Source: Candidatus Bathyarchaeota archaeon
Lineage (GTDB): Archaea; Thermoproteota; Bathyarchaeia; 40CM-2-53-6
DNA length: 64,000 nt
Assembly: GCA_963726255.1 (NCBI GenBank)
Contig: CAVSBL010000002.1
Span: 1,344,001 to 1,408,000, forward strand
Reading direction: 5' to 3'
Positions 1 through 64,000 of this stretch are shown in pieces; position 1 is the stretch's first letter; every line of letters starts with the position of its first letter. The notes beneath the pieces were generated by a model. The model saw only the letters and a list, made by a program, of their open reading frames with translations. It searched no databases and had not been told where the DNA came from. Made by a program: the position numbers and the translations under genes.

Positions 1-194
1 GGATTGCCTCGTGTCACTATTGCTATTAGCGCGTCGGAGTTTTCGATAGCAATTTGTATCTTTTCGAAGAGAGGCTTTCCTAGCTGCGGATCATGCTCAG
101 CTGTATAGACTTTGATGCCCCTCATCTGAAGACAGGTTTTCATTAGGTTCATGATTTCCCTATCATCAAATGCGTAACTGATGAAAACCTGCAC
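1..194 (-). CDS. TIR-domain protein, N-terminal part (runs off the left edge; not in ORF track)
   Basis: Manual translation from GTG at 194: MQVFISYAFDDREIMNLMKTCLQMRGIKVYTAEHDPQLGKPLFEKIQIAIENSDALIAIVTRGN. The VFISY...D and G...I...I.NS..LI pattern fits the TIR N-terminal strands and helices. Confidence 0.8.
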   Translation of the reverse strand, partial: MQVFISYAFDDREIMNLMKTCLQMRGIKVYTAEHDPQLGKPLFEKIQIAIENSDALIAIVTRGN

Positions 195-287
195 GAGCGA
201 TTCGCCTGCCGCACTTCCTCTTGAAAAAGGAGGTATCCTTCCAAAATAATAAAGCCGCAGTTGACTTAACGCATACTGCGAGGACGA

Positions 288-893
288 GTGTTGGGACTAT
301 TCATCGTCTTTGGTGTCAATGTTGGTAACTTGGGTCGCGTTTTCGGACGAAAGGAAGCTATGGATAAGTGGGTTGGTGAAATGAATAAGAAACTTACTAG
401 TCATCCATCGTCAACCAGGATCATTGACTGGTATGGACATACGGGCAACTTTGTAATCGAGTCTTCCGGAACTGATAGTTTGGAACTCGCCAACGAGCTG
501 ACATCGGTGCTTGAGACAACTTGCGCAGCGCTAACCTATGATGAGGCAGTCGCCTTTGTATCCGCTGCAGAGAAAGCTGCCTCCCCAGCGCCCCTGGGAG
601 GAAAACGGTGGACGAACGGAATCGCTTTTGCGGTAAAAGGCCCACCTTGCCAATCCGTTCCGAAACCAACCAGCCATGCGACATTCTTCCAGATCAGTGA
701 ACGCGCTGTGGGAGCATGGAAGGAAGACCAGCTGACACAAAATGGAACCTTGGACAGAGAGAAACGCGGGGGCGGTTGGGGAGCGGTGTCAGATGATGTC
801 TCAAGGGCGGTTGGCGGAGTTTGGACTGCGCGTAGCCTGCGAACCGTAATAGGTACGCTTGAAAAGGCACGACAACACACCGGGCAGCGATGA
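288..893 (+). CDS. DUF1697-like protein (divergent)
   Basis: FGVNVG, TGNFVIES and C-terminal WTARSLRTV resemble DUF1697 motifs (RGINVG, SGNVVF, TARNWNTV). Confidence 0.55.
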   Translation: MLGLFIVFGVNVGNLGRVFGRKEAMDKWVGEMNKKLTSHPSSTRIIDWYGHTGNFVIESSGTDSLELANELTSVLETTCAALTYDEAVAFVSAAEKAASPAPLGGKRWTNGIAFAVKGPPCQSVPKPTSHATFFQISERAVGAWKEDQLTQNGTLDREKRGGGWGAVSDDVSRAVGGVWTARSLRTVIGTLEKARQHTGQR

Positions 894-896
894 CCA

Positions 897-1475
897 ATGC
901 TACAGGGCGCTTGGACCGCGCAAGCTGCTCGCAAGCTATCAGCGATGTTCGATTCTCTGGGCTTCGATGTCCTTTGCGCTCATCAGGACAGGAGAGTTAG
1001 GAAAGATGAGAACTCTCAAGTCAGGCTGGGACAGATCATTTCCTGGATTGGTTCAGAATTCAAGCCCGCTTCCAGGCTAGCGTTTCCAGATATTGCAATT
1101 GTCCATCAAGCCTCAAACAAAGTCATCCTTTTGGCTGAAGTTGAGGAAAGCAAAGCTTCACCCAAGGTTGTGATTGCAGACCTATTTGCCACTTTACTTG
1201 GTGACCACATCACATTCGGGCGTGACCACAAAGAAGAACTGAAAATCGGTCCTTGGATGACCTTCAGCGTTTTTGCTAAGTCAATTGGGCGTGGGTCAGG
1301 AGAACAACAGCTTCAATCGTTAGCGGGGAGGTTTAATGAGGTAAGAAAATGCTTCCTTACTCCAAATGCTTCCGTAGGGCAAATCATCATTGAAACATAT
1401 CGAAGCGAAAAAGAGCTCGAAGATAAGTTGATAGCTCAGACCGAGAGCGCAATGGAAGAATTCAGAAGGACATAA
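897..1475 (+). CDS. putative PD-(D/E)XK-fold nuclease-like protein
   Basis: FPDIAIV...LLAEVEES motif; starts 3 bp after the preceding ORF. Confidence 0.45.
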   Translation: MLQGAWTAQAARKLSAMFDSLGFDVLCAHQDRRVRKDENSQVRLGQIISWIGSEFKPASRLAFPDIAIVHQASNKVILLAEVEESKASPKVVIADLFATLLGDHITFGRDHKEELKIGPWMTFSVFAKSIGRGSGEQQLQSLAGRFNEVRKCFLTPNASVGQIIIETYRSEKELEDKLIAQTESAMEEFRRT

Positions 1476-1512
1476 ACGCTTCTGGGTGGAAGGTCAACTA
1501 GCGTGTGGCTAC

Positions 1513-2019
1513 TCACTTGCGTTGTGCGTGACCGCGTTTGGTCCAAGCTGTCCGAATTTTCTTTCGGCCGTCTTTTGTCAGCAACGTCTCAGCCATTAGA
1601 AAGGCAACGAGGATGACTATTATTGGGAGAAGAAAGAACGCTGCTGCCAAGATTAGTAACATGATTCCCAACAGGTATGCGGCACGACCGAGGCCATACG
1701 CAAACTCAAAGACTGCCCTGAGCGGGCGGCTATACCATCTGTCCGCGGGCACCATTTGATCCGCGAGCGCAACCGCGACGAGGATGACGTAGGCAGCCCA
1801 CACGTACATTATTTGGTCCGAGTTGATCGTGATGGCAGGAAATTTCACATTTAGAATCGACGATGGTGTATGCCCTAGTAGGATAGGGCCTTGAGGTGTT
1901 GCAATTTGGCGAAGGTAATAAAGAATCGCGATTGCTCCCACGGCGAACACACCACGAATCCTCTCGCGACTCAGTTGCTCTTTGCTCAACACCTGCAGCG
2001 TATGTCGCTTCCTGGACAA
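1513..2019 (-). CDS. hypothetical membrane protein
   Basis: About 3 hydrophobic segments and a basic C-terminal tail. Confidence 0.6.
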   Translation of the reverse strand: MSRKRHTLQVLSKEQLSRERIRGVFAVGAIAILYYLRQIATPQGPILLGHTPSSILNVKFPAITINSDQIMYVWAAYVILVAVALADQMVPADRWYSRPLRAVFEFAYGLGRAAYLLGIMLLILAAAFFLLPIIVILVAFLMAETLLTKDGRKKIRTAWTKRGHAQRK

Positions 2020-2514
2020 GAGTGGTCCCTCTTGAAAGGGAGCCGAGATGAGAAATATAACGTATTTTCAACGAGCCTGATTTCTTGAAAGTCTTACCGG
2101 GTTTCCCCTGAAAGCTACAGTGGCATTGTTGTTGTTCGATCGTGCTCGGCGTTGTCATGTTAGTTCAAGGTCTCAATGCGTCTAGCATGATTATCGAATT
2201 AGGGTGACAGAGAAATATGCCGCTTGCACTTGGAATCCAAGTTGGAGTGCGTTGTTTGTTTTGGTTATTTCCGATACCTGCTCATCAGGATCAAGATGGG
2301 TGAGTCTTTGTCCCGCAGCCAGCAAATCCAATAAGCACATAGGCGGAAATGCAATCGAGCGCTTCGATTTGAGACAAGAATCAACCAAACTGCGAGAAAG
2401 TCGAAGTGGACTTGCTAGGAACAAGGATCAGAGTTTTTGGATCGACAAGCTAATTTCAAAATATCCTCTTCCAGGCGGTAATCGCAATGTTTCGGTAAGA
2501 GTGGCGAATCTGTT

Positions 2515-3105
2515 GTGTTCAGTTTCCATACTTGGATTCCGTTTGAAATATCGCCTTTCCTTGCACTGGCTGCGATATTCGGAGTACCGGCAACCATAGA
2601 GATCCTTCTCCGTCGAGTGCTTGACAAGAGGATTCGTGGCCCGCGTAAACGAAGCCTTGTCTCTCTCGGTCTAGCGCTTTTCGCCTTCTTCCTGATGTTC
2701 TCTTGGTACCTGTCGTTCTGCGGGAATTGCGCGTGGGCAATGGGTTTCCTCAAGATCGGACTTTTCGCAGCCGTTATCCCCACGGCCATGCTTGGCTTTG
2801 CAGTTTACGCTTTGAGGGAGATATGGCTGAAGATCAGAGATTACAGATTTGCACGATATGTCCGGGTGATGTTTATGTTGTCCATTTGTTTGGTCCTTTC
2901 ATCGATTTCATCACGATTCCTTCCCTTGATGTTTCTGGCTCTGATTTGGGGGATTGGGCTGCTTGTTGGCACGTTCGGAAAACCTGAGCAGCCAGAGATG
3001 GCAGCGATTGACGTGATTTCTTGGGGTCTGGGTGTTGCATCCTTTATCGTGTTCTTTTTCGATTGGATACTTGTGGTCGTAGTGCTGGAGTACTTATTTT
3101 TCTAA
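2515..3105 (+). CDS. hypothetical polytopic membrane protein
   Basis: About 6 hydrophobic segments. Confidence 0.6.
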   Translation: MFSFHTWIPFEISPFLALAAIFGVPATIEILLRRVLDKRIRGPRKRSLVSLGLALFAFFLMFSWYLSFCGNCAWAMGFLKIGLFAAVIPTAMLGFAVYALREIWLKIRDYRFARYVRVMFMLSICLVLSSISSRFLPLMFLALIWGIGLLVGTFGKPEQPEMAAIDVISWGLGVASFIVFFFDWILVVVVLEYLFF

Positions 3106-3281
3106 AATTCGGATGTCAAACACTGCTAGCTGTTCGTCGGTTGGCACTTAGAAAATAGTCCCTGGACTCTTGAGTGTGCAATGTCCCACCATAACGTGGG
3201 AACATATCGCAATGGCCCCAGGAACAACCCGTTATGGTACCTTCAACGGCGCGCCCCGAACTAAGAATTGTGAGTGTCCAA

Positions 3282-4565
3282 TTAGCACGTGGATACGTCC
3301 GGGTCGAATAAGGAATCACAACCTGAGAATGATCTTATGTCTATGAAGTTTATGTCTCTGCAATAATCCAAAGTCGCATCGATTTCTTGATTTGAGCTGA
3401 ATGGGCCTAGCTGCGCGTCAATTTGGTTGAGTTCTTTTTCTTCACGTGCTGTAATGGCTCCACGGGCAAACAGTTGTACAAAGTTTCTGGCACCAAAAGA
3501 ACGCAAATAGCGGATTGCAGTTTTTTCATCAACATAACCCGCTCCAACTTCATGCGGTTTTCCATCCATCTGGACCGCCATCGCCTGAAGCATCATCTTG
3601 ACGGTCTCTGGCGCGGTTGAAATAGCACAGGGTATGTTTCTGCTCCTCAGAAATTCGTCAAGCGCGATGAGTTTGCCACCTACTTCAGGCAAAATGCGGA
3701 CTCGCCCCCCTGCTAGGCGCTTAGGTACTTTAGTCTCATCGACTCCGGTGTCTACAATTGCGATGCAATACTCATCTCCAACGGTAATGGCTTGAGAATT
3801 CTTGTCCATGAATGACCGAAGAGTTTCAATAAATTCGATGCATACCAAGGCAAGGAAGGAGACCCGTGGAGCAGCGAAGCTTGTCCAAGATCCTGGAGGT
3901 GGCATTGGGCCATCTCCGACCTCCGGGCCCTCACCTATTGCAACGACGGTAGGAATGTGTAGCCCATCAGCGGGGTCTCCGCGTGATGAGGTGTTAGCGA
4001 GGGTTGTCTGATTTATGGCTGCTCCAACTCCAATGACCCAAGGTGCAGCAGACCACGGATTCAAGGTTGCATTTTGTGGGCCCCAGTTTCCCGCAGCAAC
4101 AACTACGGTTATGCCTTGCTCGAACGCCCGTTTTGTCGCAAGATTAACTGGGTCATTTGGAACGAAAGGTTTTGCATTGAAAGGCGGGTAAGGACCATGT
4201 CCGATATTCATCACTCGAATGTTGTACTTTGCTCTGTTCTGAATTCCCCAGCCTATTCCTTTGACTGCTGGACGGTATTTCCTAAACCCAACATACAGGA
4301 CTCCAGGATGTGTGGCGATTGTTTCAAGCGCAGTAACAGGCACTTCAGCAAAGTACGTGTCTATGAATGTCAGATGTTCGATCACAGTGGCTCCAACCTG
4401 TTCTAGGAGCGCAAGTACTTGTTGGGTCTGTTGTGGAGCCAATGAAATTAGAACCCTCACTCGAAGTCCGGAAACGGACAAAGTTGCAAAAATCTCGGGG
4501 TCAATTTTGCTCCGAGCTAGTTCAGGTGCGCTCGAATTAAGCAACGATTTCATCACGGCGATCAA
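3282..4565 (-). CDS. S8 subtilisin-like protease with I9-like propeptide and rearranged catalytic motifs
   Basis: Propeptide-like N-terminus; VVVAAGN oxyanion motif; SSRG; WTSFAAP nucleophile motif; IAIVDTGVD located C-terminal to the Ser; GAGYVD near the C-terminus. Confidence 0.8.
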   Translation of the reverse strand: MIAVMKSLLNSSAPELARSKIDPEIFATLSVSGLRVRVLISLAPQQTQQVLALLEQVGATVIEHLTFIDTYFAEVPVTALETIATHPGVLYVGFRKYRPAVKGIGWGIQNRAKYNIRVMNIGHGPYPPFNAKPFVPNDPVNLATKRAFEQGITVVVAAGNWGPQNATLNPWSAAPWVIGVGAAINQTTLANTSSRGDPADGLHIPTVVAIGEGPEVGDGPMPPPGSWTSFAAPRVSFLALVCIEFIETLRSFMDKNSQAITVGDEYCIAIVDTGVDETKVPKRLAGGRVRILPEVGGKLIALDEFLRSRNIPCAISTAPETVKMMLQAMAVQMDGKPHEVGAGYVDEKTAIRYLRSFGARNFVQLFARGAITAREEKELNQIDAQLGPFSSNQEIDATLDYCRDINFIDIRSFSGCDSLFDPDVSTC

Positions 4566-4569
4566 TCGA

Positions 4570-4806
4570 TTAGAAAAGCTTGTTTTTCGGGCTTGTTGCG
4601 TTGTGACTTCTTACGTTCTTCTTCAATGTATTTTTCAGCCTATCAACACCTTCTGGGCCTGCTCTTTTTGCAAACCACAGCCAGTTCCTCAGCCATCTCC
4701 CCTCGTCATCGGTCAGTCCTTTTCTCATCATATATGCAAAGTCACGGAGCACCACGAAAAACTTGCCTTCAATGATGGCTTTTCCAGCAGGTTCAAGGTC
4801 GAGCAA
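4570..4806 (-). CDS. small hypothetical protein directly upstream of the subtilase (start uncertain, frame stays open further 5')
   Basis: Ends 4 bp before the protease ORF; the frame continues upstream as IENIFEEAWTSISIKKIRR. Confidence 0.4.
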   Translation of the reverse strand: MLDLEPAGKAIIEGKFFVVLRDFAYMMRKGLTDDEGRWLRNWLWFAKRAGPEGVDRLKNTLKKNVRSHNATSPKNKLF

Positions 4807-4895
4807 GCGTCTAATCTTCTTAATTGAAATGCTCGTCCACGCCTCTTCGAAAATGTTCTCAATTCGGGGACCGTGGCTATTAGCTACGTGACTGC

Positions 4896-5798
4896 TTACT
4901 TCCCCGGCTTGCCTTTGGAAGGAGCTTTCTTGCTCTTTTTTCTTCTATGGAGGTATATATCAACAACTACAGCAGTTGTACCAATTGCGCTGATTATACC
5001 GGCGATGGATCCTAGTTTGGCCCACAGATCACTCTGAGCAGCGACTTCAACGATTATGCTCGTGGCACCCATGGCGGATACAGTAGAAGTGACAAGTTGC
5101 TGGTTTGCAGTTATTCCCCCGGTCGCTTGACTGACCCGTTCGGATATTCCCGAAACATCTACGTAATCATAACGTATAGTGGATACCCAGCCGGAAAAAA
5201 GGTATAGTGACGCAAGTTCTCCCGATGGATCAACCTCGAGGTAGGTATTCATCACTTTCCCTGCGGAGTAGAGAAGCAAGGTGTTACCCTTCTTTTCTAT
5301 GATTAAGCTGACCGGGACATTTTCCTGGGGAGCGTAGCCACCGAATCTGAGGACTTTTACTCCGTCCCGATAGAGCACGAATTCAGGGTAGAACCCGTCC
5401 CCGCCCCAGATGTACTGATGCAGCGTTGTATTCACTCCGATTTGGATTGAACCGTACTCGCGCCCTACCCAATACCCTTGCGCACCTGCCTTCCAGTCGT
5501 AAATGGAAGTTGGAAATCCGCTGCGCAATACGGTCACTCCTCTGGAGCCGTCGTTGTCCATTTGTATACCATTTCCAGGGAAGCTAATCAGATCACTAGA
5601 GCCCAAGATCGACCAGCCAGCATTTTGAAAGCCGGCGAGGCTTGTGTACCTGAATTCGTCAGCCCACTCAAAGTGAGTTTGTTGAGGAGTAAATCCAGAG
5701 ACAGCGGTGCCTGGAAATAATACCATCAAAAAGAGCATGCTGAGAGCGAAGAATACGCGACTGATTGTCATCAAGGACAACTTAACTGACGTGCTCAT
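4896..5798 (-). CDS. secreted, C-terminally membrane-anchored ConA/lectin-like beta-sandwich protein (paralog A)
   Basis: Signal peptide, beta-rich domain ending YDYVDVS, Ser/Thr linker, TM helix and Lys/Arg tail. Confidence 0.65.
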   Translation of the reverse strand: MSTSVKLSLMTISRVFFALSMLFLMVLFPGTAVSGFTPQQTHFEWADEFRYTSLAGFQNAGWSILGSSDLISFPGNGIQMDNDGSRGVTVLRSGFPTSIYDWKAGAQGYWVGREYGSIQIGVNTTLHQYIWGGDGFYPEFVLYRDGVKVLRFGGYAPQENVPVSLIIEKKGNTLLLYSAGKVMNTYLEVDPSGELASLYLFSGWVSTIRYDYVDVSGISERVSQATGGITANQQLVTSTVSAMGATSIIVEVAAQSDLWAKLGSIAGIISAIGTTAVVVDIYLHRRKKSKKAPSKGKPGK

Positions 5799-6082
5799 TC
5801 CCTTCGCATTCTACAGGTGAATGATTGACCTTTAACTTGAGGTTCTCAACCCATTCGACGGTAAATTGGAATCTTCCCATGAATTAAGCATCTGTTATAT
5901 TCATTTAAATCAAATTACTGAATCCCCTCGCGTCGCTTTTCTTGTCTACGGTTTTCTAGCAAGATCTGGACGAAAACTTCAGAGGCTTGTCATCGTCACC
6001 GGAGCTCAGTGGATAATACTGTACTTACTAGTGATATGTTTGCAAACATTCGTCGTCTAGTTGAGATTATTAACCTATTCAA

Positions 6083-6111
6083 TGTGTGAGTGCACCATTA
6101 AACCCACACAC
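6083..6111 (-). repeat. quasi-palindromic intergenic repeat, inverted divergent copy
   Basis: Reverse complement GTGTGTGGGTTTAATGGTGCACTCACACA vs consensus GTGTGTGGGTCAGCTGGTGCGCACACACA. Confidence 0.65.
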
Positions 6112-6125
6112 GAAAACTCTGAACA

Positions 6126-6629
6126 TCAGATTCTCGCACGAATCGAGAACGTTCGTGCCTCTACGTCGTCGAGGAATGTGTCTAAGTGTTCTTTTGCGAA
6201 CAGTGCTCCAAACTTCCAATCTCCTTCTCTAAAATCGACGAAGGTGCAGTCCATTCGCAATTCTTTCGTAGCTTCAACCTCTGGAGCACCCAGGATGAAT
6301 GGCAGTTTTGCACGACCATATACTGATGATTGCAAAAGAACTGAGTCTCCAACAAGGCGCCTAGCTTCATCCATTTTCATCTTATGTGCCTGGCTTCCCC
6401 GAAACAATTGCAGATCTACAGCCGGTTGACTTTTCTCCAGAGTCTGACAGAGCAGGCTCGCCTTTCCCAGTTCTTCTGCAGCATACATTGCCAGCAAAGT
6501 AGCGTGTTCTACGCTGCTGTCATTCAGAAGCAACCTAGCGTCTCGTACGTATCGAGACACATTATCCAAAATCATTTGAATTCCCTCCAACATCGTCTCC
6601 TTCGAGATGAATTGTTTCTTCAAGTGCAA
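6126..6629 (-). CDS. AbiV-family abortive infection protein (HEPN-like)
   Basis: N...DARLLL...A..AAEELGKA, H.MK and R...TFVD motifs typical of AbiV. Confidence 0.75.
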   Translation of the reverse strand: MHLKKQFISKETMLEGIQMILDNVSRYVRDARLLLNDSSVEHATLLAMYAAEELGKASLLCQTLEKSQPAVDLQLFRGSQAHKMKMDEARRLVGDSVLLQSSVYGRAKLPFILGAPEVEATKELRMDCTFVDFREGDWKFGALFAKEHLDTFLDDVEARTFSIRARI

Positions 6630-6690
6630 TCACATCGACTTAGTGGCATTTTGTCGATGATGGCGTGTAGCTGCAAAAAACCTCGACTTG

Positions 6691-6721
6691 GTGTGTGCTG
6701 GTGTAATGGCGCGCAGACGCA
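6691..6721 (+). repeat. quasi-palindromic intergenic repeat, degenerate copy
   Basis: GTGTGTGCTGGTGTAATGGCGCGCAGACGCA; shares GGT.TAATGG.GC with the 6083 copy. Confidence 0.5.
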
Positions 6722-6808
6722 AGGAAATCAGCGAAATAGTCTGAATTTCTAACGCTCGCACAATTGATACCACACAAAACAAGCATGCTTCGCCATGGGC
6801 ACCGAACA

Positions 6809-7726
6809 CTAGGCCGTTGTTTTCTTCTTTCTGAAGAACTGGAGGTAAATGGAGAGGATACCCAAAGATATCGCGGCTATTGTTCCGACTATTGTTGCTA
6901 TAGATGCGTACGTGCTCAACTGGTCATTCTCTCGAATAGTCAAGTATTGGGTATATACGCTCGTAAAGCCGTTGGATGAGACTGCGCCGGTCGTAGCGGT
7001 AATAGAAGCACTGGATTGCGCTGCACTGGTGTACGTTGTCGGAAAAGGCGAAGGATTAGAGCTCACGACGATATTGTCAAACTCGGTCACGGTTGGCCAC
7101 CATGGTCCAAGGCCGAAACCGGTCAATATGACATTATGTGTTTCAATAGCAGTCGTGACCAAATTGTCGTTGTAGTAGAAGCGAAGCTGATTTGAAACTC
7201 TTTCAACAGCCAATGTAACCCATGTGCCAAATGCCTGAGGAGTATAACCCGGTACTGTTGCCGTGTTCATGCCTACCCCAGACGGTTCATACTTTATGAA
7301 GCTAAATGACTCCCGACCGGGATATCCATCCGCTCCCCAGTGGTAGAAATAACCAGGATTTGCATACCCGGGGACAACTCCATCAACATACACGTCCAGC
7401 TGTATACTGAAATAACCCGACAAGACTGTAAGCCTAGCCTCGACCTTCCAATCTGAGACCACATTGAGGTTCGTATATGTCACGTAACCGTTTACGGCGC
7501 CTGTATTTTTCAAGGTTAGAAGCCCTCCTGCGATCGATACCAACTCCGGGTGTCGTTGTATCACGTATCCAGCCCCCTGCAAATCCGAGAGTGATGAGTA
7601 GTTGAAGTCATCAGAGAATACTTGGGTTCCATTTTGCCTGACGGTCATCTCTGTACCTGAGAAGTAAGTTGGGAGCACCAGAATTGTTAGAAGTAGGAAG
7701 ACTCGACCAGCTGAACCCAATTTCAC
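6809..7726 (-). CDS. secreted, membrane-anchored ConA/lectin-like protein (paralog B)
   Basis: Aligns by eye with 4896-5798: DDFNYSSL/DEFRYTSL, YHWGADGY/YIWGGDGF, GYTPQ/GYAPQ, TM plus basic tail. Confidence 0.65.
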   Translation of the reverse strand: MKLGSAGRVFLLLTILVLPTYFSGTEMTVRQNGTQVFSDDFNYSSLSDLQGAGYVIQRHPELVSIAGGLLTLKNTGAVNGYVTYTNLNVVSDWKVEARLTVLSGYFSIQLDVYVDGVVPGYANPGYFYHWGADGYPGRESFSFIKYEPSGVGMNTATVPGYTPQAFGTWVTLAVERVSNQLRFYYNDNLVTTAIETHNVILTGFGLGPWWPTVTEFDNIVVSSNPSPFPTTYTSAAQSSASITATTGAVSSNGFTSVYTQYLTIRENDQLSTYASIATIVGTIAAISLGILSIYLQFFRKKKTTA

Positions 7727-7880
7727 CGCCCTACAAGCAGTTCGCTAAGCATATTAAAACTGGGTAACCCGATAAATATGCGATAATAGCGATTGGGGGA
7801 GGGCAAAGGCTAGCGGACGACTATGCGATCGCCGTAAGGCCAGTGCATGTCAGATTAGTGACGCAAGCGATTCCAGCGCT

Positions 7881-7907
7881 AAGAGAACTCTCAGTCAAAG
7901 TTCTCTT
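7881..7907. promoter_or_regulatory. 9-bp inverted repeat upstream of the HEPN-like gene
   Basis: AAGAGAACT-N9-AGTTCTCTT. Confidence 0.35.
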
Positions 7908-7956
7908 GGTAAATGATAACGACATCCAACCTTTGGACTAAGCGACAGGTGTTTAT

Positions 7957-8874
7957 TTGACTTCGAATCTGGACAAAGCTTTCTCATATTCAGTGAAAGA
8001 ACTCAGACTCGGCACGATGAAGAAGTCGCTAGGAGAACTTTATGACGATGTAGTGAGAAGTCATGACGCAATTCATGAATTTCTCCTCCTCGCTCCTTCA
8101 ATGTACCCACGAGGAAATTCAAACCATCCGTCTTGGCATGGAAAATCTGCGTTTCTTACATATCATTGGGATACATTCGATTTAGCTCACAGTTCCTACT
8201 ACGAGTCACTTCTGGCAAACTACAGTGCGGGCTTCATCCTACTGAGAGCGACACTTGAACTTCTTATCAGGGGTGTCTTTTTCGAGTGCTTAGCGCATAA
8301 GAGGTTCAGAGAGCAATCCGCAATACTGGATAAAGACAGGAGCGGCAGGAGACTCAAACAATTCCTCAACGACCTTCTTGCCCGCCGACCGAGTATTGAA
8401 CGAGACCTCGAGACTATTTCAGTTGCGATCCATGACAAGACATCGAGGATCATGGATGAACAGAAGTTCAGACCATCAAACTCAATCATGTTGAGGCAGC
8501 TTGCAAAATGGGGAATACTCGAAGGAATCGAAGCACCTGTTACGACAGTCTCGCACATCTATCGTAAATTATCCGGAGACGTTCACGCCCATCCGAACAG
8601 AACAGGTGTCGGCAGGATTCTCATTTACCGACCCCGTGACCTCTTCGAACCCAAGAAGGTGCTGCGGAGAGTTCTCGCTGAGTACCTCAGGGACTTAAGG
8701 AAAGTTACCGACATTGGAATCGTTATGACGATGAACCTGCTGAAGGAGAATCTTGAACAATTCCCACAGACTCAAGATCGGCTTCGATCAGCATTCCAGC
8801 AAAGGTTCAGAGACTTAGGGCTGAAATATGCATCAGGAAGGCTCTCAAATCTACTCCACGTCAACCATCGTTGA
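7957..8874 (+). CDS. HEPN-like (DUF5677-type) protein
   Basis: FILLRATLE and YRKLSGDVH motifs. Confidence 0.55.
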   Translation: MTSNLDKAFSYSVKELRLGTMKKSLGELYDDVVRSHDAIHEFLLLAPSMYPRGNSNHPSWHGKSAFLTYHWDTFDLAHSSYYESLLANYSAGFILLRATLELLIRGVFFECLAHKRFREQSAILDKDRSGRRLKQFLNDLLARRPSIERDLETISVAIHDKTSRIMDEQKFRPSNSIMLRQLAKWGILEGIEAPVTTVSHIYRKLSGDVHAHPNRTGVGRILIYRPRDLFEPKKVLRRVLAEYLRDLRKVTDIGIVMTMNLLKENLEQFPQTQDRLRSAFQQRFRDLGLKYASGRLSNLLHVNHR

Positions 8875-8903
8875 ATCGCCCTCCGGATGGATATGCGAGA
8901 AAA

Positions 8904-9836
8904 CTACTGTAATTCCACGTCGTCGCCGGTCAGTACCTGCCCCGCTTGAATGCTGCGCTTCGCCTTGAGGTGTGTCGTCCCAAACTCCAAAGCTAGGTCA
9001 ATAAACCTCTGACGCTTCCTCACAGGAGCTGCCCCTTTGGGATAGGCTCTGAGAAACTCAATCAGCGATGCCTGGACGACGGATTCAAACCAGCCTATGG
9101 ACGGGGCTAGCTCTTCTTTTCCATCTTGGAAGTGCTTAACCCATACAAGCCTATGCTTGTCAGCCAGCAAAGATGCGCTCGGGACGTCCTTCCCTCCATG
9201 GGCATACTGCGAACGAAATTCGCGTATCTTTGAAAGGAGACCGTCAACGGGCATTTGAGCGATACCGGTTCCCAGAAGTCCGCTCGGGCAGTAACGCTTG
9301 ATGAAATTGACGAAACTTTCTCTGAAGCTCTCTCCTGGTGTGACAATACTTCCCAAGCATTCTATGCATGAAACAAGGAGGAAATTCGCAAGTGACGGTC
9401 TATCATCGATGACCTGAACCGCCAGTTGATACAAGTCACAGGATCGCAGGTAAGTGTGGAACAGCTTCTCGTCAAACGTGCAAAGGGTCTCGAATAAATC
9501 ACCGAGTTCTCGTGGGGGCTCGACTGTGGTGATGAATTGAGAGTAGACACTCTTGGAATCAACTGATATGCCATTAATCTCTTCAGCCTTGACGGCAAAA
9601 CGTGACTTTAACAGAACCGACAGCCAAGACAGTATGAGCTTTCCCTCCTGGATTGGGTTTGACGCAGTCTGACCTTGAATCCATTCATCTTTGAATTCGA
9701 GAACTACCTCCTTCCCATCCGAATTCGGGACCGTGGTGACTCGATATGGGTCAAACTCTATTGATACAGATTCTGGGAAATTTCTAGAAGACTGGAACCG
9801 TATGGATACGTCTAATGAGGACTCTATTGGAGCCAT
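8904..9836 (-). CDS. ApeA-like HEPN-domain protein
   Basis: FLLVSCIECL helix and RSQYAH (RxxxxH) motif; beta-rich N-terminal domain. Confidence 0.65.
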   Translation of the reverse strand: MAPIESSLDVSIRFQSSRNFPESVSIEFDPYRVTTVPNSDGKEVVLEFKDEWIQGQTASNPIQEGKLILSWLSVLLKSRFAVKAEEINGISVDSKSVYSQFITTVEPPRELGDLFETLCTFDEKLFHTYLRSCDLYQLAVQVIDDRPSLANFLLVSCIECLGSIVTPGESFRESFVNFIKRYCPSGLLGTGIAQMPVDGLLSKIREFRSQYAHGGKDVPSASLLADKHRLVWVKHFQDGKEELAPSIGWFESVVQASLIEFLRAYPKGAAPVRKRQRFIDLALEFGTTHLKAKRSIQAGQVLTGDDVELQ

Positions 9837-9946
9837 TCTGGATCGGTCATTGTATGCGAATTCAGAGATTTTATCATGACTTCAGTCAGTTAGACGCAGG
9901 ACGCCTTACTTCGATTGTACTCTTGAGCCACGTGACCAAGAAGTAT

Positions 9947-11053
9947 TCACGACTTTCGATTCCATATGATGTTCCTCATCCGCTCGAACGGATCATGATA
10001 GTAGAGTACTCCGTCCGGAACTGGCGTGCCTTGCATCCTCATGTACCGCTTGCTCGTTTCTGACCGGATCAAGTCGTAACTTATCGGCTCGTTATAGATG
10101 AACCAGAAGTCCTTGCTGTGATCCTCGAGTTTCTTTGCCTGCTCCAGGTAGACTTTCAGGTCAGCAGATATCGTCTCCGTGAAGAAACCTGCCACGAGTA
10201 TGATCAGCATCGCCTCGAAATGGGCGAGATAGTGAAGCAATAGCTCCTCATGAATCTGGTTCCTCCGATCGCTAACCTCAGCCGAGTAGGTCATGGACTG
10301 GATATCTAACACTCCTCTCCGAGTAGGATGAGTGAAAGAACTGAGAAAGTTGTAGTGCACCCAGAACCTATCGAGTTGTTCCTTTGTCAGCAGGTTGTTC
10401 AAGAGCAGGTTGTCGGCAATCTTTTCGACGTATAGATATTGGCTGTATAGATGCTTGTGACGCTCAACAACTTTTTCGAACTCGCGTCCAGGCTTATAGA
10501 GAGTTGGCAGTTCGGCTAGAAACTTCACATCGGGGTCGTACTCATCGAATACAAAATAATACATCGGAATAGGTTCGCCCTTTTTCTCAACGTCCTTTCG
10601 CTCATACAAGCCCTCAGTTTCGATTGTAACGTGAATAACGTCATCTTTGTGTCCTTTGTTAATCGCTTTGATTATCGGGTCTAGCTTTCCGGACTTTCCG
10701 TCCAACACCCACTTCTCACATGTCTTATCTCGAGCCTCTCTGGTGTTCGACGAAGTTTCCGGGATGATGTTGTAGTCTCTTGTTTCTCTGTATCGCTTGC
10801 CCTTGATCATCAGTAAGAGCACAAAGTAGTATTCGAACACGCTCCTGAGAAGAATGTAACAGTCTTTGTATTTGGCAGCCTTCAAGTTTTGAACAATTGT
10901 ACGTATCGAATCAAATTCGGAATAGAAGACCCGAATGTAAGTTGTCCAACTTGAAGACCAACCCTGAGTTATTGACTTGCCTACGTCGAGTTCTAGATTG
11001 GTCACTAGTTCTGCAGTTTCTTCTATCAATTCAAAGCCTGGTAGCGTCGACAT
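9947..11053 (-). CDS. HEPN-like (DUF5677-type) protein
   Basis: YILLRSVFE and YNFLSSFTHP motifs. Confidence 0.55.
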   Translation of the reverse strand: MSTLPGFELIEETAELVTNLELDVGKSITQGWSSSWTTYIRVFYSEFDSIRTIVQNLKAAKYKDCYILLRSVFEYYFVLLLMIKGKRYRETRDYNIIPETSSNTREARDKTCEKWVLDGKSGKLDPIIKAINKGHKDDVIHVTIETEGLYERKDVEKKGEPIPMYYFVFDEYDPDVKFLAELPTLYKPGREFEKVVERHKHLYSQYLYVEKIADNLLLNNLLTKEQLDRFWVHYNFLSSFTHPTRRGVLDIQSMTYSAEVSDRRNQIHEELLLHYLAHFEAMLIILVAGFFTETISADLKVYLEQAKKLEDHSKDFWFIYNEPISYDLIRSETSKRYMRMQGTPVPDGVLYYHDPFERMRNIIWNRKS

Positions 11054-11141
11054 GCAAACTCTCAGCTAGTACCAATCTTGCACGTTGGGCATCTGTCACT
11101 TTCTTGCATTTGTTTTGCCTCGAAGGGAGATAACAAGTTCG

Positions 11142-11768
11142 CTAATGCCTTTCAGTGGAGGGTTGGTGCTCCCAATTCCTGTTTCTAGGGTTTGAGAATG
11201 AATAGACAATCGTGAAGTCATCCGCGTTCCTAAGGGCTCGTACGTCTTGTTCTAGGTTCCTTGCCTTGTCGAATATCACGACATAGCCACCAAACTCTCT
11301 CTGGACATACCGGCGGATTTTCCGGAACTTCTCAATGTCTTTGCCTATTCTGTTGAGGAATGCTGCATCGGATTCTCTGTTGGATCGCCTCAGCTTTAGT
11401 TCAATGATTGTGAAGAATCCGTCAAATCCATATTGCTTAGAAGGCAATTCGAGGCCAGAGGCTGTCGTGATCAAAGTAGACGCATCTATGAGCACGATAT
11501 CCGACCTGTACCTCATTTTGGTCTCCCTATGGCCGTACCATCGCACTTCAGAATGCAGCTCTATGGAACGACTGTCATCGTGAGTTGCTCTAATGACAGA
11601 GAAACGACTTCCTAACAATTTAGAAAACAAATGGCTTCGGACATCTTCCTCCGTTAGGAAGACATCTGGAAATTCGTTGAATTTGGCTTTCAATTCATTG
11701 ATTGAGTTTTGGATCAATTGTCCTGAAGTTTCAGCTGGCGTTCGTGCTGCAGAAGTACCTTGCTCCAT
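11142..11768 (-). CDS. PD-(D/E)XK restriction-endonuclease-fold protein
   Basis: TEEDVR...RSDIVLID...IIELK...KDIEK. Confidence 0.6.
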   Translation of the reverse strand: MEQGTSAARTPAETSGQLIQNSINELKAKFNEFPDVFLTEEDVRSHLFSKLLGSRFSVIRATHDDSRSIELHSEVRWYGHRETKMRYRSDIVLIDASTLITTASGLELPSKQYGFDGFFTIIELKLRRSNRESDAAFLNRIGKDIEKFRKIRRYVQREFGGYVVIFDKARNLEQDVRALRNADDFTIVYSFSNPRNRNWEHQPSTERH

Positions 11769-11958
11769 AACGTGATAATGCTGTCACGTGCTTATCAAAG
11801 AATGCCAAAATGGATATCCAGATTGTTCCAGTGGAAAAATCATTCGTAGGTTTCTCTTGCATGAAGCAAGCCTGCCGCCTCTGCAGGTGAACAGGAAAGC
11901 TAACGACCTCAGAAAACAAACGCATTTCTGAGCATATCGGTCTATCTGAGGCACCAAC

Positions 11959-11978
11959 TTCAGTCAATTATGACTGAA
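11959..11978. promoter_or_regulatory. palindrome between the wHTH gene and the nuclease/HEPN genes
   Basis: TTCAGTCA-ATTA-TGACTGAA. Confidence 0.35.
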
Positions 11979-11988
11979 TCTGCGACAT

Positions 11989-12756
11989 TTACCGTTCCCG
12001 ATCGTAGTCAGATAGACTTCGGTTAGTGAGTAAGAAGTCGACTTGATTGGTTGAGGCCGCTAATACTTCTTTGGCCTTAGAAAGTAGGAAACGGCATTCA
12101 TCCGAGAAGTGTCCAACATAGACAACAATGTCACGCTTTTCTCGCCAAGTGCGCTTCACAAAGTCGCAAGTTATGAGCCAATTCAAATCACGATCCCAGA
12201 GTTTCTCTCGATAATCAAGAAGAAGGTCAATCAACACCAGCGTGTTTCCTCGTTGCTGGTCTTGTTCCTCTATCTCCATGATGCTTGCGATGAGATTCTC
12301 CAGCCCACTGGAACCAAATTCGACTGCGCAATTCGCCAGCGCCTCTAGCAAATCCCATGTCTCAATAGTGTCCATGGCTTCATAATTCAAGAGCAATCGA
12401 CCAAGTGAAGTTATGCCATAAAGTTTCTTTTCTTTCCCAGATGCCCTCCAGGGCGTTGCCCTGACGACCCTTACAGCTCCTTTGTGGCGCAAAGACTTGA
12501 GTGCGCGAGTGACCTGAGTTCTGTGCAGTTTGCAGACCTTAGCCAACGCATACTCGTGTAGAGGTTCAGGTTCTTCGCCTTCATTTTCTCCGTACAATTT
12601 GCGGAGGATAATCGGCTCAGCGAAATTCTGGTACGGGGCGGGTTTACGCTCGGGAACGTAAGTCCACGAGCGCAAAGGGTCATCAGTCATGATGCGGATC
12701 AATTGTCGAATGCTATCCTCTACGATGCGGCGATCTGTGCCGCTGGGGTATTCCAT
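11989..12756 (-). CDS. winged-helix DNA-binding protein (start moved to ATG 12756)
   Basis: LHEYALAKVCKLHRTQVTRALKSLRHKGAV...KKLYGITSLG wHTH; the longer ORF-track extension runs across the operator-like repeats. Confidence 0.65.
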   Translation of the reverse strand: MEYPSGTDRRIVEDSIRQLIRIMTDDPLRSWTYVPERKPAPYQNFAEPIILRKLYGENEGEEPEPLHEYALAKVCKLHRTQVTRALKSLRHKGAVRVVRATPWRASGKEKKLYGITSLGRLLLNYEAMDTIETWDLLEALANCAVEFGSSGLENLIASIMEIEEQDQQRGNTLVLIDLLLDYREKLWDRDLNWLITCDFVKRTWREKRDIVVYVGHFSDECRFLLSKAKEVLAASTNQVDFLLTNRSLSDYDRER

Positions 12757-12862
12757 ATGACACACTCGAGCCTGGAGAAAAGCCGTGTCATTTGTCATAT
12801 AAGGGTGAAAGGGTGGATTCGATATATGACACGCTGCAGATGCCGGCGCAATGGTGTCATAT
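12755..12862. promoter_or_regulatory. two ATATGACAC-N21-GTGTCATwT inverted-repeat pairs plus an extra TGTCATAT half-site
   Basis: ATATGACAC 12755-12763 / GTGTCATTT 12785-12793; ATATGACAC 12824-12832 / GTGTCATAT 12854-12862; TGTCATAT 12793-12800. Confidence 0.75.
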
Positions 12863-12908
12863 GGCATAAAACCATGTAACACCTATCATTAGACCAAGGT
12901 CTACGTCT

Positions 12909-13325
12909 GTGATCCAAGAGATCATTGAAACAATAGTCTTCACAATTTCAAACCCAGTTGCCTTGGTCTTGCTCATCGGATTACTGGCGATATCCTTCAA
13001 GTGGAGAGCGAAGGAGCCCAAGATCCTCCTTTTCGGTCTGACCTTGGCTTCAGGACTTTCGTTATGGGTGACCCAGCAACTCTCTGCGGGAACATTGAAT
13101 CCAGCTTGGGCGATCGAGTATTACAAGCTTAGCTTCGGGTGGGCAAATGCGAAAATGGTCAATTTCCTGGGAATCCGACTTCTTGACCTAGCCGGGTTCT
13201 TCGCTGTCGTCGCTCAACTAGTAAAGGATCGGAGAACAGGATTCTTCGGTTTCGTCATGTTTCTTTCAATTCTTTGTGGCATAGTTTGGTTGGCTGCGTT
13301 CTCAGGATACCTATCAATTCGCTAG
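12909..13325 (+). CDS. small 4-TM membrane protein
   Basis: Four hydrophobic segments; divergent from the wHTH gene. Confidence 0.65.
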   Translation: MIQEIIETIVFTISNPVALVLLIGLLAISFKWRAKEPKILLFGLTLASGLSLWVTQQLSAGTLNPAWAIEYYKLSFGWANAKMVNFLGIRLLDLAGFFAVVAQLVKDRRTGFFGFVMFLSILCGIVWLAAFSGYLSIR

Positions 13326-13359
13326 CAAGTTTCGGTGTGCATGAATGGAAGGGTCTTGT

Positions 13360-13384
13360 GGTCAACTGGTGCGCGCACACACAC
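13360..13384 (+). repeat. intergenic repeat copy
   Basis: GGTCAACTGGTGCGCGCACACACAC followed by AAAACCACTACG. Confidence 0.85.
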
Positions 13385-13443
13385 AAAACCACTACGACGT
13401 ACGAACGAGCCGAATCCTTGGCGAATGCCTGACTGGTTTTCCA

Positions 13444-14055
13444 CTAGTGCCCCTTAAAATCATAAACTTCAAGATCGGAGTCGAATGCATACCATTTTTT
13501 TTGGAGGGATGGATCGGTGCTGAGGTCCTGTAGGTATTTCTCAACACCTCGTCTTAGATCCTCTATCAGAGAAAGCAAGTTCAGTTGTAGTACCTGCTTT
13601 CTCCCAGAGCCGGGCACCTGCCAGCTGAAATGCTCCTCTCTAGGCAATTGGTCTGTAGACCAATGCAATAACCACCCGTACTCTGTCCCAGTCTTTGTCC
13701 CTGCTAGCCACCGCGGTTCGCTAGTATGCATTAGTTTGTGTCGCCACACCTGAACTGCCAATTCTGATTCCAGTCTACCGAGACCTAGGTACTTCACCAT
13801 GAACTCGATCATGCGAGGAGTCTGGTTAGAATCGTTTCCTTTCCAGTAGCTCGAGAACAGGTCGACATAGGCAAAACACGTCATCATATAGGCGTATAGT
13901 GTGCGAGAGAAATGTTTGGGGTGGCGCTTCCAGTTGCGCTTTACAATACGTGTGTAGAATAGTCTTGCTTCATACTCAAGATCGTAGATCATCACACGTA
14001 AAACTTTCTTCGCCTTGAAGTATTTCCAATTCCTTCTCATGTGCCGCCCACTCAA
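13444..14055 (-). CDS. HEPN-like protein
   Basis: CFAYVDLFS helix and WRHKLMH (RxxxxH). Confidence 0.55.
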   Translation of the reverse strand: MSGRHMRRNWKYFKAKKVLRVMIYDLEYEARLFYTRIVKRNWKRHPKHFSRTLYAYMMTCFAYVDLFSSYWKGNDSNQTPRMIEFMVKYLGLGRLESELAVQVWRHKLMHTSEPRWLAGTKTGTEYGWLLHWSTDQLPREEHFSWQVPGSGRKQVLQLNLLSLIEDLRRGVEKYLQDLSTDPSLQKKWYAFDSDLEVYDFKGH

Positions 14056-14098
14056 CTGGTAGCAGCTAGACCGGATGCTGGTCTAAAAGGAGGGGGTG

Positions 14099-14121
14099 GG
14101 TCAGCTGGTGCGCACACACAC
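14099..14121 (+). repeat. intergenic repeat copy
   Basis: GGTCAGCTGGTGCGCACACACAC followed by TGAAAACTACG. Confidence 0.9.
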
Positions 14122-14259
14122 TGAAAACTACGGAAACATGTCGGCTTCCTTCTCACATTGGTCAAGCGCCCTAGGACCGATGAGTTAACCCTCTAAGACG
14201 GATATCTAATTCTGGCATGAAATAGATACTATAAGCAACCTTTCTATCAAAGGAGGAAC

Positions 14260-14931
14260 ATGCGGTATTCACGTGGATTCAGAAATCTGTTGCGTTTAGC
14301 GCGTACAAAGCGCGCGATAATTGTGATTTCACTCGTCTTGGCCATTATTGAGACAAGCGCTCTGATAACAGTTTTTGATACAGAACCACAGTCCTTTGAT
14401 GCTCCCCCGCAGTTCACATTTTCTGATAAGGTAATCTATGTTTCACCAATAAGGATCGGTACGAATGGTCCGAGTTATTTTCATTCCGTTGCAAGAGTGA
14501 ACGCCTGCTTTTCCTCACCTTATGCCGCTGCTTTCAAAACCTTCGAAGTCGACATGTCACTCGACAATGCAACCTGGACCAGAGTGCCGCTGCTTGGCCC
14601 TCAATCAGACTGTCACATAGAATCTTCAACTCTAGGACTCGTTGATTTGAGTAAATTGACTGTTGTAATTTACGTTAGATACTACATTCCACCACAAACC
14701 GTGCAACTACCAACTGGCGTTACAAAAGAAGTCTTTCTGAAGAGCGTGAATGGAACGATAATGATTCACAGAGAAGCTTCTCCGAAGGATCAAGTCGCAA
14801 CATTTCTAGTGTGCGTGGCTCTGTTGGGCTTGAATTTGGCAGTAGCTAACCATATTTCTCCGTCGAGAGGAAAAACAGGAACCGACCTGAACGACGGCTC
14901 TCCGGGGTACATCAAGATTAGTTGTCTTTGA
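14260..14931 (+). CDS. hypothetical protein with N- and C-terminal TM helices
   Basis: AGGAGG RBS; two hydrophobic anchors around a beta-rich domain. Confidence 0.6.
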   Translation: MRYSRGFRNLLRLARTKRAIIVISLVLAIIETSALITVFDTEPQSFDAPPQFTFSDKVIYVSPIRIGTNGPSYFHSVARVNACFSSPYAAAFKTFEVDMSLDNATWTRVPLLGPQSDCHIESSTLGLVDLSKLTVVIYVRYYIPPQTVQLPTGVTKEVFLKSVNGTIMIHREASPKDQVATFLVCVALLGLNLAVANHISPSRGKTGTDLNDGSPGYIKISCL

Positions 14932-14960
14932 GCGTCAGAGGAGGTGACCGTCGTTCGTAT

Positions 14961-14990
14961 GTGTGTAGGTCAGCTGGTGCGCACACACAC
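14961..14990 (+). repeat. intergenic repeat copy
   Basis: GTGTGTAGGTCAGCTGGTGCGCACACACAC; the last 23 bp are identical to 14099-14121. Confidence 0.9.
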
Positions 14991-15059
14991 TCAACAAAGC
15001 GCCCCCAATGACTTTAAGACCCATTCGATCGGAGAGGAGATAACCGCAGGTGCATTAGT

Positions 15060-15461
15060 TTGGATTTTCGTTTCGTCTACACCGGTATACGAGTGAAGAA
15101 TATGGAGGAATCTCTGAAGTTCTACACCGAGGTGCTAGGTATGGTAATCGCGGAGCCTCTTGAAAGCATGGGACCAACAAAGGGCAGCGCCGTCACACTC
15201 AAGAGTCGGGAATCGGAACAAATCTTAGAACTCAACCACTACGAAGACGATAGTCCATTCTGTTCAACATACGTAAACGGCGAAGAGCTTGACCACATAG
15301 CATTCGACGTCCACGACCTGACGGCCACAGTTGAAGAACTCAAACGAAAATCTGTTGAAGTATTGGTGGAACCGGGAGCGATCGGGGGAGTGATCGGATG
15401 GAAAGAAGCCTACGTCAAAGACCCAAACGGCATATGGATAGAACTCCTAGAACGAAAGTAG
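15060..15461 (+). CDS. VOC/glyoxalase I-family protein
   Basis: YTGIRV.NMEESLKFY, LELN, DHIAF, KDPNGIWIEL. Confidence 0.85.
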   Translation: MDFRFVYTGIRVKNMEESLKFYTEVLGMVIAEPLESMGPTKGSAVTLKSRESEQILELNHYEDDSPFCSTYVNGEELDHIAFDVHDLTATVEELKRKSVEVLVEPGAIGGVIGWKEAYVKDPNGIWIELLERK

Positions 15462-15466
15462 TCTAA

Positions 15467-15500
15467 GTGTGTGTGGGTCAGCTGGTGCGAGCAAGCAAAC
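15467..15500 (+). repeat. intergenic repeat copy (right arm decayed)
   Basis: GTGTGTGTGGGTCAGCTGGTGCGAGCAAGCAAAC. Confidence 0.8.
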
Positions 15501-15675
15501 CTGAACCGTTAGCCCCATTTCGAAACTGAGTTTCCGAAAACGCTTTCAGTTTCTATGACATATTGTGATTCTTAGCGGTGTTGTAAATGTCCGATGACGA
15601 AGCAAAGAGCTCCACAGATTTAGGAGCTAGTACGGCTTCGGTTCGGGAGTGCGATAAAATGAACGAGGACTGCTT

Positions 15676-15701
15676 CGTGGGTTCGAATTCCACCCACCGT
15701 A
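15676..15701 (+). other. degenerate tRNA 3' fragment (T-arm plus acceptor strand, tRNA-Leu-like), candidate att site
   Basis: CGTGGG-TTCGAAT-TCCAC-CCACCGTA; no recognisable D-arm or 5' acceptor upstream. Confidence 0.5.
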
Positions 15702-15738
15702 AAAACGACGGACCCTCCCGTAGTAGGGGGCCGGTGAA

Positions 15739-15784
15739 GTAGAAGATAACCGAACGGTACTGCGCTCCTACATCAGCCCCGTGC
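15739..15784 (-). pseudogene. msrA: msrA internal remnant
   Basis: Encodes [15 protein letters not shown]; 38/46 nt identical by eye to msrA 17593-17638. Confidence 0.7.
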
Positions 15785-15922
15785 TGAGCGGCTAAGAATC
15801 CCTTCGAACTTTTCCGACTCGCGAAGAACTCGACCAAATTGATCAACTATCGTCTTCCAACATCTGCCGCAAGTCCTCGCTCCGAACTTCATATGCCGAG
15901 TGATATCATGAATTGTTGGAGG

Positions 15923-17137
15923 CTAATGCGGTATCTCTTCAGGTGGTTTGACGTTCCGAAAGCTCGCGTAGATCATAAAGTCGTAAGCTAACTTCAACAG
16001 ACCCGCAGCCACCAACGGCGCGCCTAACCAGGTTACTTGCATTGCGTAGCCTGCGATCGTGGGGCTGATTGATGATGCCACAGTTCGTGTGCTGCTCGTT
16101 AATCCGGCTGTCGCGGTTCTGTCCGACTCATCAACTATTGCCATTACGTATGATTGCCTCGCCGGAACATCCATTTGGGAAAGGGACTGGCGGCATAAGA
16201 GGAGGGACACGGCACTCAGTGGGGTGGGTGCGAAGGCAACCGCAACCAAGAATACGTTTGAGGGAATGTGACTGAACACCATAGTTCGCAGCAGCCCTAT
16301 CTTCCTCGCAATCCTCTCTGCTAGCAGAAAGGACAGCGCGGTCACAATCTGGGTTGCAAAGAATATTTCACCGAGAGTAGATAGGTCGAGGGCGAAGCGG
16401 GTATAGAAGTAGTAGGATAGAATGCTCTGTCCAATGAAACCGCCGCCGAAAGCATCAACACTGAACAGGGCTGACAGCTTGAAGACTATGGGTCTGGCTT
16501 TCGGAGAGAGGGCAGTATGCTTCTTGTTTTCTTTCGCATGCTCCATTTCCACCTTTTCGGACAATGACGAGTAGAGTAGAGCACCGAGAAGCCCCGACGC
16601 CATGTAGGCTAAGAAGAGAGGCCGGTAACCAAAGTACTGTGGTATGCCAGCAATCAGAGCGCCTAGGGACGATGCTCCATACCCAACCAAGTTGTATATG
16701 CTGAACGCGAGCGTGCGCCTGTTAGAGTTGCATGTCCTGGGCAGGATGGCTTGCTCAAGTGAGAGGAACGGGCCGACTTCGCCTGCACCCACCGTCATGT
16801 TGCCAACTATTCCTGCAAACACGGGAGCCCACCAAGCGTTCGACAGGAACAGCGCCGATCCCGCCGCGAAATCAGTTAGGGCGAAGAAGATCAACGTGCG
16901 CCTCCTTCCGATTCGATCCGCAATGAAACTAACAATGAACGTGTAAAACGCGCTGCTAAGAACGGTAAATGTCAACACTATGCCTATTGCGAATGCGCTG
17001 AAGCCAAGCTGGGCCAAATAGACTCCAAAGAGTACGCCAAGAAATCCGTAGGGCACAGTGCGAACTGTCTTCTCCAGGAAAACTGTCTTGCCGTCCCTAT
17101 CGATCCAATCTCCAAGGCCTTTGATCAACGCGGCCAC
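15923..17137 (-). CDS. MFS transporter
   Basis: ADRIGRRR motif A; about 12 TMs. Confidence 0.85.
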   Translation of the reverse strand: MAALIKGLGDWIDRDGKTVFLEKTVRTVPYGFLGVLFGVYLAQLGFSAFAIGIVLTFTVLSSAFYTFIVSFIADRIGRRRTLIFFALTDFAAGSALFLSNAWWAPVFAGIVGNMTVGAGEVGPFLSLEQAILPRTCNSNRRTLAFSIYNLVGYGASSLGALIAGIPQYFGYRPLFLAYMASGLLGALLYSSLSEKVEMEHAKENKKHTALSPKARPIVFKLSALFSVDAFGGGFIGQSILSYYFYTRFALDLSTLGEIFFATQIVTALSFLLAERIARKIGLLRTMVFSHIPSNVFLVAVAFAPTPLSAVSLLLCRQSLSQMDVPARQSYVMAIVDESDRTATAGLTSSTRTVASSISPTIAGYAMQVTWLGAPLVAAGLLKLAYDFMIYASFRNVKPPEEIPH

Positions 17138-17352
17138 TTCTTACCTACCTGCCTGAAATATCTCCACAGCACAAGTCTAGTTCGCGTAAGCTTGAGGCTC
17201 GCTTCGGAGAATCGTATCTCGAATACAAGAAAGTTACTCCGCCATGGTTTGGTAGGAAGACCAAAACGAGGTTGAATGAAGGAGAAACGCTGATGCAAAA
17301 GTAACGTAAGGAACAAGAACGAATCCATCAGCGAAGACAGCCCAAGAACAAG

Positions 17353-17895
17353 TTAAGTTGCTTTTGTCAGCTTCTCGCGGTAGTGTTCCCGGAACTTCCT
17401 AACTTTGGGCGCAATAACGACTTGGCAGTATTGTTGACCCGGGTTGTTCTCGAAATATCGTTGGTGGTAGTCCTCAGCCCTGTAGAAGGCCTTCAACGGT
17501 TCAACTTGCGTAACAATCGGCGCGTCCCAAATACCGGCCTTTGTGACTTCCTTGATCACTTGTTCAGCAACTGCCCTCTGTTCGCTATCATGGTAGAAGA
17601 TTACGGAACGGTACTGAGTGCCCACGTCAGCCCCTTGCCGGTTTAGAGTCGTAGGGTCATGTACGGTGAAGAAGATCTCAAGGATCTCCTTGTATGAGAT
17701 TATCTCAGGTTCGAAGGTAATTTGCACTACTTCGGCGTGCCCCGTTTTCCCTGTGCAAACCTGTTGGTAGGTTGGGTTTGATACAGTGCCTCCGGAGTAT
17801 CCGGACTCCACCTTCACTACGCCCTTCAATTCTGTGAAAACTGCTTCCGTGCACCAGAAACAGCCTCCCCCGAGAGTAGCCACTTCAAGACTCAT
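17353..17895 (-). CDS. msrA: peptide-methionine (S)-S-oxide reductase
   Basis: [31 protein letters not shown]; start set at MSLEVAT (ORF track gives 17913). Confidence 0.95.
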
Positions 17896-17990
17896 GTTAC
17901 CATTTTGGGGCAATCTTGGCCTATAAACAAATCATCGGCCAAGCGAAGGACATCCTAAATAATTCTGAGATGGCATGAAATCAGTTTCGG

Positions 17991-18455
17991 GTGCAGATGG
18001 ACTTGTATCGGTGGAAACATTTCGAAGTTTCTAACTCTACTCTGGCGGCCTTCGGAGCTGAGCGGCTGAAGAACCAAGTTGCATATCTGGCAACTGTAGG
18101 TGAAAATGGACGGCCACGAGTACATCCAGTAGGGCCCATCATTGGAGAGGGATTTTTGTTTGTATATATGGAGCCAACGTCACCCAAAGCGCACGACCTC
18201 AAGCAAAATGGATTATACGCGTTACATCCGTCCGTCAGTGATGTAAATGGAAGTAATGGTGAATTCATGATACGCGGACAAGCGACACTGATTGACGATC
18301 CTGAAATTCGCGCCATAGCCTCGAACCTAAGAAGACCTAAAACAAGCTACATTCTGTTCGAACTAGGCGTTGACGAAGCAATCGCCACGATCTACGTGAA
18401 CAACAAGCCATCAAGAACGAGATGGAAAAGAAATGACCAACCGTCCCTCGCCTAG
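17991..18455 (+). CDS. pyridoxamine 5'-phosphate oxidase-like split-barrel flavin/F420-binding protein
   Basis: AYLATV...GRPRVHPV, SPKAHDL. Confidence 0.75.
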   Translation: MQMDLYRWKHFEVSNSTLAAFGAERLKNQVAYLATVGENGRPRVHPVGPIIGEGFLFVYMEPTSPKAHDLKQNGLYALHPSVSDVNGSNGEFMIRGQATLIDDPEIRAIASNLRRPKTSYILFELGVDEAIATIYVNNKPSRTRWKRNDQPSLA

Positions 18456-18594
18456 GCACTTCGTGAGTGTGGGTTGTAGATTGGTTTGCTCTCGGTGAAG
18501 AATGTGTGACATTAGAGGCTTGAAGCGTCGCTAGCGCCTCAGCGTAACTTGTAATGTCATTCGTCCTGTACAGAGTCTAGCTGCTTCTGCAGCA

Positions 18595-18783
18595 TTAATT
18601 GACGTCAAGCACCGTTTGGAGTGATTTCTCTACTGTTACTCGAATTTCTGTTTCAGCCGGAACCGCTGGCTCGATTGTCTGTTTTTCAACCTTTACAGAA
18701 TTCCGCTTTCCGCAGAACGCACAGCTGATTTCGCCCAGCCAGACTTTCCTCCCTTTCTTATCATTTTCTGACACAACCATCAC
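18595..18783 (-). CDS. small hypothetical protein with one CxxCG knuckle
   Basis: GGAGAGGTG RBS; ISCAFCGK. Confidence 0.55.
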   Translation of the reverse strand: MMVVSENDKKGRKVWLGEISCAFCGKRNSVKVEKQTIEPAVPAETEIRVTVEKSLQTVLDVN

Positions 18784-19296
18784 CTCTCCAGATAATTGCG
18801 GGAATTCTCTAATCCATTTCTGCCCTTCCTTACGCGAGCGATGATAACAATAATGAATGGCAATAATGAAAAGTCCCTTATCCTGCGCATGTAATTTTGA
18901 CAGAAAGCCACAACTACAACCAAATCGAGTTTGGAATGCTGCAAAACTGACTATTCTCGGCGTTCAAGGTTCCAGTTCATCTGGAAATAACAAAAGTAAC
19001 CCCGCTCCTGCATCCTGGACTGATTTTCTATACAAGCGTTATTTCGTCTCGTAATCACTAACCTCATGCGTATAGAAATGCAGAAACCGTCGGGATCTCA
19101 AAAAAGGAGATTGATTGAGGAAACGCGGGCGCGTTTAGCATATATCATCGTTCGCAAACGTGAATAGCTCCTTGCTGTGTCGGCACACCATCCAACTCGC
19201 ACAGGAGAGAACCACAATAACGGTTGTTGTACGGTTTTTGGTGGGATTGCTTCCCTGCCCAAGATTCCGTTAATCGAGGACTTGACTACGGGTTCC

Positions 19297-19344
19297 TCAA
19301 ATCGAGAAACAGCCGGCGCGCAGAGTTGCAACTTCTTGACTCAT
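19297..19344 (-). pseudogene. msrA: msrA 5' remnant
   Basis: MSQEVATLRAGCFSI-stop vs intact [15 protein letters not shown]. Confidence 0.65.
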
Positions 19345-19492
19345 GCTTCCAAGCTATTGTGAATTGGACGTATAAACAAAAACCATTGAACGGTTCTGTT
19401 AGGTTCTTGGGTGTTGGTTTGACTGTTAAGTATCGGGTGATGATGCTTTTCTAGATTCCATGTTTGTGCCACCATGATGAGTGTTGAGGATG

Positions 19493-20458
19493 TCATTCAA
19501 GCCTTAGCGTGGTATGGAGTTTTCTGGACAGGTTCTCGAGGTCTTGGACGACGTAGAAGAAAGCCATCCACGACCACTTACCCCACCGACGGATCCCTTC
19601 CCGTTTCACGACCTCAACCGCTTCCCTGCTGTTCTCAGGCTCCTTTCCGTAGAACAATTTTCCAAACACGGTTGCTGACCAGACATCGATTGGGAAACCT
19701 CCCGGGCGGTTAATCATGTCGGCAGAATAGTCGCCTATTCCCGGCAGTTCCATCAACACTCGTCTTGCTTCTTCTCGTGTGAGCGCTTTCAGTTCAGCAA
19801 GTGTCGGTCCGGAGTTCCTTGACATCATCTTTGCCAGCTTCACTAAGCGTTTGGCGCGGTAACCTACCTTGCAAGTTTTCGCCAGCTGCTCAGCTGTGAG
19901 TCTACTGATGCGCATGAACGTTGGCCAGATCCGGATGCGCCTTCCGTCGAACTCGGCCGTCTGACCGTACTTTGTTATTACACAGTTCATCATTTGGTTA
20001 CCTCGCTTGATGCCGGTCATCTGCAGCAGAATTGCGAGGGTTGCCCGCGCGAACAGTGAACTTGAAAACGTGTCGTGCATTCCATATAGGTCCGTAATTA
20101 CGTGCCTCAGTATGGGGTCGTTACTTGCAAGCGTGTAGAATGGAGCTAGGTCTTCATTCACCCCTAATAGGTCATTCAACCCCTCCTTCACATTCTCTCT
20201 CATAGCCGCAATCGCGTGCCTCTTGGTGAATACGTCTGCTCTCAGGAGTGGGTGATCGGTATTCCCAAGCGATCGAAGTTTAACGCCTACCAGTTCGTCG
20301 TTAAGGTGTAGGGCTGACCATAGCGTCTCATTCTCGTACACTTCGAAGGGAGTGAAGAGAGACCAGCCTGATGGTTTCTCCACCGTGAGCTTGAAACAGT
20401 AAGGGCTGACAGGCTTAACCTGATACGAGAACCGATGGGGTAACTTCATCTGCGCCAC
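19493..20458 (-). CDS. HhH-GPD DNA glycosylase (AlkA/Ogg-like)
   Basis: GYRAK, LMELPGIGDYSAD (HhH), FPIDVW. Confidence 0.85.
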   Translation of the reverse strand: MAQMKLPHRFSYQVKPVSPYCFKLTVEKPSGWSLFTPFEVYENETLWSALHLNDELVGVKLRSLGNTDHPLLRADVFTKRHAIAAMRENVKEGLNDLLGVNEDLAPFYTLASNDPILRHVITDLYGMHDTFSSSLFARATLAILLQMTGIKRGNQMMNCVITKYGQTAEFDGRRIRIWPTFMRISRLTAEQLAKTCKVGYRAKRLVKLAKMMSRNSGPTLAELKALTREEARRVLMELPGIGDYSADMINRPGGFPIDVWSATVFGKLFYGKEPENSREAVEVVKREGIRRWGKWSWMAFFYVVQDLENLSRKLHTTLRLE

Positions 20459-20497
20459 GAACCGAAACTAAAGAGGAGACGATTGCTTGGATGGGAG

Positions 20498-20881
20498 TTA
20501 TGTGAATTGCCAGAGCCCGACTACGTTGCCTTCTGTGTCCCTGAAGTATGCTGCGAAACCGAAGTTTCCGACGGGCGTTCTTGGTTGGATGACTTTGCCT
20601 CCGTTCTGCTCGATAGTTGCCGCTGCCTCGTCAATGCTCTCCACGCTAATGTAGATGACGGGGGACTTAACTGAGTCACGCCGCTCCAACAGGCCACCGT
20701 TTATTGCGCCGGGTTCCTTTGGCTTTCCTCGAACTCCGAGCCCATCAGCCTCAACGGTTCCGACTTGTGTGTAATGCATCTCTGGAATCTCGTTCATTTT
20801 CCAACCAAAAACTGTACCGTAGAATCTCCTTGCGCGCGCTAGGTTGTCCGCTGGTATTTCGAAGAATATTACCTTGTCCAA
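20498..20881 (-). CDS. VOC-family protein
   Basis: FEIPADN..RA..FY...FGW, FRDTEGN. Confidence 0.85.
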   Translation of the reverse strand: MDKVIFFEIPADNLARARRFYGTVFGWKMNEIPEMHYTQVGTVEADGLGVRGKPKEPGAINGGLLERRDSVKSPVIYISVESIDEAAATIEQNGGKVIQPRTPVGNFGFAAYFRDTEGNVVGLWQFT

Positions 20882-20915
20882 ATCCTCACCTCCAACAGTT
20901 TAGTCACACCTGAAC

Positions 20916-21866
20916 CTATGAGGGTTGCTGGTTCGTAGAAACTTGCAGGACAAGTTTCCCACGGTTGTGACCTTGAAGGCCCCGCTCGTATGCCTCGCGG
21001 GTGCGAGAGAGTGGATAGACAGCTTCGACTATGGGACGAACGGTGCCTCCGTCGATTAGCTGAGAGATCTGAGTGAGCTGAGTCCGGTTCGGCTGTACGA
21101 GAAAAGACACTCCACGTACGCCGTACTTAGTCGCTTTCGCTTCAGGAGCGTCACCAGCAACCGTAACCAGAACACCGCCTCTACGCAGAATCCCCCAAGA
21201 ACGTTCCAGCGTCTCACCGCCAACTGTATCGAGAATCATATCCACATCTCGAATCTTGTCCTCGAAACGAACAGCGGTGTAATCCAGAACCTCGTCTGCG
21301 CCTAATTCACGCAAGAAGGCATGCTTGGTTCGAGAAGCAGTTCCGATGACGTGTGCCCCGCGCCAGTGCGCAAATTGAACTGCCCACGTACCCACTCCAC
21401 CCGCTGCGCCGTGGATCAAAACGCGGTCGCCTGCAGACAAGTTTGCATGATCGAACAAAGCCTGTCATGCTGTCAGTCCTGACAATGGTACGGCAGACGC
21501 GTGAACATGGTCGAGGGACCTTGGCTTTGGAGCCAGGTCGGCGGCTCGCGCTGTGACGTATTCGGCCGCTGCCCCGTCTCGCCAGAAATCTAACAGGCCA
21601 AATACGGCATCGCCTACAGATACGTCGGATACACCAGAAGCCACCTCCTCCATCGTGCCTGAGACTTCGAAGCTTGGCACGACAGGCAACCGATCCTTTC
21701 CATCAGAGGTAGTGAAAGTCGAATTCCAAGTGAATTCGGTCGGCGTGATAGCAGCTGCATGAACCCTGATCAGAGCGTCTCCCTTAGCGATTTTCGGAAC
21801 TGGCGCATCTTCGTAAACTAGCTCCTCCGGGCCCCCACGGGAATGGATCCTAACGGCTTTCATCAA
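20916..21866 (-). pseudogene. NADP-dependent MDR-family oxidoreductase interrupted by one in-frame TGA (21465-21467)
   Basis: Both halves are in the same frame: SGLTA*QALFDHA where the family consensus is GLTAWQAL; HGAAGGVG motif. Confidence 0.8.
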
Positions 21867-21974
21867 ACTCTACACCCTTCGCTAAGATAGTGAACAGCGA
21901 TTCTTAATCCCGTCCCTACACCGAAGAGGAATTTCGACAAGGTTAAGCACTGCCTTGACGAATTTCAACCAGCC

Positions 21975-22901
21975 ATGCACCGCCTCGACGACCTTGACGT
22001 TAGGATAATGAAAGAACTGGGTAGCCCCAACTCGTTTCAATGGAACGTCAGAGAGACCTATTCGAACATAGCCAGAAGGGTCGGCGTCGATGAAGAGACC
22101 GTCAGGAGGAGACTCAAGCGAGCGGAAGAGCGAGGATCTTTGCCTGGCTGGAGGATGATGGTCAATCCGCACTTGATAGGATGCGAAGCCGCCAGCCTAG
22201 ACCTGGAGGTTGAAGACGAAGAGAAGAAGGATAGCACGATTGCCGAGATCAGGCGGATCGATGGGGTCATAAAGATACTTGACTTCCGAGGAAGAGGACT
22301 GCAGGTGACGCTGTACTCTCAGAACACGGACGCGCAGAGAAGGAAGACGGAGCTCATCGGCTCGATCTGTGGTTCTTCAGAAACAACCGTTTGGGAACTG
22401 GGTTTTCCTCACTCAGACGTTCGGATGATGAGGACTGACTGGAAGATAATGCAGGAGATGCTGGGGGACGCAAGGAAGAGTCTTGAAGATGTCTCGGAAT
22501 CCGTAGGTGTGTCAGTCCGGACAGTCGAAAGACGGTTGACGTCAATGAGGGACGGACGCGCGGTCTATCTGCAGGGTATTCCCAACTTTAGGATGTTCGC
22601 GGGCCTAAGCTGCGTCTTTCTAGTGTTCTGTCCTGATGCAAAGAGAAAGAGTTTGGTCGATGAACTCATGCTCTCCAAGGTGCGCAGAATTGAGCTCGCC
22701 AATACTGGTTCAGCCCAATATTCGACATTCGTAATGATCTTCGACAATCTCTCAGAAGCTGATGACACCACCAAATGGATTAGGGGTCTTGACGGCGTCA
22801 CTAGTGTAAAGATGGGCATAATGAAGGAGCTTATCGTCGTGCAAGATTGGCTCGGAGATGAGATAAGTAAGCGAATAGCAACGGATTCATTTGACGGATA
22901 A
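21975..22901 (+). CDS. tandem Lrp/AsnC-type transcriptional regulator
   Basis: Two wHTH motifs (IARRVGVDEETVRRRL; VSESVGVSVRTVERRL), each followed by a RAM-like domain. Confidence 0.8.
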   Translation: MHRLDDLDVRIMKELGSPNSFQWNVRETYSNIARRVGVDEETVRRRLKRAEERGSLPGWRMMVNPHLIGCEAASLDLEVEDEEKKDSTIAEIRRIDGVIKILDFRGRGLQVTLYSQNTDAQRRKTELIGSICGSSETTVWELGFPHSDVRMMRTDWKIMQEMLGDARKSLEDVSESVGVSVRTVERRLTSMRDGRAVYLQGIPNFRMFAGLSCVFLVFCPDAKRKSLVDELMLSKVRRIELANTGSAQYSTFVMIFDNLSEADDTTKWIRGLDGVTSVKMGIMKELIVVQDWLGDEISKRIATDSFDG

Positions 22902-23823
22902 CGCTTACGGATTTGAGTTCGAATCTTCTCGTGGCTTTGTTCTCGTGTTTTCGCTGTTTGAATCATGTGATCGCCTGTGGGTCAGTGCAGTGTTTTGCAT
23001 TACTGAAAATTCTCACTGCGATGATATTCACAACTATGAGTCAGCGACAGAAAGGATAATTCGTGCCAGACGCGCTCATATTACGGTGAGATTCTTGCAG
23101 CAGCGGATAATTCCGGACGTCGAAAATCTGGAAACGGCAATGAAGATAGTGAGAGATGTCGAGTTAGCATATCACCGGACGATAGAAGAGAACATCTCCT
23201 ACTGGTGGGCAGTTGAGGAGGACATCATAGAAAGCTACACAAAACTGATGAACCAGACAAACGACGAGAGGGTTAAAGCAACGCTTTCCAAGATCATTCC
23301 CGACTTGAAAAGTCATGTTGAAGTTTTAGAATCGATGAGAGAGAGTTTCAAGAAGATTTTGGCAGACGTCAAGAACCATGGCGAAATGATTCAGGCACTC
23401 TACTTTGAAGAGCCGAAGCAGCCCGTCGGGATGGTCGTTGACGAAGCAAGGTCAAAACAGCAATGCGAGGAGCTTGAAAGGGTGTGGGTAACCCTCAATG
23501 AAGCCGCGGCCGAATTGGGAAAACAAATCACTACTCTTCCACCCGACATCGGAGTATCATTGAGAGGGATACGGGCACTCATCAACCTCTGCAAGTCACA
23601 CCCGAAGCTGGATCAATTGACCCCGGGCGAGCTTGATGCATACGAAGGATTCTGCGTAACCTGCTGCGGAGCCGACGTCGTTGCTCGCATTAAATGTGAG
23701 TTACGAAATGCCCAGGACATGATAATCCTCAAGGCAATGAACGAGCTTGGAAGCGACTACGCTGTAAGGCTGCAACAAAAAACCCTCAAGTCGTGGGAGG
23801 CAGGGAAGATCCTCGAAGTCTGA
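22891..23823 (+). CDS. ferritin-like helical domain fused to a DUF2096-like domain (true start probably ~23086-23140)
   Basis: EEDIIESY.KL...LSKIIPD.KSH..VL; C-terminal ERVWVTL...PPD....LR...ALIN...LG.DY. Confidence 0.5.
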   Translation: MTDNAYGFEFESSRGFVLVFSLFESCDRLWVSAVFCITENSHCDDIHNYESATERIIRARRAHITVRFLQQRIIPDVENLETAMKIVRDVELAYHRTIEENISYWWAVEEDIIESYTKLMNQTNDERVKATLSKIIPDLKSHVEVLESMRESFKKILADVKNHGEMIQALYFEEPKQPVGMVVDEARSKQQCEELERVWVTLNEAAAELGKQITTLPPDIGVSLRGIRALINLCKSHPKLDQLTPGELDAYEGFCVTCCGADVVARIKCELRNAQDMIILKAMNELGSDYAVRLQQKTLKSWEAGKILEV

Positions 23824-24039
23824 TACGGGAGTTCTTACGTCTTGAGGCCGCGAGAGAAAATGATGAAATCATTGGAAGCGACAAAACCGCTTACAGCTTG
23901 AACATGATCGGGCGCCTCAACGACCAGCGGTCTCCGACCGCACACTGTATTTATGTACAATCCAAAATATATAATCGTAAATAGGGTACCAGCATCATCT
24001 ATATACGCGGTTATCAGGCACAGGGCATAAAGGTTCTAT

Positions 24040-25242
24040 TTGCAGCGAACGCGCCCTCGGTCCCAAGCTGCTGCTCTCGAACAACCCGTCTTCGACTCTA
24101 CGGAGAAAACGGCGACGAAGATCGACCCCACGCTGTCGTCAAAACTCCAGAAACTCGGTGCAACACGACTTGTCCGATGCTACAATTGCGGCACGTGCAC
24201 AGCGATCTGCCCTCTCTCGGAAGAAAATGCTGAGTTCCCCCGGACGCTGATAAGATATGCGATAATTGGGGCCGAAGAGAAGCTACTTTCATCCCCCGGG
24301 CTCTGGTTATGTTACTACTGTGGCGAATGCTCCGACAGTTGCCCAAGGGACGCTGACCCCGGCGCCTTCCTCATGGCTGCTCGAAGGTATGCTACCAGGC
24401 AGTACTCTTGGGGAAGGGTGGCCTCTGTTTTCTACGATAACCAGGTTTCGTCAGCAGCAGGAATTGTAGCGCTTACTCTAATTGCTATTTTCGGCTTTCT
24501 GTTGATGATGGGTAACCCGACCTTCAGCTCCCCCAACTTGCAGGCTCTCTTTTCTTTCCAGGTCTTGCATGACGTTGGCCTCGTGCTGGGGGTTCTGGTG
24601 GGTCTAAGCGTGTTAGCGAACGTCGCAATTATGATGCGATGTTTGCATTTCGACGGTCACAGAGAAGTTCCAATTGCCCGTCGACTTGGGATCTGGGTCT
24701 CCAGCCTTGTGAATTCCTTAGTAAGGTCGGCCTTGGCTCAAACCAATTACCTGAAGTGTACAAACAGGAACCGCTACCTAGCCCATATGGCCTTGTTTTG
24801 GGGATTCGTTGGGCTTGCGGTAGCCACGACGGTTGATTTCGTGATTGGCCTCGGCAAGGTTCCGCTTTACCCGGTTCCACCTCAACGAATGTTGGGCATT
24901 CTGAGCGGTATTGCGTTTACAGCCGGCGCAGGATACTATCTCGTGAAGCGCTTTAAGAAAGATGAGCGACACGTAAAGTTGAGTCATTTATCGGACTGGA
25001 CATTTGTTGTCTTAATGCTGCTTGCCGGTGTCTCCGGTCTGCTGCTTACTTTGTCGATGTACGAGGACTCTGGTATAGCTGCAAACTCACTTTATGCAAT
25101 TCATTTGGTGATAGTTTTCGACCTCATCCTTTTGGCGCCATTCACTAAGTTTGCCCACGCAGTCTACAGGCCTCTTGCAATATGGATCAACCAAGCGGAA
25201 ACGAACTTCCTGATGCTCAGAGCAAAGGAAGGTGTCAGGTAG
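24040..25242 (+). CDS. qmoC: QmoC-like protein: 2x[4Fe-4S] domain plus NarI-type heme b membrane domain
   Basis: CYNCGTCTAICP, WLCYYCGECSDSCP; TM histidines (AHMALFWGF, IHL, TKFAHAVYRP). Confidence 0.8.
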   Translation: MQRTRPRSQAAALEQPVFDSTEKTATKIDPTLSSKLQKLGATRLVRCYNCGTCTAICPLSEENAEFPRTLIRYAIIGAEEKLLSSPGLWLCYYCGECSDSCPRDADPGAFLMAARRYATRQYSWGRVASVFYDNQVSSAAGIVALTLIAIFGFLLMMGNPTFSSPNLQALFSFQVLHDVGLVLGVLVGLSVLANVAIMMRCLHFDGHREVPIARRLGIWVSSLVNSLVRSALAQTNYLKCTNRNRYLAHMALFWGFVGLAVATTVDFVIGLGKVPLYPVPPQRMLGILSGIAFTAGAGYYLVKRFKKDERHVKLSHLSDWTFVVLMLLAGVSGLLLTLSMYEDSGIAANSLYAIHLVIVFDLILLAPFTKFAHAVYRPLAIWINQAETNFLMLRAKEGVR

Positions 25243-26569
25243 AGTGAAACCCGCTCTTGTTGTGGGTGGCGGCATAGCGGGCATACAAGCAGCCGTCGAC
25301 CTAGCTGAGCAAGGCATCAAGACGTACTTGGTTGAGAAGACGCCAAGCATCGGGGGAAGGATGGCCCAACTTGACAAAACGTTTCCCACTCTGGACTGTG
25401 CATCATGCATACTGACTCCTAAGATGGTCTCCGTCGCCAAGAACGACAACATTGAACTCTTAACCTACGCCGAGGTTCAGGAAATAAAGGGAACCGCAGG
25501 CAACTTCACCGTCAAAGTTCTCAAGAAGCCCAGGTATGTCGAAGTGGAAAAGTGCCTTGGGTGCGGAGAGTGCATTACCAAGTGTCCCATGTCCGTGCCA
25601 GACGAATTCAACCTTGGAATGAAAAATAGGGGAGCAATCTATTGGCCATTCCCACAAGCAGTTCCTCTCATCGCAACTATAGACGCTGAGCACTGCTTTT
25701 ACTTCACGAGAGACAAGAAATGCCGGATTTGCGAGAAAATCTGTCCAACTGAGGCAATCAACTTCAAACAGGAACCAGCAACAGTAGAGCTCAACGTTGC
25801 TTCGATCATAATCACGACTGGGTTCCAGCTGCAAGATCCCACGCAAGTTCCGGCGTACGGCTACGGGAAGTATGCAAACGTGCGCACGTCTCTCGAATTC
25901 GAGAGACTCGTTTCTGCCACGGGACCCACCGCAGGTCAAATTCTTAGGGGCACTGGCCCTGGGCAGAGCGACCCTCGTCACGTTGTTCTTGATAGGTCGC
26001 ATCCCAAGAGCATTGCATTCATCCAATGCGTTTGTTCGAGGGATGTACGGATGAACCCAAACTGTTCCGCATTCTGTTGCACAGCATCAGTGAAACAGGC
26101 AATACTCGCGAAAGAACATCTTCCCACAGTTGATTGCACTGTTTTCTACATGGATCTGAGAGCCTACGGCAAGGGATACCAAGAATTCTACAATAGAGCC
26201 GTAGGAGAGTTTGGGGTCGAATTCGTACGGGCGAGACCGGCCAAAATCGATGAAGTGTCGGAGACCAAGAACCTCGTAGTCACGTACGAAGACACTTACT
26301 CAGGACGCCTTGTGAAGAGGGAGTTCGAAATGGTCGTCCTTGCCCTAGGCGTGAAAATGAACGCCGTGACTGAATTCATAGACCTCCCTCTCGACGAGGA
26401 TGGATATGTCAAACTTTCAGGATCTTGCATGGATCCAGTCTCGACAAACGTGGACGGTATCTTTGCAGCTGGCGTAGCCGCTGGGGCCAAAGACATTCCC
26501 GACTCCGTCACACAAGCAAGTGCCGCCGCGATGCGGGCATCGATCTTAGCTGCGAATGGTGAAGAATGA
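25232..26569 (+). CDS. hdrA: short HdrA-like flavoprotein (QmoA-like; no N-terminal domain or C-terminal ferredoxin)
   Basis: GGGIAG, GGRMAQLDKTFPTLDC, inserted 2x[4Fe-4S], LEFER, CSAFCC...K, GAKDIPDSV. Confidence 0.85.
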   Translation: MSGRVKPALVVGGGIAGIQAAVDLAEQGIKTYLVEKTPSIGGRMAQLDKTFPTLDCASCILTPKMVSVAKNDNIELLTYAEVQEIKGTAGNFTVKVLKKPRYVEVEKCLGCGECITKCPMSVPDEFNLGMKNRGAIYWPFPQAVPLIATIDAEHCFYFTRDKKCRICEKICPTEAINFKQEPATVELNVASIIITTGFQLQDPTQVPAYGYGKYANVRTSLEFERLVSATGPTAGQILRGTGPGQSDPRHVVLDRSHPKSIAFIQCVCSRDVRMNPNCSAFCCTASVKQAILAKEHLPTVDCTVFYMDLRAYGKGYQEFYNRAVGEFGVEFVRARPAKIDEVSETKNLVVTYEDTYSGRLVKREFEMVVLALGVKMNAVTEFIDLPLDEDGYVKLSGSCMDPVSTNVDGIFAAGVAAGAKDIPDSVTQASAAAMRASILAANGEE

Positions 26570-28527
26570 TGAGCCAAGAGCCGAAAGTGGGAGTATACGT
26601 CTGTCACTGCGGAGTAAACATAGCTGGAACAATCAACGTCAAAGAAGTAGTAGAGTATTCCAGAACATTGCCCAACGTCGTCGACGCGAACGAATACATC
26701 TTCATGTGTTCAGCACCCGGGCAGGACCTGATCAAAGAGAGCGTAAAGAGAGGTATCAACCGGATTGTAGTGGCCGCCTGTTCTCCTTCCATGCATGAAC
26801 CAACATTCCGGGCTGCCATGACCGAAGCTGGGCTCAACCCATACCTCCTTGAAATGGTCAATATCAGGGAACACAACGCGTGGGTCCATTCCGATCAGAA
26901 GGTGAAAGCAACAGAAAAGACAAAGGACCTGATCAGGATGGCTGTGGCCAAAGCCCGCCTCTTGGAGCCCCTTGAGGAACTGCATGTCGGAATGCAGCCG
27001 GTCGCATTAATCCTAGGAGGAGGAGCAGCAGGGATCAGAGCCTCCCTCGACCTCGCCGAGAGAGGGTACAAAGTTCAACTCGTCGAAAAACTTCCCACTC
27101 TAGGAGGAAAAACCGCCAGACTAGGCAAGTTCCCAGATTCAGAAACAACTGGAGCCGGTCTCCTAGCACCCCTAATGGACGCCGTGACTCGCGACCAGAA
27201 CATTACATTACATATGAACTCAGAGGTGACAGGCGTTGATGGTTCGATAGGGTACTTCAAAGTCAAGGTGAGAAAGAACCCGAGATTCGTCAACGCAAAA
27301 TGCACGCTCTGCGAAGACTGCGCGCGTGTCTGTCCAGTGGAGGTCCCTAACGAATATGAGTATGGACTTTCCAAGCGAAAGGCCATCTATCTTCCCTTCA
27401 GCGAAGCTCGACCACGGATATTTGCCATAGACCCTGCCGCTTGCACAAAATGCGGTAAATGTCTCGAAGTCTGCCAACCTGGGGCGATCAACCTCGAAGA
27501 GCAGCCGGAAGAGGCTGAATTTGCAGTAGGCGGGATAATCATTGCAACCGGTTACGAACCGTATGAACCGTTAGTAGGAGAATTTGGATACAGGACCTCT
27601 GATAGAGTTCTGACACTTTTCCAATTGGAGAGGCTCCTAGACCCAGCGGGGCCCACTGAGGGCAAACTCCAACTACGAGGGGTTGTTCCGAAAACAATTG
27701 CGTTCGTAATGTGCGTCGGATCCTTGGGGACGACAGAGAACGCCCATGCGTATTGCTCGCGAATGTGCTGCGCGTCTGCCCTGAAGAACATGTTGAGAAT
27801 CAAGAAACAGTACCCTGAGACTGAAGTTTATGCAATATACAAGGACATCAGAACCTACGGAAGGCACGACGAGAAACTGTATGAGCAAGCAGCAGAGCAC
27901 TCCGTCAAGTTCGTTAATTTCGAAAAACCTCCGCTAGTGGGTCAGTCACAAGATTCCCAGAGGATTTTCGTTAAGGTCTATGATCCAACCATCCAGGAAA
28001 ACCTGGTGATCCCTGTTGATGCCGTTGTGCTTGCCGTCGGCATGTCTCCGAACAAGGACATGGACAAGATTCGAGCTCTCATAAAGGTAGGGTGCAGCCC
28101 CGAGGGTTTCCTGAGAGAAGCCCATCCCAAACTTCGCCCAGTGGAAGCTCCAGCAGACGGGATTTTCTTGGCCGGTACCGTCACGAGCCCCAAGAACGTG
28201 TTTGAGAGCGTGATGTCGGGAAGTGCTTCAGCAGCTAAGGCCTCAAGCTTATTCTCCAAAAGAGAAGTTGGGATCGAACCAATCATAGCTAAAGTGAACG
28301 AAGAAATCTGCAGCGGCTGTTCGATCTGCATCGCAATGTGCCCATACGGTGCAATCTCCAGAAAGAAACAGGGTGAGAAAAGAGTAGCTCAAGTCGACAC
28401 GGCTCTTTGCAAAGGATGCGGAGCATGCGTAGCCACCTGTCCGTCGGGGGCCATGCAGCAGGCAGGATTCAAAGATGTTCAAGTCATGGCTCAAATTGCG
28501 GCCATATCAGAAAGGGGGCATAGCTGA
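26566..28527 (+). CDS. hdrA: full-length HdrA-like flavoprotein (QmoB-like without fused MvhD)
   Basis: [25 protein letters not shown], two ferredoxin domains, HPKLRPV. Confidence 0.9.
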
Positions 28528-28528
28528 G

Positions 28529-28954
28529 ATGAGCAACGAGTTCGAACCGAAAATTGTACTGTTTGCATGCAATTGGTGCACTTACGCAGCATTGGACCTT
28601 GCGGGAACTAGCCGAATGAAGTATCCTCCGAATTTCAGAGTCATCAAAGTGATGTGCTCCGGAAGAATAGACCCACAATTCATCGTCGAAGCCTTCAAAC
28701 AAGGAGCAGACGGCGTTCTAGTTGCAGGTTGCCATCTCGGCGATTGCCACTACATCGAGGGTAATTACAAAACGATGAGACGCGTGACGCTGCTGAAGAG
28801 AATGCTAGATCAACTCGGGATAGAGAAAGAAAGGCTCCGGCTGGAATGGATCTCGGCGTCAGAAGCCGTGAAGTTCGTAGAGATCGCCAAAGAGATGGTC
28901 GAACAGATCAAAGCCCTCGGTCCACTGGCACCACGAATCCAGGTGAGCGCATGA
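28529..28954 (+). CDS. mvhD: MvhD [2Fe-2S] subunit
   Basis: [26 protein letters not shown]; start set at MSNEF. Confidence 0.93.
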
Positions 28955-29931
28955 CGGACAAACCAAAGATAGCTCTGTATTGGTGCGCGAGCTGTGGCGG
29001 ATGCGAAGAGGCAACAGTAGACTTAGCCGAGAGAATACTGGACCTCACCAATCTAGTTGACATCGTCTTCTGGCCAGTTGCTCTTGACTTCAAGGAAGAG
29101 GATGTTGAAAAGCTACCGGACGGTGCCATAACTGCAAGCCTGATCAATGGAGGAGTTCGAGTTACCGAACACGACAAGATGGTCAAGCTCCTCAGAAGGA
29201 AATCGAAGTTGGTCGTTGCTTACGGGGCTTGCTCCGCTTGGGGAGGAGTTCCCGGCCTTGCCAATCTGTACAGTAAAGAAGAACTGGTGTCACTCGTCTA
29301 CCGTGACGTTCCCAGTGTTGACAATCCAGGGAAGGTGGTTCCGCAAAACCGGACGGTTCTAGATGGTGCTGAGCTTGAGCTACCTGAAATCTTCCCTCGC
29401 CTAATCCCTATCGACCAAGCAATAGATGTCGATTACTATGTTCCTGGATGTCCACCCACGGCTGATGTAACTTGGAAAGCGGTTGAAACCCTTCTCTCCG
29501 GAAAACTACCACCAAAAGGCTCAGTCATAGGTGCATCCGAAAAATCCCTCTGCGACGAGTGCCCTCTGAACGAAACGAAACCTGAAAAGATCTTAATTCA
29601 AGATTTGAGGCGTCCACACCAAGTAATCCCCGATCCTGAGAAGTGCCTCCTCACACAGGGCCTTCTATGCCTCGGCCCCGCTACGAGGGGCGGATGCACT
29701 GCTCTATGCGTCAAAGCGAGAATGCCTTGCACAGGTTGTTTCGGACCACTCGATGCCGTCAGTGATTACGGGACAAAAGCAGCGTCCTTCCTCGCAAGCA
29801 TCATAGACTTTAACGACGAGGAATCGGTCCAGCGAGTCATTGACGCGCTGCCAGATCCAGTTGGAACCTTCTACAGGTACACCCTAGCATCATCTCGTCT
29901 CGGAGGCCGTATCATGGGGGGCACGCGATGA
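28951..29931 (+). CDS. mvhG: group 3c [NiFe]-hydrogenase small subunit
   Basis: CASCGGC, GACS, PGCPP, C-terminal Cys clusters; ATG overlaps the mvhD stop. Confidence 0.92.
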
Positions 29932-31394
29932 CGGAAATAACAATCACGCCAACAACGCGCCTCGAAGGGCATGGTAAAATCGTCGTCTGCTTAGACGATC
30001 ATGGAACCTGCACCAAGGCCTACCTGCAGATACCTGAAATCAGGGGCTTCGAGAAATTCGCCGAAGGTAGACATGCCGAGGATATGCCGCAGATAACCTC
30101 CAGAATTTGTGGGGTCTGCCCAATGGCCCATCACATGGCTTCAACCAAGACATTGGATAGCCTTTACAAGATTGAGCCCACGGAGGCGGCCAAGAAAATA
30201 CGCGAGTTGGTATACAACATCTTCATGCTTGAGGACCATGCCATTCACGTGTACATTCTTGGAGGTCCCGATTTCATAGTCGGTCCAACCGCACCTAGAG
30301 CAGAGAGAAACTTGTTAGGAGTCGTCGCCAAAGTCGGAAAAGAAACTGCGCTCAGAGTCATCGGTATGAGGAAAACGCTGAGAAAGATGAACGAGACGCT
30401 TGCAGGAAGAACAATCAATCCCGTAATTGGACTCCCCGGAGGCGTCTCAAGGCCGATATCCTCCAACGAAGCAGAAGAATTGAAGAAGATTGGAGACGAG
30501 GCAGTCGAATTCGCCCTGTTTACTCTCAAAGTATTCAAGGACATTGTCCTCTCAAAGAAGGAGTACGTCGATGTCATCGTCAGCGAAGCTTACACTCACC
30601 GAACGTACTACATGGGACAAGTTGACGAAAAGAACAGAGTCAACTTCTATGACGGCAAGATCAGGGTCGTCACTCCTAACGGCAAGGAGTTCGCTAAGTT
30701 TCAAGGCCAAGAATACTTGAACCATTTGGCCGAGCACGTAGAGCCATGGACATACGTTAAGTTCCCGTACCTGAAACGAGTTGGATGGAAAGGCTTTGTG
30801 GACGGAGAAGACAGTGGCATAGCAAGCGTGGCCCCCCTCGCGAGGTTGAACGTTGCAGATGGAATGGCAACGCCCCTAGCTCAAGAGGCCTATGAGGAAA
30901 TGTTCAAAGTCCTCGGAGGCAAACCCGTGCACCACACCCTCGCAAATCACTGGGCCAGAGTAGTTGAGATGATTTACGCGGCTGAAAGACTTAGAGAACT
31001 TGCGAATGATCCCGAGATCACCGACACAAAGACACGCAACCTTCCGACTGAGACACCAAGGGTAGGGTTCGGGGTGGTCGAGGCCCCGAGAGGAACACTA
31101 ATTCACCACTACGAAACAGACAATCGAGGAGTAATCAGGAAAGCCAACCTGTTAGTCGCAACGCAACACAACGCGGCAAGGATAGCTCTATCAGTTGACA
31201 AGGCCGCCCGCAATTACATAAGGGAAGGAAGAATAGATGACGGCATGCTGAACATGGTGGAAATAGCCCTCAGGGCATACGACCCATGCCATGCATGCGC
31301 AACCCATACCTACCCAGGATCGATGCCATTCGCCGTCTATCTCTACCGGGAAGATGGAACGCTCATAGAAACTGTTAGACGCAAGATCCCATGA
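29928..31394 (+). CDS. mvhA: group 3c [NiFe]-hydrogenase large subunit
   Basis: TRLEGHG, RICGVC, EAPRG, RAYDPCHACATH plus a cleavable C-terminal extension. Confidence 0.95.
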   Translation: MTEITITPTTRLEGHGKIVVCLDDHGTCTKAYLQIPEIRGFEKFAEGRHAEDMPQITSRICGVCPMAHHMASTKTLDSLYKIEPTEAAKKIRELVYNIFMLEDHAIHVYILGGPDFIVGPTAPRAERNLLGVVAKVGKETALRVIGMRKTLRKMNETLAGRTINPVIGLPGGVSRPISSNEAEELKKIGDEAVEFALFTLKVFKDIVLSKKEYVDVIVSEAYTHRTYYMGQVDEKNRVNFYDGKIRVVTPNGKEFAKFQGQEYLNHLAEHVEPWTYVKFPYLKRVGWKGFVDGEDSGIASVAPLARLNVADGMATPLAQEAYEEMFKVLGGKPVHHTLANHWARVVEMIYAAERLRELANDPEITDTKTRNLPTETPRVGFGVVEAPRGTLIHHYETDNRGVIRKANLLVATQHNAARIALSVDKAARNYIREGRIDDGMLNMVEIALRAYDPCHACATHTYPGSMPFAVYLYREDGTLIETVRRKIP

Positions 31395-31855
31395 CTAAAC
31401 CGCTGATCCTTTTTCTAGGCAACAGTATTCTCGCCGATGACAGAATAGGCTTGATCATAGGTGAAATGCTGAAGGAAAAATTAGAGTCCGAAGGAAAGGA
31501 TGTTGAAGTCATTGAGAAGACCGGTTACTCCTTGTTAGATTACCTCGAAGGGAGGGAGAGTGTAATCATAGTAGATAGCGTGATAACTGGAAGACACGGA
31601 ATCGGAGAGATCGTTTCCCTTACACCAGACGATTTTCAACGATTTTCACCCTCCAGTTCCCACTACGCTGGCATACCAGAGTTGCTCAACTTAATGAAAC
31701 AACTAGAGCTTGTTCCTCCTCTAGACTTCAGAGTGATAGGCATCGAAGTTGAAGATCCATATACGGTATCAACGAAGATCTCCAGGAAACTTGAAACAGA
31801 AGTGAACCGGATAGCGGAAGCAATTCATAAGGTCGTATCCGCACCGAAACACTGA
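31391..31855 (+). CDS. hydrogenase maturation protease
   Basis: GNSILADDRIG, IIVDS, SSHY. Confidence 0.9.
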   Translation: MTKPLILFLGNSILADDRIGLIIGEMLKEKLESEGKDVEVIEKTGYSLLDYLEGRESVIIVDSVITGRHGIGEIVSLTPDDFQRFSPSSSHYAGIPELLNLMKQLELVPPLDFRVIGIEVEDPYTVSTKISRKLETEVNRIAEAIHKVVSAPKH

Positions 31856-31980
31856 CAAATTAGGAATAGCTCGATTTGAATAGCATTATCAGAGGTACCA
31901 GTAGCTCGAAAACTATCCGTCTACCCGTTTAGAGTCTATACCGGACAATACTGTAACATAATTGCACAATTACTGGCCGC

Positions 31981-32214
31981 CTAGCGCCGTTCAACTGTTT
32001 CGTACCCAAGCTTCTTGATGGATTCACGTATCACTTGAGTATTTGTTTGGGTAGGGTTGTATCGTACTAGAACTTTGTCCGTGAGATAACTGACGGATAT
32101 GTCAACGATGCCTTGCATGCTCTTCAGTTTCTGTTCTATTACTCGTGAACAGTAAGAGCACCGCGTATTGTATATCGTCAACATTACCTTCGTGGTCCTA
32201 CTGTCATTGATCAT
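31981..32214 (-). CDS. HMA-domain metal chaperone (CopZ-like)
   Basis: CSYC...IKKLGY. Confidence 0.8.
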   Translation of the reverse strand: MINDSRTTKVMLTIYNTRCSYCSRVIEQKLKSMQGIVDISVSYLTDKVLVRYNPTQTNTQVIRESIKKLGYETVERR

Positions 32215-32287
32215 GGCGATGCTCTCGCAATTCTAATAATCATCTTCAGTGTGTATAAGGGGGCTGTCCAAGCGTTCAACCATAAGC

Positions 32288-32307
32288 ATATTAGTTTATT
32301 CTAATAC
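32288..32307. promoter_or_regulatory. ArsR-type operator candidate
   Basis: ATATTAG-TTTATT-CTAATAC directly upstream of an ArsR gene. Confidence 0.55.
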
Positions 32308-32326
32308 ACTTACCGCTTGACCACGA

Positions 32327-32644
32327 ATGAAGATTTACTCTCTCCAAGCAGACCTATGCAAGGCACTGGCCCACCCCGTTAGGTTGCAGATACTCGACCT
32401 ACTCGCCAAGAAAGAATACACCGTTGAAGACTTAGCCAAGCTCACCGGCTCAGGCCAATCAAACCTCTCCCAACACTTGGGAGCACTTAGACAGCAGAAA
32501 CTCGTCGTTCCTCGACGTGCAGGAATGAACGTGTATTATGGCCTGTCAAATCCGAAAATAGTGGATGCATGCACTCTGATCAGAAACTTGCTTGTGGACC
32601 TGCTTGAAGACGAACATCGTGTGGTAAAAAAGATAGAGGCATGA
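32327..32644 (+). CDS. ArsR/SmtB-family regulator
   Basis: KALAHPVRLQIL, SNLSQHL, VYYGL. Confidence 0.9.
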   Translation: MKIYSLQADLCKALAHPVRLQILDLLAKKEYTVEDLAKLTGSGQSNLSQHLGALRQQKLVVPRRAGMNVYYGLSNPKIVDACTLIRNLLVDLLEDEHRVVKKIEA

Positions 32645-32648
32645 ACCA

Positions 32649-33311
32649 ATGGGTATCCTACCGGAATCGCACGTAAGTAGATTGAAAGCCGACCTAGCGA
32701 AAATGCTAGTCAATCCCGTAAAAGTAACCGTATTCACTCAGGAAATTGAATGCGACTACTGCAAAGAGACACGGGAACTCGTAGAAGAAATCAGCTCGCT
32801 CACCGACAAGATCAAGCTCCAAGTACTTGACTTCGTCAAGGATAAGGAAAAGGCCGTAGAATACGGAGTTGACAAAGTGCCAGCAATAGTCATTGAAGGC
32901 TCAAAGAAGTCAAAGGTAAAATTCTACGGAGTACCCGCAGGCTACGAATTCAACACACTCATCAAAGATATGGTGCTAGTAAGCAGAGGAGAAACCGAGC
33001 TAACCGCCGAAACCAAGAGAAGACTAAGGGACATCAAGAAACCCGTACACGTGAAAGTGTTTGTCACACCAACCTGCCCCTACTGCCCCGGAATGGTAAG
33101 TCTGGCACATCAATTCGCGATGGAGAACGAGAACATCACCGCGGACATGATTGAAATCAGCGAATTCCCGCAGCTAGGCATCAAATACAACGTGTCTGGC
33201 GTACCTAAAACGGTCATTAACGAATCCGTTGAAGTTCTGGGAATGCAGCCAGAGGAAGAGTTCGTCCGCCAACTCGAAGCAGCAACAAAACCGTCACCAA
33301 CCTACGGATAA
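32649..33311 (+). CDS. archaeal-type protein disulfide oxidoreductase (PDO, two thioredoxin folds)
   Basis: CDYC and CPYC; GVPAGYEF. Confidence 0.9.
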   Translation: MGILPESHVSRLKADLAKMLVNPVKVTVFTQEIECDYCKETRELVEEISSLTDKIKLQVLDFVKDKEKAVEYGVDKVPAIVIEGSKKSKVKFYGVPAGYEFNTLIKDMVLVSRGETELTAETKRRLRDIKKPVHVKVFVTPTCPYCPGMVSLAHQFAMENENITADMIEISEFPQLGIKYNVSGVPKTVINESVEVLGMQPEEEFVRQLEAATKPSPTYG

Positions 33312-33357
33312 GCCCACGACTCGTACGATTAATTCTAATGATTAGGAGGTGATTTGA

Positions 33358-33534
33358 TTGGCAAAGAAATTCAAGTGCGCTGATATTGGGATGAAATGTG
33401 ACTATGAGGAAACCGCAACCACAACCGAGCAGCTCATGCCCAAACTTGCTGCTCACGCCAAAGCCGCGCACGGAATGAGTGAAATTCCGACAGAAATCAT
33501 GGCGAAGATCACCGCGGCAATCAAGGACATCTAG
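33358..33534 (+). CDS. DUF1059-family small metal-binding protein (not in ORF track)
   Basis: GGAGGTGA RBS; MAKKFKCADIGMKCDY...AAHAKAAHGM. Confidence 0.85.
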   Translation: MAKKFKCADIGMKCDYEETATTTEQLMPKLAAHAKAAHGMSEIPTEIMAKITAAIKDI

Positions 33535-33565
33535 AAAGAGAAGGTCCGAATACCACACTCTTTTC

Positions 33566-34219
33566 CTATTTTGTACGTTTCCGAGTTGTCCTTTTAATTA
33601 ATCCGCGTATGACAACTGCACATTGAATCCCTCGATAACTAAGATTCCTCTCCAATCTTTCCTGTTCGACCCGAGTATTGGGTCCCTTAGCGAGCGGATT
33701 GTTAACGTACGTTGCATCGCCTGAATAACCTGTCAAGACGACCCAATGGGGCAAGTCCTCTTTTCCTCCGAACAATGAAGTCGAAGTAAGGAATAGTGGA
33801 ATATGCGACTTGGTCAGAAGCGCCTTCAGGGTTTGCAGTTTGATCGGACGATTGACATTGCTCAGTCCCATTGCGTGAAACTTACTTCGAATATCTCCGT
33901 AGAGAAGTTCAAGAACTCCTCTGTCAAGGGAAGGGATCTCGTGTGAAATCTCGTCTATGAAGGAGTGCTTTCGAGATATTCCCATGGTGAATGCTGAGAA
34001 TCCGCGTCTTGCTGCAGCCACAGCTAATCCTTCCTTACTGGTCCCGTAACTCTCGACAAGATTTGACTCCCGCCAAATATCCAACTCAAGCCCCTTGGTA
34101 AGGCGGAGCGCGGGTTGGAAGAACTTCATAGCCATCAACAGGCTAGCCGGACCGCAAGTAAACTGAGACGTTTGTTTGTGGAATGGGACTCGAAGGTGGA
34201 GTGAGTTCTTCGACTTCAC
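33566..34219 (-). CDS. peptidase C39-like protein (DUF3335-type)
   Basis: QTSQFTCGPASL, PHWVVLTG, NNP. Confidence 0.75.
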   Translation of the reverse strand: MKSKNSLHLRVPFHKQTSQFTCGPASLLMAMKFFQPALRLTKGLELDIWRESNLVESYGTSKEGLAVAAARRGFSAFTMGISRKHSFIDEISHEIPSLDRGVLELLYGDIRSKFHAMGLSNVNRPIKLQTLKALLTKSHIPLFLTSTSLFGGKEDLPHWVVLTGYSGDATYVNNPLAKGPNTRVEQERLERNLSYRGIQCAVVIRGLIKRTTRKRTK

Positions 34220-34404
34220 TTGAGTTTCTTCCTACGCTTCCTACCATACGTTCAATATTCGTTTCCTTACTATCTGTCAGCCGTTAATCACATAAATCGA
34301 TAAGGCATTTCAGGGAGTATGAGCAGGATACTCTTGGAAAATCCACACTGAAGAATGAATCCAGCCGATCGTCATACCTGATCATTAAGCAGTTTTCATT
34401 AGCT

Positions 34405-34998
34405 TCACAATAACTGAAGGATTATGCTTTCGAGCGTAGCGTAGCTCTGCTGACCCTGAAGTGATGTTACGATCGCGCCATTTCTGTTAATTATGAAGAA
34501 AGTTGGTGTGACGTTAACGCCAAACATACTCATGGTGGAACCGCTTGAATCATACACGTATGTCAAACTCGAGCCGTAGTCCCTTATGAACTTCGCCACG
34601 TCATTCTTCGTGGTGCCCTGCCACGGGCCGGAAACGCTAATGAATGCCACGTTGCCGCCGTATTTTTGGTGCAGCTGTTCTAGGATTGGAACCATCGATT
34701 GGCAATGAGAACACCAAGGTTCCATGAACTCGAGGAATACAACTTTCCCCTGAAGTGAGGAAAATGAGAAGGATTCACCCGTTGCGCCGCTTGGTCCGAT
34801 CACAGGTAACGTGAAATCAAGTGGGTTGGAAGACCGTGACGATGTTGTGGACGAATTTTCAGTCTGTTGTTGGATGGGCAGAGGAGGCTGCGTTAGTGAG
34901 TAGATCACCCAAGCTGCAATCATAATTATCAATGGAATGGCGATCTTTTCCGCCCTGCTTAGTCTCTGTTTCTTTTCTGAGGGCTTCTTTGATGACAT
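34405..34998 (-). CDS. membrane-anchored TlpA/ResA-like thiol-disulfide oxidoreductase
   Basis: N-terminal TM, WCSHC, VTPTF cis-Pro loop. Confidence 0.85.
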   Translation of the reverse strand: MSSKKPSEKKQRLSRAEKIAIPLIIMIAAWVIYSLTQPPLPIQQQTENSSTTSSRSSNPLDFTLPVIGPSGATGESFSFSSLQGKVVFLEFMEPWCSHCQSMVPILEQLHQKYGGNVAFISVSGPWQGTTKNDVAKFIRDYGSSLTYVYDSSGSTMSMFGVNVTPTFFIINRNGAIVTSLQGQQSYATLESIILQLL

Positions 34999-35097
34999 AA
35001 CCCTTACCAGAAAATCTGCAGAGCACTTATCTAAGATTAGGATGACGGCCCATTCACACAGCAGGAAGTCAGTACTTAAGATGGGAAGGATGTCTGA

Positions 35098-35230
35098 GTC
35101 GAAAGAAACAGGTTAACTGTTCGCGGTATGGATTGTTTTGATGGGACACCAGTACTGGACATAATGCCATACAAGGACGACTACAAAGTCGACGATTATG
35201 GTATTGCCGCTTGGTATCATGGACTAATCA
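35098..35230 (+). pseudogene. C-terminal remnant of a TsaA/TrmO-like gene
   Basis: VERNRLTVRGMDCFDGTPVLDIMPY...WY matches the C-terminus of 50645-51163; in-frame TGA immediately upstream. Confidence 0.7.
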
Positions 35231-35291
35231 GTGAAGCAACAAGACGTGCGTGGCACTGTCTTAGTACTCTCCACTATCTCGTCTCGTGCGC

Positions 35292-37703
35292 TCATAGCCC
35301 TAATTTTCTGAACGCGAAGTACTTGGGGAAGTCTACGGCAAGCGTGAATATTGCAGAGAGTCCCAAGACAACGAGAACTTGCATAGTCGTGACGGATGGT
35401 AGGACAACGCCGTAGATTCCCAGCAAGGCAAATCCAATCACCGTAGCTAAGCTAGAGATGGCAAGTTCCCTTCCGGGTCGAGAGGCCCAGAAGTGTCCTC
35501 TCTCCCTCACAATAAGGACTCTAAACTGGCTGGTAAAGACTAGCGTAAGCAGCACAAAGGTCTGAAGGGTTCCCAGCTCCATGTGATAGTAATTCGTGCC
35601 GATGAAGATGACGATGGCACCTTCGACAACCAAGAGTAGGCCGATAATGAGTGAGGCTAACGTGATGTTCTTCACGTTCCAGATGTTTGGGCTGCGCGTG
35701 GTCTTCACGTTATCAGTGGCAAGTGACATTGTTACGAAGTCATTTGCAAACACCAACAAAACCATGCCCAGCACTGAGAGTACGACGTGGTGCAACCAGA
35801 AGAAGCCCAAGACTAGTATGCCGACGAACTGTATTACTTTCGTGACCTTGTTGACAACCCACGTTAGCATGCGCTGGTAGATTTGCCTGCTCGTGCCTAT
35901 TGCGTTGAGGATAACTCTGAGTCCGGGTTCGGTTAGAACTATGCTGGCAGATGCTTTTGCAACATCGGTTGAGTCGCTTACAGCTATGCCTACTTCCGCT
36001 TGTTTGAGCGCAGGTGAATCGTTCACACCGTCTCCTGTCATTCCTACCATGTGGCCTCTCGATTGCAGAAGTTTCACCAGTTTGTACTTGTCTTCTGGAT
36101 AAATCTCAGCCAATCCATCATATTCATCCAGAGCGCTTGCTTGATCCGCTTCTGATAGTTTCTCTAGATTTGACATCGAGTAGATTCGATTGCCAATGTC
36201 TACTTGGCTTGCGATCTCTCTGGCTATTGCCACGTTATCTCCTGTCAGCATTTTCGTCTTTACGCCTAAGCGGTTCAGTTCCCCTATCGTTTCCTTCGAG
36301 TCGGGTCTGGGAGGATCGGCCAGCGGGAGGAGCCCTACAAGCTTGAAGTTATCTAGGTCATTATCCTCTGATTTGGCGACCGCGATTGTTCGATAGCCTT
36401 TCTTGGATAATGATTCCACATTATTGTTGACATTTTTCCTAGTTTCATCGTCTACTTTGCATAGAGACAGAATTACTTGTGGTGCTCCTTTGGCTACTCT
36501 GAATCGTTTTCCGTCGTGTTCGACGATTGCTTCGGATCTCTTTGTCGCTGGATCAAATGGAGTAAACGACTCTTGCGTATATTGGATGGGGGCGGAGAGG
36601 TTCTTTGCGTAGTCGATCACGGCGAGGTCAATTACGTCTCTTATCTCCTCTTTCGAAGCTAGTCTCGCCATTATTGCGACGTCGTTCTTTTCGAACCCTT
36701 GGAAAGGGATAGGGTCGGTGACAGAGAGTTTGTTCTGTGTGATTGTACCGGTCTTGTCTAGGCATAGCACTTCCATTGATGCTGCGTCCTCAATGGAATT
36801 GAGCCTAGTTACTAGAGCGCCTTCTTTGGCAAGTTCCATTGCGCCCACCGCGAGAACGATGGCAAAGACTGCAGGTAGCGCGACTGGGACGGAACCCATG
36901 AGAAAGATTAGAGCGAACCTTACGATGGTTAGGGCGTCTACGACTCGTGTTAAAGCCGCGTCTAATACCACGAACGCCAGGGCCGCAATGCCAATGTACA
37001 TTGCATATTTGACAATGGCCGACATGATCTGCTCTTGGTGCGATTTGGGTTTGGCGATTTTCACTAATTCAGCAGTCTTTCCGAAGTATGTGTGGGCTCC
37101 CGTGTTGAGTACGAGAGCTTTCGCTTCGCCTCGCTTTATGATAGAACTCGAATAGAGAATCCCGGATTGATGTGCGGTCACGGGAAGTGATTCACCGGTC
37201 AACGCTGACTGATCAACGGACACTTCTCCAGCGACTATCTTGCCGTCAGCTGGTATTAGGTCGCCCAAACCAACCTGTATGATGTCGCCTGGAACTATTT
37301 CCCGAGCATCCTTGACGACCCATTCTCCATTCCGCAGAATTTTCGCTTTGATTGCTAGCCGTTTCTTCAGGAGTTCAAGTGCTTTCAGAGAGCTGCGCGT
37401 ATGGTGAAATCCGATGATAGCGTTCAGGGTCAGAAGCCCAAAGACTATTCCCACTTCCAGGTAGTGGCCTATGACGTATGAGAGAACCATCGTTAATTCC
37501 AAAAGCCAAGGCATTGGCCCCCAATACCGCGCCAAGAAATCGACAAACGGGTTCTTCCGCTTCTCCGATAATTCGTTGTAGCCAGATTCGCTAATGCGTC
37601 TCTTTGCCTCATTTTCGCTCAGACCGTTTGTTGACGTGCTCAATGCCGAGTACGCGGCTTCAATTGTTACGTCGGCAAAGTCTGCTGTCGTTCTAGTTGT
37701 CAT
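35292..37703 (-). CDS. P3A-type plasma-membrane proton-efflux P-type ATPase
   Basis: WGPMPW, TGES, PVALP, DKTGT, KGAPQ, TGDGVND, ND...MS...D. Confidence 0.9.
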   Translation of the reverse strand: MTTRTTADFADVTIEAAYSALSTSTNGLSENEAKRRISESGYNELSEKRKNPFVDFLARYWGPMPWLLELTMVLSYVIGHYLEVGIVFGLLTLNAIIGFHHTRSSLKALELLKKRLAIKAKILRNGEWVVKDAREIVPGDIIQVGLGDLIPADGKIVAGEVSVDQSALTGESLPVTAHQSGILYSSSIIKRGEAKALVLNTGAHTYFGKTAELVKIAKPKSHQEQIMSAIVKYAMYIGIAALAFVVLDAALTRVVDALTIVRFALIFLMGSVPVALPAVFAIVLAVGAMELAKEGALVTRLNSIEDAASMEVLCLDKTGTITQNKLSVTDPIPFQGFEKNDVAIMARLASKEEIRDVIDLAVIDYAKNLSAPIQYTQESFTPFDPATKRSEAIVEHDGKRFRVAKGAPQVILSLCKVDDETRKNVNNNVESLSKKGYRTIAVAKSEDNDLDNFKLVGLLPLADPPRPDSKETIGELNRLGVKTKMLTGDNVAIAREIASQVDIGNRIYSMSNLEKLSEADQASALDEYDGLAEIYPEDKYKLVKLLQSRGHMVGMTGDGVNDSPALKQAEVGIAVSDSTDVAKASASIVLTEPGLRVILNAIGTSRQIYQRMLTWVVNKVTKVIQFVGILVLGFFWLHHVVLSVLGMVLLVFANDFVTMSLATDNVKTTRSPNIWNVKNITLASLIIGLLLVVEGAIVIFIGTNYYHMELGTLQTFVLLTLVFTSQFRVLIVRERGHFWASRPGRELAISSLATVIGFALLGIYGVVLPSVTTMQVLVVLGLSAIFTLAVDFPKYFAFRKLGL

Positions 37704-38010
37704 TGAATGAGTACGCCTATCAAGTGTTCACAAAAGCGGCAGTAACCTACCGGCGTTAGTAAGAGTTCCTGACACGATCAGACAAGTCGAAGTCGATTGA
37801 ATGTCAGTTGTGGAGGCAATGAACGAGAAGAGAATCGACCAGTCCGCGTTCTTCTCAGCAGGAGAGGCTAACTAGTAATCATGTACATCAAGCCCGTCGA
37901 GAAGAGGCATGAACGCAAAAATCACTGAGAATGCTCTTCGCCCAGAAGGATTCGTTTCATATCTTCGTATTGGTCCTTCGTGATCTCTCCGAGGGCAGAT
38001 CGCTTCTGCA

Positions 38011-38790
38011 CTATTTCTCGTCATAATTCCAAAAGTGATTTGACCGTTTTTGACCTCCGACCAGCGCAACCACGCCTAGCGTCATCTCCTCCGTAAGCGT
38101 ACGTTGAAAGCCGATAGTGGACAGTGCTTCGGCGATTTCATCCGCGGAGGTTGATTTCAGTATCGAATTTGCAAGGTAGATCAAAGTATACTTCCAGTGC
38201 GCGGAAACTAATCCCCCAAGAGCGGGAATCACATAAAACATATGAAGCCTGAAAACTCGCCACACCAAAACGTTCTCTGGCCTAACAAAATCCACCGAGA
38301 GAAACCATCCCTGTTGAAGCAACACCCTCAGCGACTCACGAAACACAGCCATTTTGTCGCCTAAATTGCGCAACGCTAGTCCGACCGTCACGTACCTGAA
38401 GGTTCCGCTCCGAAAAGGAAGAAATTCTCCGACAGCCCTCACAAAGTCTACATCACAACGGCCCCTTGCCGCATGTTTTTTCCGGTTGGCTATACGCAGC
38501 ATCGAGGGGCTCAGATCCAGGCCTACGACGTAACCACTCCACACGTTCAAGCGTGCCAGGTTGAAAGTCACCAATCCGGTGCCGCACGCTACGTCTAGGA
38601 CCTTAGTTTTATTGGAAAAGACCATCTTGGCAAACATACGTCTCCGCCAAACCCAATCTAGCGAAAGCGTCATCAGATGAACAAGAACATCATACTCGTT
38701 CTCAACATCTGTGAAGATTGCTGTTACAAACTTGGCTTTGTCCACGAATTTGGTAGGAATTTCGATCAGCGTCATGCGTTTCTGGACCAC
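38011..38790 (-). CDS. UbiE/MenG-family methyltransferase
   Basis: F......YD.....M....D..WR, LDVACGTG, LRN, YL..SI. Confidence 0.75.
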   Translation of the reverse strand: MVQKRMTLIEIPTKFVDKAKFVTAIFTDVENEYDVLVHLMTLSLDWVWRRRMFAKMVFSNKTKVLDVACGTGLVTFNLARLNVWSGYVVGLDLSPSMLRIANRKKHAARGRCDVDFVRAVGEFLPFRSGTFRYVTVGLALRNLGDKMAVFRESLRVLLQQGWFLSVDFVRPENVLVWRVFRLHMFYVIPALGGLVSAHWKYTLIYLANSILKSTSADEIAEALSTIGFQRTLTEEMTLGVVALVGGQKRSNHFWNYDEK

Positions 38791-39067
38791 CTACTGAAAG
38801 GAATGGTTAATTTGTGCAGCAAGCCGGCTAAATCGATGTTTGCACATGCACCACTTGGAGGAAGACAGAGTAATAGATGAGATAAGAAGGCTATCCACTA
38901 TCACATGGGGAGCGCTCGCAAACTACTCTTATGGCATACCGAGTATTGTCTCTCGCCTTCTGAAGCCGCATCGTCGCCTGCGGCTTGCTGTTTAGCGCCG
39001 GACGGAAAGAGTTATTTTGCATAAGTATTCACTAACATGCCGTTAGAATACGGACAAGGGCAGGATA

Positions 39068-39580
39068 ATGCTGAAGATTAGGATCAGTTGGCCTAAGCTT
39101 CTCTTGCTTGTGGCCATGTCTGCATTCGGACTATGGGCCTCTTCCATGGTGATAGTCGTCTACTATACGATGAAACAGTCTTTGCCTTTCTGTCCTCTGC
39201 AGCAAGGGCCAGGGATAGTGGTGAATTGCAATGCCGTACTGGACAGCAGGTACAGTATGGTCTTTGGCGTTCCTCTTGAGCTATTCGCTGTCGCGTACTT
39301 TGTCATCAATCTCTTATTGGTCTATTTCATTGCTTTTGGGAGTGATCGCTTGTTTAGAACCTCACTGAATGCCTTGTTTGGATGGAGATTCCTAGGCATT
39401 GTAATTGTACCATACCTCGTCTTCGTCGAGCTGTTTCTGGTTAAGGCCATTTGCGTTTACTGTACTATTATGCACGTTGCGATCATTGCAGATTTTCTCA
39501 TCATCAGCTACCTTCTTTTCTATAAGAAACGCGGCCTGATAGAAGCGGTAGAAGCCACCACGAGCGGGAGGGCAGCGTGA
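39068..39580 (+). CDS. VKOR-family membrane thiol oxidoreductase
   Basis: C...NC.AVL.S.YS..FGVP, CVYC. Confidence 0.88.
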   Translation: MLKIRISWPKLLLLVAMSAFGLWASSMVIVVYYTMKQSLPFCPLQQGPGIVVNCNAVLDSRYSMVFGVPLELFAVAYFVINLLLVYFIAFGSDRLFRTSLNALFGWRFLGIVIVPYLVFVELFLVKAICVYCTIMHVAIIADFLIISYLLFYKKRGLIEAVEATTSGRAA

Positions 39581-39607
39581 AGTAGATTACATAGGCGTTC
39601 AATATCG

Positions 39608-39829
39608 ATGGACTACGTGATGAAGAATCTGGATGAATGGGAGGCCTTAGCTAGGGTGAGTCAGGTGGATCTTACGCAGCTAACACGCGACCAGGTAGAA
39701 CATTGTCACGGATTCTGTTGGGCATGTGTGAAGCGCTGGTGCTCTTGGAACGAGATACCGCCTCTAAGAACTGGGTCGCGTAACACCGGGTCGATCTCGT
39801 CGCGTGCAGTCAACTCGTCTATCAAGTAG
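39608..39829 (+). CDS. small Cys/His-rich hypothetical protein (may be a fragment)
   Basis: ATG start; HCHGFCWAC. Confidence 0.3.
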   Translation: MDYVMKNLDEWEALARVSQVDLTQLTRDQVEHCHGFCWACVKRWCSWNEIPPLRTGSRNTGSISSRAVNSSIK

Positions 39830-39892
39830 GATCCTAGAACTCGGCTACGGTGATGTGACTTCCCGGCGGAAAGACCTGTAGAAGTTCGGCGA

Positions 39893-40762
39893 ATGCTGAA
39901 CCAGAGTATGCCTTCAGTCGATCGCGTGAAGCTCACAGTTCTTGTTGAAGATTCCGTAAACAAGCCTGGTCTCACAGCGAAACATGGCCTGTCGTTCCTC
40001 GTCGAAACTGCCTCAGCTGCTTCCAACTCAAGAATTCTCATGGATGCAGGACCGCCTCCCGACATAGCCTTACGCAACGCTAACGTGTTGAAAGCTGACA
40101 TCCGCCATTTGGACACCATAGTCATTAGCCACGGACACTATGACCATGCAGGCGGGTTAGTCGAGATCCTAAGAAATATCTCTCGGCCAACTCCCGTGAT
40201 CATTCACCCCTTGGCCTTTGTTCCAAAATTCTCCCTCAAACCCGATCTCAGATTCATAGGGCCAGACTTTGATCAAAGATCGGTTAGAGACGCCGGCGGA
40301 GTGCTGCTGCTTGCTCGCAACTCCGTCGCGATAGCAACCGGTGTTATCACAAGCGGCGAGGTTTCCAGGGAAACCGACTTTGAGAAAGTCGAGGGATTCT
40401 GGACGGTTAAGGACCAGCGTTTCGCTCAGGACCAGATGACTGACGATCAAGCACTCCTGATAAACGTGAGACAGAAAGGCCTCGTCGTCATATCAGGATG
40501 CGCCCACTCCGGAATCGTAAACACCGTAAGGCACGCGCAGAAGATGACTGGAACAAACAATATTCATGCAATCATCGGCGGCTGCCATCTGGAAAATGCT
40601 GATGACAAGAGAATCCAGGCAACCCTTGATCAGCTCATAAGAATTCAACCGAAGTTACTCTATCCATGTCACTGCACAGGCTCCAAAGCAGTGAATAGGC
40701 TCATTGACTCCTTCGGAGATCGGTGTAAAACTACTCGTACTGGAGACATCATTGAGCTCTGA
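39893..40762 (+). CDS. MBL-fold metallo-hydrolase (COG1237-type)
   Basis: HGLS, SHGHYDH, GCAH, GGCH, PCHCTG. Confidence 0.88.
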   Translation: MLNQSMPSVDRVKLTVLVEDSVNKPGLTAKHGLSFLVETASAASNSRILMDAGPPPDIALRNANVLKADIRHLDTIVISHGHYDHAGGLVEILRNISRPTPVIIHPLAFVPKFSLKPDLRFIGPDFDQRSVRDAGGVLLLARNSVAIATGVITSGEVSRETDFEKVEGFWTVKDQRFAQDQMTDDQALLINVRQKGLVVISGCAHSGIVNTVRHAQKMTGTNNIHAIIGGCHLENADDKRIQATLDQLIRIQPKLLYPCHCTGSKAVNRLIDSFGDRCKTTRTGDIIEL

Positions 40763-40958
40763 GACGACCTTTGGGATCGCACGCAAGCTGGATGATGTCG
40801 TTACCTGTGCTTAGGCAATATGCGGTCCGCTCTAGTGCAATTTCACTTTGAAATGGGCCCGAAGGCTATCGCATTCTCGCCCTCAACAGGGCCGGACGCT
40901 GTCGCCACAAGATCACAAGCGTAACACTAGGAGTTCACTGGTTCTGTTCATGTCGCTC

Positions 40959-42431
40959 TCACGCCATTATTGGCTGCACCTCGGAGATTTTCGCGAACTG
41001 CTTTTCGATTTTCTCTCTGTGGAGTGTGTTCATCGTGCAGAACGGGATTATCCTACCATCAGGCACCGCGTAATGAATGCCGCAGCGCTCCACTCTCTCA
41101 AGGTCAAAATTGTATGAGTCCATGAAGTGCATGACGCCTATCATGATTACGCGGTGCATCAATCTGCCAAGCGCTTCGTAACTTCCTTCCCTTACCACTC
41201 CGCTGATCAGAGGTGCGAGCACTCTAAGCTTAAGGTGCCTGAAGCTTTCAATCATCTCTAGTCTCGCTCTTACACTCTTGCCCGCTCTGGCGAGCCTGTA
41301 AACATCATTCATAGAGTGCATGAAAGCGTCGACGTTTGCGTATCGCGTGATTGGGGTCAGTTTTCCGTCTTCGACGAAAACGAATGTTGCCATTCCACAG
41401 TGTTCATGCATTGTGAATTCGGGGTATCTACTTCCCTTCAATGCTCCAACAGCCTTCGCGAATGGAACAACCGAAGGAACAGGATAGAAATCGCTTTGCT
41501 TTATCTGCCCATTCGTCTGCTCTTCAACGAGCCTCATGAAGTCTGGGATCGTAATTCGATAGTCGCGCAATTTTCCTCGATCAATTCTGCCCGTAATAGA
41601 AACTGGCTGAACGTTAACGCATCTGACGATGTCATGGTTTCTCGCTGCAAATTCTATGATGTCGCCTAGCTGAGTATCGTTCACTCCTCTTACTAGAGTA
41701 AGGACAAGGACTACGCTGTCATGACCTGCTGCCCTAAGGTTCTGTAGGGCTTTCAGCTTGGTTGGCCACAGATCTAAACCGCGAGTTGTCTTGTAGGGTT
41801 CCCCTGTGACGCCATCAAATTGCAGGTAGAAACTCGAAACGTCAGCGTCGATGAGGCTCTTCAGATATTCGCGGTCTTTTGATATTCGTACTCCGTTGGT
41901 GTTTACTTCAACATGATGTATACCTTTCTCATGGGCATATCGGATGATATCCGGTAGGTCGTCTCGAAGTGTGGGTTCTCCGCCGCTTAATTGAAGTGCC
42001 TTTACGGATACCGGTTTGTTCGAGGCTAAGTTGTCGATCATCCCGAAGATATCTTCGAGGGTTGGTTCATAGACGTAGCCTGCGGCGGCGGCATTGGCGA
42101 AGCAGATTGGACATTTTAGGTTGCAGCGGTTGGTTACGTCGATGATTGATAGGATCGTTTGCGATTTGTGGTTGGGACATATGCCGCAATCATACGGGCA
42201 CCCGAGTACTGTCTTGGTTCTTGGGTTTGCAAGACCATCCCCCACAATCGAGTATCTCCTTACGCGATCCCATTGTTGGAAGTCGGACCAATACACGTCC
42301 TCGTAATAGCCATGGTTCAGGCATGATTTGCCCATCATGACCTTACCGTCTCTTTCGAATATCCTCGCAGAGATAACCTGATGACATTCTGGGCAAATGC
42401 TCCTAGTTTCCTTCAAGAAATTCTGTCCCAT
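40959..42431 (-). CDS. tes: tetraether lipid synthase (GDGT-MAS) radical SAM enzyme
   Basis: N-terminal CPEC...C..HG, GCPYDCGICPNH, CNLKCPICF, HCG, FMDSYNFD..R..RC, IPFC. Confidence 0.85.
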   Translation of the reverse strand: MGQNFLKETRSICPECHQVISARIFERDGKVMMGKSCLNHGYYEDVYWSDFQQWDRVRRYSIVGDGLANPRTKTVLGCPYDCGICPNHKSQTILSIIDVTNRCNLKCPICFANAAAAGYVYEPTLEDIFGMIDNLASNKPVSVKALQLSGGEPTLRDDLPDIIRYAHEKGIHHVEVNTNGVRISKDREYLKSLIDADVSSFYLQFDGVTGEPYKTTRGLDLWPTKLKALQNLRAAGHDSVVLVLTLVRGVNDTQLGDIIEFAARNHDIVRCVNVQPVSITGRIDRGKLRDYRITIPDFMRLVEEQTNGQIKQSDFYPVPSVVPFAKAVGALKGSRYPEFTMHEHCGMATFVFVEDGKLTPITRYANVDAFMHSMNDVYRLARAGKSVRARLEMIESFRHLKLRVLAPLISGVVREGSYEALGRLMHRVIMIGVMHFMDSYNFDLERVERCGIHYAVPDGRIIPFCTMNTLHREKIEKQFAKISEVQPIMA

Positions 42432-42502
42432 ACTATCAAATCCTGACGGTGATCATCTCAAACATTAGCGCGTGTCAAATGGTATGATTCCGTATGAATC
42501 CG

Positions 42503-42522
42503 TTGCTAATATATATTCATAA
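42503..42522. promoter_or_regulatory. 20-bp palindromic box upstream of tes
   Basis: TTGCTAATATATATTCATAA; 17/20 to TTATGAATATATATTCATAA. Confidence 0.45.
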
Positions 42523-42861
42523 TTCCCTATGAGAGGACCGCGCATGAACCTGCTTGCGAGGATCGATCTTCTTAACGACGTAGTCTCCGCCTTCGATCCT
42601 GAGGGCCTTGCCATTGACGAGAGCGTCCGCGGTCTTTGTATGAGCAGAGAATAGAATTCTGTGAAGCGTCGGCTGAGATATTCCCATTTTGATGGCGGTC
42701 TCTTCCTGCTCGAGCCCTTCTAGGTCCTTAAGCCTAATAGCCTCGAGCTCATCGACCTTGAGGCGGACTTCCTCAAGCTCCGTTATGGGAATCCCTCTTG
42801 GCTTGAAGAAGGTGACGCCGGGTTCGCAGCATACCCATCGGTTTTTTGTTGGTCTTGGCAT
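42517..42861 (-). CDS. DUF134 predicted DNA-binding protein
   Basis: MPRP..., FKPRG, DELEAIRL.D, MGISQPT, IEGG. Confidence 0.9.
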   Translation of the reverse strand: MPRPTKNRWVCCEPGVTFFKPRGIPITELEEVRLKVDELEAIRLKDLEGLEQEETAIKMGISQPTLHRILFSAHTKTADALVNGKALRIEGGDYVVKKIDPRKQVHARSSHREL

Positions 42862-42863
42862 AA

Positions 42864-42883
42864 TAGGGAATAAATATTCATAA
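42864..42883. promoter_or_regulatory. 20-bp palindromic box upstream of the DUF134 gene
   Basis: TAGGGAATAAATATTCATAA; 16/20 to the same palindrome. Confidence 0.5.
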
Positions 42884-43049
42884 GCCTTTAACGGTTTCGA
42901 GTTCGCCCTATGAGGAAGGAATCAAGGAACGGGATCCCGTTACTTGGGGAGATGTTTCCGGAGATTCAGGCCCAGACAGCTTTTGGAGTGAAGCAGATAC
43001 TTGTTGTGGCGCTCTTTACTCTCTACATTGTACGTTACGAAGGTTTTAG

Positions 43050-43715
43050 TTGTCATGCGAGTTAGGTTCTGGTATGTCACGCAAGATTGACTGTGCGGCT
43101 TGTGGCATTAACCCCTGCTCCTCAGGTAATAGCAATCAATCCTTTGATGGTTGTCCCATGAACACGGCTGAAGAGGTGCTTGAGAATGCTTCCGAGGTCT
43201 ACAAGTCAGAGTTGAGGGAGATGGCTCATGCAGCGGCTGTTGTTGAGGCGAAAGGATACATGAGGTGGACTAGGGTCGAGGACACGATTGAGTTCGCGCG
43301 AGCCATGGGTTATAGGAAGCTTGGCATAGCCTGCTGTGTTGGCTTGAAGAGGGAGGGGGCCATTCTGGAAAGCATCCTACGCAAGAATGGGTTCGAGGTG
43401 TCATCGGCCGTCTGTAAAACGGGCGGCGTCCCCAAGGAGGAACTGGGCATCAAAGATGAGGAAAAGATACGTCCAGGCGGATTTGAAGCTATGTGCAATC
43501 CCATTGCGCAAGCGATGCTCTTGGATTCAGCTGGTTCCCAGCTGAACATACTCGTCGGCTTATGCGTTGGCCACGACGCTTTATTCGCAAAGGCGTCCCA
43601 GGCTCCTGTAACAACGCTAGTAGCCAAGGACAGAGTGCTCGGCCACAACCCCGTCGCAGCCATCTACAATCATCAATCCTACTACAGGAAGAGACTGTAC
43701 GAGGACCACGCTTAG
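43050..43715 (+). CDS. DUF1847 domain protein
   Basis: TRVE, GIACCVGL, CK.G, MCNP, GLCVGHD, KDRV..HNP. Confidence 0.9.
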   Translation: MSCELGSGMSRKIDCAACGINPCSSGNSNQSFDGCPMNTAEEVLENASEVYKSELREMAHAAAVVEAKGYMRWTRVEDTIEFARAMGYRKLGIACCVGLKREGAILESILRKNGFEVSSAVCKTGGVPKEELGIKDEEKIRPGGFEAMCNPIAQAMLLDSAGSQLNILVGLCVGHDALFAKASQAPVTTLVAKDRVLGHNPVAAIYNHQSYYRKRLYEDHA

Positions 43716-43726
43716 GCCTCCATCGC

Positions 43727-44962
43727 TCAGCTGAACGGTTTGCGGAGGGGTATTACCGAAACCTGAACCGTAGATGGAACCTTCTCTGCGATTTGGTTGG
43801 ATTCTTGCATCAATAGTGCCAGCGGCCGGTACAAGGCATGAACGAATTTCGTGAAAGGAGCGGTTATGAGAAGGTTGAAGACTGCTATGAGATGGACCAC
43901 GTAAGTAACATATGCAGCTAAGGGAAAGTCTGCGAGCATGAACAGGTCTAGCAGAAATCCAGTAACACCAACGAGAAGAAGCAAGAGCAAGAAAGTCCAG
44001 TCACTGAAGTGACTGTAGCTTGCATACTCTTCTTTGCCTTCGAACCGTTTGTAGATGAAGTAGACCGATCCGTACGTAAGGGCCAAGCCCGCCACTATTC
44101 CCAAGCCACGAGGTACATAGTAGGACAACTGTAGACTGTACGCGTCGATCGTGTAGTCGAGTGTTGTTGCGGCTAGCAGGCCTAGGAATCCCCAAACGAG
44201 GAGGAGGTGTGCCCAGTACCTGTTGCTGTCTGAACAGTCATGAAAGCGCTTCTGAAGGGCAACCTCGTTTACTATCACTTTGAATAGTGCCTCGAACTTC
44301 GAGGATAAACTCTTAATCCCTTTTGGGGATGACAATTCGTCCCTGCGTTGTGATACGTATCTATGCATGATTCCGAGGTTCGCGAGGGCGCTGAGGCCTA
44401 CAAAAACACCCATGAGTAGTCCTGTCCTGTCGACAGCGTCCATTGGAATGAAGGTGAACATATCGACGCTACTCAAGTCGACGGGTCCGTGGAACATCAT
44501 TATGATAGCGGCCAGAAACAAAGAGAGCGCCGCTAAACTGCCGTAGAAGGCGATCTTGCTGCTGTACATTGCGTCGGATATTCTTCCCCAGCTGTATTTC
44601 TTGATCGCATATCGCCTTGCCGCCATCATGAAAGCTCCTGGGTCGGCGCTGCGGGGGCATGTTTCTGTGCATTCGCCACAGTAGTCGCAGGACCACAGTT
44701 CAGCTGAGGAGAGAAGTTTGTCCTCCAGGCCGACCGCTGCGTACCTAATCATCTTTCTGGGGAATGCTTCGTCCTCCGTTGATAGCGGACAGACTGCTGT
44801 GCAATTGCCGCAATTGAAGCATGCGCTGATATCGAAAGCGCCAACTTTCTTTATCTTGCCCAGTAGGTTTGGGTTGACTGTTAAGGCCAGTTCATCTCCC
44901 TCCTTTTGCCAGCTTGTACTTCCAGTAGCCATCTTCGCTCTTCTCTGATGGTTCCAGGACAT
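43727..44962 (-). CDS. qmoC: QmoC-like protein, second paralog (true start probably near 44890)
   Basis: CFNCGNCTAVCP, WSCDYCGECTETCP, WAHL...WGF, TKFVHALYRP. Confidence 0.8.
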   Translation of the reverse strand: MSWNHQRRAKMATGSTSWQKEGDELALTVNPNLLGKIKKVGAFDISACFNCGNCTAVCPLSTEDEAFPRKMIRYAAVGLEDKLLSSAELWSCDYCGECTETCPRSADPGAFMMAARRYAIKKYSWGRISDAMYSSKIAFYGSLAALSLFLAAIIMMFHGPVDLSSVDMFTFIPMDAVDRTGLLMGVFVGLSALANLGIMHRYVSQRRDELSSPKGIKSLSSKFEALFKVIVNEVALQKRFHDCSDSNRYWAHLLLVWGFLGLLAATTLDYTIDAYSLQLSYYVPRGLGIVAGLALTYGSVYFIYKRFEGKEEYASYSHFSDWTFLLLLLLVGVTGFLLDLFMLADFPLAAYVTYVVHLIAVFNLLITAPFTKFVHALYRPLALLMQESNQIAEKVPSTVQVSVIPLRKPFS

Positions 44963-45179
44963 TGTAGTGTGTCAGTGTGAGCACGTAGTAGGAGGTGGTG
45001 TGCACGTCCATCTCAAGTTCCTTAGCTATCTCTGGGATGGTTTTTTTGTGTGTGGCGACAGCTTTCGTTATCTTCCCCTTGATCTTTGCCTGTTCCCTCA
45101 TCAGGCGGCGTAATTCTTCTGAGGGTGTGAGATTGTATTTTTCTCGGAGTCGCATCAACGTACTTGCCTGCAAGATCAC
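44892..45179 (-). CDS. small winged-helix protein inside the hdrA-qmoC operon
   Basis: KTIPEIAKEL...YYV..L...GYWKY; overlaps the hdrA stop. Confidence 0.7.
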   Translation of the reverse strand: MILQASTLMRLREKYNLTPSEELRRLMREQAKIKGKITKAVATHKKTIPEIAKELEMDVHTTSYYVLTLTHYNVLEPSEKSEDGYWKYKLAKGGR

Positions 45180-47128
45180 TGCCTCCGTGCCATCGCCTTG
45201 ATCATGGCTTCGATCTGCTCGTTACCTAAGCCTTTCAACTCAATGGCGCCAGTCGGGCAGACAGCCACGCATGCGCCGCAGCCTGTGCATCTCGCTGCGT
45301 TTACCCAAGCCTTTTCCCCCTTGCCACTTTCGTCTTTGATTTCAATCGCGTCGTACTTGCACTCTTGTATGCAAAGTCTATTGATAGAGCAGGTTTCGGG
45401 ATTGACGTGAGCCACGAATGGTTCGAGAATAAGTTCCTTTTTCAGGGCTATGTTGGCTGCTTTGCTGGCAGCAGCCTCCGCCGAAGCTACCGTCTCGCTG
45501 ATATCTTTGGGTGCCTGAGCTGTGCCCGCAATGTAAATCCCGGCCATGGCAGTCTCGACAGGCCTCAGCTTCGGATGCATTTCTAGGAGGAATTTGTCCT
45601 TACCTTTTGATATCTTCAACATGCTGTAAAGCTGTTCGTTGCTCTTTCTCGGAACCATTCCTGTTACGAGAACGACCATGTCAACGGGCAACTCCAACTC
45701 CTCCTCGATGGGTGTCAGGAGGTCTTTGACCTTGACTACAAGCTTGCCATTGCTCTGGCGCACGGTGGGCGGAACTTCATCCGCATGTTTGAAGAAAAGC
45801 ACATTCTCTTTTGACGCTTGTTCGAAGAGCAGTTCGTTCAGTCCGTAGGTTCTGATGTCGCGATATATGTGATAGACATGGAGCCCCTTAATTTTATTCA
45901 GCAGAGAGAGTGAAACATTCATTGTAGCATTGCAGCAATACCGAGAACAATACTCGTTAACGTCTTGGTTTTCTCGCGTTGGAGTCTGTCTGCTTCCAAC
46001 ACAGTATATGAAAACGATCTCATGTACTTTATTCGGAATCCCCAACTCCATTAGCCTATGTAACTGCTGGAGCGTTACCACGTTCTTGTAAAGGCCGTAA
46101 CCAAATTCTCCAATCTTCGGTTCGTAGGGATCGAATCCCGTTGTGACAATTATGCTTCCGACCTTGATGCGGATGTTTTTCGGTTGTTCATTCAGGTCCA
46201 CCGCTTCGTTACATATCGCTTGAATCTGGCTCAAGCATTCGGGTGGGCAATGTTCTTTGTCAAGGGAGGGTATGGTGGGGTATGTTCCTTCATAGGGTGG
46301 AAGGATCGCTGCTCCGCGTTTGGTCAGCCCATAGTCGAATTCGTTTGGCACTCCTTGGACATCGGGGACTGATGCGATCCTGGGGCAGGTGGTCTTGAAG
46401 TATCGGGGTTTCGTGTTGATTTCGACTTTGAAGTTTCCGACGTATCCTTCCACAGAACTTATCTCTGAGTTGGTGTAGACGGCGATGTTCTCCTTCGATA
46501 GAACCTCCTGTACCATTTCTTTGGCGATTTCAGGCCCTGGTCGTCCCTGAGGATAGACTTGGGAGAGCTGTGGGACTCTTCCTCCTAGGAAGGGATCCTT
46601 TTCCACAAGATGCACCGCAATTCCGGCATTGGCCAAATCGACGGCGGCTCTTAGGCCTGCGACGCCTCCACCCACAACCATGACAGCCGGGGTTGATTCG
46701 GCGCTGATGCCTTCAAGAGGTTCGGACAGCCTAGAGTATGCCACGGCTGACCTAACCTGCCTTAGTGCTTTTTCGGTCGCCCCTTTCTTGTCTTCTGTGT
46801 GCGCCCACGAGGACTGTTCCCTGATGTTGACATGGTAGTAGGTGTAGGGGTTCAAGCCTGCTCTCTGGCACACATTTCTGAACGTGATCTCATGGAGCCT
46901 CGGAGAACAGGACGCTACTATCATTCTGTCAAGCTTGTTCGCTTTGACATCCTCTATCATTTCATTCTGTGAGGAATCGGAGCAGGCGAACATCACGTCC
47001 TTAGCGACGACGACATTTGCTTCTTTGGCTATTTCTTCGGTTACCTTCTTCACATCAACATAGTCTGAGATGTTTCCTCCGCAGTGGCAGACGTAGACGC
47101 CTATTCTACGCTGTTTGTCTTCGTCCAC
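45176..47128 (-). CDS. hdrA: HdrA-like flavoprotein (QmoB-like) with a degenerate inserted ferredoxin
   Basis: [42 protein letters not shown]. Confidence 0.85.
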   Translation of the reverse strand: MDEDKQRRIGVYVCHCGGNISDYVDVKKVTEEIAKEANVVVAKDVMFACSDSSQNEMIEDVKANKLDRMIVASCSPRLHEITFRNVCQRAGLNPYTYYHVNIREQSSWAHTEDKKGATEKALRQVRSAVAYSRLSEPLEGISAESTPAVMVVGGGVAGLRAAVDLANAGIAVHLVEKDPFLGGRVPQLSQVYPQGRPGPEIAKEMVQEVLSKENIAVYTNSEISSVEGYVGNFKVEINTKPRYFKTTCPRIASVPDVQGVPNEFDYGLTKRGAAILPPYEGTYPTIPSLDKEHCPPECLSQIQAICNEAVDLNEQPKNIRIKVGSIIVTTGFDPYEPKIGEFGYGLYKNVVTLQQLHRLMELGIPNKVHEIVFIYCVGSRQTPTRENQDVNEYCSRYCCNATMNVSLSLLNKIKGLHVYHIYRDIRTYGLNELLFEQASKENVLFFKHADEVPPTVRQSNGKLVVKVKDLLTPIEEELELPVDMVVLVTGMVPRKSNEQLYSMLKISKGKDKFLLEMHPKLRPVETAMAGIYIAGTAQAPKDISETVASAEAAASKAANIALKKELILEPFVAHVNPETCSINRLCIQECKYDAIEIKDESGKGEKAWVNAARCTGCGACVAVCPTGAIELKGLGNEQIEAMIKAMARRQ

Positions 47129-48491
47129 TACTAGCCACCTCGATAGGGATTTTTCGCGTCGTCGTGTTCATGTAGGCTATTGAGTTCATGCAAGCGGCGC
47201 TTCCTTCGACCACTGAATCGGGTATATCTTTGGGTCCAGTTGCTGTTCCCGCAGCGAACACACCGTCAATGTTCGTTTTCATTGGGGCTACGTTCTGGTC
47301 AGGGCTCGTAACCCAGCCGACACTGTCCACCTTGAGTTGTTGGCCCTTGAAGAGATCAGGTGGACACACGTTTGGAAGCAGGCCAACGGACAGCACAGCT
47401 AAGTCATGCTCGGTCTTCGTCAGCTTTCCTCCGTTCTCAATGTCCTCATAGTGTAGTACGAGATTGCCGTTTTCTAACTGCTCTATCTTGGCAACCTTTC
47501 CTTTCACGAACCTGACGCCCATCGCCCTTGCTTGAACATAGAATTCCTCGAACCCTTTCCCATAGGCTCGGATGTCTATGTAGTAGATTGTGATGTCCGC
47601 TATGGGCAAAGCGCCCATCAAGAGCTGGGCCTGCTTTATCGAGTACATGCAACACACCTGAGAACAGTACGGGTTGCCCAGCGATGCGTCTCTTGAACCC
47701 ACACACAGAACATATGCAATGTTGGCGGGTTCCTTGCCGTCGGATGGTCTCACTATGGCGTGTGTTGGCCTTGTCGGAGCGAGGAGCCTTTCCATTTGCA
47801 TTGAGGTGATGACGTTGGGGTATTCGCTGAAATGATAATCGGTTTTGCGTTTTGCGTCGAAGAGCTGGAAACCTGTGGCCACTATGACGGACTTAGCTCT
47901 TAGCGTATGCCATTTCGGCGTCTGAAGGAAGTTGATGCTATTTGCGGGGCAGGCTCTCTCACAAGCGCCACAATACACACAATTCTCCATATCTATGACT
48001 GCAATCTTGGGTACTCCTGTCTCGAACGGAACGAAGATAGCTTTCCTTCCGACAAGCCCCAGGTCGTATTCGCTTGGGACTATCACAGGACAGGCATCTT
48101 CACACTGTCGGCATGCAGTGCATGCGGAGGCTTCCACGTATCGTGGCTTTTCAAAAATGCTAGCCTTGAATGACCCATCTTCCTCTTTTTCGACCGCCTT
48201 TACCTCAGAATAGGTCAGGATCTTGATGTACGGGTGATGGGTCGCCGCAGCCATTTTCGGCGTGGAAATGCAGCTGGCGCAGTCCATTGTGGGGAACGTT
48301 TTGCTGAGCTTGAACATGTTGCCACCTATGCTCGGCTCCTTCTCGACTATGATCACCCGTTTGCCCATATCTCCCAAATCAAGAGCGGCCTGCATTCCAG
48401 CGATTCCACCTCCAATTATGATGGCGTCGTAGCTCTCGTCGGGGAGAGTTTCGGGCTCTCCGAAACTGGGAATCTTCGGGTTTATGCTCAA
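47106..48491 (-). CDS. hdrA: short HdrA-like flavoprotein (QmoA-like), second paralog
   Basis: GGGIAG, KTFPTMDCASC, 2x[4Fe-4S], CSQVCCMYSIK, GPKDIPDS. Confidence 0.87.
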   Translation of the reverse strand: MSINPKIPSFGEPETLPDESYDAIIIGGGIAGMQAALDLGDMGKRVIIVEKEPSIGGNMFKLSKTFPTMDCASCISTPKMAAATHHPYIKILTYSEVKAVEKEEDGSFKASIFEKPRYVEASACTACRQCEDACPVIVPSEYDLGLVGRKAIFVPFETGVPKIAVIDMENCVYCGACERACPANSINFLQTPKWHTLRAKSVIVATGFQLFDAKRKTDYHFSEYPNVITSMQMERLLAPTRPTHAIVRPSDGKEPANIAYVLCVGSRDASLGNPYCSQVCCMYSIKQAQLLMGALPIADITIYYIDIRAYGKGFEEFYVQARAMGVRFVKGKVAKIEQLENGNLVLHYEDIENGGKLTKTEHDLAVLSVGLLPNVCPPDLFKGQQLKVDSVGWVTSPDQNVAPMKTNIDGVFAAGTATGPKDIPDSVVEGSAACMNSIAYMNTTTRKIPIEVASSGRRQTA

Positions 48492-48940
48492 CTCGAAACC
48501 GCCATCCCTGTCTTTACAGGGCCTATCTTTTTCAGCGAAGTGTAGAAGTCTTTGATGCTCTTGGCGAATGATTCACCGCACACTGAGCAGACTCCTGTGA
48601 TCTTGACTCTCTCCGCTTCAATCCCGGTTTCTTTCAGCAGCTTCTGCGCAGTTTCGACTCTCTGCGCTGTCTTCGACACACACTCTTCGCCTAAGTATGG
48701 ACAGTCCGGGCCGTCAGCCGCGATGTAGACGCCTTCAAAACCGTCCTGAAGGGCGTGCACAATAAACTCTGGTCTTATCATCGATGAGCATGGGAGTCTG
48801 ATTATGCTGGTTGATGATGGGTAGTGTATGTGGGAGCTGCCCGCAAAGTCTATGCCGGGGTCTGAGATCGTAGACGTAGAAAAAATGAGGATTAGGGGCG
48901 TGTACTCCTCTTCCGAGGAGACGCGCCTTGGGGCATCCAC
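48488..48940 (-). CDS. MvhD-like protein with an atypical Cys pattern
   Basis: GID.AG....YP....IIRLPCSS.I....I..A...G..GV...DCPY...GIE.ER; CNWC absent, extra CSVC. Confidence 0.75.
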   Translation of the reverse strand: MDAPRRVSSEEEYTPLILIFSTSTISDPGIDFAGSSHIHYPSSTSIIRLPCSSMIRPEFIVHALQDGFEGVYIAADGPDCPYLGEECVSKTAQRVETAQKLLKETGIEAERVKITGVCSVCGESFAKSIKDFYTSLKKIGPVKTGMAVSS

Positions 48941-49180
48941 CTACTTCTTCCTTCTGACATATATCTTCCAGTATCCGTTCTCTTCGACAGTGCCTAGGTA
49001 TTCGTGTCCCATTTTCTTTGCCCAGACTGGGATGTCGGCCTTTGTGCCCGGGTCAGATGAAATTGTTTCGAGAACCGCGCCTACTGGAACTGTGGCAATT
49101 GCTCTTTTTGTTTCGAGTAAGGGACCAGGGCAAGATGTCCCTCTTGCATCCACGACTTTATCCGCGGTGAGCTCTGACAA
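48941..49180 (-). CDS. tusA: TusA-family sulfur carrier
   Basis: DARGTSCPGP, DIPVWA..MGH. Confidence 0.88.
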   Translation of the reverse strand: MSELTADKVVDARGTSCPGPLLETKRAIATVPVGAVLETISSDPGTKADIPVWAKKMGHEYLGTVEENGYWKIYVRRKK

Positions 49181-49194
49181 GGCTTCTCGTTCCC

Positions 49195-49632
49195 CTAGAT
49201 GAAAAGCGTCACTTGGGATTCTGAGGCCTCTGTGATGTAGGTGCCGACGCCCGCTATTTCGTCCACTATTGGGTCGAGGTCATTCTTTGTTATGCCAAGT
49301 AGGTCGCAAGCAGTTGAGCAGGCCAGTATCTTCACTTTTCCCATTTCTTTCGCTTTCTTGAGCATGTCATACCAGGGTGGGGCGTTCGTTACTTTCAGTC
49401 GGTCTTTGATCATGGGAACGAGCTCTTCGAAGTCCTTGCTGAACTTCTGGTTTGTCTTTACCATATCTTTCTTGAAGCCGAGTAGTCCGTAGAATGTGAC
49501 GAATATGGTTACGTCCATGTCTGTGGCAACTGCGCCTGATGTGACTATTGCGAGGGGCATTAGCTTGTCGACTGTTCCGGAGTACATCATTATGGTCATC
49601 TTTCCTGCCATATTTTTCACCGTTCGGTTCAT
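49195..49632 (-). CDS. DsrE/DsrF/DrsH-like (DsrE2-type) sulfurtransferase (likely start 49611)
   Basis: SGTVDK, TIFVTFYGL, ILACS, TLFI C-terminus. Confidence 0.85.
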   Translation of the reverse strand: MNRTVKNMAGKMTIMMYSGTVDKLMPLAIVTSGAVATDMDVTIFVTFYGLLGFKKDMVKTNQKFSKDFEELVPMIKDRLKVTNAPPWYDMLKKAKEMGKVKILACSTACDLLGITKNDLDPIVDEIAGVGTYITEASESQVTLFI

Positions 49633-49676
49633 GTGGAAATCGCTATTTACGACTTCATCGTGATTCCACTCTTTGA

Positions 49677-49712
49677 GAATCAGACGTTCGCAATATACGC
49701 AAATTCTGATGT
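49677..49712. promoter_or_regulatory. ArsR-type operator candidate (tandem) in the divergent dsrE/arsR promoter
   Basis: ATATACG-CAAATT-CTGATGT (49693-49712) has the same layout as 32288-32307; weaker overlapping copy at 49677-49696. Confidence 0.5.
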
Positions 49713-50069
49713 TTGAATACCGAAGAATGGACGTTGTCGCAGGTAAGGGAACGACTCTTCCAAATGCAGGCGGAGGTGTGCAAGATACTCTGTAACCCGC
49801 GGAGGCTGCAGCTTCTGCACGTGCTTCGTGACGGTGAGAAATCTGTCAGCGAATTATCTGCGGTCACGGGGTTGAGGCAAGCGAACGTTTCGCAGCACCT
49901 AGCTTTGATGCGACATCACAAGGTTGTCATCGAGAGGCGCTTGGGGAACTCCGTCTTCTATCACATATCGGACGGACGGATAAACAGCGCCTGCGACCTC
50001 ATCCTAGCAGTATTGTTGGACCAAGCGAGTGAGGATTCGAAACTCATCCGGATCGCACGAAGAGGTTAA
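49713..50069 (+). CDS. ArsR/SmtB-family regulator
   Basis: CKILCNPRRL, ANVSQHL, VFY. Confidence 0.9.
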   Translation: MNTEEWTLSQVRERLFQMQAEVCKILCNPRRLQLLHVLRDGEKSVSELSAVTGLRQANVSQHLALMRHHKVVIERRLGNSVFYHISDGRINSACDLILAVLLDQASEDSKLIRIARRG

Positions 50070-50124
50070 ACACTTCTCATAGGCGTTAGATCCTTGTCAT
50101 CATTGTCAATCGGAGAGAGGGTGA

Positions 50125-50592
50125 GTGTCGGAAGTTTCAGCGAAGTTAAGACGAGTTGACGGCCTCAACTTCAACGTGGAAGTAGCAGGGGGCCGGAGAA
50201 TTCAGCTCAACTCTGCCGAAGATATGGGGCACGCGTTTACTCCCATGGAGCTTTTCCTTGTAGCACTCGCGGGTTGCACGGCCATGGACGTACAGTGGAT
50301 ATTGGAAAAGCAGAGACAGAAAGTCGAGGGACTTGAAATATCAGTTCGAGGAGTCCGTCGCGGAGAAGACCCTGCATACTATGAGAGGATTTACCTCGAA
50401 TATTCGGTGCGAGGTGAGGGCATCAGGAAAGATGCAGTTGAACGGGCAATACGCCTCTCGCAGGAAAAGTATTGCTCAGTCACAGCCATGATTAAGGAGA
50501 CCGTAAAGACACACATAACCTACACAATTGCGGATGGGAAAGGGAATGAACAGAAATTCGTCTATCCAGCTCTCTCCCATAATGTCCGGTGA
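50125..50592 (+). CDS. OsmC/YhfA-family protein
   Basis: PMEL..ALAGC..MDV, LSQEKYCSV. Confidence 0.88.
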   Translation: MSEVSAKLRRVDGLNFNVEVAGGRRIQLNSAEDMGHAFTPMELFLVALAGCTAMDVQWILEKQRQKVEGLEISVRGVRRGEDPAYYERIYLEYSVRGEGIRKDAVERAIRLSQEKYCSVTAMIKETVKTHITYTIADGKGNEQKFVYPALSHNVR

Positions 50593-50644
50593 GATTTCTT
50601 GATGACGCTGTTCGGTCTACCAAATTGACAGCTTGATATGGTTG

Positions 50645-51163
50645 CTAGATGTCTGCACCTACTCTTTCAAGTATCCTACGGTACCATTCAGGCAGTTCAT
50701 ATTCTTCTGCCCTGTAGTTGCTGCGATATGGCTTTAGGTCAAGAACAGGCGTTCCATCAAAAAGATCCAAGCCGCGGACAAGAAGCCGTGTCTTTTCTAT
50801 TCGCAGAAGCCTCACGAGGCTTAATCCAATTGGATTTGGCCTGGTAGGAGAGTCAATGGCGAAAACCCCTACCAAAGGCAACTCCTCAGGTTTAAAGCCG
50901 GCCTTCAGTAGTCTTCGCGGTTTAACTTTCAATGGACCAATCTGGTCAGGCCGCAACCTATGCAGGTAACTCAACACGAATATGTGAGAAAATCCCTCAA
51001 GGCCATCCAGCGCATCATTGAATTGTGGGAAGACTTCAACAGTTGCTTCCAATTCGCTATGCATTTCTCTTACTTCGTCGTCAGTCGCATCGGTCCGCAC
51101 AATTCCGACGGGTCGAAGAATAATCCGATTTTCATGTTGCATACCGAACTCTCCTGAAGCCAC
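50645..51163 (-). CDS. TsaA/TrmO-like SAM-binding protein
   Basis: GLEGFSH, GVFA..SP.RPNPIGLS, DGTPVLDLKPY. Confidence 0.88.
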   Translation of the reverse strand: MASGEFGMQHENRIILRPVGIVRTDATDDEVREMHSELEATVEVFPQFNDALDGLEGFSHIFVLSYLHRLRPDQIGPLKVKPRRLLKAGFKPEELPLVGVFAIDSPTRPNPIGLSLVRLLRIEKTRLLVRGLDLFDGTPVLDLKPYRSNYRAEEYELPEWYRRILERVGADI

Positions 51164-51252
51164 GTCTTATTTGCTACTCACTAGCGATTGGTTAGATAAT
51201 GAGTCTTATTGTGTACACCGATCTTCGAAAGAAGCTACGCCATTAGAACAGA

Positions 51253-51723
51253 TCAGGCGGGCTTGAGGAAGTTTGGGTTGGTGGAGTCGTATTTGTCAGC
51301 GTCTTTCTCGCTTCGTGTGATTTCATGCAACCATCTGGCTGCGCCATCCCTCTTCCAGTCGCCGATCCTCTCATGCAGGTCCAGATAGTTGCGTGGCATC
51401 GGGTGGGTGCCAACTTTGACCGGAAGCCCGACTACTTTCTCTATGTAGTTCTTGTGGTCCTCGATATATGGGCAGATCGGGTAACCCGCTAGATAACAGC
51501 TGGCGAGGTAGATTACCTGGGCGCCAAACTTCTTCATGTCGGCAGGCGCATACTCAAGCCGCTCGCCGGGGCAGCCGCCGCAAGCCATCCACCCTACGAC
51601 CTGTATGGGTTCATCCTCAGCGTATTCTGCGAATGCTCCGTCACGTTCGATGATCGACTTGAAGCACTTGTTCCCCGTGCAGGTCCTGTTCCTATCGCAG
51701 ATCATTATGCCTACTTTGACCAT
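51253..51723 (-). CDS. CGGC-domain protein
   Basis: ICD...CTG.KC, CGGCPG, SC, CP, GTH; start set at MVKVG. Confidence 0.88.
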   Translation of the reverse strand: MVKVGIMICDRNRTCTGNKCFKSIIERDGAFAEYAEDEPIQVVGWMACGGCPGERLEYAPADMKKFGAQVIYLASCYLAGYPICPYIEDHKNYIEKVVGLPVKVGTHPMPRNYLDLHERIGDWKRDGAARWLHEITRSEKDADKYDSTNPNFLKPA

Positions 51724-51881
51724 GCTAACTCGAAGTGCGAGTTGTGTGCTTTGCTTTAGGGCCTTTCGAATATAGAGTAAAATGAGAACGTGTTTCAAAG
51801 ACGTAAGTATTTGACTGCGGGTGACGCGAAATTCCTGATAATCTAGACTGATTTTCGCACGATGGAGTTAGGCGGAGGGTA

Positions 51882-51899
51882 TATATCGGAACCGATATA
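51882..51899. promoter_or_regulatory. perfect 8-2-8 palindrome, probable PadR operator
   Basis: TATATCGG-AA-CCGATATA upstream of the DUF5320-padR-nifX genes. Confidence 0.65.
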
Positions 51900-51925
51900 G
51901 CTAACGATATGCGATCAGAGGTGAT

Positions 51926-52138
51926 ATGATGGGACGCTTTGGTTACGGCCACGGCGGACATTGTGACTCCGAATGTCATGGCGGTCCGGGTTGGTACGGG
52001 CGAGGGCGAACTTGGGGATGGCAGCCTCCTATGACGAACGATGAAGTCGTGGGAGAGATGGAAGACTACAAGGCTCGACTCGAAGCCGAGATAACCGCAC
52101 TCGAGAAGAGGATCAACAGTCTGAAGGAGAAACAGTAG
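51926..52138 (+). CDS. DUF5320-like Gly-rich/coiled-coil protein
   Basis: Gly-rich N-terminus and a LEAEI..LEKRI coil; GAGGTGA RBS. Confidence 0.7.
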   Translation: MMGRFGYGHGGHCDSECHGGPGWYGRGRTWGWQPPMTNDEVVGEMEDYKARLEAEITALEKRINSLKEKQ

Positions 52139-52145
52139 GGTAGGA

Positions 52146-52517
52146 TTGAATATGCCCCGGTGGTGTCGATGCAGTTGTGGTCCGTTCAATATACGTTTCA
52201 TACCACCCGGCATACTGAAACCCTACGTCCTCCGCCTTCTATCCACCAAATCAATGCACGGCTTCGAGATCATGGAAGAAATCTTCGAGAGAACAGGCAG
52301 GGTCTGGCGGCCAGGGCCTGGAACGATTTACCCCACCCTTTCTTGGTTGGAGGAAAACGGCTACATTGAGAGTATAGTCGAAGTCAGAGGAGAGAAAGCT
52401 CGGAAGCCCTACAAGATAACTGCGAAGGGTCTGGGGGCATTGAAGGAGTATCGAACCGTAAGACGAGAGGGACTAGAAAGCCTAGAATGGATGCGAACCG
52501 TCTGGAAGGACATGTGA
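52146..52517 (+). CDS. PadR-family regulator
   Basis: MHGFEI, PGTIYP.L..LE, Y.IT.KG. Confidence 0.9.
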   Translation: MNMPRWCRCSCGPFNIRFIPPGILKPYVLRLLSTKSMHGFEIMEEIFERTGRVWRPGPGTIYPTLSWLEENGYIESIVEVRGEKARKPYKITAKGLGALKEYRTVRREGLESLEWMRTVWKDM

Positions 52518-52518
52518 C

Positions 52519-52944
52519 ATGATTATCCATACGGTTGGAGGTGAATTAGTGATAACTAAGATTGCAGTGGCATCTGATGATGGGCAGACGATAACTCAGC
52601 ATTTTGGTCGAGCACGCGGTTATGTTGTCCTGACTATAGAGAACGGGCATGTTGAGAAGCGTGAGTCTCGAGACAAATTAGGTCATGCGGATTTCGGGGA
52701 CCAGCATCACCACGGGCCTCAGCATGGCGTAGGGCTGGAAGAGGAGCAGCGACATGGTATGATGTTTGCACCAATTACAGACTGCGAAGTCTGCGTCGTT
52801 GGAGGAATGGGTATCGGTGCGTATGAGAACTTACGCTCCCTAGGAATTCGACCGATAGTAACCGACGTCAAGTCGATTGATGAAGCGGTGAAAGCTTTCA
52901 TTGAGGGTCGGCTTGAGAACCACGCTGAGCGAATTCATGGGTAG
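52519..52944 (+). CDS. NifB/NifX-family cluster-binding domain protein (likely start GTG 52549)
   Basis: IAVASDDG, QHFGRA, GGMG.GA. Confidence 0.85.
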   Translation: MIIHTVGGELVITKIAVASDDGQTITQHFGRARGYVVLTIENGHVEKRESRDKLGHADFGDQHHHGPQHGVGLEEEQRHGMMFAPITDCEVCVVGGMGIGAYENLRSLGIRPIVTDVKSIDEAVKAFIEGRLENHAERIHG

Positions 52945-52961
52945 CCAGGAATTTGTGGAGG

Positions 52962-53804
52962 CTACCCGGTCTTCCCTGAATGCAGTCTATGTGTTCTTTC
53001 ATCTTCGACCTGAATCGTGGCATGAGCCATCCCAAAGTTCTCCCTAAGGAGTTTTCTAGCCTGTTCTTGGATCGCTTCCCATTCCTGAGACCTATCTGTG
53101 GTGATGTGTACGCTTGCCGCATGGACGCCAGAAGTTATTGTCCATAAGTGAAGGTGGTGTACTCCTGTAACGCCACGGATGCTCAACAAGGTTTCCTCGA
53201 CTTTTCCAGGAGAGATACCGCTTGGAGCACTTTCCATGAGTATGTTCACGCTCCCCATAATCAGCTTGTATATGCTAGGTATCATAATGAGACCTATCAG
53301 CGCTCCTGCGACGGGATCAGCAACATACCATCCCGTCAGAGAGATTACTGTTCCAGCAACGATTACTCCTGCAGAGCTTAATGCGTGTACCATCACCTCA
53401 AGAAATGCGCCTCGAAAGATCAGGCTCTGTTTGGAAGGACCGCTTAGAAGCTTAATTCCAATCGAGTTCAAAACCAAACCCACTATGGCGACGACCGTCA
53501 TGGGTCCTCCTCGAACGTCCGGTGGGCTAAGCAAACGTAGATAGACTTGAAAGAAGATGTACAGGTCCATCACTACTAAGATTACGCCATTTAACAGGGC
53601 AACCAATACTTCGAGGCGATAATATCCAAAGGACCGCTCGGGGGTTGCCGGTTTGATTGCAAGAGTGATTGCGAGAAAAGTCATCGTTAGAGTTCCAACG
53701 TGAGAAAACATGTGAACGGCATCTGTCAACAAGGCAAGACTGTTGGCCAAGATACTGCCTACAAATGCAACCACCATATACGAGAACGTGAGTGCAATAA
53801 CCAC
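52962..53804 (-). CDS. CDF (CzcD-like) cation transporter with a non-canonical metal site; 5' end possibly damaged
   Basis: SLALLTDA.H, SFGYYRLE, ILME..P, H.LHLW, HATIQVE. Confidence 0.85.
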   Translation of the reverse strand: MVIALTFSYMVVAFVGSILANSLALLTDAVHMFSHVGTLTMTFLAITLAIKPATPERSFGYYRLEVLVALLNGVILVVMDLYIFFQVYLRLLSPPDVRGGPMTVVAIVGLVLNSIGIKLLSGPSKQSLIFRGAFLEVMVHALSSAGVIVAGTVISLTGWYVADPVAGALIGLIMIPSIYKLIMGSVNILMESAPSGISPGKVEETLLSIRGVTGVHHLHLWTITSGVHAASVHITTDRSQEWEAIQEQARKLLRENFGMAHATIQVEDERTHRLHSGKTG

Positions 53805-54070
53805 AATCAGCCTGGATTTATTCTGGGACGCAATAGACGTGACTCACACGAACCTCAGGCCCCGGCCTGTGTTATGACGTTCATATGAGTTGCCATATTT
53901 TAGACAGGATGCCATTCTCTTGACGGTCAACTAACTACTACAGGGCAGAAGTCTACGAACTTCCTGATTGGTACTGTGGAATATTAGAAAGAGCAGGCGG
54001 AGACGTCTGGCATGTCCATCACCTAGTTGGTTTATGTAACTTGTGTCACATTGTCGAATGTTAGGGAGGC

Positions 54071-54877
54071 TTGACCTTGCCCGACATTTTCGAAGAAGTC
54101 GCGATGTTAAGACGAGAACATAAAACCGCTGCTCTTGCGACGGTTGTTGGGGGTGAGAAAGGTTCGCCTGGAAAGACAGGGTTCCGCATGCTGGTCTATC
54201 CTGATGGCAAAATCTCGGGAACAGTTGGCGGGGGTCTTCTCGAGGCGAAGATTCGCGAGGAGGGGTTACGCTGCATGTCTGACAAGAAGCCTAGACTACT
54301 TGAGCTGGCGCTTGATGATGAGAGCGCTGACAGCATCGGAGTACTTTGCGGCGGAAAGGTGACGGTCTTCATAGAACCCATTCAGGGCCCTTCTACGATG
54401 TACGTCTTTGGGGGCGGACACATCGCTATTCCTCTCGTCCAGTTCGCCAAGACTCTCGAATTCGCTGTTGTCGTCGTAGACGACCGACAGGATTTTGCCA
54501 ACACGGAACGTTTTCCACAAGCGGATGAAGTGAAGGTAGGCGAGTTTGCTAATGTAACCAAATCCATGGACTTTTCTGAAGGAGACTGCGTTGTCATAAT
54601 CACCCACGGTCATGCGCACGATGAAACAGTTCTGAAAGAATGCCTCTCGAAGGCCTACCTTCCCGGATATATTGGCATGATTGGTAGCAGAGATAAGATT
54701 GCCAGAACATTCGCTAATTTGAGAGAGCAGGGCATCTCACAGGAACTTCTCGCCAAGGTGAAGGCGCCAATAGGGCTCGACATAGGCGCTAGAACTCCCG
54801 CTGAAATAGCGTTGAGCATAATTGCAGAGATCGTTGCGTACAGATACGGAAGGTCGGTTAAGCCAGAGCAGCCTTGA
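54071..54877 (+). CDS. XdhC/CoxI-family molybdoenzyme maturation factor
   Basis: GTVGGG, CGG, GGGH, D, YIGMIGS, PIGLDIGA.TP.EIA.SI. Confidence 0.9.
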   Translation: MTLPDIFEEVAMLRREHKTAALATVVGGEKGSPGKTGFRMLVYPDGKISGTVGGGLLEAKIREEGLRCMSDKKPRLLELALDDESADSIGVLCGGKVTVFIEPIQGPSTMYVFGGGHIAIPLVQFAKTLEFAVVVVDDRQDFANTERFPQADEVKVGEFANVTKSMDFSEGDCVVIITHGHAHDETVLKECLSKAYLPGYIGMIGSRDKIARTFANLREQGISQELLAKVKAPIGLDIGARTPAEIALSIIAEIVAYRYGRSVKPEQP

Positions 54878-54987
54878 GGTGCAATTCGTATGAAGAGTCA
54901 TGTAAGATGCTGATCGTCTGCGTAGAGAATTGAGTTCTAAGTTCACGTGGGAATTCCTGTTCGCTTTTTCGGCGAAGTTGAGTGTTT

Positions 54988-56427
54988 TCAGGACGCCGCA
55001 GGGATGCCTGCTAGCCTTCGGGCCATTTCCTTCTTCTTTTCCAGGTCAGCGAGTTGTCTGACCGTCATCTGCGCTGCGGCTGGCGAACCCCCGCCATGCA
55101 TGCATAATGCTCCTAACCGTCCTGGCCCAGCGATCATGCTCTCAACTAACCTGGCCACCCTCAATCTCTTCTCAGCCGTAACCCCTTGAAGCCCGCGGTA
55201 ATACTTCTCGACTAGCGGGCCGACCTTTGGGTTCTTCAGGTCAAGTTCAGAAGGCATGCATGACACCATTCCGCCGCCTATGTCTTCCGCAATCTTCTGA
55301 ATCTCATAGGGAAGCCTAGTTACACTGATCTTTGTAACGTTCGCCAAGAGTGGGTCAGGGAACCAAGCGCCTGATGGCGTTGGTTGGCCTTCGTTGGCGG
55401 CACCTAAGGCTTGGGAGTATAATGATTCGGAGAGATACGTCATCTCCGTCAAACGGTCAGATAGCTGTCTAGAGAGCCCGTTATATTCAGCCAAAAGCGC
55501 GCCTGCACCGGTCAAGACGTCACCACACCCCGCCAGGCAGCCACCCAGCACCATACGGTGAAGCAGAACAAATTTCGCGACGACATCAACGGCGAACTCG
55601 TATTCGCCGTTCATGAACACCCGCTCCTTGGGAACGAAGACGTCGTCGAAGACCACCAGCGATTCCGAGGAGCCAAAGTTGACGTTTCCTTTGTCGAATC
55701 CTTCTTCTAACTTCCTTTCGCCCCCTGACTGTGCGTCCACAACTTGAATCAGGCCTTCAGCGTTCATTGGTACGGCAAAGGCAACGGCATGTTCCTTCTC
55801 TGCTTCGGCGAATCCTGTGCCTGGCTGAACGATGATCTCGTGCGAACCGATTGCGCCACCAATCATGCTCTTGGCGCCCCGCACAACGATGCCTTTTCTG
55901 TTCTCGTCAACTACCCTGAGGTAAACGTCCTTGTCAGGCTGGTGTTTCGGTTTCAAGGATCGATTGCCCTTCGGATCCGTTAGCGCGCCAGCGCAGGTGA
56001 GGTCCTTGCCCTGAACCATCGCCGCGTACCGTTTCAGCCGCTTATGGTATTCCGTCCCAAGCTGAGCATCCATTTCGTGTGTGGAATTCCAGAGCGCGTT
56101 CAAAGCGTCCCAGCCACAGCAACGGCTGGCAGTGCAAACCCCTGTCCATTGGCAGATGAATCGTGCAGCCTTGACGCGGTTTACGAGGTCCTCCTTCGAG
56201 CTGTGTATTGAACAGTAGACGCTGACTTTAGCGCCTTCGACTGTCCTGGTTAGAAGATTGTTGTAGTTTTGTTGCTTAGAAAGCTCGTAGATCGCACCGA
56301 TCCCTTCCAAAGCTAATCGTGTGAACGGGTTCTTTGTTACGTCTTCGATGCGGTCTCCACGCATGTAGGCCTCGGATTTTAGCTGCCGTATACTGTGTAT
56401 GTATTCTTGTTTCGACTTGAGGACCAT
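54988..56427 (-). CDS. 4-hydroxybutyryl-CoA dehydratase-like (AbfD/HpaB-fold) protein, divergent
   Basis: C....RCCG.DA, TDPKG.RS, VRGAK, HR....GC, MHGGGSP. Confidence 0.8.
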   Translation of the reverse strand: MVLKSKQEYIHSIRQLKSEAYMRGDRIEDVTKNPFTRLALEGIGAIYELSKQQNYNNLLTRTVEGAKVSVYCSIHSSKEDLVNRVKAARFICQWTGVCTASRCCGWDALNALWNSTHEMDAQLGTEYHKRLKRYAAMVQGKDLTCAGALTDPKGNRSLKPKHQPDKDVYLRVVDENRKGIVVRGAKSMIGGAIGSHEIIVQPGTGFAEAEKEHAVAFAVPMNAEGLIQVVDAQSGGERKLEEGFDKGNVNFGSSESLVVFDDVFVPKERVFMNGEYEFAVDVVAKFVLLHRMVLGGCLAGCGDVLTGAGALLAEYNGLSRQLSDRLTEMTYLSESLYSQALGAANEGQPTPSGAWFPDPLLANVTKISVTRLPYEIQKIAEDIGGGMVSCMPSELDLKNPKVGPLVEKYYRGLQGVTAEKRLRVARLVESMIAGPGRLGALCMHGGGSPAAAQMTVRQLADLEKKKEMARRLAGIPAAS

Positions 56428-56436
56428 TGTACTCCC

Positions 56437-57573
56437 TCATAGAAGCTCGTTGGAAATCACGAGTCGCTGAATCTCGGACGTGCCTTCGTAAATCTCCGTA
56501 ATCTTCGCGTCCCGGTAGTATCTTTCCAGCGGTAGGTCCGTCATGTATCCGTATCCGCCGTGGATTTGCAGCGCCTTTCGTGCGGCTTCGACGGCAGTTG
56601 ATGCGGCGAAGAGCTTGGCCATGCTCGCCTCCTTCGTGTGCTTTCTGCCCTGGTCCGTAAGGTTTGCAGCATGGTACGTGAGCAATCTCGCGGCTTCAAT
56701 TTCAGTCGCCATGTCAGCAATCATCCACCGAATTGCTTGTTGGTCGCTGATAGGCTTCCCAAATTGGACCCTCGTCCTTGCATGTTCAATCGCCGCGTCT
56801 AGGGAGGCCTGGGCTATGCCTACGGCTTGTGCGGCAATGCTGATTCGCCCGCAGTCGAGCGTGTCCATTGCAATCTTGAACCCCTCCCCGGGGCGCCCAA
56901 GCATATTCTTCGCTGGGACGCGCACGTCGTCGAAAATTACTTCAGAAACCATTGACGACCGTATTCCCATCTTGTCGAATATTTTTCCAATTTTGACGCC
57001 GGGCATCTTTCGATCCACAATGAAGCATGAGATTCCGCAGTGCGCGAGCGATTTGTCCGTCATCGCGAAGACTAGGTAGGTGCTCGCCATCGGTGCGTTC
57101 ACGATGAAGTATTTGCGGCCATGAATAACATAATCATCGCCGTTACGCGTGGCCTTTGATTCCATTGCGGCGACGTCGCTACCCGCTCCGAGTTCGGTCA
57201 AGCAGAATGATCCGAACTTTGCACCCTGAGCCAGAGGCTTCAAGTAACGCATCTTTTGCTGCTCGGTCCCGTACGATAGCAACGGTTGGCTCACGAGCGA
57301 TACATGCACGGCCAGCGTAACTCCAAGCGCCGCGGAGCCACGTGAGATTTCTTCGACCGCAAGAACATAGCTTAGTATGTCTTGGCCTCCACCACCATAC
57401 TTTCGCGGGATCGGCAGGCCAGTCAACCCGGCTCTGGCCATCGCACGCCATGTATCCGTTGGGAATTTCTTACTCTTGTCCCAACCATCCGCCTTGGGCA
57501 GGACAAGTTGCTCAGCAAACTTGCGCGCCGCTCGCAGAACGTCTCCTTGGCCCTTGTTTAACGCGAACTCCAT
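56437..57573 (-). CDS. acyl-CoA dehydrogenase (butyryl-CoA dehydrogenase-like)
   Basis: FCLTE.GAGSD, KMGIR, GRI.IAAQ, QIHGGYGY, IYEGTSEIQ. Confidence 0.92.
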   Translation of the reverse strand: MEFALNKGQGDVLRAARKFAEQLVLPKADGWDKSKKFPTDTWRAMARAGLTGLPIPRKYGGGGQDILSYVLAVEEISRGSAALGVTLAVHVSLVSQPLLSYGTEQQKMRYLKPLAQGAKFGSFCLTELGAGSDVAAMESKATRNGDDYVIHGRKYFIVNAPMASTYLVFAMTDKSLAHCGISCFIVDRKMPGVKIGKIFDKMGIRSSMVSEVIFDDVRVPAKNMLGRPGEGFKIAMDTLDCGRISIAAQAVGIAQASLDAAIEHARTRVQFGKPISDQQAIRWMIADMATEIEAARLLTYHAANLTDQGRKHTKEASMAKLFAASTAVEAARKALQIHGGYGYMTDLPLERYYRDAKITEIYEGTSEIQRLVISNELL

Positions 57574-57590
57574 AGCAAGCCCTACTGAAT

Positions 57591-57653
57591 GGTACCGTAA
57601 GTACCGGGAAATAGCTGTTCAATACGAACAATACGAACAGTACTTACGGTTCC
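57591..57653. promoter_or_regulatory. 14-bp inverted repeat enclosing a 9-bp tandem repeat, upstream of acd
   Basis: GGTACCGTAAGTAC (57591-57604) / GTACTTACGGTTCC (57640-57653); AATACGAAC x2 (57621-57638). Confidence 0.6.
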
Positions 57654-57836
57654 GCTAACTTGTCTTCGGACAAGTCAGCTTGCCTCCATCGACTTGCAGG
57701 ATTACCTTCGGCGCTTCTGAGTCTGCATTGGGTTCCTGTACCATTGCTTCACTTAGCCCTACGGCCCCGAACCTCAGGGCTCATGCGAGAATAGTGATGA
57801 GTATGTCTGCAGAATAGTGCGTTGTTTCGTTCTTGC

Positions 57837-58184
57837 CTACATGTGCACAATTTCTTCTGGCGGTGGCGGTGCTTCTTCACTGGGGGGCTGTTCCATGTCG
57901 ACTCCGGTAACTGATTTCACTTGTTGTTTGAACCACACGTCGAAGGGAGCTTTTGACTTGGCTAGAACTTCGAAAGTCTTCTCCACGTCGTGGGCTTCAA
58001 AGTATACGATTACCATGTCGCCCTGGGGAGTTTTCTGCAGGAACCATGACTCTTTCGTTATTTCTTGTCTTTTCAGTGTTTCGGCAAATTCGGTGCGTTT
58101 CGGGCCCATACATGTCTTCGCAAACTCTCGTCCAGCTTCAGTCTTACCTGGAAGAATTGGGAATGCTCCGCAAAATGTTCTCAT
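57837..58184 (-). CDS. conserved-looking small hypothetical protein (dimeric alpha+beta barrel-like)
   Basis: PILPGK, E.WFLQ.TP.GD, S..PFD.WF.....TG.D. Confidence 0.6.
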   Translation of the reverse strand: MRTFCGAFPILPGKTEAGREFAKTCMGPKRTEFAETLKRQEITKESWFLQKTPQGDMVIVYFEAHDVEKTFEVLAKSKAPFDVWFKQQVKSVTGVDMEQPPSEEAPPPPEEIVHM

Positions 58185-58278
58185 GACGCAACGTCTCCAT
58201 GTAATTCCTAATATTCCTTACGGTATAATTTTTCACAGAGGAATCCGTCAACCAACAACTTCACGTTACCCTGAGAAC

Positions 58279-58854
58279 TCACTTGAGCCGCTTGAGTAAC
58301 TCTTCGGTGTCAACTACCGTTGCGAATTCCTCATCGAGACTTGCAAGGTTGATGGCATGGATGTCCTCTGCCTTGTAGCTCCTCCCGTCTGGTCCTACTC
58401 GATCAAAGGTCGCGGTGGCGTCCGAAACCACGTAGGCATCAAATCCCAAGTTCCCCGCCATACGTGCCGTTGTCGACACGCAATGGTCGGTCACCAGCCC
58501 CGCGATGACCAATGTCTTTAAGCCATTCTGTCTGAGGCGTGCCTCAAGGTCGGTTCCGATGAATGCACTGTTAACATTCTTCTGAATGACCGGCTCGCCG
58601 GAGTGCGGTTTAGCGGCATCCTTGAATTCAAACCCTGGAGACCCTGGCCCCAACACCGAGCCGGGCATACGTGAGCGGTGTTGTATGTGAAATAGTGGCC
58701 GGCCAGTCTTTCGCCAGGTTTCCAGCAACCTTGCGATGTTCGACTCCGCTTGGGGGTTGTTTCTCCGTCCCCACCTCGGGTCGTCGAAACCTTTCTGGAC
58801 ATCGATTATGATTAGGGCCGCGTCCTTCGGCAACGGTTCGGGTTGAGCTTTCAT
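58279..58854 (-). CDS. isochorismatase-family cysteine hydrolase
   Basis: IIDVQ, K.VNSAF.GT.L, TDHCVSTT. Confidence 0.9.
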   Translation of the reverse strand: MKAQPEPLPKDAALIIIDVQKGFDDPRWGRRNNPQAESNIARLLETWRKTGRPLFHIQHRSRMPGSVLGPGSPGFEFKDAAKPHSGEPVIQKNVNSAFIGTDLEARLRQNGLKTLVIAGLVTDHCVSTTARMAGNLGFDAYVVSDATATFDRVGPDGRSYKAEDIHAINLASLDEEFATVVDTEELLKRLK

Positions 58855-58999
58855 AATGGCCTCGGGGCGCTTTGCCCATATGCTCTTTTTATCCTTTCCA
58901 AGAATGGAAGCGTTTCACGTTACCGCAAATGGTAACTATTCAGTGCAAGAAGTACCCTTCAAAGTGACGCAGCAAACGCGTTGTGCAGGACCACGAATA

Positions 59000-59308
59000 T
59001 TGAGCAAGTATGTGAAAGTCTGCGAAGTCACCGACGTCCCCCCTGGAACCATGCACCCCGTTGACGTAGGTAAGAACAAACTCATGGTTGTCAATGTGGA
59101 CGGGGCTCTATACGTCTTAAACCGGATATGCACCCATGAAACCGCTGACCTTTCAACCGGTTTCCTCGTGGGCTCCGTCGTCACTTGCCCACTCCATCTG
59201 TCAAGGTTCGATGTGAAGAGTGGAACCGTGGAAAACCTGCCCGCGACGGTGCCCCTTGCGACGTACAGGTTGAAGGTTGAAGGGACAAGCGTATACGTAG
59301 AAGTGTAG
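59000..59308 (+). CDS. Rieske [2Fe-2S] ferredoxin
   Basis: CTH...CPLH; start set at TTG 59000. Confidence 0.88.
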   Translation: MSKYVKVCEVTDVPPGTMHPVDVGKNKLMVVNVDGALYVLNRICTHETADLSTGFLVGSVVTCPLHLSRFDVKSGTVENLPATVPLATYRLKVEGTSVYVEV

Positions 59309-59386
59309 AACCGTCCAGCGAAAACAGTTGGAGCACTTATATCACGTCATATACGTAATGCCAACGAGCGCACGCAGGTCTCGCTA

Positions 59387-60631
59387 ATGGTCGCAAAGGC
59401 CGCAACGATAAACGTTCCCAAGGTTCGGGAAGACTTTCCGATTCTCAATCGCCAAGTCAACGGAAAACCACTCATCTACTTTGATAACGCTGCCACCTCA
59501 CAGAAACCTAAGTCCGTCATAGAAAGCACAGACAGGTACTACCGGGAATACAACGCGAACATACACCGCGGAATCCACAAGCTAGCTGAGGAAGCAACCC
59601 TTGCACATGAGGAAGCGAGAGAAAAAATAGCCAAATTCATCAATGCAAGGCACACCGAAGAAATAATCTTCACACGAAACGCAACCGAAGCAATGAACCT
59701 CGTGGCCTACACCTGGGGCAAAGCGAACGTCGGGAAAGGTGACAAGATTGTCCTAACCATCATGGAGCACCACAGCAACATAGTTCCGTGGCAGCTACTG
59801 GCACAAGAAAAAGGTGCCCGCGTCGAGTACGTAAAGATCGATGATGAAGGATTACTTCGAGAGGATGAGATTCATGAGCTAATTGATGAGACAACGAAAC
59901 TCGTGTGTGTAACCCAAGCGTCCAACGTGCTTGGAACGATAAACTCCGTTAAGGAAATCGGTAAGATTGCCCACCGTTACGGGGCCATGTTCCTGGTTGA
60001 CGCCGCCCAGTCTGTGCCGCATATGGGCGTTGACGTCAGGGACATTGACTGCGATTTCTTCGCGTTCTCAGGCCACAAGATGTTGGGCCCTACGGGAATC
60101 GGAGTTCTTCACGGAAAGCGTGAACACTTGCAGGCCATGCCACCATTCTTGGGTGGGGGGGAAATGATTAGGGAGGTTCACACGACCGGAGCCTCGTGGA
60201 AGGACATACCGTACAAGTATGAGGCTGGGACACCAAACATTGTCGGCGCCATTGGCCTGGGGGCAGCGGTAGATTATCTCAGCAAGCTCGGTATGGAGAA
60301 CGTTCACGAGCATGAAAGAGAAATCACCAGCTACGCCATTAGAAGGATGGCGGAAGTCAAAGAGATCACAATCTATGGCCCCAAAGATGTTGCGAAACGG
60401 GTTGGCGTGTTATCCTTTAACTTAGGAGATGTCCATGCCCATGACCTCGCCTCTATCCTAGATGAGGAGGGCATCGCGATTAGGTCAGGGCACCATTGCG
60501 CTCAACCTTTAATGGAATTCTTGAACGTTCCCGCCATGTCGAGAGCAAGCTTTTACATTTATAACACGAAAGAGGAAGTTGACGTCTTCATGAACGCCCT
60601 TGAGAAAGCCAGGAAGCTATTCGCGCGATGA
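59387..60631 (+). CDS. sufS: SufS-type cysteine desulfurase
   Basis: YFDNAATSQKP, SGHK, RSGHHCA. Confidence 0.95.
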   Translation: MVAKAATINVPKVREDFPILNRQVNGKPLIYFDNAATSQKPKSVIESTDRYYREYNANIHRGIHKLAEEATLAHEEAREKIAKFINARHTEEIIFTRNATEAMNLVAYTWGKANVGKGDKIVLTIMEHHSNIVPWQLLAQEKGARVEYVKIDDEGLLREDEIHELIDETTKLVCVTQASNVLGTINSVKEIGKIAHRYGAMFLVDAAQSVPHMGVDVRDIDCDFFAFSGHKMLGPTGIGVLHGKREHLQAMPPFLGGGEMIREVHTTGASWKDIPYKYEAGTPNIVGAIGLGAAVDYLSKLGMENVHEHEREITSYAIRRMAEVKEITIYGPKDVAKRVGVLSFNLGDVHAHDLASILDEEGIAIRSGHHCAQPLMEFLNVPAMSRASFYIYNTKEEVDVFMNALEKARKLFAR

Positions 60632-61035
60632 GTTCTGACATCTACAAAGACATCATATTGGATTATTATAGGAACCCGCGCAATTTCGGCGACCTGCCGG
60701 AACCTGACGTCCGCACGAAAGACTCGAACCCGCTGTGCGGGGACATCATTGAAATGCAGCTGAAAATCAAGGACGGGAAGGTGGACGACGTACGGTTCAA
60801 GGGTAAGGGATGCGCAATTAGTCAAGCCTCAGCTTCGATGCTCACAGAAGTAGTCAAAGGAAAGACGCTTGATGAAATCAAAGCCTTAGGTAAGCCTGAC
60901 GTGCTAAATCTTCTAGGCATAGACCCCGGCCCTACCCGAATCAAATGCGCCTTACTAGGCTTGAAAGTGCTGAAGCTCGGCGTTTATGGCTACCTCGGCC
61001 AGGCGATTACCGAGGAAGTAAAGCAACTAGTCTAG
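60628..61035 (+). CDS. sufU: U-type Fe-S scaffold / sulfur-transfer protein (SufU/IscU-like)
   Basis: NPLCGD, GCAISQASAS, R.KCA. Confidence 0.88.
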   Translation: MSSDIYKDIILDYYRNPRNFGDLPEPDVRTKDSNPLCGDIIEMQLKIKDGKVDDVRFKGKGCAISQASASMLTEVVKGKTLDEIKALGKPDVLNLLGIDPGPTRIKCALLGLKVLKLGVYGYLGQAITEEVKQLV

Positions 61036-61167
61036 CATAGGTTTCGGAACTGTTCACATTGCGATTTTGAGAAGCGATGCCGCGATTTGTTCACGGTCTG
61101 ACGCGCCCCACCACCCTTTTTTCGTAAATGAAAAGTTTATGTGAGGTGCAGCTAAGGTGTGGAAGTC

Positions 61168-61776
61168 ATGCCAAACAAATATGTTCTTCCGGAATTGCCA
61201 TACAAATACAACACGCTGGAACCAGTCATTTCCCAACAAATAATGACACTCCACCACGACAAGCACCACGCAGCCTACGTTAACGGCGCAAACGCGGCAC
61301 TCGAAAAACTCGACAAAGCCCGCAAGGGCGAAGCCCAAATCGACATCAAAGCAGTTCTCAGAGACTACAGCTTCCACTACGGAGGCCACATCCTCCACAG
61401 CATCTTCTGGCCAAACATGGCCGCCCCCGGCAAAGGAGGCGGAACCCCAGGCGGAGCCCTCGCAGACAAGATCAACGCAGACTTCGGCGGCTTCGACAAA
61501 TTCAAACAACAATTCTCCGACGCGGCTAAGACGGTCGAAGGCTCAGGATGGGCGCTACTACTCTACGACAACACAACCGACCAACTCGTCCTAACACAAA
61601 TAGAGAAACAAAACTTCATGCACCTCGCCCAACTACCAATCCTACTGGGCCTCGACGTATGGGAGCATGCGTACTACCTGCAGTACCTAAACGACAGGGC
61701 GAAATATGTCGACGAGTGGTGGAAGGTCGTAAACTGGTCTGATGTTGACGCACGATTCGGTAAAGCAAAACGTTAG
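61168..61776 (+). CDS. sod: Fe/Mn superoxide dismutase
   Basis: HHDKHH, GH..H..FW, GSGW, DVWEHAYY. Confidence 0.95.
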   Translation: MPNKYVLPELPYKYNTLEPVISQQIMTLHHDKHHAAYVNGANAALEKLDKARKGEAQIDIKAVLRDYSFHYGGHILHSIFWPNMAAPGKGGGTPGGALADKINADFGGFDKFKQQFSDAAKTVEGSGWALLLYDNTTDQLVLTQIEKQNFMHLAQLPILLGLDVWEHAYYLQYLNDRAKYVDEWWKVVNWSDVDARFGKAKR

Positions 61777-61940
61777 CACCCACAAAAACCAGAATCAATA
61801 AAACGATTGTATGGGTCTGAGCTAATTCAGACCCACCCCCTCCTTTCTCGTAAGCGCACTGATTGCGATAAACCGACATAAGGTTCAAAAAGTACGAGGT
61901 ACGTAGGCTGTCCAAGCCTGCTGACGGCAATAGTCACAGG

Positions 61941-62213
61941 GTGTTTCTTGTTTTGGTATGTGCAATTTGTAATGGAGATGGGGAAGTAGCCTGTAGCAAG
62001 TGTAAAGGCACCGGCTCGATACCAACGAAATGCGACGAATGCAAGGGAACGGGCAAGCTGACCACTGAGAAAGGCGTGTTGGATTGCGACATTTGCAACG
62101 GCAGCGGCCTCGTCTCCATCAAGTGTAACGAATGCTTCGGCGGCGGCAAACTCGTCTGTGAAGCATGCGGCGGAACAGGCGGCAAAGAAAGCGAGATAGA
62201 CGAATCCATCTGA
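61941..62213 (+). CDS. stand-alone DnaJ-type zinc-finger protein (six CxxCxGxG repeats)
   Basis: CAICNGDG, CSKCKGTG, CDECKGTG, CDICNGSG, CNECFGGG, CEACGGTG. Confidence 0.75.
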   Translation: MFLVLVCAICNGDGEVACSKCKGTGSIPTKCDECKGTGKLTTEKGVLDCDICNGSGLVSIKCNECFGGGKLVCEACGGTGGKESEIDESI

Positions 62214-62330
62214 GTCTGCTATCCCCAGGGAAGAACTAGCCCGCACGTCCCGGTAGCTCGAACGGCCGCGCAATTTGAGAGGCAAGAATAAAGCCCTGCC
62301 AGGCTCTCGGGTATACGAGTCTGCTGCGCT

Positions 62331-63884
62331 ATGAAGACGGCACTTATCTCAAGTCAAGAAAGATTCCCATTCCTTCGAGAGCTATCCATTCAGGACGTTA
62401 ACCCTGGCTCATGTACTGGTCCTGACGGTTGGAGTAGCATAGAAGGCCATGAGCTCCTGGAAGTTGTGACCCCGATTGACGGTTCGTTAATTGCGAAGGT
62501 GGCGCTCGCCTCAGTAGACGATTACGAACGCGTAGTCAAGGCCGCTCAAGAAGCCTTCCTGAAATGGCGTCTGACACCTGCACCTGTTAGGGGCCAAATC
62601 ATGCGTGAGGTTGGCGAAGAGCTTCGGAAGCAGAAGGAACAGCTTGGAAAGCTAATCACTCTGGAAATGGGCAAGATCGTCGCGGAAGGTATGGGGGAAG
62701 TACAGGAAGCCATCGACATCGCCGATTTCGCGGTAGGACTCTCACGCCAGCTTTACGGCCTCACCATGCAATCTGAACGACCACTTCACCGAATGTATGA
62801 GCAATGGCACCCCTTGGGTGTAGTGGGCATAATCACTGCCTTCAACTTCCCGGTCGCGGTCTGGTCATGGAACTCAATGATCGCAGCCGCCTGCGGGGAT
62901 ACAATGGTATGGAAACCTTCCTCCAAAGTTCCACTCAGCGCAATCGCAGTCCAACACACCATCAACCGAGTAATGGAACGCCACGGGCTAACAGGAATCT
63001 TTACGCTCGTAATAGGCAGGGGCTCAACAATTGGAGAACGCCTAATCAACGACAAAAGAATTCCACTGATCTCTTCTACAGGATCAACTGAGATGGGTAA
63101 GCGTGTTGCCGAAGCAGCCGCCAAACGATTGGCGCGAACTATACTGGAATTAGGCGGTAATAACGCCATAATTGTCGCTGAGGATGCGAACTTAGACCTG
63201 GCCGTGCGTGCCATATTGTTTGGGGGAGTAGGAACAGCAGGGCAACGTTGCACGACGACTAGGCGAATAATAGCGCAGAAGCAAATCATCGATGAATTGA
63301 CTTCAAGGCTTGTAAAGGCATACGGGCAGGTTCGAATCGGCGACCCCTTGGATCCCAATACGCTGATGGGGCCGTTGGTTGACGGGGAAGCGGTTGCCAC
63401 TATGATGAAAGCCTTGGAGATTTTGCCGAAACAAGGCGGGAAGGTTGTTACGGGTGGGAAAAAAATCGACCGTCCCGGGTTCTATGTGGCGCCGGCAATA
63501 GTCAGGGTTCCAGGTAACACGCAACTGGTCTGTGAAGAAACGTTCGCCCCGATACTTTACGTGATGCCGTATGATACGATTGAGGATGCGGTAAGGTTAC
63601 ATAATGAGGTCCCGCAGGGACTGTCCTCGGCGATTTTCACCGAATCTCTGAAGAAAACGGAGAAGTTTCTTTCCGCCGTCGGCAGTGATTGCGGAATAGC
63701 TAACGTGAACATCGGCACCTCTGGGGCTGAGATTGGGGGAGCGTTCGGCGGCGAGAAGGATACCGGTGGCGGTCGAGAGGCGGGATCGGATGCTTGGAAA
63801 CAGTACATGCGCCGCCAGACGACGACGATTAACTGGAGTGACCAACTGCCCTTAGCGCAGGGAATCAAATTCGGCGAGCAATAG
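62331..63884 (+). CDS. aldehyde dehydrogenase family 7 (aminoadipate-semialdehyde/P6C dehydrogenase-like)
   Basis: AFNFPVAVW.WN, LELGGNN, GQRCTT, ETFAP, GAEIGGAFGGEK.TGGGRE.GSD. Confidence 0.92.
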   Translation: MKTALISSQERFPFLRELSIQDVNPGSCTGPDGWSSIEGHELLEVVTPIDGSLIAKVALASVDDYERVVKAAQEAFLKWRLTPAPVRGQIMREVGEELRKQKEQLGKLITLEMGKIVAEGMGEVQEAIDIADFAVGLSRQLYGLTMQSERPLHRMYEQWHPLGVVGIITAFNFPVAVWSWNSMIAAACGDTMVWKPSSKVPLSAIAVQHTINRVMERHGLTGIFTLVIGRGSTIGERLINDKRIPLISSTGSTEMGKRVAEAAAKRLARTILELGGNNAIIVAEDANLDLAVRAILFGGVGTAGQRCTTTRRIIAQKQIIDELTSRLVKAYGQVRIGDPLDPNTLMGPLVDGEAVATMMKALEILPKQGGKVVTGGKKIDRPGFYVAPAIVRVPGNTQLVCEETFAPILYVMPYDTIEDAVRLHNEVPQGLSSAIFTESLKKTEKFLSAVGSDCGIANVNIGTSGAEIGGAFGGEKDTGGGREAGSDAWKQYMRRQTTTINWSDQLPLAQGIKFGEQ

Positions 63885-63886
63885 GC

Positions 63887-64000
63887 TTACGCTAGATAAT
63901 CCAACCAATCAGAGCGCTTCTTACCGCTTCCTCTCACCGCATCGTCGAAAGCGGCTTGCAACTTTCTTGTAACTGGATATTCGCTGTTTCCGATTTTTCT
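63887..64000 (-). CDS. ilvE: C-terminus of a branched-chain amino acid aminotransferase (runs off the right edge)
   Basis: RKIGNSEYPVTRKLQAAFDDAVRG...DWLDYLA*, matching the IlvE C-terminal pattern. Confidence 0.6.
   Translation of the reverse strand, partial: RKIGNSEYPVTRKLQAAFDDAVRGSGKKRSDWLDYLA

Follow-up and report, generated by a model that had tools for sequence, protein, structure and literature searches.

In canonical (type I) QmoABC, the QmoC-type membrane subunit is thought to talk to menaquinone, and QmoB carries an MvhD-like part as its C-terminal domain. In persulfide and sulfur reductases, a flavoprotein of the pyridine-nucleotide-disulfide-oxidoreductase fold reduces sulfane sulfur on a carrier cysteine; carrier-domain examples are the NADH-dependent persulfide reductase with a rhodanese domain and NAD(P)H sulfur oxidoreductase. 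The sHdr–LbpA system with TusA/DsrE3 (Tanabe et al. 2024, PMC11094781) ties an HdrA-type flavoprotein to TusA and DsrE-family sulfane-sulfur carriers. A 'type II Qmo' has been named in Vulcanisaeta moutnovskia and Ammonifex (Neukirchen et al. 2023, PMC10504309) and is tied there to sulfate reduction, citing Chernyh et al. 2020; supplementary table 1 of that paper gives, for V. moutnovskia, QmoC, a one-gene gap, QmoB and the following gene.

Here we describe an operon in a 64,000-nucleotide stretch of a Candidatus Bathyarchaeota genome (the window) that joins TusA and DsrE-like sulfur carriers to HdrA-type flavoproteins and a QmoC-like membrane subunit. With moderate confidence, and judging from sequence, we propose that it encodes a type II Qmo-like, membrane-anchored complex that would exchange electrons between TusA/DsrE sulfane sulfur and the quinone pool, most likely in the reducing direction, and would not be a partner of APS reductase.

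Gene layout

The operon occupies positions 43727–49632 on the minus strand, and its seven genes follow the order dsrE-like, tusA, mvhD', short hdrA, long hdrA, winged-helix gene and qmoC-like (ORF list, Pfam and NCBIfam). Adjacent genes overlap or are separated by gaps of at most 14 nt.

49195..49632, minus strand: DsrE-like sulfur carrier, 145 aa (Pfam PF13686, DrsE_2, 84.6 bits)
48941..49180, minus strand: TusA sulfur carrier, 79 aa (Pfam PF01206, 87.1 bits)
48488..48940, minus strand: MvhD', MvhD/FlpD family (Pfam PF02662, 101.1 bits)
47106..48491, minus strand: short HdrA-type flavoprotein, 461 aa, QmoA position (NCBIfam HdrA2, 494 bits, model positions 141–563)
45176..47128, minus strand: long HdrA-type flavoprotein, 650 aa, QmoB position (HdrA2 model, 576 bits; 471 bits to 5odc_A)
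44892..45179, minus strand: small winged-helix protein, 95 aa, between long hdrA and qmoC (predicted fold, no family)
43727..44962, minus strand: QmoC-like membrane subunit (NF038018, 226.9 bits, cut-off 300; Pfam matches Fer4_8 and Nitrate_red_gam)
49713..50069, plus strand: ArsR/SmtB-family regulator, divergent (NF033788, 74.4 bits)
50125..50592, plus strand: OsmC-family protein, divergent (Pfam OsmC, 68.1 bits)

The sequence-only reading had called a tight operon of this composition, with a divergent Cys-containing ArsR and an OsmC; all seven ORFs, six of them with a Pfam or NCBIfam family and the 95-aa one by predicted fold, bear this out, and both neighbours lie on the plus strand, the ArsR with Cys23, Cys27 and Cys94. 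Its further statement that hdrB, aprAB and hydrogenase are missing holds for the operon but not beyond it: four CCG (HdrB-type) genes lie elsewhere in the genome, and the window holds a hydrogenase-linked paralogue 15 kb away (24040–31855, plus strand; qmoC-hdrA-hdrA-mvhD-mvhG-mvhA-hycI). The proteins of the two clusters are 31–44% identical, and the paralogue represents a natural module swap, with a hydrogenase where TusA and DsrE stand in the operon.

Predicted subunits

The active-site cysteine of TusA lies in a C-P-G-P motif, of which C17, P18, G19 and P20 are invariant in 26/26 cluster-linked TusA sequences. Cys105 of the DsrE-like protein is likewise invariant (59/59 cluster-linked DsrE-like sequences), and the nearest solved chain is 2qs7_A (111 bits). 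A score of 48.2 bits against NF047629 (DsrE2; cut-off 210) rules out DsrE2 equivalog identity. Genome-wide profile searches returned the operon genes as the sole TusA above the Pfam cut-off and the sole DrsE_2 match; the bona fide TusA and DsrE-family genes of this genome are confined to the operon.

MvhD' matches solved MvhD (5odc_D, 70 bits) and is 31% identical to the canonical MvhD of the same window. Three of the five canonical cysteine columns are gone (FACNWC to FSTSTI; GC to AD), and the protein has gained Cys87 as well as the pair C118-x-x-C121. C118 and C121 are invariant in 26/26 sequences, and C51, C80 and C87 are conserved at ≥90%.

The two HdrA proteins appear complementary in the domains and motifs that they retain. 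The short protein is missing both the N-terminal domain and the ferredoxin domain at the C terminus, and retains a thioredoxin-reductase-like FAD domain, DCxxC and the inserted 2×[4Fe–4S] ferredoxin domain; it aligns to residues ~136–560 of 9sfi_A and 5odc_A and keeps DCASC and both CxxCxxC...CP motifs. The long protein retains the Cys domain at its N terminus, the FAD domain and, at its C terminus, the 2×[4Fe–4S] ferredoxin domain, and has lost the DCxxC motif and most cysteines of the inserted ferredoxin domain. In its alignment to 5odc_A (471 bits over residues 3–650), 'qvypqgrpgp' stands opposite 'ktfptndcsic' and the insert is degenerate. It is 41% identical to the Mvh-linked paralogue of the window. 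A quick tree places it inside a clade of 23 TusA-linked sequences (SH-aLRT 100) and separates the genome's two long HdrA proteins into different starred groups.

The QmoC-like protein combines an HdrC-like 2×[4Fe–4S] head, which matches HdrC in solved structures, with a NarI-type membrane domain. C48, C51, C54, C58, C92, C95, C98, C102, H158, H252, H357 and H375 are invariant across 24 orthologues. The homologues begin ~11–13 residues downstream of the listed ATG.

No family was found in Pfam or NCBIfam for the 95-aa protein. AlphaFold2, given a 24-row alignment, folds it as a winged helix (pLDDT 91.5), and the best Foldseek matches of the model are SmtB, CzrA and Z-alpha winged helices (E ~2e-3); its nearest Atlas clusters are small ArsR-like proteins. 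Fusion to QmoC was seen in 0/32 cases. The protein may be a regulator or a subunit.

Conservation across phyla

A genome scan anchored on QmoC returned 22 loci, of which 16 are of the operon type and 13 of these include upstream sequence. The gene order recurs in all 13 informative loci: TusA and MvhD' are present in 13/13, a DsrE match in 12/13 and the winged-helix gene in 11/13. The genome-scan loci come from Bathyarchaeota, Acidilobaceae, Desulfurococcales, Nitrososphaerota, Thermoplasmatota, Vulcanisaeta, Chloroflexota and a planctomycete-labelled MAG. An independent scan of metagenomes, with MvhD' as the anchor, recovered at least 516 relatives. In the 80 best of these, the gene directly upstream of MvhD' is tusA at 73/76 informative loci, and an HdrA gene follows in 63/63. 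The 36 complete metagenome loci include TusA in 35, DsrE in 32, both HdrA genes in all and the winged-helix gene in 27. Such recurrence is far beyond chance. The tusA/dsrE linkage, on whose conservation the earlier proposal had been staked, is thus kept across archaeal and bacterial phyla.

The cluster was found in 5/400 sampled genomes of the phylum, and no close MvhD' was found among 40 relatives. The gene set is therefore accessory rather than core, widespread across phyla yet rare and patchy.

The divergent ArsR is likely the regulator of the operon. An ArsR gene adjoins the cluster in 23/80 metagenome loci and in one locus of the genome scan (L043), and most cluster-adjacent regulators have cysteine in the Cys23 and Cys94 columns. 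The protein scores 46.7 bits against the NCBIfam BigR model (cut-off 155), and in alignment these columns do not match the cysteine column of SqrR/HlyU. OsmC is a local neighbour outside the conserved system, with matches near the cluster in 0/80 metagenome and 0/22 genome loci.

TusA, MvhD' and the two HdrA proteins are constant, whereas the electron-partner end varies between loci: it may be QmoC, a CCG-domain HdrD-like protein (L129) or a GltD-like NAD(P)H module inside the first HdrA (L082), the last seen as a 1.4-kb insertion in 25/36 complete metagenome loci. Bacterial cluster variants carry the NAD(P)H module.

Such free exchange of electron partners would also suit a complex with a non-sulfur substrate, for example a ferredoxin:quinone or NAD(P)H:quinone oxidoreductase, in which TusA and DsrE serve maturation or regulation through cofactor sulfur supply or sulfane-sulfur sensing. 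The operon has no recognised sulfur-reducing catalytic subunit, a cysteine desulfurase/IscU pair is encoded 10 kb from it, and TusA is a sulfur donor for cofactor synthesis in Escherichia coli (PMC8477390, citing Dahl et al. 2013). We nevertheless consider this explanation unlikely: strict adjacency to one subunit across two domains is rare for maturation factors, the hydrogenase-linked paralogue needs neither carrier, and two carriers with invariant active-site cysteines suggest a relay over a one-off donor.

Absence of classical sulfur partners

Profile searches of the genome, which is 98.5% complete, found no aprA (top score 45.7 bits, cut-off 641.75), dsrA or DsrC, and neither a YeeE importer nor a molybdopterin oxidoreductase. 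Each of the four CCG genes lies in its own complete context with its own partners, and no orphan hdrBC was found; the sequence-only reading had called for a genome-wide search for aprAB, dsrAB, hdrB and lbpA. Within the operon, Pfam detects no CCG domain or lipoate-binding protein; the three GcvH-family genes of the genome lie outside it. The flanks of 11 loci (116 ORFs) contain no apr, dsr, sat or CCG genes.

These results bear on whether the cluster is a plain type II QmoABC linking the quinone pool to APS reductase, as proposed for V. moutnovskia, with TusA and DsrE as accessories. The V. moutnovskia order in PMC10504309 matches qmoC, small gene, long hdrA and short hdrA, and the full TusA-linked cluster is found at two Vulcanisaeta loci (L044 and L050), where it supplies the sole full-length QmoC-like gene, in a lineage in which that paper ties the complex to sulfate reduction. 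Among the 16 other carrier genomes, 9 have dsrA-like genes and 6 have aprA, a distribution that also counts against our preferred reading; aprA is missing in the remaining 10. In one carrier (G049), aprA has a canonical qmoC (345.6 bits) at a distance of 3.5 kb, and the TusA-linked copy lies on another contig; the two systems are therefore separate. Together with the empty flanks and the missing apr and dsr genes, this makes an APS reductase partnership very improbable; for this genome it is refuted unless aprBA lies in the remaining 1.5% of the assembly.

A quinone pool in the host is plausible, given a UbiE/MenG-type methyltransferase and VKOR within the window and a NarI–CCG membrane protein beside etfAB elsewhere in the genome. 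No MqnA was found in the genome.

Proposed function

In the sulfur-reducing complex that we favour, a persulfide on Cys105 of DsrE would pass to Cys17 of TusA, which would present it to an MvhD'–HdrA heterodimer; MvhD' would sit where canonical MvhD bridges hydrogenase and HdrA in the paralogous cluster. Electrons would move between the sulfur site, the FAD and Fe–S centres of the two HdrA proteins, the 2×[4Fe–4S] head of QmoC, a di-haem b membrane domain and the quinone pool. Because the organism, an anaerobe, lacks Apr, Dsr, DsrC, YeeE and a molybdopterin sulfur reductase, we take the most likely activity to be the reduction, to sulfide, of persulfide or polysulfide sulfur on the carriers, which could provide a small respiratory sink or ease sulfane-sulfur stress.

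Several points weigh against this proposal. No operon subunit has a recognised persulfide- or disulfide-reducing site, and the catalytic site is a conjecture because the operon has no CCG domain. Neither a YeeE importer nor a polysulfide, thiosulfate or sulfur reductase able to supply sulfane sulfur was found in the genome. By standard potentials, persulfide reduction by menaquinol alone is uphill; electrons from quinol and ferredoxin might be combined.

The same complex could run in the opposite direction, with sulfide or carrier-bound sulfane sulfur being oxidised and the quinone pool receiving the electrons; these might be bifurcated at the HdrA flavin between quinone and ferredoxin, in a manner that the hydrogenase-linked paralogue may use with H2. 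The conservation evidence fits oxidation equally, MvhAG, the module in the equivalent position of the paralogue, is an electron donor, and the short HdrA retains all features of a bifurcating HdrA. Additionally, the absence of YeeE is consistent with H2S as a substrate that requires no importer, and TusA/DsrE carriers are known chiefly from sulfur oxidisers (PMC11094781). Nothing was found to take the sulfane sulfur further, as the operon lacks sHdr-type CCG subunits and the genome search found no Dsr or Soe-type molybdoenzyme. Many of the carriers (Acidilobaceae, Desulfurococcales and Vulcanisaeta) belong to groups of sulfur-reducing anaerobes, and we regard oxidation as possible but doubtful.

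Comparison with known systems

The mvh paralogue in the window has the same QmoC/HdrA/HdrA/MvhD plan, with MvhG and MvhA in the place of TusA and DsrE. In MvhAGD–HdrABC of methanogens (PDB 5odc), solved HdrA aligns end to end with the long HdrA, and solved MvhD with MvhD'. Unlike that complex, the operon has neither hydrogenase nor HdrB, and MvhD' lacks three of five canonical cysteines while carrying the new CxxC pair and single cysteine.

Persulfide and sulfur reductases share with the operon the idea of a flavoprotein acting on a carrier cysteine. In sequence the likeness ends at the FAD fold; the operon encodes its carriers as separate proteins, and its electron source would be a membrane subunit. 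Canonical QmoABC of sulfate reducers and green sulfur bacteria shares two HdrA-related flavoproteins and an HdrC-like/NarI-like membrane subunit. However, the operon qmoC falls under the equivalog cut-off and is not beside aprBA, the MvhD-like part has its own gene, and G049 holds both cluster types.

Like sHdr–LbpA as described in PMC11094781, the operon ties an HdrA-type flavoprotein to TusA and a DsrE-family carrier, but it lacks HdrB/HdrC (CCG) subunits and a lipoate-binding protein and has instead a membrane QmoC anchor, along with a second HdrA and an MvhD-like protein.

Type II QmoABC ('Ca. Vulcanisaeta moutnovskia', Ammonifex degensii) has two HdrA-like flavoproteins and a QmoC-like membrane subunit, as in the operon, which has syntenic orthologues in Vulcanisaeta (loci L044 and L050). 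The operon's two flavoproteins score best against HdrA models, not against any Qmo model, in NCBIfam. The QmoC–QmoB accession gap in the PMC10504309 table fits the small winged-helix gene. In that paper type II Qmo is a partner of Apr, whereas the operon's genome lacks Apr, Dsr and DsrC; the paper's available text makes no mention of tusA, dsrE or mvhD beside type II Qmo. The sequence-only reading had held that the combination matches neither sHdr nor Qmo. Its Qmo-type part has a precedent in type II Qmo. The parts of the operon are known and its family is already in print as 'type II Qmo'; of the linkage of this family to the sulfur carriers TusA and DsrE we found no published description.

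Gene content of the operon

The operon spans 43727–49632 on the minus strand and contains seven ORFs that overlap or lie no more than 14 nt apart. Pfam and NCBIfam matches confirm what the sequence-only reading had described, both the identities of the seven genes and the ArsR and OsmC genes that diverge from them.

Genes of the operon (minus strand, in order of transcription) and the two divergent genes
First, minus strand: DsrE-like protein; Pfam DrsE_2, 84.6 bits
Second, minus strand: TusA; Pfam, 87.1 bits
Third, minus strand: MvhD/FlpD-family protein (MvhD′); Pfam PF02662, 101.1 bits
Fourth, minus strand: short HdrA-type flavoprotein, 461 aa; NCBIfam HdrA2, 494 bits, model positions 141–563
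Fifth, minus strand: long, full-length HdrA-type protein, 650 aa; HdrA2, 576 bits; solved HdrA 5odc_A, 471 bits
Sixth, minus strand: small protein, 95 aa; no Pfam or NCBIfam family
Seventh, minus strand: QmoC-like protein, 411 aa; qmoC model NF038018, 226.9 bits (cut-off 300)
49713–50069, plus strand: ArsR-family gene, divergent from the operon
50125–50592, plus strand: OsmC gene, divergent from the operon

At 226.9 bits, the membrane protein was rejected as a canonical type I QmoC; a true member in G049, a Thermoplasmata genome that also carries the cluster, reaches 345.6 bits. The eight cysteines of the HdrC-like two-cluster head and the four histidines of the membrane part are kept in all 24 aligned orthologues. 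Both HdrA proteins have HdrA2/HdrA as their best NCBIfam models (494 and 576 bits), match solved HdrA at 398–471 bits and are complementary in the domains and motifs that they retain. The short protein keeps the DCxxC motif, the second cysteine of which is aligned with an X of solved chain 9sfi_A, together with the inserted two-cluster ferredoxin domain, and has neither the N-terminal domain nor the C-terminal ferredoxin domain; the long protein keeps its N-terminal and C-terminal domains and has lost the DCxxC motif and most cysteines of the insert. Two HdrA-related flavoproteins and a membrane subunit with an HdrC-like Fe–S head and a predicted di-haem b domain would fit the arrangement of QmoABC.

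Around the operon, a DUF1847 gene (43050–43715, plus strand) is convergent with qmoC and accompanies the cluster in L059 and L129 among 80 metagenome loci, and a gene with a TrmO_N domain (50645–51163, minus strand) lies beyond OsmC, a TrmO_N gene also coming after dsrE in L129; both may be chance. Upstream of the operon, 32649–39580 encodes a double thioredoxin-fold protein, a C39-like peptidase (DUF3335), an AhpC/TSA-redoxin, a P-type ATPase, a UbiE/MenG-type methyltransferase and VKOR, a run of thiol- and quinone-related genes that suggests a redox-homeostasis neighbourhood. A radical SAM protein with an HMPTM-type N-terminal zinc ribbon is encoded at 40959–42431 (minus strand) and at L031:15397–16875, in a Bathyarchaeota locus that is 95–97% identical. 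Radical SAM, DUF134, cation-efflux and NifX-like (Nitro_FeMo-Co) genes flank the cluster in both places, in rearranged order, and L031 has neither ArsR nor OsmC. The public sequencing runs listed as matching this DNA number 20, none of them on record as RNA; two contain at least half of the sampled words and may include the sample of origin.

Possible partners elsewhere in the genome

The assembly (2.42 Mb, five contigs) is 98.5% complete, with 9.3% contamination. Its best match to aprA scores 45.7 bits against a cut-off of 641.75, and genome searches gave no match to dsrA or DsrC and found neither a YeeE/YedE transporter nor a molybdopterin oxidoreductase. None of the seven products of the operon contains a CCG domain. 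Four genes in the genome do, all more than 630 kb away and each in its own context: an hdrCBA set, a fumarate-reductase-like/hdrCB/mvhDGA set, a NarI–CCG membrane protein beside etfAB and a LUD-domain lactate-utilisation protein. In this nearly complete genome, no unpartnered hdrBC remains for the operon.

Nor is any apr, dsr, sat or CCG gene among the 116 ORFs that flank 11 related loci. These ORFs include a rhodanese gene before the cluster in L043, a TauE exporter gene before it in L046 and a molybdopterin oxidoreductase set after it in L033. This last set (L033:11263–16008, from a Desulfurococcales MAG) follows the cluster directly and encodes a molybdopterin oxidoreductase, a four-cluster ferredoxin subunit, a cytochrome b561-like membrane protein and a NarJ-like chaperone; it is Psr/Ttr-like and might share a sulfur substrate with the cluster.

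Quinone-related genes comprise the UbiE/MenG-type methyltransferase and VKOR in the window and the NarI–CCG/etfAB set elsewhere; MqnA was not found in the genome. These genes suggest that the host has a quinone pool.

Three GcvH-family genes are present, none of them near the operon. One, outside the window at G000:C2:12641–14173 (L137:5642–7174), encodes a 221-aa fusion of a GcvH-like domain (91.8 bits) with a weak TusA-like domain (25.7 bits, below the cut-off); it has, by eye, ‘EGVRY’ at the usual lipoyl-lysine motif and is convergent with a tandem-rhodanese gene. The pairing resembles the LbpA/TusA/rhodanese sets of sulfur oxidisers, but has no Hdr genes nearby.

Conservation of the gene order

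A genome scan anchored on QmoC (alignment A1, 24 sequences) returned 22 loci, which were annotated by tblastn with the proteins of the window. Sixteen are of the TusA type and the remaining six are hydrogenase-linked or fragmentary. Three of the sixteen are cut off upstream (L036, L037 and L045). TusA and MvhD′ occur in all 13 informative loci, a DsrE match in 12 (not L048) and the winged-helix gene, which encodes the 95-aa protein, in 11, being missing in two bacterial loci (L043 and L047). Record titles of the TusA-type loci name Bathyarchaeota (95–97% identical), Acidilobaceae, Desulfurococcales, Nitrososphaerota, Conexivisphaerales, Thermoplasmatota, Thermoproteota, two Vulcanisaeta strains, Chloroflexota and a MAG labelled Blastopirellula. 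Both Vulcanisaeta loci (L044 and L050) have all seven genes in the same order, at 27–65% identity. In these drafts (JCM 14467/16159), mvhD′ and the long hdrA are split in tblastn/HMM matches, some with stops, and aprA is likewise split in the carrier genomes G051 and G056, reflecting either sequencing-error frameshifts or real decay.

An independent metagenome scan anchored on MvhD′ gave at least 599 pattern matches and at least 516 confirmed relatives, of which the best 80 were analysed. Among these 80, tusA lies within 300 bp upstream of mvhD′ in 72 of the 76 loci with sufficient upstream sequence and overlaps it in one more (L109), the misses being L081, L086 and L087; an HdrA gene follows mvhD′ wherever the downstream sequence suffices (63 of 63). 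The 36 whole-cluster loci of the same 80 have TusA in 35, a DsrE-like gene in 32, both HdrA genes in 36 and the winged-helix gene in 27; a full QmoC-like gene is present in 21, and at least its HdrC-like head in 34. The dsrE gene changes position and is found ahead of tusA, behind qmoC or in the gap between mvhD′ and hdrA; tusA keeps its place beside mvhD′. The linkage of tusA and dsrE to this cluster, noticed in a single stretch of DNA, is therefore conserved across both genome and metagenome loci. ArsR accompanies the cluster in 23 of the best 80 metagenome loci, and OsmC in none of them.

The electron-handling end varies more. An insertion of about 1.4 kb in the first HdrA gene is found in 25 of the 36 complete metagenome loci; in L082 it is a GltD-like NAD(P)H module (Fer4_20 and Pyr_redox_2, 903 aa). 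In L129, a 400-aa CCG-domain protein takes the place of QmoC. TusA–MvhD′–HdrA–HdrA is the constant core; its electron partner is exchangeable, be it NAD(P)H, a CCG protein or, through QmoC, quinone.

A rewired MvhD beside two sulfur carriers

The cluster encodes what appear to be genuine members of the carrier families. TusA belongs to its family (87.1 bits) and has an active site (C17-P18-G19-P20) that is invariant in all 26 cluster-linked TusA sequences, although it scores 49.2 bits on the Escherichia coli TusA equivalog model, below the cut-off of 78. The cysteine of the DsrE-like protein is invariant in 59 of 59 cluster-linked sequences. Assignment of this protein to DsrE2 was rejected (NF047629, 48.2 bits against 210), and it is placed only as a Pfam DrsE_2 member. 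The operon holds the only TusA above the Pfam cut-off and the only DrsE_2 gene in the genome.

The most unusual part of the operon is MvhD′. Its family is confirmed by sequence (101.1 bits, PF02662) and fold (alignment with 5odc_D over 133 residues). We compared its cysteines with those of five canonical MvhD sequences from the window and related loci, the set that we take to be the ligands of the [2Fe–2S] cluster in the solved structure. In archaeal MvhD′ sequences, three of the five canonical cysteine columns are gone, namely both cysteines of FACNWC and the first of GCHLGDC, and those of PCSS and DCPY are retained. Gained are a cysteine seven residues later (position 87) and a C-S-V-C motif near the C terminus (C118xxC121). 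All 26 cluster-linked sequences have C118 and C121, and at least 90% of them have C51, C80 and C87. A complex prediction for MvhD′ and TusA (26 alignment rows each), run without controls, scored 0.00 in both runs and speaks neither for nor against binding.

A hydrogenase-linked paralogue as template

The window contains a second, paralogous cluster:

24040–31855, plus strand: qmoC-like (400 aa), short hdrA (445 aa), long hdrA (653 aa), canonical mvhD, mvhG, mvhA and hycI protease genes

Identities between the two clusters are 44% for QmoC, 44% for the short HdrA, 41% for the long HdrA and 31% for MvhD. Clusters similar to the paralogue occur in Bathyarchaeota loci L038–L040. The paralogue appears to encode a type II Qmo-like complex linked to a hydrogenase, perhaps an H2:quinone (and ferredoxin) oxidoreductase. 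The clusters differ at the MvhD end, where the paralogue has a hydrogenase and the operon has TusA and DsrE.

In a quick maximum-likelihood tree of the long HdrA (31 sequences picked from the loci, midpoint root), 23 TusA-linked sequences of archaeal type form one group (SH-aLRT 100). The operon copy falls beside that of a Bathyarchaeota MAG and next to copies from Thermoprotei and Thermoplasmatota; the hydrogenase-linked copy is on the opposite side, with the canonical HdrA of the genome. This separation, with the identities, indicates that the clusters are old paralogues rather than products of recent duplication. By MvhD′ profile, 5 of 400 sampled genomes of the phylum carry the TusA-linked cluster; among 40 relatives (22 of the same genus) there is no close MvhD′ orthologue, the best matches (38% identity) being canonical MvhD paralogues. 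The patchy distribution, combined with the nesting of the Bathyarchaeal copy among Thermoprotei and Thermoplasmatota copies, points to a self-contained module that has spread laterally.

We propose the paralogue as a template for electron flow, in which a donor module would pass electrons to MvhD, the HdrA pair, the HdrC-like head, the haem b domain of QmoC and finally the membrane quinone. The genome is useful in this respect, as the operon is its only recognisable sulfur-redox module and the hydrogenase-linked paralogue is a built-in comparator.

The winged-helix protein and the divergent regulator

An AlphaFold2 model of the 95-aa protein (24 relatives; mean pLDDT 91.5) has the helix–helix–helix–strand–strand order of a winged helix. 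Its best Foldseek matches are SmtB, CzrA and Z-alpha domains, at a weak E value of about 2e-3, and its closest ESM Atlas clusters are small ArsR-like proteins. On this predicted fold it may be either a regulator or a subunit. In-frame fusion with QmoC was found in 0 of 32 loci, so the subunit role gains no Rosetta-stone support.

For the ArsR-family protein, the identity of an SqrR/BigR-type persulfide sensor was rejected on score (BigR model, 46.7 bits against 155) and cysteine position: Cys23 and Cys27 lie about 11–15 residues before the first-cysteine column of SqrR (6o8k/13ct) and HlyU (4k2e). The ArsR regulators conserve another cysteine pair, not at the SqrR/HlyU positions. No inverted repeat of 10 nt or more was found in the 80-nt dsrE–arsR spacer.

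A possible sulfane sulfur:quinone oxidoreductase

Set against the paralogue, the operon has two sulfur carriers in place of the donor (or acceptor) module and a version of MvhD with relocated cysteines in place of the ordinary one. On the strength of these replacements we read the system as, most likely, a carrier-bound sulfane sulfur:quinone oxidoreductase. Candidates for the catalytic site are the CxxC that is invariant in MvhD′ and, in the short HdrA, the FAD site.

Several of the carrier groups are sulfur-reducing archaea. We favour reduction of persulfide to sulfide because the host is an anaerobe without an enzyme that would oxidise sulfur further, because several carriers belong to such groups and because NAD(P)H is an input of the bacterial versions. 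The opposite direction, in which sulfide would be oxidised to persulfide and the electrons passed to quinone and perhaps ferredoxin, is a serious rival, since H2S can do without an importer and the corresponding module of the paralogue acts as donor. A further proposal, which we hold to be rather improbable, is that MvhD′ is a new catalytic or docking module rather than a passive electron connector, and that its relocated Fe–S site and invariant CxxC would receive sulfane sulfur from TusA and, with no HdrB involved, reduce or form it in single-electron steps. If true, the family, which counts no fewer than 516 metagenome relatives across both domains, would constitute a previously unrecognised class of HdrA-based enzymes in which protein-bound persulfide is coupled to quinone, NAD(P)H or ferredoxin, perhaps through flavin-based bifurcation, and the ‘type II Qmo’ held responsible for sulfate reduction in archaea would have to be reinterpreted as a sulfur-carrier oxidoreductase.

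Comparison with known systems

The known recipients of sulfur from TusA and DsrE carriers are Dsr and the HdrB-containing sHdr complex, and Qmo is known as the quinone link of APS reductase. The operon represents a third wiring, in which the carriers accompany an HdrA/MvhD/QmoC complex without a known catalytic sulfur subunit. The organisms in which this wiring is conserved range from Thermoproteota of hot springs to Bathyarchaeia of sediments and include many bacteria, with or without Dsr/Apr. Sixteen other carrier genomes have aprA in six cases, a dsrA-like gene in nine and neither in seven; most are MAGs, which makes these absences provisional. G049 has a canonical qmoC 3.5 kb from aprA and a TusA-linked qmoC-like gene (195 bits) on another contig, and the canonical and TusA-linked systems can therefore coexist. 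In two Vulcanisaeta genomes, the TusA-linked gene is the sole full-length QmoC-like gene.

Whereas canonical type I QmoABC has AprBA as its partner, the operon has no apr in its genome (45.7 against 641.75 bits) or in the 11 flanks. The sHdr cluster includes HdrB-type CCG subunits and HdrC, whereas the operon has no CCG domain; in the parts of Tanabe et al. 2024 available to us, TusA/DsrE sets are described for sHdr only (PMC11094781). The nearest published remark, from a 2026 paper seen in part, is that archaeal three-gene dsrEFH type II clusters may adjoin qmoAB, which is a different set of DsrE carriers (PMC13293266). The full-text literature searched, with subscription journals mostly outside it, holds no description of a tusA–dsrE–mvhD–hdrA–hdrA–qmoC cluster, and neither do the accessible portions of PMC8477390, PMC13490349, PMC12142623, PMC4911364, PMC12998232 and bioRxiv 10.1101/197269. 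The parts are known and the Qmo-like core is named in print; to our knowledge, the TusA/DsrE/rewired-MvhD wiring in genomes without Apr or Dsr is undescribed.

The named core is the type II Qmo of Neukirchen et al. 2023. The sections of that paper at hand divide Qmo into type I and a type II with QmoAB closer to HdrA, call for experiments, and cite Chernyh et al. 2020 for Qmo acquisition enabling sulfate reduction in Vulcanisaeta (PMC10504309). In its supplementary table 1, as far as seen, Vulcanisaeta moutnovskia has QmoC, a gap of one accession, QmoB and then the next gene (PMC10504309), an accession order that fits the operon order. Judged by NCBIfam models and solved HdrA chains, the proteins in the QmoA and QmoB positions of the operon lie near typical HdrA, as do those of type II Qmo. 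If our reading is right, anoxic sediments would have an overlooked route of sulfane-sulfur turnover, ‘type II Qmo’ would gain a function, and the chemistry of HdrA-type, possibly bifurcating, flavoenzymes would be widened.
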